NCBI GenBank assembly: GCA_977862235.1
Contig: OZ374562.1
Coordinates: 2,542,001-2,606,000 of the forward strand
From: Dudresnaya verticillata
Taxonomy: Eukaryota
Direction of reading: 5' to 3'
DNA: 64,000 nucleotides
This document shows, one piece after another, positions 1 to 64,000 of this stretch. The position numbers were made by a program, and so were the translations under genes. A model generated the notes under the pieces. It was not told the origin of the DNA. It searched no databases and saw only the letters and a list, made by a program, of their open reading frames with translations. Each line of letters opens with the position of its first letter. The first letter of the stretch is position 1.

Positions 1-159
1 CGGTATCCATACAGAAAGGCTGTTTCTGCGACTCGTACAGGGACGTCCAAGGGGTCAGTGAGAGCACTTACTACGGCCGCCACGGAGACCACCACGAAGA
101 CTTTGGAAGACACCTCTGTGGGATTGGAAAGGCGTACCAAGGATACCATCCAGCACTAG
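1..159 (+). CDS. 3' end of another copy of the secreted Cys-rich 175-aa gene (partial, cut by the window edge)
   Basis: Identical to 4892..5050; TAG at 157-159. Confidence 0.7.
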   Translation, partial: RYPYRKAVSATRTGTSKGSVRALTTAATETTTKTLEDTSVGLERRTKDTIQH

Positions 160-2070
160 AAGTGTACAGAGAGATCTCCTTTGCAGCCTACCAAAATGTC
201 AAGGTTTCAGAAGGTACTGTTTGTGAGGCGGTTGAGAGTGAAGTCATAGAAGGTATGAATTTTGTATCGTCCATGTCTGTCAATGTTGGTAAGTATGTGG
301 GCAGCATAGTGTGAAGATTTTTTGTTGTATCTTATCGCTTTTGGTCGTCGCTGTTATAGCTGTGGCTGCGAAGCAAGTGTGATTATGTTGTTATGTTATT
401 GTGGGATCCCAGTTATTGTTGGAGCCATCGAAAGTAGTTTAGCAGCACGAGAGGTTGAAGTAAATGTCGCCATGTAGATGCTTCTGTCAATACCCAATTC
501 CATCGGTGTTCATAACAATCGGGCCTGAGAGCGCACAAATCGGTGCCTTTTTTTCGACGACCAAGTCTAAGGCAGGGAATGGGTGACATTAAACAATTAT
601 CTGCAAAAGTAGTTCGTGTCTCTCTAACAATGAGTTGGCTTGACTGAACAAAAGGGAACCCCGAAAGCATCTACTCCGTGTCTCCATACTTTGAAGACAA
701 CAGAAAGATCTATCCAGGCTTCAGGCTCCGGGCTGCCCCTCCGGGCTGTAGGAAGAGCCTGGTCATCAGGGAGAATTCAGTAATGTTCTCTATATTTTTC
801 CTCATAGTTCGTTAGTGTTACAGTGCGTCGCCGTCTCAGTTAACAGGCGTAAGCTTGTTGACCGCCGTGTTAGAAACAGTGCATATTAAGTCCCCTTAAG
901 GGGCTTACTCTCCAATTTGAGAATAAAGGGATGCTTGCTCATAGCGATGCTGCGGTATAGCAAGGCGTAAAGGAGATTGGCAACATAATTATACTTATTC
1001 AACAAATGCATTCATGATCATCACAACTTTATTGAAGCAAGACGAAGCTGCTTTGAACACTGAAATCCAGTGCTATCCCTTGCAGGAAATATTTCATATG
1101 AAAGAAGAGCAGCAGAAGTCCTGCCGCATAGCCACATGCATAATAAAACACTCCTAACCCTGCGGCCAACACGCTTACGCCTGCTATTTGTGTTGAATAC
1201 TGTCTTACTACATCACTCGTGGACGACATCACTTGGTGTAATCGCACTAACCTCAGCAAGTGTTTATCCGCCAAGTTGCATAAGTGGACGTGTTGAGAAA
1301 GAAAGTGAGCTGTGTAGCGTCAACCAATTTTGCGGATGAGGTAAGCAAACATTGAGGTGGATGCTGAATTCATCTTGTGTGATTGTTAATCGTTTTGTTT
1401 AGATGTATTACTTGAGGTCTATGGTCTCCACACTCTATTAGGAACAGACCTGCCTTTAGCATGTCGTGGTTTAGCAATGACTACGAAGCAGTACAAGTAC
1501 TCTACCGGATCTCGGGTTTGATACCAGGACACTACGCTTTGAGAACAACTATCACCATATCCAACACCCACGAAGAAGAAAAAAGAACTGTTCTCAGCCT
1601 ACATATACGTGTGACCTGCAGCTTTTGAACAGAACTGTAACAGCGGGCCTCTACATATAGCAATACAAAGTAAAGGATGGGTCTTAAACGAGAAACTAAT
1701 ATTGCTCTCCAGCTGCCTTAACGCAGTACGAAGCATTCTGTCCCCGCGCTGCAATAATCACTTCGATGACATTAATACCACATAAAGCATTGTCGGGGGA
1801 TGGATTACATCCCTTAAGAGTAGGAAAACAACTTATTGAATCCGGAAAGGATAGGGTATCGTCTACAGTCGCAACACTCGTACCTTTACAACCTTTTCTT
1901 CCGAGAGTTGAACGTATCGTTACATCAGGCTAATTCTGTTATTGTGAAATAGAACCAACCCCTTATGAATATGGGCATGTAGCAGACCGGGATAAAGATC
2001 TCGCGATATTTGCACCTTCGCGGATTCGGTCCAAAATGATTTGAAGGCACAGCAATCATAGCAATACTGT

Positions 2071-2340
2071 ATGGACGTTTTCGTTGATGTCCTTCGCAGC
2101 GTGGCTTCGCACCAACTGCTCAAGCGTTTGATGTCTCGGTTGTAACTCCGCACTCTTCCTCTTCTCGTGCTCTGCCTCGAGCCCATCTTGCGATTCAATC
2201 TCGTGAAAAGGAAAAAGTCCGCCACTATCGTAGGCTCTGCGAAAACAACCATTTCCAGTCGATTTCGAACTACATCCCATGGCTATGGACATCTATGGCT
2301 CCATCGGCCATGGCTTTGATCGCGGTGCGCAACTGTACAC
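2071..2340 (+). mobile_element. Frameshifted fragment of a CRE-like non-LTR retrotransposon RLE endonuclease region (copies at 6962..7231 and 11853..12122)
   Basis: Manual translation across frameshifts gives MDVFVD..GFAPTAQAFDVSVVTPHS..SREKEKVRHYRRLC..DFELHPMAMDIYGSIGHGFDRGAQ. This aligns with the 51181 ORF (LDIYVDDRSFAPKAQTFDVSVVSPHS..RERAKSSYYRAVC..IELHPMVIDIYGRTGAGFDIGAQ). Confidence 0.75.
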
Positions 2341-4522
2341 AATCTGCTCTCAACACAATCTTGCGAGTATCGCAAGTGATGCTTGCGGGTGTAATGTGTA
2401 AGCCCCTCCCTTTTGTGTCATTATGGTCATCTTAAAGGGAGAAGCGTTTTATCCGGGTCCGAGTTGCTCACCGCAACAATCACAGCCCGTTTCCCTTTCG
2501 TCCGGGCGTCTTCCTGAAGTATGAGAACATGAAACCATGCTGCATACGGACAAATTCTGTGGGTTACAACAGGGTCCGATCCATATAATTGTCGCCTGTG
2601 GAGAAAGAAAAAGGGCAAGCAATAAGGAATCCTAAAAGCAAAGGTAACACCCCGTGTGCAATAGAATGTATCTAGTAATAGAATACAATTCGACTATCTT
2701 GTCCGGTAAGCCCATTGCACTCTAAAGCAGTTGTGCAGTAGCTAGTGATACTTAACAAAACTTGCTTGGCTGCTATGGACCGAGTATAACTTCACTATAG
2801 GTTTTGTGAGGCAATAAGGGTAGCCCCGTTTTCATCCGTGGAAACGTTTGTCGAGCCCTGACGAGAAGTGCCATCGAATACCTTAATATTTGTCGCTATG
2901 CTGCTGTTGTGCTATGCCTTCTCTTTCCACAGTACTGCAGTTCACAGTACAGTACCCAAATTCCCAATCCCGACTTTATAGTGCGCTTCATCGGCTCATC
3001 GTAGTCGAAGGTTCAAAGCTCCCTCAACCACACACGCCGAGTCGGGTTTCTAATCCACACAACAAGAACACATGGTGAATATTCCGCTCCCAACACATTG
3101 CCTTGTTGTTCAGTCTTCACGTTTGCAGACAAACCTAATGTAACAGCTACAGACTTGATTTGTTTTTATGTAAGAGGCCGGCAATGTAACAGACAATGCA
3201 CACTCCACTTTTCATGAAGTGCATACATCGAGTGAAACTGTTTACGACCATTACCACACATCCTGGACGTTAGCAATTTTGGCGCTCTGTACGGATTCCT
3301 GACCACAAGGCAGGAGCGCATCATAACGCGCTCTAGCGTTCTAGTATGGATCTAGCCGTTCAGCAGATCTAGCGCTGTCTCCGATGGCGCGGAAGACATA
3401 AGAGATTTCTCCGAGACACTACTGTATATTGAGTTTCCGAAGCGCATTCGAGAAAGGCCTTGCTGGGAACGGCGGCCGCATCGCGATGGTGCTGTGCTAC
3501 GTATTTCGTTCCATGGCTATGCTTTTCTTCCGTCGTGGAGATAGCGTGGCTTACTTGTGACCTTGACTTTGAGTAGTTAACAGCTGGTGCATACAACACT
3601 TGAATGCAATGAGGGTATCGCCATGCAATGGTGCTAATTCAATTGCCAGTGTAGCAAACGGAAGCACACGCTTCACGGTCGCACTACACGAACGGCTGAG
3701 AACCGCGAACAACAGAGGTAGTGTTCAGACACTCCAGACCCTCCATTCGCACTATGACGGCTGCTTCCATAACGGCATGTCACATTGTCTACATATTGAA
3801 TGCGGTTGTGTGCCCTGTTGCGAAGATTCGAGTCCGCTTCCGCACTGCAGTTGTTCCATCCATCCAGAACCTATATTTTATGTTAGCTATCTGTTATCCA
3901 CATACTCAGCCCCAGACCCCAAACAGTATACCTCTATGTTGACAATACCTAGAGTCTGTAGTATAGCTATGCTTCTAGCTCTATACATAGAGTGTGCATG
4001 CCACGGAACTCGAACCGCTTTGTTAAATATTCTACGCTACAGCAGTAGCACTGAAACGGTTTCCGACCTCTTATTCTGCCGAACAAGGTCGAGACTACTT
4101 TGCCCGCACACATGCGCAGTTGCAACAGTTTCAACACCTATCTTTTAATGCAATGCCAACATGGTGTTAGACAAAGCGTTCTGCATCGAATGCGTCCTTC
4201 TGCATCTACAGGATGCAATCCTGCAAGCCGACGCTGCGAACTTTACCATCTACACATCCTTCAACTTTATTTTTCCAGTCATGACCGGCCGCAGTTCTCT
4301 CACGCAGTTCTCTCACACCGAATTGGTAGAACAAAGTTCCTTCCGTTCCGTACTTAAAGCCCTTAACGTCTCAATCGCAGTCCAAAATATTCCCACCCAC
4401 CACACCCCCATCGCATCACATCTACCTGTTATTACAGGTACAAACGTAGTCAAAAGAACTGCACAGGTAGGTACCCTGCCCCTTCATCAACTCTCCGTCG
4501 CCTACCAACTCAACAGCTCAAT

Positions 4523-5050
4523 ATGTTTACTCGATTTGTCCTTTTTGTGGCACTCGTGCTCCCGTATTTATGCTCTGCTGTCAGGTGCCCTCTCCGTGGT
4601 GTCTGTGTGCCGGATTATATTTGCCGTATCCAAGGCCGTCGGCCCTTGCACGGGAATTATTGTGGGCATCAGAGAGGCGTTGAATGCTGCCCCTACTTCA
4701 GGTACCGGTTTTGCTCTGTCGATCGAGGGCGTTTTCTCGACCGTGCACAAGGGGTTTGCCAACCTAGCTCTACATGCCGCGGAAAAGGTGCATACTCCGT
4801 CGAGACGTCACAATGCAGTTCTGGTCACTTTATTACATGCTGTGTTGGCTCCTCCATACTGCCATATCTACCTGGCCCTTCCAGTGATCCACGGTATCCA
4901 TACAGAAAGGCTGTTTCTGCGACTCGTACAGGGACGTCCAAGGGGTCAGTGAGAGCACTTACTACGGCCGCCACGGAGACCACCACGAAGACTTTGGAAG
5001 ACACCTCTGTGGGATTGGAAAGGCGTACCAAGGATACCATCCAGCACTAG
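4523..5050 (+). CDS. Secreted Cys-rich protein with two C..GxC-x5-C-x12-C-x7-CC (beta-defensin/clip-like) modules
   Basis: Hydrophobic N-terminus MFTRFVLFVALVLPYLCSA; two six-Cys modules with the same spacing ending in CC; Thr-rich tail. Confidence 0.8.
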   Translation: MFTRFVLFVALVLPYLCSAVRCPLRGVCVPDYICRIQGRRPLHGNYCGHQRGVECCPYFRYRFCSVDRGRFLDRAQGVCQPSSTCRGKGAYSVETSQCSSGHFITCCVGSSILPYLPGPSSDPRYPYRKAVSATRTGTSKGSVRALTTAATETTTKTLEDTSVGLERRTKDTIQH

Positions 5051-8000
5051 AAGTGTACAGAGAGATCTCCTTTGCAGCCTACCAAAATGTCAAGGTTTCA
5101 GAAGGTACTGTTTGTGAGGCGGTTGAGAGTGAAGTCATAGAAGGTATGAATTTTGTATCGTCCATGTCTGTCAATGTTGGTAAGTATGTGGGCAGCATAG
5201 TGTGAAGATTTTTTGTTGTATCTTATCGCTTTTGGTCGTCGCTGTTATAGCTGTGGCTGCGAAGCAAGTGTGATTATGTTGTTATGTTATTGTGGGATCC
5301 CAGTTATTGTTGGAGCCATCGAAAGTAGTTTAGCAGCACGAGAGGTTGAAGTAAATGTCGCCATGTAGATGCTTCTGTCAATACCCAATTCCATCGGTGT
5401 TCATAACAATCGGGCCTGAGAGCGCACAAATCGGTGCCTTTTTTTCGACGACCAAGTCTAAGGCAGGGAATGGGTGACATTAAACAATTATCTGCAAAAG
5501 TAGTTCGTGTCTCTCTAACAATGAGTTGGCTTGACTGAACAAAAGGGAACCCCGAAAGCATCTACTCCGTGTCTCCATACTTTGAAGACAACAGAAAGAT
5601 CTATCCAGGCTTCAGGCTCCGGGCTGCCCCTCCGGGCTGTAGGAAGAGCCTGGTCATCAGGGAGAATTCAGTAATGTTCTCTATATTTTTCCTCATAGTT
5701 CGTTAGTGTTACAGTGCGTCGCCGTCTCAGTTAACAGGCGTAAGCTTGTTGACCGCCGTGTTAGAAACAGTGCATATTAAGTCCCCTTAAGGGGCTTACT
5801 CTCCAATTTGAGAATAAAGGGATGCTTGCTCATAGCGATGCTGCGGTATAGCAAGGCGTAAAGGAGATTGGCAACATAATTATACTTATTCAACAAATGC
5901 ATTCATGATCATCACAACTTTATTGAAGCAAGACGAAGCTGCTTTGAACACTGAAATCCAGTGCTATCCCTTGCAGGAAATATTTCATATGAAAGAAGAG
6001 CAGCAGAAGTCCTGCCGCATAGCCACATGCATAATAAAACACTCCTAACCCTGCGGCCAACACGCTTACGCCTGCTATTTGTGTTGAATACTGTCTTACT
6101 ACATCACTCGTGGACGACATCACTTGGTGTAATCGCACTAACCTCAGCAAGTGTTTATCCGCCAAGTTGCATAAGTGGACGTGTTGAGAAAGAAAGTGAG
6201 CTGTGTAGCGTCAACCAATTTTGCGGATGAGGTAAGCAAACATTGAGGTGGATGCTGAATTCATCTTGTGTGATTGTTAATCGTTTTGTTTAGATGTATT
6301 ACTTGAGGTCTATGGTCTCCACACTCTATTAGGAACAGACCTGCCTTTAGCATGTCGTGGTTTAGCAATGACTACGAAGCAGTACAAGTACTCTACCGGA
6401 TCTCGGGTTTGATACCAGGACACTACGCTTTGAGAACAACTATCACCATATCCAACACCCACGAAGAAGAAAAAAGAACTGTTCTCAGCCTACATATACG
6501 TGTGACCTGCAGCTTTTGAACAGAACTGTAACAGCGGGCCTCTACATATAGCAATACAAAGTAAAGGATGGGTCTTAAACGAGAAACTAATATTGCTCTC
6601 CAGCTGCCTTAACGCAGTACGAAGCATTCTGTCCCCGCGCTGCAATAATCACTTCGATGACATTAATACCACATAAAGCATTGTCGGGGGATGGATTACA
6701 TCCCTTAAGAGTAGGAAAACAACTTATTGAATCCGGAAAGGATAGGGTATCGTCTACAGTCGCAACACTCGTACCTTTACAACCTTTTCTTCCGAGAGTT
6801 GAACGTATCGTTACATCAGGCTAATTCTGTTATTGTGAAATAGAACCAACCCCTTATGAATATGGGCATGTAGCAGACCGGGATAAAGATCTCGCGATAT
6901 TTGCACCTTCGCGGATTCGGTCCAAAATGATTTGAAGGCACAGCAATCATAGCAATACTGTATGGACGTTTTCGTTGATGTCCTTCGCAGCGTGGCTTCG
7001 CACCAACTGCTCAAGCGTTTGATGTCTCGGTTGTAACTCCGCACTCTTCCTCTTCTCGTGCTCTGCCTCGAGCCCATCTTGCGATTCAATCTCGTGAAAA
7101 GGAAAAAGTCCGCCACTATCGTAGGCTCTGCGAAAACAACCATTTCCAGTCGATTTCGAACTACATCCCATGGCTATGGACATCTATGGCTCCATCGGCC
7201 ATGGCTTTGATCGCGGTGCGCAACTGTACACAATCTGCTCTCAACACAATCTTGCGAGTATCGCAAGTGATGCTTGCGGGTGTAATGTGTAAGCCCCTCC
7301 CTTTTGTGTCATTATGGTCATCTTAAAGGGAGAAGCGTTTTATCCGGGTCCGAGTTGCTCACCGCAACAATCACAGCCCGTTTCCCTTTCGTCCGGGCGT
7401 CTTCCTGAAGTATGAGAACATGAAACCATGCTGCATACGGACAAATTCTGTGGGTTACAACAGGGTCCGATCCATATAATTGTCGCCTGTGGAGAAAGAA
7501 AAAGGGCAAGCAATAAGGAATCCTAAAAGCAAAGGTAACACCCCGTGTGCAATAGAATGTATCTAGTAATAGAATACAATTCGACTATCTTGTCCGGTAA
7601 GCCCATTGCACTCTAAAGCAGTTGTGCAGTAGCTAGTGATACTTAACAAAACTTGCTTGGCTGCTATGGACCGAGTATAACTTCACTATAGGTTTTGTGA
7701 GGCAATAAGGGTAGCCCCGTTTTCATCCGTGGAAACGTTTGTCGAGCCCTGACGAGAAGTGCCATCGAATACCTTAATATTTGTCGCTATGCTGCTGTTG
7801 TGCTATGCCTTCTCTTTCCACAGTACTGCAGTTCACAGTACAGTACCCAAATTCCCAATCCCGACTTTATAGTGCGCTTCATCGGCTCATCGTAGTCGAA
7901 GGTTCAAAGCTCCCTCAACCACACACGCCGAGTCGGGTTTCTAATCCACACAACAAGAACACATGGTGAATATTCCGCTCCCAACACATTGCCTTGTTGT

Positions 8001-9413
8001 TCAGTCTTCACGTTTGCAGACAAACCTAATGTAACAGCTACAGACTTGATTTGTTTTTATGTAAGAGGCCGGCAATGTAACAGACAATGCACACTCCACT
8101 TTTCATGAAGTGCATACATCGAGTGAAACTGTTTACGACCATTACCACACATCCTGGACGTTAGCAATTTTGGCGCTCTGTACGGATTCCTGACCACAAG
8201 GCAGGAGCGCATCATAACGCGCTCTAGCGTTCTAGTATGGATCTAGCCGTTCAGCAGATCTAGCGCTGTCTCCGATGGCGCGGAAGACATAAGAGATTTC
8301 TCCGAGACACTACTGTATATTGAGTTTCCGAAGCGCATTCGAGAAAGGCCTTGCTGGGAACGGCGGCCGCATCGCGATGGTGCTGTGCTACGTATTTCGT
8401 TCCATGGCTATGCTTTTCTTCCGTCGTGGAGATAGCGTGGCTTACTTGTGACCTTGACTTTGAGTAGTTAACAGCTGGTGCATACAACACTTGAATGCAA
8501 TGAGGGTATCGCCATGCAATGGTGCTAATTCAATTGCCAGTGTAGCAAACGGAAGCACACGCTTCACGGTCGCACTACACGAACGGCTGAGAACCGCGAA
8601 CAACAGAGGTAGTGTTCAGACACTCCAGACCCTCCATTCGCACTATGACGGCTGCTTCCATAACGGCATGTCACATTGTCTACATATTGAATGCGGTTGT
8701 GTGCCCTGTTGCGAAGATTCGAGTCCGCTTCCGCACTGCAGTTGTTCCATCCATCCAGAACCTATATTTTATGTTAGCTATCTGTTATCCACATACTCAG
8801 CCCCAGACCCCAAACAGTATACCTCTATGTTGACAATACCTAGAGTCTGTAGTATAGCTATGCTTCTAGCTCTATACATAGAGTGTGCATGCCACGGAAC
8901 TCGAACCGCTTTGTTAAATATTCTACGCTACAGCAGTAGCACTGAAACGGTTTCCGACCTCTTATTCTGCCGAACAAGGTCGAGACTACTTTGCCCGCAC
9001 ACATGCGCAGTTGCAACAGTTTCAACACCTATCTTTTAATGCAATGCCAACATGGTGTTAGACAAAGCGTTCTGCATCGAATGCGTCCTTCTGCATCTAC
9101 AGGATGCAATCCTGCAAGCCGACGCTGCGAACTTTACCATCTACACATCCTTCAACTTTATTTTTCCAGTCATGACCGGCCGCAGTTCTCTCACGCAGTT
9201 CTCTCACACCGAATTGGTAGAACAAAGTTCCTTCCGTTCCGTACTTAAAGCCCTTAACGTCTCAATCGCAGTCCAAAATATTCCCACCCACCACACCCCC
9301 ATCGCATCACATCTACCTGTTATTACAGGTACAAACGTAGTCAAAAGAACTGCACAGGTAGGTACCCTGCCCCTTCATCAACTCTCCGTCGCCTACCAAC
9401 TCAACAGCTCAAT

Positions 9414-9941
9414 ATGTTTACTCGATTTGTCCTTTTTGTGGCACTCGTGCTCCCGTATTTATGCTCTGCTGTCAGGTGCCCTCTCCGTGGTGTCTGTGTG
9501 CCGGATTATATTTGCCGTATCCAAGGCCGTCGGCCCTTGCACGGGAATTATTGTGGGCATCAGAGAGGCGTTGAATGCTGCCCCTACTTCAGGTACCGGT
9601 TTTGCTCTGTCGATCGAGGGCGTTTTCTCGACCGTGCACAAGGGGTTTGCCAACCTAGCTCTACATGCCGCGGAAAAGGTGCATACTCCGTCGAGACGTC
9701 ACAATGCAGTTCTGGTCACTTTATTACATGCTGTGTTGGCTCCTCCATACTGCCATATCTACCTGGCCCTTCCAGTGATCCACGGTATCCATACAGAAAG
9801 GCTGTTTCTGCGACTCGTACAGGGACGTCCAAGGGGTCAGTGAGAGCACTTACTACGGCCGCCACGGAGACCACCACGAAGACTTTGGAAGACACCTCTG
9901 TGGGATTGGAAAGGCGTACCAAGGATACCATCCAGCACTAG
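9414..9941 (+). CDS. Identical copy of the secreted Cys-rich 175-aa gene
   Basis: Same translation as 4523..5050. Confidence 0.8.
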   Translation: MFTRFVLFVALVLPYLCSAVRCPLRGVCVPDYICRIQGRRPLHGNYCGHQRGVECCPYFRYRFCSVDRGRFLDRAQGVCQPSSTCRGKGAYSVETSQCSSGHFITCCVGSSILPYLPGPSSDPRYPYRKAVSATRTGTSKGSVRALTTAATETTTKTLEDTSVGLERRTKDTIQH

Positions 9942-12900
9942 AAGTGTACAGAGAGATCTCCTTTGCAGCCTACCAAAATGTCAAGGTTTCAGAAGGTACT
10001 GTTTGTGAGGCGGTTGAGAGTGAAGTCATAGAAGGTATGAATTTTGTATCGTCCATGTCTGTCAATGTTGGTAAGTATGTGGGCAGCATAGTGTGAAGAT
10101 TTTTTGTTGTATCTTATCGCTTTTGGTCGTCGCTGTTATAGCTGTGGCTGCGAAGCAAGTGTGATTATGTTGTTATGTTATTGTGGGATCCCAGTTATTG
10201 TTGGAGCCATCGAAAGTAGTTTAGCAGCACGAGAGGTTGAAGTAAATGTCGCCATGTAGATGCTTCTGTCAATACCCAATTCCATCGGTGTTCATAACAA
10301 TCGGGCCTGAGAGCGCACAAATCGGTGCCTTTTTTTCGACGACCAAGTCTAAGGCAGGGAATGGGTGACATTAAACAATTATCTGCAAAAGTAGTTCGTG
10401 TCTCTCTAACAATGAGTTGGCTTGACTGAACAAAAGGGAACCCCGAAAGCATCTACTCCGTGTCTCCATACTTTGAAGACAGCAGAAAGATCTATCCAGG
10501 CTTCAGGCTCCGGGCTGCCCCTCCGGGCTGTAGGAAGAGCCTGGTCATCAGGGAGAATTCAGTAATGTTCTCTATATTTTTCCTCATAGTTCGTTAGTGT
10601 TACAGTGCGTCGCCGTCTCAGTTAACAGGCGTAAGCTTGTTGACCGCCGTGTTAGAAACAGTGCATATTAAGTCCCCTTAAGGGGCTTACTCTCCAATTT
10701 GAGAATAAAGGGATGCTTGCTCATAGCGATGCTGCGGTATAGCAAGGCGTAAAGGAGATTGGCAACATAATTATACTTATTCAACAAATGCATTCATGAT
10801 CATCACAACTTTATTGAAGCAAGACGAAGCTGCTTTGAACACTGAAATCCAGTGCTATCCCTTGCAGGAAATATTTCATATGAAAGAAGAGCAGCAGAAG
10901 TCCTGCCGCATAGCCACATGCATAATAAAACACTCCTAACCCTGCGGCCAACACGCTTACGCCTGCTATTTGTGTTGAATACTGTCTTACTACATCACTC
11001 GTGGACGACATCACTTGGTGTAATCGCACTAACCTCAGCAAGTGTTTATCCGCCAAGTTGCATAAGTGGACGTGTTGAGAAAGAAAGTGAGCTGTGTAGC
11101 GTCAACCAATTTTGCGGATGAGGTAAGCAAACATTGAGGTGGATGCTGAATTCATCTTGTGTGATTGTTAATCGTTTTGTTTAGATGTATTACTTGAGGT
11201 CTATGGTCTCCACACTCTATTAGGAACAGACCTGCCTTTAGCATGTCGTGGTTTAGCAATGACTACGAAGCAGTACAAGTACTCTACCGGATCTCGGGTT
11301 TGATACCAGGACACTACGCTTTGAGAACAACTATCACCATATCCAACACCCACGAAGAAGAAAAAAGAACTGTTCTCAGCCTACATATACGTGTGACCTG
11401 CAGCTTTTGAACAGAACTGTAACAGCGGGCCTCTACATATAGCAATACAAAGTAAAGGATGGGTCTTAAACGAGAAACTAATATTGCTCTCCAGCTGCCT
11501 TAACGCAGTACGAAGCATTCTGTCCCCGCGCTGCAATAATCACTTCGATGACATTAATACCACATAAAGCATTGTCGGGGGATGGATTACATCCCTTAAG
11601 AGTAGGAAAACAACTTATTGAATCCGGAAAGGATAGGGTATCGTCTACAGTCGCAACACTCGTACCTTTACAACCTTTTCTTCCGAGAGTTGAACGTATC
11701 GTTACATCAGGCTAATTCTGTTATTGTGAAATAGAACCAACCCCTTATGAATATGGGCATGTAGCAGACCGGGATAAAGATCTCGCGATATTTGCACCTT
11801 CGCGGATTCGGTCCAAAATGATTTGAAGGCACAGCAATCATAGCAATACTGTATGGACGTTTTCGTTGATGTCCTTCGCAGCGTGGCTTCGCACCAACTG
11901 CTCAAGCGTTTGATGTCTCGGTTGTAACTCCGCACTCTTCCTCTTCTCGTGCTCTGCCTCGAGCCCATCTTGCGATTCAATCTCGTGAAAAGGAAAAAGT
12001 CCGCCACTATCGTAGGCTCTGCGAAAACAACCATTTCCAGTCGATTTCGAACTACATCCCATGGCTATGGACATCTATGGCTCCATCGGCCATGGCTTTG
12101 ATCGCGGTGCGCAACTGTACACAATCTGCTCTCAACACAATCTTGCGAGTATCGCAAGTGATGCTTGCGGGTGTAATGTGTAAGCCCCTCCCTTTTGTGT
12201 CATTATGGTCATCTTAAAGGGAGAAGCGTTTTATCCGGGTCCGAGTTGCTCACCGCAACAATCACAGCCCGTTTCCCTTTCGTCCGGGCGTCTTCCTGAA
12301 GTATGAGAACATGAAACCATGCTGCATACGGACAAATTCTGTGGGTTACAACAGGGTCCGATCCATATAATTGTCGCCTGTGGAGAAAGAAAAAGGGCAA
12401 GCAATAAGGAATCCTAAAAGCAAAGGTAACACCCCGTGTGCAATAGAATGTATCTAGTAATAGAATACAATTCGACTATCTTGTCCGGTAAGCCCATTGC
12501 ACTCTAAAGCAGTTGTGCAGTAGCTAGTGATACTTAACAAAACTTGCTTGGCTGCTATGGACCGAGTATAACTTCACTATAGGTTTTGTGAGGCAATAAG
12601 GGTAGCCCCGTTTTCATCCGTGGAAACGTTTGTCGAGCCCTGACGAGAAGTGCCATCGAATACCTTAATATTTGTCGCTATGCTGCTGTTGTGCTATGCC
12701 TTCTCTTTCCACAGTACTGCAGTTCACAGTACAGTACCCAAATTCCCAATCCCGACTTTATAGTGCGCTTCATCGGCTCATCGTAGTCGAAGGTTCAAAG
12801 CTCCCTCAACCACACACGCCGAGTCGGGTTTCTAATCCACACAACAAGAACACATGGTGAATATTCCGCTCCCAACACATTGCCTTGTTGTTCAGTCTTC

Positions 12901-14304
12901 ACGTTTGCAGACAAACCTAATGTAACAGCTACAGACTTGATTTGTTTTTATGTAAGAGGCCGGCAATGTAACAGACAATGCACACTCCACTTTTCATGAA
13001 GTGCATACATCGAGTGAAACTGTTTACGACCATTACCACACATCCTGGACGTTAGCAATTTTGGCGCTCTGTACGGATTCCTGACCACAAGGCAGGAGCG
13101 CATCATAACGCGCTCTAGCGTTCTAGTATGGATCTAGCCGTTCAGCAGATCTAGCGCTGTCTCCGATGGCGCGGAAGACATAAGAGATTTCTCCGAGACA
13201 CTACTGTATATTGAGTTTCCGAAGCGCATTCGAGAAAGGCCTTGCTGGGAACGGCGGCCGCATCGCGATGGTGCTGTGCTACGTATTTCGTTCCATGGCT
13301 ATGCTTTTCTTCCGTCGTGGAGATAGCGTGGCTTACTTGTGACCTTGACTTTGAGTAGTTAACAGCTGGTGCATACAACACTTGAATGCAATGAGGGTAT
13401 CGCCATGCAATGGTGCTAATTCAATTGCCAGTGTAGCAAACGGAAGCACACGCTTCACGGTCGCACTACACGAACGGCTGAGAACCGCGAACAACAGAGG
13501 TAGTGTTCAGACACTCCAGACCCTCCATTCGCACTATGACGGCTGCTTCCATAACGGCATGTCACATTGTCTACATATTGAATGCGGTTGTGTGCCCTGT
13601 TGCGAAGATTCGAGTCCGCTTCCGCACTGCAGTTGTTCCATCCATCCAGAACCTATATTTTATGTTAGCTATCTGTTATCCACATACTCAGCCCCAGACC
13701 CCAAACAGTATACCTCTATGTTGACAATACCTAGAGTCTGTAGTATAGCTATGCTTCTAGCTCTATACATAGAGTGTGCATGCCACGGAACTCGAACCGC
13801 TTTGTTAAATATTCTACGCTACAGCAGTAGCACTGAAACGGTTTCCGACCTCTTATTCTGCCGAACAAGGTCGAGACTACTTTGCCCGCACACATGCGCA
13901 GTTGCAACAGTTTCAACACCTATCTTTTAATGCAATGCCAACATGGTGTTAGACAAAGCGTTCTGCATCGAATGCGTCCTTCTGCATCTACAGGATGCAA
14001 TCCTGCAAGCCGACGCTGCGAACTTTACCATCTACACATCCTTCAACTTTATTTTTCCAGTCATGACCGGCCGCAGTTCTCTCACGCAGTTCTCTCACAC
14101 CGAATTGGTAGAACAAAGTTCCTTCCGTTCCGTACTTAAAGCCCTTAACGTCTCAATCGCAGTCCAAAATATTCCCACCCACCACACCCCCATCGCATCA
14201 CATCTACCTGTTATTACAGGTACAAACGTAGTCAAAAGAACTGCACAGGTAGGTACCCTGCCCCTTCATCAACTCTCCGTCGCCTACCAACTCAACAGCT
14301 CAAT

Positions 14305-14832
14305 ATGTTTACTCGATTTGTCCTTTTTGTGGCACTCGTGCTCCCGTATTTATGCTCTGCTGTCAGGTGCCCTCTCCGTGGTGTCTGTGTGCCGGATTAT
14401 ATTTGCCGTATCCAAGGCCGTCGGCCCTTGCACGGGAATTATTGTGGGCATCAGAGAGGCGTTGAATGCTGCCCCTACTTCAGGTACCGGTTTTGCTCTG
14501 TCGATCGAGGGCGTTTTCTCGACCGTGCACAAGGGGTTTGCCAACCTAGCTCTACATGCCGCGGAAAAGGTGCATACTCCGTCGAGACGTCACAATGCAG
14601 TTCTGGTCACTTTATTACATGCTGTGTTGGCTCCTCCATACTGCCATATCTACCTGGCCCTTCCAGTGATCCACGGTATCCATACAGAAAGGCTGTTTCT
14701 GCGACTCGTACAGGGACGTCCAAGGGGTCAGTGAGAGCACTTACTACGGCCGCCACGGAGACCACCACGAAGACTTTGGAAGACACCTCTGTGGGATTGG
14801 AAAGGCGTACCAAGGATACCATCCAGCACTAG
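14305..14832 (+). CDS. Identical copy of the secreted Cys-rich 175-aa gene
   Basis: Same translation as 4523..5050. Confidence 0.8.
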   Translation: MFTRFVLFVALVLPYLCSAVRCPLRGVCVPDYICRIQGRRPLHGNYCGHQRGVECCPYFRYRFCSVDRGRFLDRAQGVCQPSSTCRGKGAYSVETSQCSSGHFITCCVGSSILPYLPGPSSDPRYPYRKAVSATRTGTSKGSVRALTTAATETTTKTLEDTSVGLERRTKDTIQH

Positions 14833-14996
14833 AAGTGTACAGAGAGATCTCCTTTGCAGCCTACCAAAATGTCAAGGTTTCAGAAGGTACTGTTTGTGAG
14901 GCGGTTGAGAGTGAAGTCATAGAAGGTATGAATTTTGTATCGTCCATGTCTGTCAATGTTGGTAAGTATGTGGGCAGCATAGTGTGAAGATTTTTT

Positions 14997-16393
14997 GGAC
15001 GCATTCGATGCAGAACGCTTTGTCTAACACCATGTTGGCATTGCATTAAGAGATAGGTGTTGAAACTGTTGCAACTGCGCATGTGTGCGGGCAAAGTAGT
15101 CTCGACCTTGTTCGGCAGAATAAGAGGTCGGAAACCGTTTCAGTGCTACTGCTGTAGTGTAGAATATTTAACAAAGCGGTTCGAGTTCCGTGGCATGCAC
15201 ACTCTATGTATAGAGCTAGAAGCATAGCTATACTACAGACTCTAGGTATTGTCAACATAGAGGTATACTGTTTGGGGTCTGGGGCTGAGTATGTGGATAA
15301 CAGATAGCTAACATAAAATATAGGTTTTGGATGGATGGAACAACTGCAGTGCGGAAGCGGACTCGAATCTCCGCAACAGGGCACACAACCGCATTCAATA
15401 TGTAGACAATGTGACATGCCGTTATGGAAGCAGCCGTCATAGTGCGAATGGAGGGTCTGGAGTGTCTGAACACTACCTCTGTTGTTCGCGGTTCTCAGCC
15501 GTTCGTGTAGTGCGACCGTGAAGCGTGTGCTTCCGTTTGCTACACTGGCAATTGAATTAGTACCATTGCATGGCGATACCCTCATTGCATTCAAGTGTTG
15601 TATGCACCAGCTGTTAACTACTCAAAGTCAAGGTCACAAGTAAGCCACGCTATCTCCACGACGGAAGAAAAGAATAGCCATGGAACGAAATACGTAGCAC
15701 AGCACCATCGCGATGCGGCCGCCGTTCCCAGCAAGGCCTTTCTCTAATGCGCTTCGGAAACTCAATATACAGTAGTGTCTCGGAGAAATCTCTTATGTCT
15801 TCCGCGCCATCGGAGACAGCGCTAGATCTGCTGAACGGCTAGATCCATACTAGAACGCTAGAGCAGTTATGATGCGCTCCTGCCTTGTGGTCAGGAATCC
15901 GTACAGAGCGCCAAAATTGCTACGTCCAGAATGTGTGGTAATGGTCGTAAACAGTTTCTCTCGATGTATGCACTCCATGAAAACGGGGCTACCTTTATTG
16001 CCTCACAAAACCTATAGTGAAGTTATGCTCGGTCCATAGCAGCCAAGCAAGTTTTGTTAAGTATCACTTGCTACTGCACAACTGCTTTAGAGTGCAATGG
16101 GCTTACCGGACAAGATATTCGAATTGTATTCTATTACTATATACATTCTATCACACACGGGGTGTTACCTTTGCTTTTAGGATTCCGTATTGCTTGCTAT
16201 TGCTTGCTATTGCTTATTGCCTTTGCTTTCTCCATAGGCGACAGCGATATTGGTAAAACCCACAGAATTTATGTGTACAGTATGTATCGTTATTTCAAGT
16301 TCTCATACTGCAAGACAGTTCTCGGACGAACGGGAAATAGGCTGTGATTGTAGGGTTGGGCAACTCGGACCGGGATAAAGCGCTTCTCTTAAG
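14997..16393 (-). repeat. Inverted, slightly diverged partial copy of the tandem unit (unit positions ~2431-4197, lacking ~2836-3215)
   Basis: ggacgcattcgatgcagaacg is the reverse complement of 4177-4197. ORF 15046..15594(-) matches 3600..4148(+) with few substitutions. The distal part is more diverged. Confidence 0.95.
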
Positions 16394-16409
16394 CAGAAAC
16401 CATTGCTAT

Positions 16410-17290
16410 GTGTTGTTGTAATTTATTTGTTGTTTAACGTGGTCCTGCGTGGGCGACTTTGGCCCATTTGCTGGCACACGGTCGATTGATGGGCGGGGGG
16501 TTACTCACTATAGAATGGAGATGTGGTAGTGGGTGGGCATGTCTACTGGGTGGCATGCGGTGAGGGGTAGTCTTCGAAGCGTATACGACGGATGGCTCGC
16601 AATGCGCCGCAGACGCGGGCGGCGGCGGATGGGTCGGGGTCTTGGAGTGACAGAAGTGACAGCGTCTGTGCGTGCGGTCGCAGCGCGAGGCGGGCGGCTG
16701 GACAGCTGGGTGGGATCGGGAAAGTGCCCAGATGGCAGCGTTGGCTAGTTTCCTGCCTTTATGGTCCAGTTGCAGAACCAATGGTAGCCGGTGATGGCTG
16801 TAAACCGGTGCCATCCTTCTTCCTGATAACGCCATCATCCTTTCTCTTATTGCGAGTATTGTGGGTGACATACCTTGACATACCTTCGAACCCTACCATA
16901 AAGTTCCCCCATCTCTTGGCGTAGACTATCTTGGATGCCTGGATGTTGAAAGGTTGATAAAACCGCGAGTGTCCGACTTGGGTGCCATGAGGCTAGAGTG
17001 TTCTGCCGCTGGGTCAAGCAGAGGCTGTGAACGAGTTTGTGTTGTAGGGATCTTTGTCGCAATGTTGGGGACTCTAGTCTGTATAGGGCTCGTAGTTTGC
17101 GTAAGCGAGGTGCGCTAACCACTGGTGATGATGCTTGGGAGATGCACAGTCGGAAGAATTGTGCCTCGACTTTGTCAAGAGCTTGCGTTAGGCCTCGTGT
17201 GAGACAGAGTGGGACGAGTGCTAGTCCGTGTTCAATTATCGGACGTATGAAGACCGAGTAGACATATCGGGCGGCCACTATGAGATGTTT
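16410..17290 (-). mobile_element. 5'-truncated, disrupted non-LTR retrotransposon (post-RT thumb/C-terminal region)
   Basis: YVYSVFIRPIIEHGL resembles the LINE 'LYxxxIRPxLEYG' motif. The reading frame continues in ORF 16434..16871(-), followed by an A/CAA-rich 3' tail. Confidence 0.6.
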
Positions 17291-17836
17291 GATTTTTATG
17301 TTTGCGTAACGTGGTCTTGTGCGAGCGACGATGGCTCAAGCACAAAGCTATGTGCGATGAGGAGATGTTGTTGCTTAAACAAAGCCAATGCGCTGCTGGC
17401 TATTGCGCAATTTTCTTGTCCATTGGATACATGTGCACAGCACAAAGAGCACAGGCTACGAATTTTGATTGGCGGTGTGTAAGCAGCATGGATTGTGGCG
17501 TTCCATTGGCAGTCCCAGCGCTATTACAGCCAGAAGGAATTCTCGCGGCTACTTGAGATTCAATGCTTTTGAATTGCTGCGACCAATCAGAACCAGCGTC
17601 GGGCGCCATTCGGAAGACCGAGCAGCAACTGATACGATTACACTTGTTCGATTGTTATTGTCCATCCGGAGGCCAACCAATGCTCCCCACTTGCCATTTG
17701 AAACATCCAGCGCACCCACGTCACCGCAACGAACCCTGTCAAAACAAGTTCAACGACCTCGCGCGCGCCTCGCAATCCGCTCGCGCAACCGCAGCGCGCT
17801 CCGCGCCAGCCGCTCTCCCGCGCACCCCGTCCCGCC

Positions 17837-19981
17837 ATGCCGCCGCGCGCGTCGTCGTCCGGCCGGCCAGCCCCGCCGCCGCCGGCCGCGTCTGCCGCCG
17901 ACTCCGCGCCGCGGCAGCCGCGCAAGCCCCGCCCGACAAAGGTCCCGGCCGACTCGCTGCTGACCTTCAACACCTACACGCCGCCGCGCCCGTCGCGCGA
18001 CACGGACATCGCGCGCCAGCGGCGGCCCGCTGCGCCGCCGCTCCCGCCGCGCAGCCCCGACGCTTTCGTGCAGGCCAACTACCGCTTCGCCGTGTCCGCC
18101 GACGCCCTGTCCGACATTGCCGCCTGCACAGCCCTGCACGACGCCCCCGTCCCGTGGCACGCCGTTCAACTTGTCTTCGTCACGGGCTCGCACTCCTGCC
18201 CTATTTCTCTGCAGACTCTGCGCTGCCCGCGTATCACGCCCTGCGGCCATGTCTTCGAGTTCACCTGCATTTTGCAGCACCTGTTCTACAACGACCCCGA
18301 GGGCGACCTCACGCGAGACGTCGCGGCCAAGTGCCCCGTTTGCAGCTCCCGTATCGTGCAGAGCGATCTCAAGCCATGCGTGTTTCGGAGCCGTGATGTA
18401 CTGGAAGTCGGTGTGCCGTTTCGGATGCGGCTTGTCGCAAGGGACCGAGCCAGTATGATTGCCACGCTCTACCATGACCCCAACTGTGACTCCGTTCCGC
18501 ATGACGTTACCGCTGAGAGTCCACTCTACTCGCGGCTTGGCATTGCAAGTGATGCCTATCTCACCCAACTCGGAGATGACACCATCCGGGAGCTGCGCGG
18601 GGTGGGCCAGAATGATCCCAACATCAACTTTTTTGTCGACTGCGCTGTCCGCGAGGTTGAGGCCAAAGTTATTCCTATTCGATCGCGCCTTAAGGCCAAG
18701 CGCATGGCTTGTCTCCGGGAACGCCATGAAAGGAAACCGGCGAGACGAAGAGCGGAAAGAAAAGCCGAAGTCGAGGCGGACCGGAAAGCATTGTTGCAAA
18801 TCAAACAGAGATTTGAAGAGAAAGACAAACAGAAATTCGCACCAAGACTTGATCGTCACGCCGCACCCCATGCGCAATCCAAACCCGAACCCATAGCACA
18901 ACCCAGAGCCGAAGGCGAGGGCAAGCTTCCGAATGTGACACCACCCTACACTGAATCCAACCTCGAGCCTGCGCGCAATGCGGAATCCAATGCGAATCCC
19001 GATGAGACCGGCCGGAACATTATTCGAAACGCGAAAGTTACTCGAGTTTTCTATCAAGCCAGCGATACGCAGAATGTCTTTCTGCATCCGGTCAATCACC
19101 GCTGCCTCTCCACGGAGTTTGCGGCCGACTTCAGTCAGGCTCTCACTGACATCGCAGGTCCCGTCCTTGAGATCGAGCGCCATACAATGGATGCGATGCT
19201 CCGCAAGAAATATCGATTCCTCGATCACCTACCGGATGGCTGCGAGTTTGCGTTTGCAGAGCTCGACCTTAGTGCATTGCTCTCCGCGAGTACGCTGGAA
19301 TCCCACGCCGCTGAACTGCATGGGAGGAAGGTGAGTCGCAAGCGAAGGGAGAGTCTGGACAAGAGGGAATCCAGACGCATCGAGAAGAAGAAGACCGAGT
19401 CGCTGAAGTCCTATTTCGATACGCGGGGAGGCTGCTTGCCTGGTGGGCCACGAAATCCGGAGCGAATTGACAGTCGCGATGTTAATAGCTTTCCAGCGCT
19501 TAGTGGAGCTCGGGCAACCCAAGATGCGTGCCGGACAACTGGAGCTGCAGCCACAGATGAGGAGGGGGTGAGAGAAGCCGAACAAGCCAGTAGTGCGTCT
19601 ACTTCGGAGACGCGCGATGCATCTGGCGCATCCGATATATCAAGTTACTCTTCTGTCACTTCCAAGATGGGGCTGTTTCCTCCTCTCGAAACTTCTCCAG
19701 TCGGCTCTGTCCCTCGCCAACCTGCTTTCCCATCAATTGGGGAGGTAAGCTCGGAGGCGTCTGCCCCGCACACCAACCAACCATCAGTGTGGTTTCCAAG
19801 ATCCCCAGATACGCAGGCACGGGAGGCGCCACAGGAGTCAGTCCCGGAGCCCTTGGCCGGGTGCCGTGCACAAAGCGCAGTGGAACGGGATGCATTGCCT
19901 ACGGCATCACCGAGGAAAAGCAGGCGCTCTCAACGAAAAACAACGATTCTGTCAAACGCGGGCGTACCGTATCGCCGATAG
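17837..19981 (+). CDS. RNF10: RING finger protein RNF10/Mag2 homologue (714 aa, intronless)
   Basis: Family motifs FVQANYRFAV, RING-like CPISL..PRITPCGHVF..CILQH..KCPVC, FYQASDTQNVFLHPVN and LRKKYRFLDHLPDGCEFAFAELDL, plus a charged coil. Confidence 0.9.
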   Translation: MPPRASSSGRPAPPPPAASAADSAPRQPRKPRPTKVPADSLLTFNTYTPPRPSRDTDIARQRRPAAPPLPPRSPDAFVQANYRFAVSADALSDIAACTALHDAPVPWHAVQLVFVTGSHSCPISLQTLRCPRITPCGHVFEFTCILQHLFYNDPEGDLTRDVAAKCPVCSSRIVQSDLKPCVFRSRDVLEVGVPFRMRLVARDRASMIATLYHDPNCDSVPHDVTAESPLYSRLGIASDAYLTQLGDDTIRELRGVGQNDPNINFFVDCAVREVEAKVIPIRSRLKAKRMACLRERHERKPARRRAERKAEVEADRKALLQIKQRFEEKDKQKFAPRLDRHAAPHAQSKPEPIAQPRAEGEGKLPNVTPPYTESNLEPARNAESNANPDETGRNIIRNAKVTRVFYQASDTQNVFLHPVNHRCLSTEFAADFSQALTDIAGPVLEIERHTMDAMLRKKYRFLDHLPDGCEFAFAELDLSALLSASTLESHAAELHGRKVSRKRRESLDKRESRRIEKKKTESLKSYFDTRGGCLPGGPRNPERIDSRDVNSFPALSGARATQDACRTTGAAATDEEGVREAEQASSASTSETRDASGASDISSYSSVTSKMGLFPPLETSPVGSVPRQPAFPSIGEVSSEASAPHTNQPSVWFPRSPDTQAREAPQESVPEPLAGCRAQSAVERDALPTASPRKSRRSQRKTTILSNAGVPYRR

Positions 19982-20524
19982 CATCTGACACCCACCAAAC
20001 TGCTTTTTACGCCGATAAAGTATCTTGGCAGCATGGTGGGGTGTACATTTCGAACCATTGGTTTTCCGTCTCCCACGGAGGCACATTCTGTTCTGATCCT
20101 TGCTCACAGTCTATGGCCGAAGAAGGCTACGGCAAGGAATGTGGGAGTATATGGGGCGTATTGACTGGTGCTAAACACGCCCTCTGCAAATGCATTTTCA
20201 TTGCCAGCGCATAGGAGCAAAGCTAGTCCGCCTCTTCTGCAAAATGCTGCACCGCACCATTGAAGCTTAAACGCCTTCTCCATCCAAGTCAGCATTCCAT
20301 GTCGGAGACGCGTGCACTACCATCAATGGGCAACAAGTTGCGGACACGCATGCTGTCCTGCTGATTTTGGTTATGCGAATTGCCTGAGCAGTGGACACAC
20401 GTTCTGGGTTTATGAACAGGCGAACTGATGCACGACAGATATAGCGTGGGGCTGCTTAGCGTCTGAAACAAAATTGTTGGCACCCGGATGGTGTCTATGA
20501 AGAGCAACAGTCGAGGTTTATGAG

Positions 20525-20578
20525 CTCTCTCTCTCTCTCTCTCAGCACATACACACACACACACACAGACACACACAC
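20525..20578. repeat. Compound (CT)n/(CA)n microsatellite
   Basis: Directly visible. Confidence 0.95.
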
Positions 20579-20582
20579 CGTC

Positions 20583-21995
20583 TCAGACTGTACAACTGTT
20601 AGAAGGGGCCGGTTTGGGATGTGCAGTTGCTGTCGAAGGCAGCATGCCATTCTCGTCCAAGAGCTTGCGCAACCTGATGTTCTCCTTCCTCTATGAGACC
20701 TCTTCGTTTCTCAAGTCTTCCAGTTTCTTCCTCCAACATGAAACATCAGGCTCGAAGCCTTCCCGTCTTTCCTTTCTCTTCTTATGGACCGTCGAGCAGC
20801 AGCGCGATTTCGCTCGCGTCGCTGCTGCCATTTTAGTCGCCGCTGAGCAAGGCCCCTCGCAACTGCACTGTCACCGGGTAGGCCCTTTCGCCCTGGCTCG
20901 CAAGGTTCGTTTGATAATGCTCTGCTTCTGTCGTTGCTGCCGTGTTTTTGTGCCGGGTGCGCGGTTGTATGAAATTCCTGACGCGCGGTGCGTTGCTAAA
21001 GGAGAAGGAGGAAGGCTCGGATGGCATGAAAGCAAAAGGCCCTGAATACATCGATCCAACCACGAGCCATCATCCCTCGGGGCTTCCCTCTGTGCCTCGG
21101 AAGACTCAGACACAGTCTCATCTGCACCATTTCCGCAAACCATCGCAGAAAAGCACACATCATCACACGGCGTCACCTCTTGAAGCTCCTCTATGACAAC
21201 AGGTGCCGGCACTAGCGTCCGTATCCCCTGGGCGCCCTCGAGAGGCTTGCCCCACGCATCACAATTGTCAGACCCACGCACTTCGCCCCCTTGTTGACCC
21301 CGATCAACAAGCAAACGGCCATCACTAGCATACCGCACGGCAAGCACAGGTGGCCGCCCGGGGGGCACACTAGCCTCGCGAAGATGGGCTTGCACAACAC
21401 TTGCGGCAGCGTCCCGCACGAACTGGGGATCGAGCACGGGGCGCGTGGTCATGCGAGTGGCAAGTGTGACGCAGTGGCCAAAGCGGCCAAGAAGGAAGTG
21501 GTGCTTGCAGGCAATGGCCTCGCGCGCACCAACGGATAGGCGCATGGAGCGGGCTTTCCGGCGCGGGCATGGAGAAGGAACAGCCGGCCTCGGGCGGGAG
21601 AAGGTAGCCGTTGCAGGCATGGGCGTGTTCCTCGTGGTAGGCGAAGTTGCTGGGCGCTACATTTGTACTTGTGCTTGTGTGCGACAGGAAGACAATGTCG
21701 CTTCGGGGCAGCTCATCGACCTCTGCAACTGCGCGTGTGGCAGTGTCGCGAATGAAGCGGAGCGGGATGGTGTGCGTGAACGGGACGGGAGCCAGCGGGT
21801 GCAGTTGGACTGCGAAGGGGCGTGTGTGCGGCACAGCGCACGACGCCAAAGTGCGCGGTGCGGCTGTCGACCGCGAAGGCGCGCGCGCGGCGGCCGCGGC
21901 GGAGACGTGGCGCGACTCGGGCTCGGCGCGCGTCGGGAGCGCGCGCGGGAGCGCGCTGGTGCGGGTGAGGGTGGAGTTGCGCGTGATGGGATGGG
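20583..21995 (-). pseudogene. Pseudogenised paralogue of the 58931..60676 bZIP-like gene
   Basis: Segments in different frames align with the 581-aa protein: RAEPESRHV, RTAHFGVVR, PLRFIRD, AYHEEHAHAC, VTLATRMTTRPVLDPQFVRDAA, RRERNRAAARRS / KKRKERRE..EVS*RKENIRLRK. Several frameshifts and an in-frame TAG. Confidence 0.85.
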
Positions 21996-22649
21996 GGGCA
22001 GAGGCGGGCGGCAGTGTGCGAGAAGGGCTGTTTCCGTTGCGCGCGAGCGTGTTTGGCGATTAAAATCGGGGCGCGTCTTCGGTTGCGATTGGCCGATTGG
22101 AATTGCTTCGGGAAGCACTGCGGGGCGCGGGGTGACGGGCCCGGCGGGGCCGTGTTGGAGAGTGGACGCGGTAGGCGGCGCGCGCTCGGCGCCTCGCTTG
22201 TTCGGTGGGCTGCGCTGCGCCTTCGCCGCATCTCTTGTCCCGTTGTCGCAAAGCTTTGTGGTCTGGAAAGGTTCTCGAGGAGGCTACATGTCTGTCAACT
22301 TGAGCTCCTTCGAGCGCCAGTCCTTTTCCCTTTCAAATGCTCCCTCTGACCTTCTGAACAAAGCCCCCCTTCTCTCTTACAACTCGCGCATACTGTGATA
22401 TGACGCGCGTCTGCACAAGCTCTGCGCACTCTGCCGTTTGCATTGCGTACAGGCCATGGGCAGGCCTTCTTCAGCCTGGGGCTATCTTGGGATCGACGAC
22501 TCATTCAACCTGTTTGCTGTGCTGCACCGTCTTGCGGGTGGTTGCACTGAACCTTGCAACGCAATCGATAGAACACAGAGTGCGCCCAGAGATGCCATCC
22601 TTGCGGAGGATAGTGCCATACTACCTTGTCAAAATGAAACTGTGCGATT

Positions 22650-23538
22650 GGGTATACTCGGAGAGGATTGGCAGCGAGGCTTGAGCTCCAGCGATGGGCC
22701 TCAGCACCACCTCGCATGGTGTTCCGGGAAGCGCGCTGTGCCAGTGGGTGCGTATCCGATTAACTGGCGATGCAAGGGGCGAAAAGGAGAACGGCGGGTA
22801 GTGGTAGGTAAAGAGAAAGCGCAGGGCTTCGCCACTGTGGCTTGTGAGGGTTCTGTGCAGTTTCAGTCATGGCAGCGCGCAAACGGGAAGGCATGGAATT
22901 GCTGGAACAATTCCTTAAACAGCGACTCGTTGCCGCCTTTGCAGCGTTGCAAACGCCGATTCCGTGACGCGATGAAGCCGAAGGCAGCGGTCGGGCGATG
23001 AGGAGTGTTTAGTTTCGGCGAGCGACATTTGCAAGCTTTCCGAAAGCGGGCGCCACCCGGTCCGACGAAACCGCGGTGCAGGCAGCGGGTGGAAGTATCG
23101 AAGGCGCCGTAAGAGCCGCGACGGGCGCTTCGGTATCCCATGTCAGAGCTGCGAAGTCGCACTGTGTGGCAGCAGACCCGCGGTTTTCCCTCGCGACTGA
23201 TTGGGGGCCCTCGGCGCGGCGCCCAAAATCCTTTTCGCAGTGTGGTGTGCACCAACGAGAAACTGAGCAGCTTTTTCGGGTACTTTTGAAGGACATACGG
23301 GCCGCGGTGCTCCACTCGGGAAATGGGCTCCAAACCGAGCGACTGGCCGTGTTCTGCAGCTGCACCGAGCGAGGAAATATGACGGTAGAGCAGCGGTGCT
23401 GCAACAGATTGCCCGACAGAAGACCACCCACTACAGCCAATCAGCGAGACGGAGGCGCGGAACAACCAATCACAGGCTTCCAAACTGGCCCTCTTTCCCG
23501 TCCGAGATGACCCTATCAATTGTCCAACCGGGCGGTGA
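22650..23538 (+). repeat. Diverged copy of the 34310..35193 repeat segment
   Basis: Same ORF-track peptides (MQAAGGSIEGAVRAATG...). Homology ends at ggcggtgac. Confidence 0.9.
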
Positions 23539-26520
23539 CTCCTTTAGTGTCATCTACGCCTTGCTCCTTCGCATCCATCCATCCATCCATCTCATGAGTT
23601 TCCTCTGCAACCAATACTGAAAGTGCAAAAGCGACTGCGTACATGTACGACTTGACAGACACAACAGCACAGCTTCATTTGTTGCGCGATATTGACCAAT
23701 CGTTTTCTTTAAGTATTTAACCGCTAGAGGCAACCAATTGCGTAGCGTGACTGTGACGCAGTCTTGGACTTTGCAGCGCTCCCCGCTATCTTCTATAACG
23801 TTCCTTCACTCAAACTCTCTATTGATACTTTGCTTCTGTGGCTATTTCGCATACCGTGCTGGTTTTCGGCAAGTTTAATAAACTGACATAATGTGTAAGG
23901 CCAGAACAGGGCTGTATGCATAACAAGAGTCTTCTAGGTACTGCACTACTACAATTGTTGTAATGACAAGTCAATGTAATGATAGTTCCGACAATGGACG
24001 CATATAATCGTTTAAACAAGCGCAATACACAAACTTGAACCTGCCGTTCTCAGCGTTGCGCCGAAATAAACACCCTAAAGCATTCCACAACGTAGGAACC
24101 AGTCCCACAGAATCGTACCCTATAGTGTTTTGGGACCTAGAGTTTGCCACGTTCTTCGGGATACGGTCCGTAGGTATCCAAAATACTGTCAAAAACAGAG
24201 AAGGGGAATCTTATTGAGGAGGCAAAAGGGAGCCCTACGAAGCTCCTTGGAAAAAGAGGGAGACATTGTCAAATGGGCAGTACCTCTCTTGAACACATTA
24301 ATTGTTTTCATGGCCGTGTTTTATGACCATATAAACTCAATGTTATTGCGAACTGTGTATACTATTCACAGTAGCGTCATGGTCATGTCAATCATAACCA
24401 TGTTACCAGCTTTTGCGCAAGTGCGATGTGTTCACTTTCAGGAAAAGAATACAAGTAGAGATTCTCCCATTTTTGCAAAAAGCACACAGCATTCCTCGAA
24501 GCTCTCCTTCATTACTGAGCTTCGCTTGGCGTACAGATCCAATTGAAAAATGTAGTTCTACATTGCCCTATCGTTTTACGGTTCGTACCTTTTGAGTCGA
24601 ACTCGCTTCAAACAGCAGGCGCAAAGTCTGAATGCTGCAAGTATTCTAGCCAGTTTATGGTTTGGATTGCTGTAAGTGTTTCTTCTAACCACTCTTCAGG
24701 TTCAGGCCATGACGGTATGCTCCATTGACACATATCGCTGATGCAGCCCTTCGATAGTGCGAAAAAACAGTGACGCCCAAGTTTGGAAGCCAACTTGTGT
24801 CTGTGGGGTGCGGAGGATTCCTCAGCCAAACCAATGCAGAGAAGAGTGGCATATAGTTTTATCTCTCTCATGTCTCAGCATCCGGGAGCTAGGGACACTT
24901 TACATGAGGGCTGTAGATTAATCTCCAGCACGCACACACTATCTACAGTGCGCTTCCTTTTACCTTGTTCTTGGCTTCTGAGATCAGGAATAATGTAGCA
25001 ATATGGTTGAGCAAATAGTCAATACGATATTATTTCAATGCTATTTCTCTCGAAAGAGGCTCTCCATTCTACATCAGCTCATCTAAAAGAGATCTCTCCC
25101 GAGTGATCGGACGTTTTGAGCCTAATAATTTCTTGGTAATGTACTGATCTTCTCTACAATAATATAGAATCGAAATTCTTGCCGTGCCTCTCTAGAGTCA
25201 GAGCTACTCCTTAGTAGCGCTGGCGTGACTCAAGTCGGGTCACTCGACAAAAAGCCCCTCGTTCTTGAGAGCAGGCTTGAAGAAATCGACGTGCTGTGCA
25301 AAGCACAATAAAGTTTCCCATTCTTTCCTATTGAGAGATTAATGCATTATTGTTAAAGGTTTCTGGCTATGGATCTTTGAATCAGTCATGACCTTATTGT
25401 TCTTCTCTTACTGTCAGGTATTTATAAAGCTCCGAAAATGTTTTGGTGCACAGGGAGAGTCTCCTGTGACAGCTGTGTTTAGGCCACAAATTTCAACCAA
25501 TATGCGGTAGACTGTGGCTTCTATCGACAACAGTTCCACTTGTTGCAGAGGCTGGATGAGCCAATTTGCTGATGCTCGCACGTTGCCAACTTTCAAGGAA
25601 CCGACAGTCGCTCCACTGTCTGGAACGACTGTGTCGAGAATATGCTGGAGTAATCCTGACCGCTTGCTTTCATAGACCTTGACACGAACTTGAACAATCA
25701 GTACACATGCACAACAAACATAGTTGCTGCTTTGCTATTCGATTGCTCTTTCAAGCTGCACGAGTGGGAATGGAAGTTATTTCTCAGAGGAACTCCATAA
25801 TAATCGCTCCCTCTTTTTCCCGGGAGCTTTGTAGAGCTCCCTTTTATCTCCTCAAAAATATCCCCCTTCTCTGTTTTTGACAGTACTATTATGAGATACC
25901 TACGGACCGTATCCCGAAGAAAGTCGCGAGCTCTAGGTCCCAAAACACTATAGGATACGATTCTGTGGGACTGGTTCCTAAGTTGTGGAATGCTTTAGGG
26001 TGTTTATTTCGGCGCAACGCTGAGAACGGCAGGTTCAAGTTTGTGTATTGCGCTTGTTTAAACGATTATATGCGTCCATTGTCGGAACTATCATTACATT
26101 GACTTGTCATTACAACAATTGTAGTAGTGCAGTACCTAGAAGACTCTTGTTATGCATACAGCCCTGTTCTGGCCTTACACATTATGTCAGTTTATTAAAC
26201 TTGCCGAAAACCAGCACGGTATGCGAAATAGCCACAGAAGCAAAGTATCAATAGAGAGTTTGAGTGAAGGAACGTTATAGAAGATAGCGGGGAGCGCTGC
26301 AAAGTCCAAGACTGCGTCACAGTCACGCTACGCAATTGGTTGCCTCTAGCGGTTAAATACTTAAAGAAAACGATTGGTCAATATCGCGCAACAAATGAAG
26401 CTGTGCTGTTGTGTTTGTCAAAGGCAGCGCCTTTTTCACTTGCAGTATCGGTTGCAGAAGAAACTCATAGATGGATGAATGGATGGATGCGAGGGAGCAA
26501 GGTGTAGCACTAAAGGAGTC
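23539..26520. repeat. Inverted repeat (arms ~23539-24260 and ~25820-26520) of knottin-gene upstream sequence
   Basis: ORFs 23819..24025(-) and 26048..26254(+) are identical. The left arm is a gene-less copy of the upstream region. Confidence 0.9.
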
Positions 26521-26625
26521 ATTGGAGAGCGCTTCAGTTAAAACCATTCAAGGTCACATAGTTCAGCACAACATATATCCATTTGAAGGCGTTCTCAATG
26601 ACTCTACTCTGCAGACATGTGCGAC

Positions 26626-26645
26626 TTATATACAGCATATATATA
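26626..26645 (+). promoter_or_regulatory. Putative TATA box upstream of the knottin genes
   Basis: ttatatacagcatatatata ~115 bp before the ATG; related TATATA motifs at the same place in all five paralogues. Confidence 0.45.
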
Positions 26646-26740
26646 CCGTACGCCGAAGGCAAAACTCGGTATCCAAGTCGTGGATCACTGCCTACACGTA
26701 ACCCGAGAAGGAGAAGGAGGGCGAAAGAGAAACTTATGTC

Positions 26741-27160
26741 ATGAATTCGATCATTCTGGTTGTCACACTGCTATGCTACTTGGGGCTCCAATCCCAGACC
26801 TGCTCCGCCGTCAGCATCACCAGAGCTCGAGTGCAAGAACGCAGAGAAATACTCGCCCCAGTCGATAGACGTAATTTCAGACCGTGTCGGAGGAAGGGGA
26901 AGCGTTGTAGCTCCCACTACAGGGAGCGCTGCTGTGGAACTCTTCTTGTCTGTCTCCAATCCAGCTTGAGGTGTGCCGATTGTAAGCCCGCGCTCCGTTC
27001 TTGTACACCGAATAACGGGGAGTGCTGTTCAGGAATGAGTTGTCTTAACCGAAAATGCTGTGTGCGTCGCAATGGCTCGTGCAGTACATCATCTTCTTGC
27101 TGCCCTGGGCTTCAATGTGTCGGGTATAAATGCATTTTCAACACCGTAGGCTACCAGTAG
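26741..27160 (+). CDS. Secreted multi-knottin (ICK-like) precursor, 3 modules
   Basis: Signal MNSIILVVTLLCYLGLQSQTCSA, basic pro-region ending VDRR, three C-x6-C-x5/7-CC-x4/5-C-x4/6-C modules. Confidence 0.88.
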   Translation: MNSIILVVTLLCYLGLQSQTCSAVSITRARVQERREILAPVDRRNFRPCRRKGKRCSSHYRERCCGTLLVCLQSSLRCADCKPALRSCTPNNGECCSGMSCLNRKCCVRRNGSCSTSSSCCPGLQCVGYKCIFNTVGYQ

Positions 27161-29954
27161 TTCTTGGAACGCATGGCTTCAGTTGTAGTACCTGCAATAA
27201 TTGGGCACCTATATAAAATGGGGGAGAGCCCAAAAAGTGCGACTAGCCACTTTCGGGTACCGTTGGAATGACTGCCATCCTGTCGATGCACTTGCGTGAG
27301 TTAAGTTATTGGCAAAGTTTATGAAATGAACTGAGAGTAAAACAAACAGAGTCTGCCCCGTCCCGAGAAGGATTTTCTTTCGTGCCCTTCTCATGTGTCT
27401 CGCGTGGCGAATGTTTCAGCTACTATGAAGTGAACTTTGCCGATAGCCGCGAAAATCTCTCTTCTAAGCCATCTCAACTCTATCGTCCTTGAAACTGTCG
27501 CTGTGGTTGTTAACCACCACAAACTCTCCAATACATAAAGGTCTCCATCTAGTGGAAGTGTATTTAGAAATCTTGCGAGAAACGCTCCAAAAGCGAACAT
27601 TAGGCTTACAAATTTAGAATGCATCTCTGAGTGACTTCGTTATTATTATGGCACGTCCAAGATTTTATAGAACCATGCTACTACGTAAAGCTACAGCAGA
27701 AAGAGGGGCAGTTGTTTTTGCGGCTTTCGGGCATCCATTATAAGAATCCAGCTTATTTATGTTGACACAATTGGGGATACCAAGGGAACGGCAATATACA
27801 TAACGGCAGCGTACAATGCAACTCGTGCAGCTTGAACGAGCAATCGCTTAGCAAAGCAGCGATTATGTTTGTTGTGCATGTGTGCTGACTGCTCAATTTC
27901 GTGTCAAGGTCTCTGAAAGCAAAAATGTCAGGATTGCTCCAGCGTATTCTCGACACAGTCGTTCCAACCAGTGGAGCGAGTCGGCTCCTTGAAAGTTGGC
28001 AACGTGCGAGAATCAGCAAATTGGCTCAACCCGCCGTGGCACAAGCGAATTTGTTGTCAATAGAAGCCACAGTTTACCACATATTGGCTGAAATTTGTGG
28101 CCTAAACACAGCTGTCACAGGGGACTCTCCCTGTACACGAAAGCATTTTCGGAGCTTTATAAACACGTGACAGAGACCTTTAACTTAAAGCACTAATCTC
28201 TCAATATGAAAGAATGGGCAACTTGTGCTTTGCACAGCATGCAGATTTCTTCAAGCCTGCTCTCAACAGCGAGGCTCTTTGTGTCGGGTGACCCGACTCG
28301 ACTAGAGTCACGCCAGCGTGCTTCTAACGCTACCAAGGAGTAGCTCCACCTCTAGAATGGCATGGCAAGAATTGCGATTCTATATTATTGTAGAGAAGAT
28401 CTGTAGTACGGATTCCGTACCAAGAAATTGTAAAGCTCAAAACCTCCGATCTCTCGAGAGAGATCTTTTGGAAGAGCTGATGTAGAAGAGAGACCCTCTT
28501 TCAAGAGACATAACTTTGAAATGATACTGCATTGAATATTTGCTCAATAGTATTGCTATGCAATAGTATTGCTATGTTATTCCTGTTCTAAGAAGCCAAG
28601 AACACGTTAAAAAGAAGCGCACCGTAGACAGTGTGCGTGTAATCTTGTGATCTACAACCCTCATGTAAAGTGCTCCTAGCTCCCGGCTGCTGAGACATGG
28701 GAGAGATAACTACATGCCACTCTTCTTTGCATTGGTTAGGATGACGAATCCTCTGCACAAAACAGACATAAGTTGGCTTCCGAACTTGGGCGTCACTGTT
28801 TCTTCGCACTATCGAAGAGCAAGTCAGTAAAGAGATCAGGAGACCAACGTTCGCATTGTACTCAATCACCTTGGTTATCGCTGGGCTGTGCTTCCAGCTG
28901 CTCTTAACTCAAGAGTGTTCTGCAGTCGACATCGTCACTGTCTCGTAGGAGACACGCACAGAAATGCCCACGTCCTTGGTTAGATGCCATGTTTGGGCTA
29001 TCGCGATGCCGAAAGCGAAGGGGGAAGTGTTCCAATCTTAAGAAGTGCTGCAAAACCCTTTCCTATCAGAATGGGAAGTAGATCTTCTCAATATGGTCCC
29101 CCCTTCTCTGTATTTGACAGTACTATTATGAGATACCTACGGACCGTATCCCGAAGAATGGGGCGAAACTAGGTCCCAAAACACTGTAGGTTAAGGTTAT
29201 GCGGGACTGGTTCCTACGTTGTGCAATGGTTTAGTCTGTTTATTTCAGTGCAACACTGAGAACAGCAGGTTCAAGTTTGTGAATTGCGCTTGTTTAAACG
29301 ATTATATGCGTCCATTGTTGGAACTATCATTACATTGGCTAGTCATTACAACAACTGCAATATAGCAGTGCCGGGAAGACTCTCCTTATGCAGACAGCAA
29401 AATATCAACAGAGAGTGTGAGTGAAGAAACTTTATAGAAGATATCGGGGAGCCCAGCAAAGCCCAAGTCTGCGTCACAGTCACGCTACGCAAATTGTGGC
29501 CTCTATCGGTTAAATCCTTCCTCGAAGGAAACGATTGGTCAATATCGCGCAGCAAATGAGAGAGAGCGAGAGTTTGATCATAGAGAGAGCCTCTAATCAA
29601 CAATTGAAGCTGTGCTGTTGTGTCTGTCATAGGCAGACACGTGCCTTTTGTTCTTTCAGTATCGGTTGCAGAGGAAACTCATAGATGGATGAATGGATGG
29701 ATGCGAGGGAGCAAGGTGTAGCACTAAAGGAGTCATTGGAGAGCGCTTCAGTTAAAACCATTCAAGGTCACATAGTTCAGCACAACATATATCCATTTGA
29801 AGGCGTTCTCAATGACTCTACTCTGCAGACATGTGCGACTTATATACAGCATATATATACCGTACGCCGAAGGCAAAACTCGGTATCCAAGTCGTGGATC
29901 ACTGCCTACACGTAACCCGAGAAGGAGAAGGAGAGCGAAAGAGAAACTTATGTC

Positions 29955-30533
29955 ATGAATTCGATCATTCTGGTTGTCACACTGCTATGCTACTTGGGGC
30001 TCCAATCCCAGACCTGCTCCGCCGTCAGCATCACCAGAGCTCGAGGTCAAAAACGCAGAGAAATACTCGCACCCGTCGATAGACGTATTCTCGGATGGTG
30101 TCGTTGGAGGGGGTGGAGTTGTAGCTCCCGGCTCCACTGCTGTCGACCTACTGTCTGCCTCCAATCCAGCATGAGGTGTGCCAGTTGTAAGCATGCCGGC
30201 AATTCTTGTGACCCGAATGGCGGGGAGTGCTGTTCAGGAATGAGTTGTCTTAACCGAAAATGCTGTGTGCTTCTCAATGGCTACTGCAGTTCAAGCGATT
30301 CTTGCTGCAATTCGTACACTTGCGTCCACAATAAATGCCAGCATACCGCCTGTTTGCAACCAGGAAAAGATTGCAGAGACAACAAGGAATGCTGCCAGGG
30401 AAGTACTTGTAATTATATTTCCAAGAAATGCTGTTTCAACCGCTTCGAATCCTGCGTTCTATCTTCGTCTTGCTGTCCTGGCTTCAATTGTGTCAACGGT
30501 AAATGCGATCACCCCGGCCCAAGCAATTATTAG
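29955..30533 (+). CDS. Secreted multi-knottin (ICK-like) precursor, 5 modules
   Basis: Same signal and pro-region; five C-C-CC-C-C modules. Confidence 0.9.
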   Translation: MNSIILVVTLLCYLGLQSQTCSAVSITRARGQKRREILAPVDRRILGWCRWRGWSCSSRLHCCRPTVCLQSSMRCASCKHAGNSCDPNGGECCSGMSCLNRKCCVLLNGYCSSSDSCCNSYTCVHNKCQHTACLQPGKDCRDNKECCQGSTCNYISKKCCFNRFESCVLSSSCCPGFNCVNGKCDHPGPSNY

Positions 30534-30983
30534 AGCTCTGATTGTAAGGTTCGGGCGATATGATCGCAAATATTGTGTGTCTGCATGGAGCTTGGACGTG
30601 GACAGAACGATTTGGAACGTTTAGTATGTCCTTCACAAGGACCCAACTTGTCTATGGTACTACCTACACACAAGCTGCTTGAAAAATGCCCGAAGGGTGC
30701 AGCAGAATGGAAGTGTTTAGAACTAGGGAGGCTATTGCTTGGCTAGAAGTTTCCCAAAGGTAGTACTTCTCTTGAACACATTAATTGTTTTGATGAGCGT
30801 GCATTATGACCGTAAACTCAACGTTTTGGCGAACTGTGTATACCCTTCACAGTAGTGTGATGGTCATTGTGCAGTCATATTGCGATGTCTTCACGTCCAG
30901 GAAAAGAATACTGTAAGTAGATCTCCATTTTTTTGTAAAAAGCGCACTGCATTCATCCCTTTGCGGTCGTCTTCTTAGTCGAA

Positions 30984-31428
30984 AATGCCACGAGAAGGGG
31001 TCCCGCACGTCCACTGGAGCCCCGGCTCCGGTCGATGATGCTTCAACAGTCCCAGTCACGGAGCCCTTGTGAATAGTCATAGTCGTATCTACATCACCAG
31101 ACACTGTCGTGGTAGCTGCCGCAGTGCCCTTCAGCCCTACCTCCGGGATGTTCGACTTCTGTGCCTCACGTATTGCTTTGCCACCTTGCACATCTACTGA
31201 GAGCGAGCTCAGATCTGCAGTTCCCGACGAGTCTATTGGTAGCTCACTGGTCTTGGAGGTTTTCACGAGGTTCGTTCGGACGGCTGTCACGCAGCTGGCA
31301 TCCCTCTTTCTGCATCGGCGTCTGGTGGGAGTGGAAAGTAGCTTTGTGTCTATCGACACGTCAAACGCTGCTGCATCCACATTCGTTAGGCTTCCTCCCG
31401 ACACAGGGCACGTCTGCGGCGCTAGCAT
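30984..31428 (-). pseudogene. 5'-truncated, C-terminally frameshifted copy of the tail-collar gene
   Basis: MLAPQTCPVSGG...GAGAPVDVRDP matches the central/C-terminal part of 35674..36753; lacks signal peptide, collar domain and GIFPSRN. Confidence 0.85.
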
Positions 31429-33230
31429 GACTTCCAGCCGCAGGGAGGGAGGGGTGAGCTTCGTTCAGAATAGCGATTGAGTGTGTGTCAGGGCTATATA
31501 GGTCGTGCCGGGGTTCCGTTATTGTAAAGAAAGGGCGTTTTTCCCAAAACGATAGGTTTTGTTTGATGTACGTAAAGGCTACACGGTAAGCCGACCTTCG
31601 GTAAATCCTTCTACGTACATCCCATAACGTTGCTATTCACTGTGGCGCCTCAGTGCTCCAAAGAGTAAAAATGTGCTTTTCTTTGGTATTTCTGTCACTC
31701 TGGCCGCAGCGCGGTGCTGCACTCGAGAAATCTGACAAAGGGGTATCGTGAGGAGGTTTTCCGTAGCCACACTGAAGTGATAAAAAGTAATTGCAAAGTA
31801 TATGTGTCACTGCGTGAACGCTCCATAAGACAGCCAATCAACCGCACGGCAGAACAGGAAGCCACCAATCAGATGTTTGTTTCACAAAAGGAGCAGCCCA
31901 ATCCGCCGTCCACTGAACAACGATCCAGACCGACCGACGCAAAGAAAAATGGAAACTCCACGCAACCCCCCACCGCTCCCTTGCGTGCATCCTGTCCGCG
32001 CGACGGCCTGCGCCATGGGCGCTTGTATTGAGGGGGCAAGTCGCGCTCCAAGCCGAAGGGGAAAGCTGTGCGGCCTTTGCTCTGCATCACAGAGGTTTCA
32101 CAACAATTGCTCTCAGCAGCTGGTCGCAGGACCCTCCCGGCGTCACAGGTGAACTGCGCACCTCATATCTTCCCCCAACGGCGATATATGAGGTGCGAGA
32201 CATGTGATTGGGCATTTCGCGCTTCCCGCGCGCTAATTGGGTGAAACCAGGGCCGTCCTCGTTGTAGCACGACGGCTCTGAACCCATATTTTTGCGTTTG
32301 GTGCAGTTGCAGAATATGCCCAACTGCATCATTCAGAGTAGTTTTCTCCATTGCGACACCGCGTCACATGGCACTTTCAAAAGTATCCAAACAATAATGC
32401 CTTCCTCCTCGTTGCTGCACACCGCGGGCAACGTGTCCTAGGCACCGCACGTCTGGCGCGCGACGCGTCTCGGGAGCAACGAAGTGGAAGATGAGACATC
32501 TTCCGCGGCTGTTGCGATACCGCATCCGAACCTCTGCAACCTGTTGACGCGTTGCAGCAGCCGTCAGTGCCCGCCCCACCAGTGTCCTTCCACGCGGATC
32601 ACAAGTTGCGAGTCGCAAGAAACGCGATTGTCTGTGTCAGCAGTCCCACCGCGCGAACCTGTCAATCCGCGCCACACACCACCGCCGACAACGCGCCTTC
32701 GCCATCCCGCCGTTGGTCCAGTTTCGCAACAGCTTCATTTGTGGTTCCCCTTCGCCCGAACTGTCTAATACGAACCACGTCGGTGCGTTCACAAGCGCGG
32801 CGCAACACCCACTCCCGCTCGTCGAACAGCACAGGGCCCAATGAGTCGATATTTAACGAGTCGCTTCAACAGTTCTTCCATCCCCCTCTCTGCCGCCTTC
32901 ATCGCAGAGGACTTTCAAAACAGCGCCTAGCCCTTTCTCATTTCCCAAGCGAACTTATTCTCTCTCATTTCCCCTGCCACGTTTCCAACAATGATTGCCA
33001 CCGCCTCCCTCTTGTCCTCCTTCCGTACTCAGTTGTACTCAGTTGTGCGGTTGGAAGAACGTTTGTCCACTCCACTTCACTCTCCAGTGGAGGGTGTGCG
33101 CCTCTACTGATCCGTACCTCTTTGGATGTTTGCATTAACGACCATAGCTCTGCTCCTCATCACATGCCCAGGCATTCCGCAACTCTCAACCATCAGCCAC
33201 AATTCTCGCATTAGAACTGGTCGCCGCTCC

Positions 33231-33344
33231 GGAAAAGTTCTTCTCACTGCAAGGGAATGGTCGACGCACTGCCAGTACGGTGCTGTACGTTACTGTATCG
33301 CACTCGCACTGCGTCGTCCATTCCCTAGCAGTAATAACTTTCCC
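33231..33344. mobile_element. Two back-to-back Tc1/pogo-like TIR ends (TA-CAGTA...) forming a hairpin; copies near 39651..39764 and 56515..56628
   Basis: Left arm read on the minus strand (tacagcaccgtactggcagtgcgtcgaccattcccttgcagt) aligns ungapped with the right arm (tactgtatcgcactcgcactgcgtcgtccattccctagcagt) around a central TAcgtTA. Confidence 0.55.
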
Positions 33345-35673
33345 AGTACGGCACCGGCAATACCGGACTCTTTGTGCTCGCTTTTGAATTGTCCTCTGCC
33401 TAATGCTGATGGTACGTCTGGCCGTATCGGGGTTGGCTTTCGAAAGGCTGCCAACTTTATTGCCGCTAAGAAGGGCACGAACCCCATACTCGAGCGCTTT
33501 CTTCCGACTCGTCTCGTCAACTTCATTGTACATGATGCTGTATGTTGCTATTAGCGGGTAACTGTCGTAGCTAACATAACCTTTTTGAAATACCTCTTGT
33601 CCTTTGTAGACTCCTCGTCCGTTCTTCCGTACGCAGTTCCACACTCAGTGATTTTGTACACCTCCCCGGATCACCGTGCGAATTGTACCTAGGCCTGTTG
33701 CAGGCGCCTAAGCGTTACCGGCGTGCCGTCTCGTACATTCCTTGTGTGACACAGGCTTTCGAAAGCTTGACAGGGCTGTTGAGATTACAACGCATCCTTT
33801 CAGACAGGCACAACTCTGGCTTCTCGAAATGGCAAGGAACAGGTACGCTGTGCGTAATAGTGACGTAAAATCATCGAGAGACACCACGAGGCATATATCA
33901 GCAAGAGGAATGAGACCACACACATATAGGGCACAGCTACCCGAGACTCTCTGTGGCATATCTTTTGCTCATACCTGGTTCCCTAAACAAGTGCTTGTGG
34001 ATGTTGTAGTAGGCCTGTTTCTCATATGGTCATCTTTTTGTTGGTATCTTTCGCACCTTTTCTTGTTAGGTCATGGACATGGCCGAAGGTTGGGCTATAT
34101 ACTCGTTTCGGACTACAGCAAGTAGATCTTCTTACTGTGCATCTGACTATATCGTACGTATTCTACCTTAGTGTCCAACAATATCGTATCGCTACCAGTA
34201 AGCCGATTGGGCTTGCTTCCCCCTGTGCTAAGCCGAGACTGCCCGGTTGGTACGCTCTGCTGAGCATACAACATGGAGAAGGAACGCGCCACAGCCTTGC
34301 AAAATGATGATGATGGGTATGCTCGGGGAGGATTGGCAGCGAGATTTGAGCGCCAGCGACGGGCCTCAGCACCATCTCGCATGGTGTTCCCGGAAGCACG
34401 CTGTGTCAATGGGTGGGTATCCGACTAACTAGCGATGCAAGGGACGAAAAGGAGAACGGCGGGTAGCGGTAGGTAAAGCGAAAGCGCAAGGCTTCGCCAC
34501 AGTAGGTTGTGAGGGTTCTGTCCAGCTCCAAGGATGGCACGGAATTGTTGGCACGATTCCTTAAACAGCAACTCGTTGCCGCCTTTGCAGCGGTGCAAAC
34601 GAACGATTCCGTGACGCGATGAAGCCGCAGACAGCGGTCGGGCGATGCGGAGTGTGGAGTTTGAGTGAGCGACGTTTGGAAGTTTTCCGAAACCGGGCAC
34701 CAGCCGGTCCAACGAAACCGCGGTGCAGGCAGCGGGTGGAACTATCGAAGGCGCCGTAAGAGCCGCGACGGGCGCTTCGGTATCCCATGTCAGAGCTGCG
34801 AAGTCGCACTGTGTGGCAGCAGACCCGCGGTCTTACCTCGCGACTGATTGGGGGCTCTCGGCGCGGTGCCCAAAATCCTTTTCGCAGTGTGGTGTGCACC
34901 AACGGGAAACTGAGCAGCTTTTTCGGGTACTTTTGAAAGGCACACGGGCCGCGGTGCTCCACGAAGGAAATGGGCTCTAAACTGAGCGGCTGGTTGTGTT
35001 CTGCAGCTGCACCAAGCGCAGAAAATATGAGGGTAGAGCAGCGGTGCTGCAACAGATTGCCCGACAGAAGCCCATCTGACTACAGCCAATCAGCGAGACG
35101 GAGGCGCGGAACTACCAATCACAGACTTCCAAACTGGCCCTCTTTCCCGTCCGAGATGACCCTATCAGTTGTCCCTCCAGGGCGGGCGGTGACGTGTTCA
35201 TCAGAGCTGCTGAGAAGTGTCCTTCTCGCAAACTTCAGAGTTGCAGCGCGCAGGGATGAGAGGAAGCGTGACGCAGTGCAAAGCCAGCGTCGCCGCAACC
35301 GCCACTGCCGCCAACAACTTCTTCGCGGCTCGAGCTGCAACCCTCCTCCCCGTCCGCAGTAGACTTGATTCGGGATGCCGCCGCCCGAACGCGGTGTGCG
35401 CAGCCGACGCCGATGATTCCGCCGCGTGCAGCCATCTGTGCAGTGCGGAGTGGCTAGCGGGTATCCAGCTCCACCGCTGCCGTTTCAAGACGGACAGACC
35501 CAAGTGTATGGTCGAAAGGGCGTACAAACGCATGGGCGAGCTGCAATGGTTGCGCTATTTCTTGCGGATCGCACAGCGCCTCAGGCTTGGTTGTCGTAAG
35601 CCAACAGAAGCCCCTTCAAGCAATTTCATCTTCATGTTCTTCAAGCAGTTCGTCACCCCTAACATGCTATGTC

Positions 35674-36753
35674 CTAGTTTCTTGAAGGAAATATCCCAAC
35701 CAAGCAGATAATGAAGTTAATCCCGAGAGAAGGGTCCCGCACGTCCACCGGAGCCCCGGCTCCGGTCGATGATATTTTAACAGTCCCAGTCACGGAGCCC
35801 TCGGGAATAGTCGCAGTCGTATCTGCACCACCAGACACTGTCGTGGTTGCTGTCGCAGTGCCCTTGAGCCCTATCTCCGGGATATCCAACTTCTGTGCCT
35901 CGCACATTGCTTCGCCACCTTCCACATCTGCTGAGAGCGAGCTCAGATCTGCAGTTCCCGACGAGTCTATTGGTAGCTCACTGGTCTTAGAAATTTTCAC
36001 GAGGTTCGTTCGGACGGCTTTCACGCAGCTGGTATCCCTTTTTCTGCATCGGCGTCTGGTGGGAGTGGAAAGTAGCTTTGTGTCTATCGACACGTCAAAC
36101 GCTGCTGCATCCACATTCGCTAGGCTTCCTCCTGACACAGGGCACGTCTGCGGCGCTAGCATGACTTTCTTCTCCATAGTAGTGACGCCGGAAAGGTCAA
36201 CCGTGGTTTCAGCAGTGAGCCCGGACAGAGAGATCGGAATATCTGCGACTTCCGCCGTGCTGAGGTCAGGGGTGGCTTCGTGCTGATGAGCAGCCAAATT
36301 TCGTTCCTCAAGCGACGCTGTTTCGCTGCCCAATTTTTCTCCCAGCCCAACCCTTGATAGACCTAGGCCGGTTCCTGCACCGACTGGTACACGACCCCTA
36401 AGGTCTGGAACACCAAACGTCTGCCTGCCATCACCACCATATGTGATTCCAATAACGGAGAACAAGGCCTCATTCTCACGGATCTGAAGGAGTTGGCCAT
36501 TGCACGGTGCCCAACCGGCCGGCACAAAAGAGCCTTGACAAACCAAAGAGGAGGTGAGTATTGAAAGGTTAGGTAGATGAAGCTGTCAAAAGCAGTGATG
36601 ATGCGCAGGTCAAGGCCGGCAATAACGCAAAGCATATGCGGGAATGAAAAGCGTACCGGCAAACATGCGGACCTCTCCGATAAAACACTCCTGTGACGCG
36701 ACGGATTCGGCGAAGAAGAGAAGGGCGAGCAATGCAAGTGTGACCGCCGTCAT
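35674..36753 (-). CDS. Secreted phage tail-collar domain protein (COG4675/microcystin-dependent protein-like); 2 exons (36753-36657, 36533-35674), 318 aa
   Basis: Exon 1 encodes MTAVTLALLALLFFAESVASQECFIGEVRMFAG. The 123-nt intron runs gtacgc..cctaac..aag. Exon 2 encodes SFVPAGWAPCNGQLL..LFSVIGITYGGDGRQTFGVPDLRGRVPVG..AHQH..PSLGINFIICLVGIFPSRN. Splicing restores the canonical IGEVRMFAGxFxPxGW motif. Confidence 0.92.
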
Positions 36754-37525
36754 GGTTGCTGTGCTGTAGCTGCAGCGACCTCTTGATCGATACAGAGCTG
36801 TGGTGCGACTTGACGGTGGAGGGAAGGGATTGTGATGGTGGTATAGCAGGGTTGCAGGACGGACATAGGAAAGTTTGGCTTGAGGTAGGCACAAGGGCTG
36901 ATTTTTCTTTGCGGCAAGTCGGAAGATATCATTTGATGTTAGCCATTCTGGTATTTCATTAGGGTTGGAAACAAGAGGCGATAAACAGTGGTGCCCAAAA
37001 GGGTAATAGCTCGGCCACTTAGAAAGCGTTGGAGCAAAGACATCAAAATGCCCAAAATGACAGCTTTCTGAAATGTCGGCATCCGACATGCAATGTGGCT
37101 TCTTCTGCATGTTGCGCATGGTCGGATGGACCTATTTCCGATGCCGATCCTTTCCACTCTGTAAACAGCGGTTCCATCAGAGATCCGATGAGGTCATCAG
37201 TGTCTCCATCATCATCACATCTTTATTGAAGCAATACGAACAGCGGAAACCCTAATGACTTAGCCGCTGATGACTACTGAAAGGCCTGGACTAGCGGGAC
37301 GTCGACGATTCACGGCGAGGGCGGTGAGCTGGAGAATGCGGGAAACCAGTGGTGAAACTAACGAATGGTATTCAGTACAGTAGTAGGATTTGTTCCCCGA
37401 TCAGTGTCTCAGTGTCTCAGTAATCGCCGATAGGACATAGGGCGTACAGTACAGTAACATACGTGTCAAGTTGTGCAACAAGAGCTAGACTAAAGAGGGG
37501 ACAGGGACTTTTCAGGGATACCGAC

Positions 37526-40500
37526 GGCTGCACGCCGCGGAGTCATCGGCGTCGGCTGCGCACACCGCGTTCGGGCGGCGGCATCCCGAATCAAGTCTAC
37601 TGCGGACGAGGAGGGTTGCAGCTCGAGCCGCGAAGAAGTTGTTGGCGGCAGTGGCGGTTGCGGCGATGCTGGCTTTGCACACGCTTCCTCTCATCCCTGC
37701 GCGCTGCAACTCTGAAGTTTGCGAGAAGGACACTTCTCAGCAGCTCTGATGAACACGTCACCGCCCGCCCTGGAGGGACAACTGATAGGGTCATCTCGGA
37801 CGGGAAAGAGGGCCAGTTTGGAAGTCTGTGATTGGTAGTTCCGCGCCTCCGTCTCGCTGATTGGCTGTAGTCAGATGGGCTTCTGTCGGGCAATCTGTTG
37901 CAGCACCGCTGCTCTACCCTCATATTTTCTGCGCTTGGTGCAGCTGCAGAACACAACCAGCCGCTCAGTTTAGAGCCCATTTCCTTCGTGGAGCACCGCG
38001 GCCCGTGTGCCTTTCAAAAGTACCCGAAAAAGCTGCTCAGTTTCCCGTTGGTGCACACCACACTGCGAAAAGGATTTTGGGCACCGCGCCGAGAGCCCCC
38101 AATCAGTCGCGAGGTAAGACCGCGGGTCTGCTGCCACACAGTGCGACTTCGCAGCTCTGACATGGGATACCGAAGCGCCCGTCGCGGCTCTTACGGCGCC
38201 TTCGATAGTTCCACCCGCTGCCTGCACCGCGGTTTCGTTGGACCGGCTGGTGCCCGGTTTCGGAAAACTTCCAAACGTCGCTCACTCAAACTCCACACTC
38301 CGCATCGCCCGACCGCTGTCTGCGGCTTCATCGCGTCACGGAATCGTTCGTTTGCACCGCTGCAAAGGCGGCAACGAGTTGCTGTTTAAGGAATCGTGCC
38401 AACAATTCCGTGCCATCCTTGGAGCTGGACAGAACCCTCACAACCTACTGTGGCGAAGCCTTGCGCTTTCGCTTTACCTACCGCTACCCGCCGTTCTCCT
38501 TTTCGTCCCTTGCATCGCTAGTTAGTCGGATACCCACCCATTGACACAGCGTGCTTCCGGGAACACCATGCGAGATGGTGCTGAGGCCCGTCGCTGGCGC
38601 TCAAACCTCGCTGCCAATCCTCCCCGAGCATACCCATCATCATCATTTTGCAAGGCTGTGGCGCGTTCCTTCTCCATGTTGTATGCTCAGCAGAGCGTAC
38701 CAACCGGGCAGTCTCGGCTTAGCACAGGGGGAAGCAAGCCCAATCGGCTTACTGGTAGCGATACGATATTGTTGGACACTAAGGTAGAATACGTACGATA
38801 TAGTCAGATGCACAGTAAGAAGATCTACTTGCTGTAGTCCGAAACGAGTATATAGCCCAACCTTCGGCCATGTCCATGACCTAACAAGAAAAGGTGCGAA
38901 AGATACCAACAAAAAGATGACCATATGAGAAACAGGCCTACTACAACATCCACAAGCACTTGTTTAGGGAACCAGGTATGAGCAAAAGATATGCCACAGA
39001 GAGTCTCGGGTAGCTGTGCCCTATATGTGTGTGGTCTCATTCCTCTTGCTGATATATGCCTCGTGGTGTCTCTCGATGATTTTACGTCACTATTACGCAC
39101 AGCGTACCTGTTCCTTGCCATTTCGAGGAGCCAGAGTTGTGCCTGTCTGAAAGGATGCGTTGTAATCTCAACAGCCCTGTCAAGCTTTCGAAAGCCTGTG
39201 TCACACAAGGAATGTACGAGACGGCACGCCGTAAGGCTTAGGCGCCTGCAACAGGCCTAGGTACAATTCGCACGGTGATCCGGGGAGGTGCACAAAATCA
39301 CTGAGTGTGGAACTGCGTACGGAAGAACGATGGAAACGGGAAGCTTCACTTTCACAGAAAACGTAATCAACAGATCGCGAGGAGTCTACAAAGGACAAGA
39401 GGTATTTCAAAAAGGTTATGTTAGCAACGACAGTTGCCCGCTAACAGCAACATACAGCATCACGTACAATGAAGCTGCCGCGACGAGTCGGAAGAAAGTG
39501 CTCGAGTATGGGGTTCGTGCCCTTCTTAGCAGCAATAAAGTTGGCAGCCTTTCGAAAGGTAACCCCGATATGGCCAGACGTACCATCAGCATTAGGCAGA
39601 GGACAATTCAAAAGCGAGCACAAAGAGTCCGGTAATGCCGGTGCCGTACTGGGAAAGTTATCACTGCTAGGGAATGGACGACGCAGTGGGAGTGCGATAC
39701 AGTAACGTACAGCACCGTACTGGCAGTGCGTCGACCATTCCCTTGCAGTGAGAAGAACTTTTCCGGAGCGGCGACCAGTTCTAATGCGAGAATTGTGGCT
39801 GATGGTTGAGAGTTGCGGAATGCCTGGGCATGTGATGAGGAGCAGAGCTATGGTCGTTAATGCAAACATCCAAAGAGGTACGGATCAGTAGAGGCGCACA
39901 CCCTCCACTGGAGAGTGAAGTGGAGTGGACAAACGGTTCTTCCAACCGCACAACTGAGTACAACTGAGTACGGAAGGAGGACAAGAGGGAGGCGGTGGCA
40001 ATCATTGTTGGAAACGTGGCAGGGGAAATGAGAGAGAATAAGTTCGCTTGGGAAATGAGAAAGGGCTAGGCGCTGTTTTGAAAGTCCTCTGCGATGAAGG
40101 CGGCAGAGAGGGGGATGGAAGAACTGTTGAAGCGACTCGTTAAATATCGACTCATTGGGCCCTGTGCTGTTCGACGAGCGGGAGTGGGTGTTGCGCCGCG
40201 CTTGTGAACGCACCGACGTGGTTCGTATTAGACAGTTCGGGCGAAGGGGAACCACAAATGAAGCTGTTGCGAAACTGGACCAACGGCGGGATGGCGAAGG
40301 CGCGTTGTCGGCGGTGGTGTGTGGCGCGGATTGACAGGTTCGCGCGGTGGGACTGCTGACACAGACAATCGCGTTTCTTGCGACTCGCAACTTGTGATCC
40401 GCGTGGAAGGACACTGGTGGGGCGGGCACTGACGGCTGCTGCAACGCGTCAACAGGTTGCAGAGGTTCGGATGCGGTATCGCAACAGCCGCGGAAGATGT

Positions 40501-42012
40501 CTCATCTTCCACTTCGTTGCTCCCGAGACGCGTCGCGCGCCAGACGTGCGGTGCCTAGGACACGTTGCCCGCGGTGTGCAGCAACGAGGAGGAAGGCATT
40601 ATTGTTTGGATACTTTTGAAAGTGCCATGTGACGCGGTGTCGCAATGGAGAAAACTACTCTGAATGATGCAGTTGGGCATATTCTGCAACTGCACCAAAC
40701 GCAAAAATATGGGTTCAGAGCCGTCGTGCTACAACGAGGACGGCCCTGGTTTCACCCAATTAGCGCGCGGGAAGCGCGAAATGCCCAATCACATGTCTCG
40801 CACCTCATATATCGCCGTTGGGGGAAGATATGAGGTGCGCAGTTCACCTGTGACGCCGGGAGGGTCCTGCGACCAGCTGCTGAGAGCAATTGTTGTGAAA
40901 CCTCTGTGATGCAGAGCAAAGGCCGCACAGCTTTCCCCTTCGGCTTGGAGCGCGACTTGCCCCCTCAATACAAGCGCCCATGGCGCAGGCCGTCGCGCGG
41001 ACAGGATGCACGCAAGGGAGCGGTGGGGGGTTGCGTGGAGTTTCCATTTTTCTTTGCGTCGGTCGGTCTGGATCGTTGTTCAGTGGACGGCGGATTGGGC
41101 TGCTCCTTTTGTGAAACAAACATCTGATTGGTGGCTTCCTGTTCTGCCGTGCGGTTGATTGGCTGTCTTATGGAGCGTTCACGCAGTGACACATATACTT
41201 TGCAATTACTTTTTATCACTTCAGTGTGGCTACGGAAAACCTCCTCACGATACCCCTTTGTCAGATTTCTCGAGTGCAGCACCGCGCTGCGGCCAGAGTG
41301 ACAGAAATACCAAAGAAAAGCACATTTTTACTCTTTGGAGCACTGAGGCGCCACAGTGAATAGCAACGTTATGGGATGTACGTAGAAGGATTTACCGAAG
41401 GTCGGCTTACCGTGTAGCCTTTACGTACATCAAACAAAACCTATCGTTTTGGGAAAAACGCCCTTTCTTTACAATAACGGAACCCCGGCACGACCTATAT
41501 AGCCCTGACACACACTCAATCGCTATTCTGAACGAAGCTCACCCCTCCCTCCCTGCGGCTGGAAGTCATGCTAGCGCCGCAGACGTGCCCTGTGTCGGGA
41601 GGAAGCCTAACGAATGTGGATGCAGCAGCGTTTGACGTGTCGATAGACACAAAGCTACTTTCCACTCCCACCAGACGCCGATGCAGAAAGAGGGATGCCA
41701 GCTGCGTGACAGCCGTCCGAACGAACCTCGTGAAAACCTCCAAGACCAGTGAGCTACCAATAGACTCGTCGGGAACTGCAGATCTGAGCTCGCTCTCAGT
41801 AGATGTGCAAGGTGGCAAAGCAATGCGTGAGGCACAGAAGTCGAACATCCCGGAGGTAGGGCTCAAGGGCACTGCGACAGCTACCACGACAGTCTCTGGT
41901 GATGTAGATACGATTGTGACTATTCCCGAGGGCTCCGCGACTGGGGCGGTTGAAGTATCATTTACCGGAGCCGGGGCTCCAGTGGACGTGCGGGACCCCT
42001 TCTCGTGGCATT
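37526..42012 (-). repeat. Right arm of the large inverted repeat
   Basis: Reverse complement of 30984..35433, with a ~46-bp indel near 39330-39378 and scattered SNPs. Confidence 0.95.
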
Positions 42013-42014
42013 AA
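41568..42014 (+). pseudogene. Truncated tail-collar gene copy (148-aa ORF)
   Basis: As 30984..31428; ends DPFSWH*. Confidence 0.85.
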
Positions 42015-42390
42015 TTTATTATCTATACCGATCGATAACGGCATTAGGGATATGACCATCACACTACTGTGAATAGTATACTGTACACAGTTCGCCACAA
42101 CCTTGAATTTACGGTCATAAAGCAGGGTCATCAAAACAATTAATACGCTCAAGAGAAGTACTACCTTTGCGAAACAGCTAACCAGGCAATAGCCGCGCTA
42201 GTTCTAACCACTTCAATTCTGCTACATCCTTCCGTCATTTTGCAAGCAGCTTGTGTGTAGGTAGTAGCATAAACAAGTTGGGTCCTTATGAAGGATGCAC
42301 AAAATGTTCCAAATCACTCAGTCCACGTCCAAGCTTCATGCAGACACACAATATTTGCAATCTTATCACCCAAGCAGCACAATCAGAGCT

Positions 42391-42969
42391 CTATTCGCGG
42401 CGGCTTGGACTGGGGTAGTTGCATTTACCGCTGACACAATGGAGGCCAGGGCAGCAAGACGAAGATAAAGCGCAGGATTCGAAGCGGTTGAAACAGCATT
42501 TCTTGGAAATAAAACTACAAGCACTTCCCTGGCAGCATTCCTCGTTCCCTCTGCAATCTCTTCCTACTTGAAGACAGGCGGTCTGCTTGCATTTGTTGTG
42601 GACGCAATTGTACGGAAAGCAGCAAGAATCGCTTGAAGTGCAGGAGCCATCGCGACGCACACAGCATTTTTGGTTAATGCAAGTCATTCCTGAACAGCAC
42701 TCCAGGTAATCCCGGTCACAAGAATCGCCGGCAGGCTTGCAATCGCCACATTTCGAGCTGGATTTCAGGCAGACACTACTACAGCAGTGCTGCCGGGGTC
42801 TACAACTCCACCCCTTCCAACGACAAAATCCGAAAATACCTCTATCGACGGGTCCAAGTGTTTCTCTGAGTTTTTGCCGTCGAGCACTGCTGATGCTGAC
42901 GGCGGAGCAGGTCTGAGATTGGATCCCCAAGTAGCACAGAAGTGCGACAACCAGAATGATCGAATTCAT
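42391..42969 (-). CDS. Secreted multi-knottin precursor, 5 modules
   Basis: Paralogue of 29955..30533 in mirror position; pro-site reads VDRG. Confidence 0.9.
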   Translation of the reverse strand: MNSIILVVALLCYLGIQSQTCSAVSISSARRQKLRETLGPVDRGIFGFCRWKGWSCRPRQHCCSSVCLKSSSKCGDCKPAGDSCDRDYLECCSGMTCINQKCCVRRDGSCTSSDSCCFPYNCVHNKCKQTACLQVGRDCRGNEECCQGSACSFISKKCCFNRFESCALSSSCCPGLHCVSGKCNYPSPSRRE

Positions 42970-45900
42970 GGCATAAGTTGCTCTTTCGCTCTCCTCTTCT
43001 TTCTTGACTTGCGTTTAGGCAGTGATCCACGACTTGGAGACCGAGTTTTGCCTTCGGGGGTAGGGTATATCTATATACTGTTGTGTATATAAGTCGCACC
43101 TCTCTGCAGCGTAGAACCCTTGAGAATGCCTTCAAATGGCTCTTTGTAGTTCTGAACTGTGTGATCTTGAATGGTTTTAACTGAAGCGCTCTCTAACGAC
43201 TCCTTTAGTGCTACGCCTTGCTCCCTCGCATCCATCCATTCATCCATCTATGAGTTTCCTTTGCAACCGATACTGCAAGTGAAAAAGCCGCTGCCTTTGA
43301 CAGACACAACAGCACAGATTCATTTGTTGCGCGACATTGACCAATCGTTTTCTTTAAATGTTTAACCGCTAGAAGCAACCAATTGCGGAGCGTGACTGTG
43401 ACGCAGGCTTGGGCTTTGCAGGGCTCCCCGCTATCTTCTATAACATTTCTTCACGCACACTCTCTGTTGATACTTTGCTGCTATGGATATGCCGCATAAC
43501 ATGGTGGTTTTCGGCAAGCATATACATATAATCGTTTAAACAAGCGCAATACACAAACTTGAACCTGCCGTTCTCAGCGTTGCGCCGAAATAAACACCCT
43601 AAAGCATTCCACATCGTAGGAACCAGTCCCACAGAATCGTACCCTATAGTGTTTTGGGACCTAGAGTTTGCCACGTTCTTCGGGATACGGTCCGTAGGTA
43701 TCTCAAAATAGTACTGTTAAAAACAGAGAAGGGGGATCTTTTTGAGGAGATAAAAGGGAGCTCTACAAAGCTCCCGGGAAAAAGAGGGAGCGATTATTAT
43801 GGAGTTCCTCTGAGAAATAATTTCCATTTCCACTCCTAGGTTGAACGAGCAATTGCATAGAAAAGCGGCGACTATGTACAGTATGTTGCGCATATGTAAT
43901 GACTGTTCATTTTCGTGTCAAGGTCTCTGAAAGCAAAACGGTAAGGATTGCTACAGCGTATTCTCGACACAGTAGGCGAGTCGTTCCAACCAGTGGAGCG
44001 AGTGTCGGTTCTTTGAAAGTTGGCAACGTGCGAGCATCAGCAAATTGGCTCAACCAGCCGTAACCGCATATTGGCTGAAATTAGTGGCCTAAACACAGCT
44101 GGGTCACAGGGGACTCTCCCTGTGCACGAAAACATTTTCGAAGCTTTATAAATACGTGACAGAGACGTTTAACAATAAAGCACTAATCTCTCAATAGGAA
44201 AGAATGGGTAACTCGATTGTGCTTTGCACAGCACGTAGATTTCTTCAAGCCTGCTCTCAGCAGCGAGGCGCGTTGTGTCGAGTGACCTGACTCGAGCCAC
44301 GCCCGCACTACCAAGGAGTAGCTCCGGCTCTAGAATGGCACGACAAGAATGGCGATTCTATATTATTGTAGACAAGATCCGTACCAAGACATTATAAGGC
44401 TCTAAACGTCCGACCACTCGAGATAGATCTTTTGGATGAGCTGATGCAGAAGGGAGACCCTCTTTCAAGGGACGAAGCATGGAAATGATATCGTGTTGAC
44501 GTTTTCGTCAACAATATTGCTACATTATTCCTGATCTCAGAAGCCAAGAACACGGTAAAAGGAATCGCACTGTAGATAGTGCGTGCGTGTGTACTGGAGA
44601 TTGTTCTACAGCCGTCAGGTAAAGCGATTCGAGCTCCCGGCTGTTGAGACATGAGAGAGAAAACTATACGCCACTCTTCTCTGCATTGGTTTGGCTGCCG
44701 AATCCTCTGCACCCCACGGACACAAGTTGGCTTCCAAACTTGGGCGTCATTGTTTGTCCGCTCGCACTATCGAAGCGCTATTTCTACGATATGTGTCAAT
44801 AAAGCATACCGTTGTGGACTGAACCTGAAGAGTAGTCAAAAGAAACAATTACAGGACTCCAAACCATAAATTTGCTAGACTACTTGCAGACTACTTGCAA
44901 CGTTCAGATTTTGCTCCTGCTGTTTGAAGAGAGTTCGAATAAAAAGGCACGAACCGTAAAAGGATGGAGCGATTTAGAACTACATTTTGCAATTGGATCT
45001 GTGCGTCAAGTGAAGCTCAGTAATGAAGGAGAGGTTCGAGGCCTGCGTTTCGCGTTTTGCAAACAAAAGGAGACCTACTTGTATTCATTTATTGTATCGC
45101 TGATTACATTGCTGTCAAGGAAGGGACATCCTCCATCGCTGAGAATGCACAGAGAAGCTTGCTCTCTTAACATCTCTTACTACGCTCGTTCTTCAGTGTG
45201 TTGCAGTTAGCGTGAATCGCTGCAACCTATCCCCTCCTCCTGCAATGTGTCCTGGTAGTTGGACCCTTTCCCAAGGTTGCTTTTTTAGTATAAAACAGAG
45301 GTTGTGCTTCTTCATTTATTGGAAGTGAAGACATCGCAATTGCACAAAAGCTGGCAAAATAACAACGATTTACATGACCACGACGCTACTGTGAATAGTA
45401 TACACAGTTCGCAATAACGTTGAGTTTACGGTCATAAAACATGGCCATCAAAACTATTAATGTGTTCACGAGAAGTACTGCCCATTAAATAATATCTCCC
45501 TCTTACTCCTGGGAGCTTCGTAGAGCTCCTTCTTAGCTCCTCAATAAGGTCCCGCCTTCCCGGTTTTGACAGTAATATAGATATCTACCAACCGCATCCC
45601 GACGAACGTGACGGCCACGAAGTCCCAAAACCAGAACCAAACAGAACCAATACCGTAGGATACGGTTCTGTGCGACTGGTTCCTACGTCGTGGAATGCTT
45701 TAGGGTGTTCATTTCAGTGCAACGATGAGAACGGCAGGTTAAAGTTTGTATATTGCGCTTGTTTAAACGATTATATGCGCCCATTGTCGAAACTATTCTT
45801 ACACCGACTAGTCATTACAACAACAGCAATATCGCAGCATCTAGAAGACTCTCCTTATGCAGACAGTCCTCTTCTGGCCTTACACATGATGACAGTTTAT

Positions 45901-46471
45901 TAAACTTGCCGGAAACCATCATGTTATGCGGCATAGCCATAGCAGCAAAGTATCAACAGAGAGTGTGAGTGAAGGAACTTTATAGAAGATAGCGGGGAGC
46001 CTTGCAAACTCCAAACATGCGTCACAGTCACGCTACGCAATATGTTACCTCTAGCTGTTAAATCATCGAAGGAAACGATTGGTCTATAATGGTCTATATC
46101 GCAACAAATGAGAACCTTTAATCAACAAATGAAGCTGTTCTGTTGTGTCTGTAATAGGCAGCAGTGGCTTTTGCACTTTCAGTATCGGTTGCAGAGGAAA
46201 CTCATGGATGGATGGGTGGATGCGAAGGAGCAAGGCGTACCACTAAAGGAGTCGTTGGAGAGAGGGCTTCAGGTAAAACCATTCAAGATGATACAGTTCA
46301 GCCCAACTCAGAGCCAGTTGAAGGCTTTCTCAAGGACTCTACTCTGCAGAGGCGTGCGATTTACATGTATATATACCATACCCCCGAAGGCAAAACGCGG
46401 TCTCCAAGTCGTGGATCACTGCCTAAACGTAACTCGAGAAAGAGAAGGAGAGCGAAAGAGCAACTTATATC

Positions 46472-46888
46472 ATGAATTCGATCATTCTGGTTGTCACACT
46501 GCTGTGCTACTTGGGGCTTCAATCTCAGACCTGCTCTGCAACCAGCATTACCAGAGTTCGAGGGCAAAAACGCAGAGAAATACTGGCACCCGTCGATAGA
46601 CGTATTCTCGGACGGTGTCGGAGGGAGGGATGGGGTTGTAGCTCCCACTACAGGAAGCGCTGCTGTGGAACTCTTGTCTGCCTCCAATCCAGCTTGAAGT
46701 GTGCCGATTGTAAGCCCGCCCTCCGTTCTTGTACACCGAATAACGGGGAGTGCTGTTCAGGAATGAGTTGTCTTAACCGAAAATGCTGTGTGCGTCGCTT
46801 TGGCTCCTGCACTTCATCATCTTCTTGCTGTCCTGGGTTTCAATGTGTCGGGTATAAATGCGTTTTCAACACCGTATCCCTGCAGTAG
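46472..46888 (+). CDS. Secreted multi-knottin precursor, 3 modules
   Basis: Paralogue of 26741..27160. Confidence 0.88.
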   Translation: MNSIILVVTLLCYLGLQSQTCSATSITRVRGQKRREILAPVDRRILGRCRREGWGCSSHYRKRCCGTLVCLQSSLKCADCKPALRSCTPNNGECCSGMSCLNRKCCVRRFGSCTSSSSCCPGFQCVGYKCVFNTVSLQ

Positions 46889-49406
46889 TGCTTGGAATGC
46901 ATGGCTTCAGTTGCGGTACCTGCAAGAATGGGCACCTATATAAGGGGGGGTTAGGGGTCTTAGCCCGTTGGTATGACTGCCATGGGAGTGAAACAAGCAG
47001 AGCCTACCTCGTGCCGAGAAGGATTTTCTTTCGTGCTCTTCTCATGCGTCTCGCGTGGTGAATGTTTTAGCTACTATGAAGGATAGCAGCGAAAATCTCT
47101 CTTCTAAGCCACCTCATCTCTCTCGTCCTTCAATCTGTCACGGTGGCTATTAACCGCCGCAAACTCTTCGACCACCGCCTTTCACAGTAATTTTAGTTAG
47201 GCCTCCCTACCGGGCTGTAGTCTTTCCTATACGTAAAGGTCTCCATCTCAAATTTTGAAAGTATCTCTGAGCGGCTTCGGTATTATTATGGCTTGTCCAA
47301 GATTTCGCAGCACCACGCTGCTACGTGAACCTAGAAAGACGGGCAGTTGTTTTTGCAGCTTTCGGGCATCCATTATAAGAATCGAGTTTAGTTATATTGA
47401 CGCAATTGGGGAAACATGGGGTGCGGCAGCGACTAGTCCTGTAAAACCTCCATACGATAGCAATTATTCTTCGTTGGAGGGAAAGAACATATGCCACAAA
47501 CTCTCAATCTCTCTTTCCCTGATTGTTGCAGTTCATTGCACTCAATGGCTTGCTTAAGCGTTATTCTTTAGTTGCACTTAGCTAACGCTGATAAAACACT
47601 TGCGTTTTGGTGTTCACTGTTCACGGGCTAGTAGCATCTAGCTGAATAAAGAGCATTTCTCTCTCTCTGGCATTCACGGAGTTCCTCTGAGAGATAGTTT
47701 CCATTCCTACTCGTGCAGCTTGAATAAGCTATCGCTTAGCAAAGCAGCCAATATGTTTGTTGTGCATGTGTACTGACTGCTCAATTTCGTGTCAAGGTTT
47801 CTGAAAGCAAAAAGTCAGGATTGCTCCAGCGTATTCTCGATACAGTCGTTCCAACCAGTGCAAAGAGTCGGTTCCTTGAAAGTTGGCAACGCGCGGGCAT
47901 CAGCTAATTGTGTCAACCAGCCGTGCCACAAACGAATGGTTGTCGATAGCGCCGCAGTTTACCGCGTACTGGCTGAAATTGGTGGCCTAAACTCAGCTGT
48001 CACAGAGGACTCTCCCTGTGCACGAAAACATTTTCGGAGCTTTATAAATACGTGACAGAGACGTTTAACAATAAAGCACTAATCTCTCAATAGGAAAGAA
48101 TGGGCAACTCTATTGTGCTTTGCACAGAACGTAGATTTCTTCAAGCCTGCTCTCAGCAGCGAGGCGCGTTGTGTCGGGTGACGCGACTCGAGTTACGACA
48201 GCACTACCAAGGAGTAGCACCGGCTCTAGAATGGCACGACAAGAATGGCGATTCTATATTATTGTATACAAGATCCGTACCAAGACATTATAAGGCTCTA
48301 AACGTCCGATCACTCGAGAGAGATAGTTTGGATGAGTTGATGCAGAAGGGAAACCCTCTTTCAAGAGACGAAGCATGGAAATGATATCATGTTGACTATT
48401 TTGTCAACAATGTTGCTACATTATTCCTGATCTCAGAAGCATATAACACGTTAAAGAGAAGCGCACTGTAGACAATGCGTGCGTGCTGGAGATTATTCTA
48501 CAGCCGTCATGTAAAGTGCTCCTAACTCCCGGCTGCTGAGACATGAGAGAGATCTAACTACGTCTCACTCTTCTCTGCATTGGTTAGGATGAGGAATCCT
48601 CTGCACACAATGGACATAGGTTCGCTTCCAAACTTGGGCGTCACTGTTTGTTCGCACTATCGAAGAGCAAGTCAGTAAATAGATCACGAGACCAACGTTC
48701 GCAATGAACTCAATCACCTTGGCTATCGCTGGGCTGTGCTTCCTGTCGCTTTTAATTCAAGAATGTTCTGAAGTTGACATCGTCACTGTCCCGGAGGAGA
48801 CACGCAAATGCCCACGTCCTTGTATCAATAAGGTCCCCCTTCTCTATTTTTGACAGTACTATAGATACCTACGGACCGTATCCCGAAGAACGTGGCGAAC
48901 TCTAAGTCCCAAAACACTGTAGGGTACGGTTCTTTGGGGCTGGTTCCTACGTCGTGGAATGCTTTAGGGGATATATTTCAGTGCAACGCTGAGAACGGCA
49001 GGTTCAAGTTTGTGTATTGCGCTTCTTTAAACGATAATATGCGTCCATTGTCGGAACTAACTGTAACTATCATTACATTGACTAGTCATTACACCAACGG
49101 CAATATCGCAGTATCTAGAAGACTGAGTGTTGTAATGCAAGTGTGAGTTAAGGAACTCTATAGAAGATAGCGGGGAGCCCTGAAAAGCGCAAGTCTGCGT
49201 CACAGTCGCGCTACGTAATATGTGGCCGCTAGCCATTAAATGAATTAAATCCTCGAAGGAAACGATTTGTCAATATCGAGCATCAAATGAGAGAAAGCCA
49301 GAGTTTGATCATAGAGAGAGACTTTAATCAACAAATGAAGCTGTGCTGTTGTGTCTGTAATAGGCAGTGGCTTTTGCACTTTCAGAATCGGTTACATAGG
49401 AAACCC

Positions 49407-49438
49407 ATGGATGGATGGATGGATGGATGGATGGATGG
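49407..49438. repeat. (ATGG)8 microsatellite expanded upstream of one knottin copy
   Basis: Directly visible; shorter in the other paralogues. Confidence 0.9.
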
Positions 49439-49708
49439 AAGGATGCGAAGGAGCAAGGCGTAGCACAATAGGAGTCGTTGGAGAGCGCTTCAGTTAAAAT
49501 CATTCAAGATCACACAGTTCTGCACAACATAGAGCCATTTGAAGGCGTTCAAGGCGTTCCCAAGGACTCTACTCTGCAGAGACGTGCGACTTATATACAA
49601 CATATATATACAGTACCCCCGAAGTCAAAGCTCGGTCTCTGCAAATCGTAGATCACTGCCTAAACGTAACCCGAGAATGAGATGGAGAGCGAAAGAGCAA
49701 CATATGCC

Positions 49709-50287
49709 ATGAATTCAATTATTCTGCTTGTTACACTGTGGTGCTACTTGGGGCTCCAATCTCAGACCTGCTCCGCCGTCAGCATCAGCAGAGATCGACG
49801 GCAAAAACGCAGAGAAACACTTGCACCCGTCGATAGACGTACTCTCGGATTTTGTCGGAGGAAGGGGAGGAGTTGTAGCTCCCGGAGCCGCTGCTGTCGA
49901 CCTAATGTCTGCCTCCAATCCAGCTCGAAGTGCGGCGATTGTAAGCCTGCCGGCGATTCTTGTGAACCGTATGGCGGAGAGTGCTGTTCAGGGCTGACTT
50001 GCCCTGCCCGAAAATGCTGTGCGCTTCTCAATGACTACTGCAGTTCAAGCGAATCTTGCTGCAATTCGTACAATTGCGTCAACAACAAATCCCAGCTGAC
50101 CTCCTGTCTTCAAGTAGGAAAAGATTGCAGAGGGAACGAGGAATGCTGCTAGGGAAGTGCTTGTAGTTATATCTCCAAGAAATGCTGTTTCAACCGCTTC
50201 GAATCCTGCGCTTCATCTTCGTCTTGCTGCCCTGGCTTCAATTGTGTCAACGGTAAATGCGACTACCCCAGTCCAAGCAGCGATTAG
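49709..50287 (+). pseudogene. 5-module knottin precursor with a premature stop
   Basis: CAG>TAG at 50150-50152 (ECC*GSACSYISKKCC... continues in frame to TAG at 50287); also a Cys>Ser change (NNKSQ vs HNKCQ). Confidence 0.88.
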
Positions 50288-51180
50288 AGCTCTGATTGCA
50301 CGGCTTGGGTCATAAGCTCGCAAACATTGCGTGTCTGAATGTCTTCTGATACGTCATCTACCACATCCGAGACACACTCGTTTTATTGTAATGATGAAGC
50401 TGTATTGGCAAGTCTTGACAGGCCACTGGGAGGATCGACTATACGTCAAGTTCCGAAGTGGAAAATGACCCTACTCCTGCTGTCAACCAGGATACAAAAA
50501 GATGAAGCTTGGACGTGGACAGAGTAATTTGGAACGTTTTGTGTGTCCTTCACAAGGACCCAACTTGTTTATGCTACTACCTACGCATAAGCTCCGTGAA
50601 AAATGACGGAAGGATGTAGCAGAATTGAGGAGGTTAGAACTAGCGCGGCTATTGCTTGATTAGCTGTTTCCCAAAGGTAGTACTTCTCTTGAACACATTA
50701 ATTGTTTTGATGGCCGTGTCTGATGACCGTAAACTCAACGTGATAGCGAACTGTGTATACTATTCACAGTAGCGTCATGGTAATGTCAATCGTAGCCATG
50801 TTACCAGCATTTGTACAGCATTCATCCTTTTACAGTTCGTACCTTTTGAGTCGAACTCTCTTCAAAGATTGAATTTCAAACAGCAGGCGCAAAGACTGAA
50901 TGCTGCAAGTATTGTAGCCAGTTTATGGTTTGGATTCCTGTAAGTGTTTCTTCTGACTAATCTTCGTGTGGTGTAAAGCCTGTACGGAAGTGAAAAGGTA
51001 CTACTAAGGATAGGGAGCAGTGCCGATCGTTCTACGGCTTCTCGATCGGAAGCTATCAACGATGACTTCTTCGATACTTTGTAATATATATCGTATGAGC
51101 AATTCCGATATGCCATCGGGATCAATACGCTCAAGCTAACGAGAACAGGACAAACAAAGAATGTTCAAGGCCTCCATATA

Positions 51181-51965
51181 ATGACACCAGCAATCCTAGA
51201 GCCACCAATCTATAGTGGCAAGTTCCGTCCTTTCTCATTCAGCACTATCCCTTTTCATGGGAGTGATCTTCGTGTCGAGCCTGAGATCTGGAAGACCATG
51301 GCCCATCTTCGTCTCGGTCTCCCGTTATTCAGTGGCGACCTCCCATGCTCCCGCTGCGCAGCTGGCACCCGCTCCTCTATCCCTCTGCTCGACCGCTATG
51401 GGCACCATGTCACAGTCTGTGGCGCTCGCGAAGGGTCTATCCGTCGCCAAAAAGGCCTTCGGGACAAACTCGCTGCTCATATTCGTACTGTTGCGCTTCA
51501 TCATGGTGTCCAACTTCGCCTGGAAGAGCCCTTTGTTGATCCCTCTGACCCCACCCGCGACCCGCTTCGCCTAGACATCTACGTGGACGATCGCAGCTTT
51601 GCCCCTAAAGCACAAACGTTCGATGTCTCTGTCGTGAGTCCCCATTCATTGCCGTGCAGAACCGGTCGCGTCGCTGGCCAGGTCATCCTTGCCCGCGAGA
51701 GGGCAAAAAGTAGCTATTACCGCGCTGTTTGTGATCAATATGACATCGAGCTGCACCCCATGGTCATTGATATATATGGGCGCACCGGTGCTGGCTTCGA
51801 CATCGGTGCTCAAGTCTTTGCCACTTTCTAGCAGAAAAGAAAGGCACTTGCCAGCTTGCTGAGAAACATGCTCTCTTCAATCGTCTTGTCTCGTTTGTTA
51901 CGCAGTTTGTCGCCGTCAGCGTCAATCGTCGCCGCTTGACTCCTGCAGATTTGCCTCCTATGTAG
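51181..51965 (+). mobile_element. 5'-truncated CRE-like non-LTR retrotransposon: CCHC zinc knuckle plus restriction-like endonuclease
   Basis: RLGLPL..CSRC..LDRYGHHVTVC..RQKGLRD..RLDIYV..FDVSVVSP..RERAKSSYY..HPMVIDIYG; frameshift near 51815, then the frame continues to 51965. Confidence 0.8.
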
Positions 51966-53336
51966 TGCTTAAGAGTATCCAGTAGGGATGCTCTAGCTTC
52001 ATGCTTTCGTAAAGTGACGTCTGCCCCTCCTTTCTCCCACCCACCCGCTCCTTTTCACACACGCTTTAAGTTCACAAGTTACTGTACAGTCTGGTCATGC
52101 AGACCTGGCAAAACAGAGGAATAATTGACTTCCTTTGCATTTGTAGACTACTCTCCAGCTTCGCACGTGCACACACCCGCGGGACTAGATCCCACGACCT
52201 CCATGGCGGACCAAGCAAAAAGAAACCACTACGCTATTGCCGTTTCAGTGTGGCTTTGCTTGGTGTAGTGCTGTGATGCTCCCTACTTAAGATCCTACCT
52301 CAGTAGGTATCTACACATTACTAATTTCTGAATGAAGTTGGTCTTTATTAATAATGGCTACATTTCCTTTTCGGGTTCAGGCAATGACGGTATGCCGTAT
52401 TGCCACATGTTGTAGACACAGCACCCGACATTGTGCCGAAACAGGCATGCAACCGAGACCGCATGATTGCACCAAGTGACTTGGAGGAGATTCGTGTTTG
52501 TGTTGACCTTGGGATTGTGGCAGATCCCTAGCCGTGGTCTAACCTGGGAACTGTGCGTGGGAGAAACTGATGTCTTCCTCCTTTATTGTAGGAGAGGGCC
52601 ATACCCGATGGCTTAAGTACCGTAGAATAAGCGGTGCGATGCTGGGCTGCACCCGGTAGATGGTGACCGGCTGTACGTGTGCTTGTGGTAATTTGGGCCC
52701 GCGCAGCGTTGCGAAGGGAAAGTATACGACTCGGGAAAGGAGAACGGGCGGCGGAAGACAAGAGCGAGAAGGTTGGCGACGCCCCTTGGGCGACCTCTTC
52801 CACTCCACGTGGGGTCCGCGCCGAAGGGCTCTGGCCTTTATGACACTACTGTCTCTCGAGCAAATCTGCTCCTACCAGCTTCCAGCCGAGGAACATCCTC
52901 CAGCCGGGCTGTCGGCGCGCCAGCGAACGCGACAGTCATCTAAGAAAACCTTTTCCTTGACAACTGGCCGTTCCAGGCCGCGAACCTGTACACGTGTGCC
53001 ATCGCGTGAGCGCCCACGCCTTGCGGAGCCGCAAAGGCCGCGGTAGCTTCCAACGCGCTGCTCGCGAGCACAGTGCTCCGCGTCACATGCTACAGGTGTA
53101 GGCTGTCCGCGTGGATTCTAAATGTCAACTACCCGAACTCTCTAGGCCATATCGCTAGCTAGTGGCCTACAAACTCTCTGGGCCATATCGCTAGTGGCCT
53201 ACAGGATTAACTCGTTAGGTTGATATTCTTGCAGCTTTCCATAGTACATGGACACAACAATCACGGCTGTGTGCATTGCTGTACTGCTCATACGTCCGTG
53301 GCAGTCGATATATAGAGATGAATGTGAGTCAACGTG

Positions 53337-54452
53337 ATGACAGCGATACAGCTGTCCACTTTGGGATCACATCTGAGGTATCGCACCACACTGCTGCAAG
53401 CATTAACTCTCCTGACCCCCAAGCCCACACTTAACGCCGCCTCGCCGCACTCGCTTACGCTTATTACGCGACCACAGAAGCGGGCCGAGCGCAACACCGG
53501 GAAATCGTCCCCTCAGAATGGTCGCCTGCACGGGACCAGCCGCAATAGCACAGCAATGCGACCATGCGTCCGGCGGGCTGTCCTCTCCGGGCCATACCGC
53601 ACCCCGCAATTCAGCTATGAGGTGGGGCAGATGCTTGTTGTAAACAGTCTGCACGGCGAGAGCGAGCCTGACGCAGAGCGCAGCCCGCACAGCTTTCACC
53701 CTCCCTTGGAGCCACAATTCCACCCCCTCCACACGCTCCGTACTCGCTCGGAATATTCCGCACTCGCCACGCCGAACGCCTCCATGCCGACGTCGCCACA
53801 GCACATACCGTCAAGAAAGCCCTCGCGGCTCGAGCTGCAGCGCGCCCTGTCCGAGCTGGAGCTGCACCGCGACGCGGTCACCAACGCGGCGCGCTCCACC
53901 GACATCGACGAATCAGAGGCGTACGAGCACTTGCGCAGCGCGGCACGTCTAGCGGGGCGCGTGTCCTCGCTGGAGGCCGCCATGACGACAGCAGCTGGCA
54001 GCTCGGCATCGCCCGAGCCGCCGCCGCCGCCGAATGGCTCCGACGAGCGCATGCTCGCCGCGATTGCCGACAAACGCAAGCGCGTGCGCTACCTGCAACA
54101 TGAGCTGGTAGAGGCTGAGAGCGGGCGCAAGGCTGCAATGGCAAGAGCCGTCGCCGCGCGGAGGGACGGCCGCGAGAGTGTGGCCGCGGCGCAGGCGTCC
54201 AGGGTGTCCGTGCGCCTCTCGCACCGCTTGGAAATGCTCCACGCGCAGGTGCTCCAGGAGCAGATGCAGCTCGACGCGCTCGAGGACGTCGCGATGTGGA
54301 GGAATCAGTGGGCCGGGATGAGGGATTTTCGGGGGGCTATGGAGAGCGCCCGTGGGGACGGCGAATGCCTTTCCGGGGTCGAGGTGCAAACGGAAATTGG
54401 GGAAATGGAGGAGAAGGACCTGCGCAGTTTTCGACCTTCGTTCGACTGGTGA
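53337..54452 (+). CDS. Hypothetical coiled-coil protein (true start may be 53556 or 53784)
   Basis: Long ORF with GC3-rich codons and heptad-like Ala/Glu/Arg/Leu helices from ~53784. Confidence 0.6.
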   Translation: MTAIQLSTLGSHLRYRTTLLQALTLLTPKPTLNAASPHSLTLITRPQKRAERNTGKSSPQNGRLHGTSRNSTAMRPCVRRAVLSGPYRTPQFSYEVGQMLVVNSLHGESEPDAERSPHSFHPPLEPQFHPLHTLRTRSEYSALATPNASMPTSPQHIPSRKPSRLELQRALSELELHRDAVTNAARSTDIDESEAYEHLRSAARLAGRVSSLEAAMTTAAGSSASPEPPPPPNGSDERMLAAIADKRKRVRYLQHELVEAESGRKAAMARAVAARRDGRESVAAAQASRVSVRLSHRLEMLHAQVLQEQMQLDALEDVAMWRNQWAGMRDFRGAMESARGDGECLSGVEVQTEIGEMEEKDLRSFRPSFDW

Positions 54453-54852
54453 CCTCCGCATGGTGATGGCTCCGACATGGTCGCACGACCATGTCCAAAA
54501 ACCGTTTTGGGCTTACAAACTTCTAACGGGTAGGCATCAACACTTGGCGAACTGGACGAGGGGGGAGGTTGGAGGGACTGACGGGCAAGGGTGATTCGAA
54601 TGTGCACCTCCGCAAATATTGAAGCTAGGACTTGTCCTGCTCCACTAATGCCCTCCAAGAGTTGGATAGACGCAACTGCCTCGTCGTGAAGGCGCACAAG
54701 CCCGGCGAGCCGGGATGGCTGTGTTGCGTCTTTCTCGCGGCTTGTACAGTGTCACAAGTGCCCGGCCTTTGTTAGTCAACAGTAGCCCCCCTCACGCGGC
54801 TTTTTACTCCCAACACAACTGCGTAGACACTACGTCTTGATGCAGCGCACTC

Positions 54853-57415
54853 GGATAATAAATTAATGCCACGAGAAGGGGTCCCGCACGTCCACTGGAG
54901 CCCCGGCTCCGGTCGATGATGCTTCAACAGTCCCAGTCACGGAGCCCTTGTGAATAGTCACAGTCGTATCTACATCACCAGACACTGTCGTGGTAGCTGC
55001 CGCAGTGCCCTTCAGCCCTACCTCCGGGATGTTCGACTTCTGTGCCTCACGCATTGCTTTGCCACCTTGCACATCTACTGAGAGCGAGCTCAGATCTGCA
55101 GTTCCCGACGAGTCTATTGGTAGCTCACTGGTCTTGGAGGTTTTCACGAGGTTCGTTCGGACGGCTGTCACGCAGCTGGCATCCCTCTTTCTGCATCGGC
55201 GTCTGGTGGGAGTGGAAAGTAGCTTTGTGTCTATCGACACGTCAAACGCTGCTGCATCCACATTCGTTAGGCTTCCTCCCGACACAGGGCACGTCTGCGG
55301 CGCTAGCATGACTTCCAGCCGCAGGGAGGGAGGGGTGAGCTTCGTTCAGAATAGCGATTGAGTGTGTGTCAGGTCGTGCCGGGGTTTCGTTATTGTAAAG
55401 AAAGGGCGTTTTTCGCAAAACGATAGGTTTTGTTTGATGTACGTAAACGCTACGTACTTCGTATAACGTTGCTATTCACTGTGGCGCCTCAGTGCTCCAA
55501 AGAGCAAAACTGTGGTACTCTTTGGTATTTCTGTCGGTCTGGCCGCAGCGCGGTGCTGCACTCGAGAAATCTGACACAGGGCTATCGTGGGGAGGTTTTC
55601 CGTAGCCGCACTGAAGTGCGAAAAAGTAATTGCAAAGTATATGTGCCACTGCGTGAAGGTTCCGGAAGACAGCCAATCAACCGCACGGCATAGCAGGAAG
55701 CCACCAATCAGATATTTACAAAAGGAGCAGCCCACTTTGCTCGGCATCAGAGGTTTCACAACAACAATTGCTCACAGCAGCTGGGACCCTCCCCGCGCCA
55801 CAGCTGAACTGCGCACCTCACATCCCCAACGGCGATATGATATGCGAGACATGTGATTGGACATTTCGCTCTTCCCGCGCGCTAATTGGGTAAAATCAGG
55901 ACCGTCCTCGTTGTAGCACAACGGCTCTCAACCCATATTTTTTGCATTTGGTGCAGTTGCAGAATATGCCGAACTGCATCATTCAGAGTACTTTTCTCGA
56001 CTGCGGCACCGCGTCACACGGCACTTTCAAAAGTATCCAAACAAAAAGGCCTTCCTCCTCATTGCTGCACACCGCGGTGGGCAAAGTGTCCTTGCCACGC
56101 GCTTCGCGCGCACGCCTCGGCGCGCCTCGGGAACAAAGTGGAAGATGGGACTTTGAGTCGATATTTATCGAGTCGCTTCAACAGATCTGTCGTCCCCCCC
56201 TCTGCCGCCTTCATCGTAGCCTACTGAGTAGGGGACTCTCAGCAGAGCGCCTAGCCCTTTCTCATTTCCCTTACCACATTTCCAACAACGATTGCCGCCT
56301 CCCTCTTGTTCTCCTTCCGTATTCAGTTGTGCAAGTGGAAGAACCGTTTGTCCACTCCACTTCACTCTCCAGTGGAGGGTGAGCGCCTCTACTGATCCGT
56401 ATCTCTTTGGGTGTTTGCATTAAAGACCATATCTTTGCTCCTGATCACAAGCCCAGGCTTTTCACAGCTCTCAACATCAGCCACAATTCTCGCATCAGAT
56501 CTGGTCGCCTCTCCGGAAAAGTTCTTCTCACTGCAAGGGAATGGTTGACACACTGCCAGTACGATACTGTACGTTACTGTACCGTACTCGCACTCCGACG
56601 TCCATTCCCTAGCAGTGATAACTTTCCCAGTACGGTTACTGGCAACACATTACCAGTTTCTTTGTGCTCGCTGCTGAATTGTCCTCCCCCTAATGCTGAT
56701 GGTACGTCTGGCCGTATCGGGACCGGCTTTCGAAAGGCTGCCAGCGTTACTGCCGCTAAGAAGGGCACGACCCCCATAGTCGAGCGCTTTCTTCCGACTC
56801 GTCTCATCAGCTTCGTGATGCTGTATGTTGCTGTTAACGAGCAACTGTCATTGCCTGACATAACCTTTAGAAATACCTCTTGTCCTTTGTAGACTCGTCG
56901 TGATCTGTTGATTATGTTTTCTGTGAAAGTGAAGATTATCCTTTCCTTCCTTCTTCCGTACGCAGTTCCACGCTTAGTGATTTTGTGCACCTCCCCGGGT
57001 CACCGTGCGAATGGAACCGAGGCCTGTTGCAGGCGCCAAAGCCTTACCGGCGTGCCTTCTCGTACATTCCTTGTGTGACACACGCTTTCGAATGCTTGAC
57101 AGGGTTATTCAGATTACAACGCATCCTTTCAGACAGACGCATCTCTGGCTCCTCGCAATGGAAAGGAACAGGTATGCTGTTCGGGATAGTGCGTGAGATA
57201 ATCGAGAGACACCACGAAGAATGTATCAGCAAGAGGAATGAGACCACACACGCACAGGGCACAGCTACCCGAGACTCTGTCTGGCATATCTTTTGCTGGC
57301 ATCTGGTTCCCTACACATCTGCTTGTGGAGAAGGAACGCATCACAGCCTTGCGAAACGACAATGATGGATATGCTCGGGGAAGCTTGGCAGCGAGGCTTG
57401 AGCGCCTGCGACGGC
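54853..57415 (+). repeat. Third, more diverged and internally deleted copy of the 30984..34375 arm
   Basis: Contains the tail-collar fragment, the TIR hairpin and diverged versions of the same ORF-track peptides. Confidence 0.9.
54863..55309 (-). pseudogene. Truncated tail-collar gene copy (148-aa ORF)
   Basis: Near-identical to 30984..31428 and 41568..42014. Confidence 0.85.
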
Positions 57416-57596
57416 CCTCAGTGGTTAGAACTAGCGCAGCTATTGTTTGGTTAGCTGGTTCCCAAAGGTCCCACCATGTGGCAGATTTCGTATGCTCGAT
57501 GCTCGCCGACCTTCAGGCTCAAAAAGTTGCCATTATCTGATAGTCGACGCGCGAAAACGCAAACAACAGATAAAAGTTAAGAGATAGAACCTTTTC

Positions 57597-57667
57597 TAGG
57601 GAGTAAGAGAGAGAGAGATGGGGAACTTTATGGTAGGGTTCGAAGGGCGCTAGAGTTAGGGAGTAAG
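57597..57667 (-). mobile_element. 49-bp retroposed 3'-end fragment with (TC)n tail and 11-bp target-site duplication
   Basis: tagggagtaag at 57597-57607 and 57657-57667 flanks an insert whose minus strand ends ccttcgaaccctaccataaagttccccatctctctctct; the same motif occurs at 16883-16916. Confidence 0.7.
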
Positions 57668-58930
57668 GCAATGCTGAAAACATTCTCTTCGTTTCTATAT
57701 TTTCTCAATGAATGGAGAATCGATACAATGCAATTCTAGCAGTTGTACGGTTCAACTTGTACCGCATCAACCCGTGAGAAAAGTTCAGGCATTCCCTACA
57801 AATGGGGACAGACAGAGGGACCTTAATACGCAACTAGTCAGAAGCCACACTGGGGGGCTGGGAACTATGTAGGAATCCTTTAAGACGCACCCAAGCGCCT
57901 GTAGATACTATCGTCCCAATGACAACCAGAACGGATATATAACATCACTTCATAAGAGCTCAACATACATCCCGTAGGGCTTTTCTCCGACTAGGCCATG
58001 CACGTGCTGTCGCGTTTGGGACAGATATAGTGTGGAGGCGGATTGTACAGGACGCAATATAACGCAACCTCCTACCAGTACCTCCGCAGTGCTTCTTGAG
58101 CGCTGGCGGAGTCTCATTCATCAGACGAGGAGGTGGTTGTGAAAGGTTTCGTTGCGAGTGGTAGCAGGTTGCAGGGGGAGGCCGCGACGCGCCTGCCGCC
58201 GTGCGCCGTGCGTCGATTCAACTTAATCTGGTCTGGGTTGTGGAGTTCGGAGTTATGCAGGGTCGTTGAGCCGGAGGATACCACAGTCTCACCCCTGTGG
58301 CAGCGGCGTACATTTTGCCACAAAGGTCGCCATTCTCTTCTTCTTCTTCTTGAAACGCAGGCGCGCACCACCTCGGATGGGTGAAAGGCGCAGTACCCGG
58401 TGCATTGTTTGTTGCGACGATGCCGCTCGCGCGTGGCACTGAACGCGCGCCAGGCGCGTACGGAAACAGACGTTGCGCATATGGGGGGCGTGAGATCCGG
58501 GGACGGCGGTGGTCAGCTTGCGTCGGGGGCAGGCGTGGCTTGCTGCGGCGTGGAGGCCGCGGCAGCGGCAGACGGCTGAATCACGCGTCCTCGAGGATGG
58601 AGGCGCCGCATTGGCTGCGATGGCCGCGCGTCGGTTTCGACGCTATCGCCGGGCCACGCCCCCACGCGAGTCCCACGCCCAATCGGGGCGCTCCATTCTC
58701 GCGCTGCGACAGAGATGAATGTCATAATCTCAACAGCGAGCGCGAATCTGAAACAGAATATGCATGCGGTTGCTGCCCACTCGCTGTGCTCTCCGTGCGT
58801 TTTGGAGACCGACTCACCGGTTCAAGTGCCTCCTCCATTCCCTTCAGCACGCCCTTCGAGAAGGTAGCGACCACCTTTCCTTCGTCGCCAGCTCCATCTC
58901 CACCGCCGCACACACGCTACCAACAACACA

Positions 58931-60676
58931 ATGTCGCCCATTTCCGTCGCCTTCCCGACCGCGCAGCAGCTAGACTCGCTCTCCCGGACGGCAGCGCAGC
59001 AGAGCCGTGCCACCGCATCCTGCCCGGCGTCGCTGCTCCACCGGTGCCTATCGCTGCTACAAACTCCATGGGTCTCCAGCTTCCTCTTCACCTCGTCGCC
59101 AATCCACATCCGCCACTTCTCCAACCCGTGCCCCGCGCTCCCCTCCCTCACATCCACGCTCTCCGCCACGCGCGTCGAGCCGTTTCCGTTCGCGCACCCG
59201 CGCCCGTCCAACGAGCCGGAGACGCACCACATGCACTGCCGCCAACTCCTGTCGCCAGCCTTCACGTTGCACCACCTCACGGCGGGCTTTGGCGTGCTGC
59301 GCGCCGAGACGCACAACCTCTCCCCGCACACGCCCGAGCTTTGGCATCTCGCATGCGCACAGACCATGCATTTCCGCTTCGTCCACGACGCCGCCTCGCA
59401 TACCTCGATGCACCTCATTGACGCCCCGCATCTCGCCCTTGTCCTGCTCGACGTCTCCACCTTCCTCTCCTCCACCCGCATCCGTACTGTAACGTTCGTC
59501 CTGCGCCGCCCGGCCCTGCACGCCGCAGTCGCCGTCTCTGGTGGTGACTGTGCCCCGTCGGCGGAAGACCTGCTCTCCGCTCTCTGGATCACATACCATG
59601 ACGAGCAGACCTTCCCTTGCAAGGTTTGCCATGCCCCTGCAGACGCCCGCTGCGGCTGCAAGTTGCCAACCTACACTGCGCGCCATCCTTATGATAGCGA
59701 ACACTTTCAACTGTCCGTCGGCTTGTTTCTGGGCACTCATGATGGCATGGGCATCAAGAAGTTTGGCATCTGCGAGCGTAAAGTCACCCTTGCCACCCGT
59801 ATCGCCATGCATGCTGATACAGATCCTGCCTTTGCCCGCGACGCTACTGATTGGGTCGTGTCCTCGTTTCTAAACTCGACCCCGCCCAGCCCAAGTCGCT
59901 CCAGGCTCTTCTTCATGTACGATCCCAGCATGTGGCTCGAGAAGCGCCGCCATGCTGCCAAGACCTTGCAGGATCTAGATGCCGAACTCTTGCGAACGTG
60001 TGGTATTCTGGATAGGAACGTGGATACGGAAGGGGAGGATGTATGCGACGCCAGAAGCGAGACACTCATACAGGTCTCAAAAGATCATCAACTGGATAGG
60101 TACCTCATGAGTTGCGACCCGACAAGGACCGTTGAGGCTGAGGTGGCCGCTAGTGGGGCTTGTCCCTTGGAAGACTTTGCCGTTCTGGAGGATGCTTCAG
60201 CTGTTGGCAAATCTGGGCCGAGTAAATTTGTCGAACGCACTGTTCTGGAAGGCGAGGAATGGTGGGAGAGGAGATGCGAGAGCGGTAAAAACGGCACGGG
60301 CGAGGAAGCAGAGGTTGTTGTGCCAGCCCCGCGCGCAAAGATTACGACTTCTGATACAACAGAAATCGCGAGCTCCTCGTCTTTGCCAGTTCATACTCCT
60401 ACACCTATTGACATCCCAACCAGTTTTGTCGTGATGACCAATAGAAGCAAAGAGGAGGAACGGGATTTTGCAGAGAGAAGACGGAAGGCTATCGCTAGAC
60501 GAGAGCGAAACAGGCTTGCTGCCCGAAAGTCGAACTTGAGGAGAAAGGAAAAGCGTGAGTCGCTGGTAGCTGCGGTCAAGTCAATGAACGATCATAAGGA
60601 GGAGCTGCGGAAGAAGGAGATGGTTTTGAGAAAGGAGAACATGCGGCTACGCAAGATGGCCATTGGGAGCAACTGA
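58931..60676 (+). CDS. bZIP-like transcription factor (581 aa) with a C-terminal atypical basic region/zipper and an N-terminal domain carrying CxxC..CxC
   Basis: RRERNRLAARKSNLRRKEKRESL..LRKKEMVLRKENMRLRK; intact GC-rich ORF. Confidence 0.85.
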   Translation: MSPISVAFPTAQQLDSLSRTAAQQSRATASCPASLLHRCLSLLQTPWVSSFLFTSSPIHIRHFSNPCPALPSLTSTLSATRVEPFPFAHPRPSNEPETHHMHCRQLLSPAFTLHHLTAGFGVLRAETHNLSPHTPELWHLACAQTMHFRFVHDAASHTSMHLIDAPHLALVLLDVSTFLSSTRIRTVTFVLRRPALHAAVAVSGGDCAPSAEDLLSALWITYHDEQTFPCKVCHAPADARCGCKLPTYTARHPYDSEHFQLSVGLFLGTHDGMGIKKFGICERKVTLATRIAMHADTDPAFARDATDWVVSSFLNSTPPSPSRSRLFFMYDPSMWLEKRRHAAKTLQDLDAELLRTCGILDRNVDTEGEDVCDARSETLIQVSKDHQLDRYLMSCDPTRTVEAEVAASGACPLEDFAVLEDASAVGKSGPSKFVERTVLEGEEWWERRCESGKNGTGEEAEVVVPAPRAKITTSDTTEIASSSSLPVHTPTPIDIPTSFVVMTNRSKEEERDFAERRRKAIARRERNRLAARKSNLRRKEKRESLVAAVKSMNDHKEELRKKEMVLRKENMRLRKMAIGSN

Positions 60677-61189
60677 GATAGTATTCTAAGGGATGTCTAG
60701 GCTTGTAAACATTTCGTTTCTATTTATGAGGGTGGGGGACAGACTTTTATCAAGGTGGATGAGAGGGTCTCTGCGACGCTCCAGGAACTAAATCAGCACA
60801 AGCGACAAGAAGACGACCTCGTTTGACAGTTCAGTTCAAGCTTGATATCGAAGAAAAGGAGACTAACAAGACAGACAATACCCTGGTTTCAGCAGACGGG
60901 CTTGCTGGCATACTATCCAATAGAGGGCCTGGAGTCCCTTCCGACTGCTGGGAATCATCAAGGTAGGGACATTACGCTCAAAATCCCTATCTTGCCACTA
61001 CGGAAAGTCCTTTGTGGTCCCCAATTTTCTGCAGAAGGGATTTCAATCCCACTTGACAATTGAATAACAAGAGGCCAGAACAAGAGGCCTTATCTTGTCT
61101 TTTTAAGACGGCAGGGAATACTGCAATAATAGCGACGCCTTGCGATTTCCAGAGAATAGCTCAACGTTTGGAGAAGAACCGCAAGACTG

Positions 61190-61866
61190 CAGATGCAACG
61201 GAGCAATAATCCGACTGAATGCCTATTCTCGGATCAGTAGCAGAGGTTGCGAGACTCTGGAGTATTTTGAAACATGTCATAACCGAGAATTGTCGTTCCG
61301 TGACTCCCAAAATGTTTGAAGCGTTTATGTTCTTGAAACTCAACGAACAGTTTTGGGATGAATAGGTAGTCACAGAGGCTATACATGGAGCACGATCAAG
61401 CCCTGTTGCAATGAGTTTGCAACAAAAGGAAAACAAGCACAACTTGACTCTCTCCATGCCTAGTTACACGATGGGTGCAGATGATAGGGTTACGGCATTT
61501 GTTTTGGCCTGCGGAAGATGTAACCGCTTTTTAAAGACGTAAAGGAGTTGTGCACTCAGCATTGCTCTTTAGTTTCCAATAGATATTGTCGACAGGTGTT
61601 GCAATGTTTCGTCCCGGCCGCAACAAAATTATCACTTATGCAATATTGCACTTCTCTTTCCAATCGCTGTTGAATTGTTTGTCGCGGACGAAGTAGAAAG
61701 TATCACCTTTGCAATACCTTACTTCTCTTTACGTTGTTTGCAATAAAACCTGCAGCATGAGGTAGGGAATATTTTCCGCGTATTGCTCTTCATAAGCAAA
61801 CACGCATCCCTTTATTCTCAAAGTGGAGAAGAGAAATACGTTGCAATAATGTTGGACGAGGCCCTA
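61190..61866 (+). mobile_element. hAT-like transposase C-terminal dimerisation-domain remnant and probable right end
   Basis: 61219-61365 translates as ILGSVAEVARLWSILKHVITENCRSVTPKMFEAFMFLKLNEQFWD, with stops on either side. GCAATA/TATTGC subterminal repeats follow, and a ...ggcccta end lies at 61866. Confidence 0.7.
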
Positions 61867-62247
61867 CCCAGCACAGATCAATAGCCGCCCCAAGAAACGG
61901 GGCTTTGTGCGAACTAGCATTGACGGTCACGCAGGGATTGAACACTGACTGAATGCTCTTGCGACGGAAAAAGGCTGATCTTTATCGCTAGCTCTGATGC
62001 TGTAGTCCACCATCGCCAGCTCCATCTTTAATTCGTGTTTCAATAAACCTATTTGGCAAGCTCGCTCGCAACTCCTGACGTATTGAAGAAACCTCGACTT
62101 GTCTGACAAACTCTAGAAAAGATGTGAATCACGCCGCATGATTGCGCAGCCCTGATCCACACGACAAATGTTATTTTCGGACACAAAGAGAGTCGCCTAC
62201 ACCCTCAACCTACAACACTGGAATCCCACTGGACAGCCTGTGTCTGT

Positions 62248-62650
62248 TCACCTGTCACTTCTAACCATCTTGCGTAGCTTGGAATTCTCCTTCCTCAGTG
62301 ATAATTCCTTCGTCCTGAGCTCTTCCCTTCGTTCTCTCAGGTTCTCAATATCCGCAACTAAATTCTCCCTCTTCTCCTTCCTCTTGAGGTTCGACTTCCG
62401 AGCCGCTTCGCGGTTGCGATCCCTTCTTTCTTTTGCCTTTCGACGTTTTTCGGCCAGAATCTCTGCATCATTGGCTTCTTTCCGATGGCTGCTCTTTCCG
62501 TCCATTTTGTCGTTGGTTGGGATATGTAAGCAGTCCTCAAACGGTAAACTTGTCGAATTGAAACTTCGTGATATGTATCTCGATCAACCGATATCCATGA
62601 GGGGTAGCGTTCCCCCTCGCAGTGCAGCACTCCAGGCGTTTATAGGATCG
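62248..62650 (-). pseudogene. C-terminal remnant of another bZIP-like paralogue
   Basis: NSTSLP..HIPT..RRDRNREAARKSNLKRKEKRENL..LRKENSKLRK, with an in-frame TGA just upstream; further upstream frames are broken. Confidence 0.75.
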
Positions 62651-64000
62651 GGATGACTATGTTCTCAGTATCCTTGCAGTCAGCCTTTCATGCTTTGGAC
62701 ATGTGCATTGCATGCACCTCCTTGCAATAAAGCGTATGGAGGTGGGTGATTGGATGCACCCTGCAACAGCCATGGTTGTACGTAAGCCCCCAATGATGGA
62801 GCAACAATCTGGAGGTGACGTCGACCTGCAAGGACGACTCAAGGACCTTCTAAAATTAATACTGGCACCATGCCGCAGCGAGGCAGATGTGAAGCTACTC
62901 TCGAGCACTCAGCACCCAAAAGGCGAGATTCTGTTCGTGGGTGTGTTTCGGCTTGCGGCCACGGCGTACCATTCAGGCTCCTCCGAGCGGAGGTCATACT
63001 TCGATATCCCAAAGGGTCAAGAGCGGAGTGGGATCCGCGGAAATGTGCTGCACTGCGTGTTGTCTTTGAATCCGACTCGTCACGATGGGTGTCCGGTGTT
63101 GTCGTCTTGCAATGAGATACGAAGCAGTTGGTTTGCTCATAAGAGCAAGCATAGTAGGTGGAGTGCGGAGCTGTAGCTGTTCGCGCTGTCTGTCGGCCGC
63201 AGTGTGCGCTGTAGGCCCGGACGTCACATGTTGCTTTGCGAGATGTACAAGTCATTCCGCCATTAGTGAAGCCAGGGAAGGCCATGGATGCTGCGCTGTA
63301 CAGAAGTATCTTCAGCTACTGCAGCTCCGCTGTCAGAAGCAGTATCACAAGGTCTACTATGCTTTCTACTGCTAACACCAAGGACGCCATTCACGGGTTG
63401 TAACGGGCGCGTGAAACGATGTCCGTAAACCTGCGCGAGACTCGTCCGGTGTGAGAAACAATGAGAGTCTCAATATGAGACGTTTGTTCACAGTCGCCTC
63501 GCGAGAACACTGCCATGACCACAAGCGCCTGGCGGAATAGAATTCGACACATCCAGCGAGTAGCTGAAGCGAGAATGAGATGTTCGATGCTTGTCACTAG
63601 CGCAATCGTCGAAGCGGTGCGAAGAGGAGAGGAGCTCTCTCGATCAGCAATGCATCGACGGCTGGCTCTCAGCCACCTGAGGCTGATGTGACGACCAAAT
63701 TTTCTCATGCTCACAGCGTCGTAGGCCCCGTTGCCAGCAATTCGCCCCTTTGAAGGTGTCCGCGTGTGCCACCAGGCCCTCCAGCAATGCCGTGCGAGAG
63801 AGCGAGACGGGCGCGCAGCACCGCCTTTGCACGGCCTTCATCTCCCCCTCCACTCACTCTCGCGCGCGCTGGAGGGGTGGGTCAAGCTCAGGGCGGGCCG
63901 ATTCGGCGTATGGAAGGGGCGACCGGAATGACGCGTGAGCGCGGACGTGAGCTGGCACTCAAGCTACAGCAACTCTGGGGGCTGGCTTGGCTATCAAGTT

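What the first reader, a model, noticed from the sequence alone, without database searches (positions are those of the whole stretch)
35674..36753. Bacterial/phage tail-collar (tail-fibre tip) protein domesticated in a eukaryote: spliceosomal intron plus signal peptide
Seen: a full COG4675-type sequence from IGEVRMFAG to the GIFPSRN C-terminus, with an HxH motif. A GT-AG intron with a CTAAC branch site interrupts it, and a hydrophobic signal peptide precedes it. The ORF track misses exon 1. Established: such proteins are normally bacterial or phage tail-fibre-like trimers without signal peptides. Inference: an HGT-derived gene retargeted to the secretory pathway, possibly a microbe-binding lectin or adhesin. 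The long beta/Thr-rich insert after HQH could form an extended needle with a basic, Cys-containing tip (RRRCRKRDTSC).
Basis: partly seen in the sequence, partly recalled or inferred. Interest (0 to 1): 0.9.

Follow-up and report, generated by a model that had tools for sequence, protein, structure and literature searches.

The report
Eukaryote's elongated phage-fibre-tip gene
This eukaryote carries an intron-split gene related to bacterial and phage tail-fibre tips, and its product is predicted to be secreted and likely forms a three-chain needle whose positively charged end would grip negatively charged sugars on cell surfaces.

Summary
The gene is real. Exon 1 (36753-36657), a 123-nt GT-AG intron and exon 2 (36533-35674) give a 318-aa protein with a signal-peptide-like start, Pfam Collar domain, one HxH and the bacterial COG4675-type C-terminus. 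This splice is the best of 79 possible ones by homology; no RNA run was listed. Its closest kin are cellular bacterial collar proteins, not phage proteins. One other protein, a eukaryote (MMETSP) transcript, shares the long insert. In both, a conserved Cys pair sits symmetrically about a basic tip, with compensating indels (46/47 and 38/38 residues), which supports an out-and-back needle with an acidic stem, a likely disulfide and a cationic head. Trees do not resolve the donor; the trimer could not be modelled. An open frame upstream leaves a membrane-anchored form possible. The gene lies in the spacer of a 4.5-kb inverted repeat with three broken partial copies. Verdict: new eukaryotic variant of a known fold, function untested.

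The parts
36657..36753 (-). Exon 1: start codon, signal-peptide-like leader and first collar strand (FIGEVRMFAG)
36694..36753 (-). Predicted signal peptide, residues 1-20 (cleavage after A19 or S20 fits the -3/-1 rule; judged by eye)
   Evidence: hydropathy; same leader length in homologue P0049 (HxH at 115-117 in both)
36534..36656 (-). Phase-1 GT-AG intron, 123 nt, with in-frame stop
   Evidence: best of 79 combinations
36568..36572 (-). CTAAC branch-site candidate
35674..36533 (-). Exon 2, to the stop codon
36385..36678 (-). Collar domain PF07484, residues 26-82, split by the intron
   Evidence: profile positions 7-57 on exon 2; positions 1-57 = residues 26-82 of P0049
36280..36288 (-). Single HxH motif (H115-Q-H117), candidate trimer-axis metal site
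   Evidence: invariant in all 18 rows of alignment A1
36079..36279 (-). Outgoing stem strand, residues 118-184, with conserved C163
   Evidence: register symmetry, (inferred)
35965..36078 (-). Basic head, about residues 185-222, with non-conserved C195 and C202
   Evidence: 11 K+R and 3 D+E in the central 40 residues
35764..35964 (-). Returning stem strand, residues 223-289, with conserved C243
   Evidence: inferred
35677..35763 (-). C-terminal collar-closing segment (G290 to FPSRN)
36754..37131 (-). Open frame upstream of the start, with in-frame ATGs at 37119, 37110, 37089; probably non-coding
30984..35439 (.). Left arm of a 4.5-kb inverted repeat (97.9% identical to the right arm)
37520..42012 (.). 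Right arm of the inverted repeat
30984..31433 (-). Broken partial copy of the gene (codons about 156-300; 92% DNA identity; lacks C243; out of frame after the VRDP motif)
41563..42024 (+). Second broken partial copy
54854..55314 (-). Third broken partial copy, at the end of a shorter copy of the same repeat unit

Best explanation
This is an intron-split eukaryotic gene of the bacterial tail-collar family, likely gained from a bacterium, whose product is predicted to be secreted and would assemble as a three-chain needle that likely binds polyanionic surface sugars with its basic head. Shown: gene structure, collar domain, single HxH, long insert shared with one other eukaryote, symmetric Cys pair, acidic stem and basic tip. 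Inferred, in order: (1) the leader sends the protein into the ER and is cut off; (2) three collar domains trimerise as in T4 gp12/gp37 and the six His of HxH bind one metal ion on the axis; (3) each chain runs out about 67 residues and back, forming a six-stranded needle longer than gp37's 128-residue insert, held by a C163-C243 cross-strand disulfide and small or hydrophobic residues rather than by a row of iron sites; (4) three basic loops form a cationic head that binds anionic glycans (bacterial lipopolysaccharide or the organism's own sulfated or acidic wall polymers; the ligand is not decided); (5) since the chain has no anchor, the collar end would have to dock on a wall component or partner protein. 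The signal peptide may have come with the bacterial donor gene.
For: Splice and frame. Collar 84.5 bits; profile hits to cyanophage A-1(L) long tail fibre 8kec (E 2e-12) and T4 gp12 1ocy (E 2e-6). Eukaryotic homologue P0049, a complete MMETSP transcript ORF with the same leader, 41% identity over 290 columns; insert-only alignment score 148 against 37 +/- 6 (max 74) in 2,000 shuffles. Symmetry: H117 to C163 = 46 and C243 to G290 = 47 here; 38 and 38 in P0049; Cys-to-Cys 80 and 81; the mirrored register pairs C with C and GG with GG. Charge: tip 11 K+R / 3 D+E, stem 5 / 16; P0049 8 / 1 and 1 / 11. Threefold use of the domain: 36 of the 120 listed homologues hold three collar motifs in one chain, and one such protein folds at pLDDT 93, pTM 0.87, its five best VIA rows being phage fibre tips (Z 3.1-4.4). 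gp37: collar with an inserted needle, trimer, binds LPS and OmpC (PMC6957217, passages); virophage collar trimer binds Synechococcus cells, LPS proposed (PMC12724248, passages).
Against: The model of this protein as a monomer is poor (pLDDT 52, pTM 0.27), so the needle and disulfide rest on sequence symmetry in two sequences only. No anchor is evident, which an adhesin needs. Out/return length compensation was not detected in bacterial members (rho 0.14, p 0.25; 65 of 134 measurable with crude landmarks). Core-only trees do not group the two eukaryotic proteins (0 of 200 bootstrap trees; sister with SH-aLRT 60; AU p 0.31 does not reject), and name no donor. The frame is open upstream (chance 0.014-0.027). 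Ligand binding is by analogy only; fibre heads are the variable part. The signal peptide was judged by hydropathy, not by SignalP.
Confidence: 0.55

Rival explanations
1. Specific microbe-recognition lectin: the head recognises particular bacterial surface receptors, serving defence or microbiome selection, rather than binding polyanions in general.
For: Phage and virophage relatives bind LPS or porins; neighbouring genes are duplicated secreted Cys-rich proteins in an unstable region, as is usual for interaction genes (general knowledge).
Against: Only one intact copy in the window and no sign of head diversification among local copies (the three fragments are near-identical in the head); head charge is conserved while its sequence is not, which fits electrostatic binding better.
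Confidence: 0.2
2. Membrane-anchored (type II) form: translation starts at an upstream ATG, the hydrophobic stretch is an uncleaved anchor, and the needle stands on the cell surface.
For: 126 open codons upstream with three in-frame ATGs; chance of that openness 0.014 (Markov) or 0.027 (empirical). It would solve the missing anchor.
Against: The upstream frame looks non-coding (G at codon position 1: 0.17 against 0.40 in the gene; codon score -0.14 against -0.02), has no Pfam match and holds six out-of-frame ATGs; the complete homologue P0049 starts at the same place; the hydrophobic stretch is only about 11 residues.
Confidence: 0.1
3. Older or different origin: from the cyanobacterial plastid ancestor, or from a virophage, giant virus or phage, not a lateral transfer from a free-living bacterium.
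For: Cyanobacteria carry the family (Oculatella, L037); collar proteins occur in virophages (PMC3671162, one table passage; PMC12724248). Trees are unresolved.
Against: Phage hits are distant and partial (0 of 323 records cover 80% of the query); one weak IMG/VR hit for this protein; only one eukaryotic homologue with the insert was found among 5.8 billion clusters, which argues against a broad ancient family, though those searches scored only about 8,000 candidates each.
Confidence: 0.1
4. Artefact or relic: bacterial contamination, chimeric assembly, or a dead gene.
For: The region is repeat-rich, with a large inverted repeat that can trouble assemblers; no reads could be laid.
Against: A spliceosomal-type intron with an in-frame stop cannot come from a bacterium; four diverged copies are woven into the region (92% to the intact gene, arms 97.9%); the frame is intact while the three copies are broken; a transcribed homologue keeps the same design.
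Confidence: 0.05

Closest known systems
Bacterial cellular tail-collar proteins
   Same: Whole frame of the protein: first strand, YGGDG, PDLRGR, one HxH, C-terminal GIFPSRN; 55-65% core identity; some members have a signal peptide ending at the same place.
   Different: Intron; insert of 182 residues from HxH to the closing Pro motif against median 58, range 46-94 in 104 of 134 measured comparison rows; conserved Cys pair; strongly basic head; one intact copy rather than the 2-3 tandem paralogues seen in 22 of 80 bacterial loci.
T4 gp37 needle (PDB 2xgf), T4 gp12 (1ocy) and cyanophage A-1(L) long tail fibre (8kec)
   Same: Collar domain with an inserted out-and-back segment and His-x-His.
   Different: No shaft or baseplate-binding part; one HxH against seven iron sites in gp37; signal peptide; insert longer than gp37's 128 residues; no virion genes nearby.
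Virophage DSLV2 tripartite tail proteins (PMC12724248)
   Same: Shaft-less collar-plus-head proteins forming a trimer that binds bacterial surfaces (passages).
   Different: Viral, three different chains, predicted to dock on a capsid; not secreted through the ER.
[quoted passage not shown]
   Same: Eukaryotic protein with a SignalP-predicted signal peptide and a collar domain.
   Different: 191 aa, too short for this insert; only a table entry, no origin or structure discussed in the passages seen; its sequence was not compared.
P0049 (MMETSP transcript, 302 aa)
   Same: Leader length, collar, HxH, long insert, Cys pair, basic head, acidic stem.
   Different: 8-9 residues shorter on each stem strand; no Cys in the head; itself undescribed.

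Membership tests
Pfam PF07484 phage tail collar domain | Score above the curated cut-off (24 bits) | tested here: met
   84.5 bits on exon 2 alone; P0049 106.5 bits
Bacterial COG4675/MdpB-like collar proteins | Full stand-alone frame: first strand, YGGDG, PDLRGR, HxH, C-terminal GIFP | tested here: met
   alignments; 142.7 bits against own HMM
Bacterial COG4675/MdpB-like collar proteins | Match to the COG4675 model itself | not testable with these tools
   no COG library; NCBIfam gave no family
Bacterial COG4675/MdpB-like collar proteins | Short head insert (46-94 residues) | tested here: not met
   182 residues here, 166 in P0049
Bacterial three-gene fibre-tip cassette (from earlier unchecked AI notes) | Tandem intact paralogues with conserved partner genes | tested here: not met
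   one intact copy and three broken fragments in 64 kb; neighbours are eukaryotic; rest of the genome not held
T4 gp37/gp12-type fibre tip | Collar fold with inserted needle or head | tested here: met
   profile hits to 8kec, 1ocy, 1pdi, 5iv5; insertion between HxH and closing strand
T4 gp37/gp12-type fibre tip | Intertwined trimer | tested here: inconclusive
   not modelled for this protein; indirect only, from natural three-repeat homologues
T4 gp37/gp12-type fibre tip | Row of HxH iron sites along the needle | tested here: not met
   no His in residues 118-289; gp37 has seven sites
T4 gp37/gp12-type fibre tip | Shaft joining it to a virion; phage gene context | tested here: not met
   collar follows the leader directly; no phage genes seen among the ORFs scanned
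T4 gp37/gp12-type fibre tip | Binding of LPS or an outer-membrane receptor | not testable with these tools
   needs an experiment
Spliced nuclear gene | GT-AG ends, branch site, pyrimidine tract, splice restores homology | tested here: met
Spliced nuclear gene | Junction seen in RNA | not testable with these tools
   no run could be laid
Classically secreted protein | Cleavable N-terminal signal peptide, no later membrane span, no ER-retention tail | tested here: inconclusive
   hydropathy and C-terminus fit; no SignalP; upstream in-frame ATGs exist
Bacterium-to-eukaryote transferred gene | Eukaryotic clade nested with support inside a bacterial group | tested here: inconclusive
   no starred set holds either eukaryotic row

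The most novel reading that the evidence does not exclude
A eukaryotic lineage has rebuilt a bacterial/phage fibre tip into a secreted, disulfide-braced needle about three times the bacterial length, with a cationic head, and uses it as a home-made 'tail fibre' to catch or select bacteria at its surface: a phage-type receptor-binding device turned into an innate recognition molecule.
Probability: 0.25. Interest if true: 0.85.

Novelty: new variant of a known kind. Interest (0 to 1): 0.57.

Why it matters
Phage-fibre-tip folds are precise, stable binding devices. A eukaryote that secretes its own, lengthened version would show a new route to surface recognition or wall building, and gives a small soluble protein on which to test what the large, unstudied bacterial collar family binds. 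The design change (one metal site, a stem disulfide, a longer stem) also bears on how such needles fold without phage chaperones.

Tried and rejected
No whole genome is held for this window. No RNA holder was listed; this is no evidence on expression. The protein atlas gave no answer. The monomer model was too poor for fold searches: no Foldseek match at E 0.001, best VIA Z 3.3 to unrelated chains; Foldseek with the three-repeat homologue also gave none at E 0.001, its top three rows being T4 and A-1(L) fibres. Insert-only searches found nothing new: 0 of 4,497 candidates (it also missed P0049, so it is insensitive), only P0049 of 7,991, 0 of 452 and 0 of 161 metagenome stretches. The representative search found 29,782 proteins at E 0.001 but the 150 listed were all multi-repeat proteins, so eukaryotic single-domain relatives could be hidden below. 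A Bacteroidota donor was considered because of the matching signal-peptide junction, but the trees place neither eukaryotic protein with those rows. dN/dS against the broken copies (0.64-0.80; among copies 0.9-1.1) is uninformative on selection in the intact gene. The host lineage could not be fixed: 0 of 6 window proteins were in the collection, and earlier notes held nothing on this genome; my impression of a red-alga-like genome is recall only. No Rfam match in the window. Nine paper searches listed no study of eukaryotic secreted collar proteins beyond the Plasmodiophora table row; the gp37 structure paper was not held; subscription journals are mostly missing and no supplements were read, so HGT lists in supplements may already hold this family.

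Full report
Observation. The minus strand holds an ATG at 36753, a 97-nt exon, a 123-nt intron (36656-36534) and an 860-nt exon ending at 35674; spliced, this gives 318 aa from MTAVTLALL to GIFPSRN. The intron starts GTACGC, ends AAG, has CTAAC at 36572, a 77% pyrimidine tract and an in-frame TGA. Exon 2 matches Pfam Collar at 84.5 bits and PHROG tail families (best E 7e-17). The surroundings are eukaryotic in kind: a RING-finger gene, repeated secreted Cys-rich genes and low gene density. The lineage is not established.

Relatives. The homologue search returned 4,446 proteins among 7,993 candidates; the full library holds 29,782 at E 0.001. Those of the 120 listed that carry organism names are bacterial, many labelled 'microcystin-dependent protein'. 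Core identity to the closest rows is 55-65%, whereas no phage record of 323 covers 80% of the query and the 15 listed are 32-48% identical over under half of it. So the source is the cellular bacterial family rather than a phage gene. One hit, P0049, is a complete ORF from an MMETSP eukaryote transcriptome. It has the same leader length, is 41% identical over the whole of exon 2, and shares the long insert (insert-only score 148 against 37 +/- 6 in 2,000 shuffles). No third protein with the insert was found, but these searches are limited.

Signal peptide. Residues 4-14 are strongly hydrophobic, followed by small residues fitting cleavage after A19 or S20; no later membrane span and no retention tail are evident. 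Among the 120 listed homologues, 10 of 39 with one collar motif (P0049 included) and 35 of 81 with two or three met a simple leader test. In 80 bacterial loci fetched with a leader-bearing query, 17 of 106 collar ORFs were flagged (one or two falsely), mostly Flavobacteriales such as Kaistella; their junction (…AQ-x-FIGE) matches this protein's (…SQECFIGE). The leader may therefore be inherited from the donor. A caveat in the other direction: the frame is open for 126 codons upstream with three ATGs (chance 0.014-0.027), but this stretch has non-coding composition and no Pfam match, and P0049 starts where this protein is taken to start.

Anatomy of the insert. From HxH to the closing Pro motif there are 182 residues here and 166 in P0049, against a median of 58 (46-94) in 104 of 134 comparison rows that could be measured. 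In T4 gp37 the needle is an insertion into the collar, the chains form a trimer, seven His-bound iron atoms lie along the needle, and the tip binds LPS and OmpC (PMC6957217, passages). Here the two conserved cysteines lie 46 residues after H117 and 47 before G290; in P0049, 38 and 38; the loop between them is 80 and 81 residues. An 8-residue difference on the way out is thus matched by a 9-residue difference on the way back, and the mirrored register pairs C with C and GG with GG. This is what an antiparallel out-and-back needle predicts, with a cross-strand disulfide suited to the secretory pathway. The head is basic and the stem acidic in both proteins. There is no His beyond 117, so only one metal site is possible. 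A like length test on bacterial members was negative (rho 0.14, p 0.25, 65 of 134 rows).

Structure. The monomer model is poor (pLDDT 52), as expected of an intertwined trimer but no support in itself. Profile search of the PDB finds the A-1(L) long tail fibre and T4 gp12. Thirty-six of the 120 listed homologues hold three collar motifs in one chain; an alignment of 67 such proteins folded at pLDDT 93, pTM 0.87, and the five best VIA rows were phage fibre tips at Z 3.1-4.4. I saw scores and secondary structure, not coordinates, so the pseudo-threefold packing is inferred.

Origin. Three trees were built. With 136 rows (quick search) the two eukaryotic proteins were sisters at SH-aLRT 60. With 64 selected rows and with 35 selected rows of 128 core columns they were not (0 of 200 bootstrap trees each; bootstraps unsettled), and the AU test did not reject a clade (p 0.31). 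No donor is identified. Common origin of the two rests on the shared insert and leader; transfer from bacteria rests on the family's distribution.

Locus. The gene lies in the 2.08-kb spacer of an inverted repeat (30984-35439 and 37520-42012, 97.9%). Each arm ends in a partial copy of the gene's 3' half, and a third lies at 54854-55314. The three share the same 5' breakpoint, are 92% identical to the gene, have lost C243, run out of frame before the last strand and drift at dN/dS near 1 among themselves. They are relics, and show that the gene has long resided in this genome.

What is known. Nine searches of the held library found no study of secreted eukaryotic collar proteins. A 191-aa Plasmodiophora brassicae protein with a predicted signal peptide is listed as 'Phage Tail Collar Domain' in a table of candidate effectors (PMC9530463, passages). 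Collar proteins occur in virophages (PMC3671162, one passage), where a heterotrimer binds Synechococcus (PMC12724248, passages). Unchecked notes of this scan report membrane-anchored collar proteins in foraminifera and another eukaryote and a widespread bacterial three-gene cassette; these are leads, not support.

Verdict. It works like a shaft-less fibre tip; it is a member of PF07484 and of the bacterial stand-alone collar family by its frame, but not a phage fibre and not a typical bacterial member, since it has an intron, a threefold longer insert, a Cys-braced stem and a basic head. New variant of a known kind; gene structure near certain, needle likely, ligand and role untested. Interest 0.57.

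Noticed in passing
window 1-16388: A 4,891-bp unit repeated head to tail at least three times at 99.99% identity, carrying a secreted Cys-rich gene (about 4526-5050), followed by an inverted partial copy at 14997-16388; recent amplification or assembly artefact.
   Followed up: no
window 26702-27160 (+), 29916-30533 (+), 42391-43014 (-), 46433-46888 (+), 49670-50152 (+): Five paralogues of a secreted Cys-rich protein (leader, basic pro-region, repeated CC motifs) on about 80%-identical duplicated blocks; only sub-threshold Dickkopf_N and Toxin_12 Pfam hits.
   Followed up: partly
window 29082-43751: The young 4.5-kb inverted repeat is nested in an older one (29082-30867 against 43751-42052, 80.6%), so the locus has folded back more than once; read-through could give a long hairpin RNA with sequence matching the collar gene (speculation).
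   Followed up: partly
window 17702-19981 (+) and 58868-60676 (+): Intronless-looking host genes: a RING-finger protein (Pfam; RNF10-like by recall) and a protein with a bZIP-like C-terminus (by recall; no Pfam hit at E 0.1).
   Followed up: partly
window 51085-51831 (+), 16847-17335 (-): ORFs that look like retroelement remnants (recall; no Pfam hit).
   Followed up: no
L001, L002, L003, L004, L007, L077 (about 5000-7500): In Flavobacteriales the signal-peptide-bearing collar gene, single or in tandem, is followed by a conserved secreted protein of about 225 aa whose tail resembles a type IX secretion signal (recall).
   Followed up: partly
L082, L083: Short IMG/VR 'viral' contigs carry three tandem signal-peptide collar genes plus a secreted protein, and look like bacterial chromosomal cassettes rather than phage DNA.
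   Followed up: partly
P0001 and relatives (not in the window): A large bacterial group with signal peptide, three collar repeats in one chain and a PEP-CTERM anchor; folds confidently as one body, a likely single-chain pseudo-trimer.
   Followed up: partly
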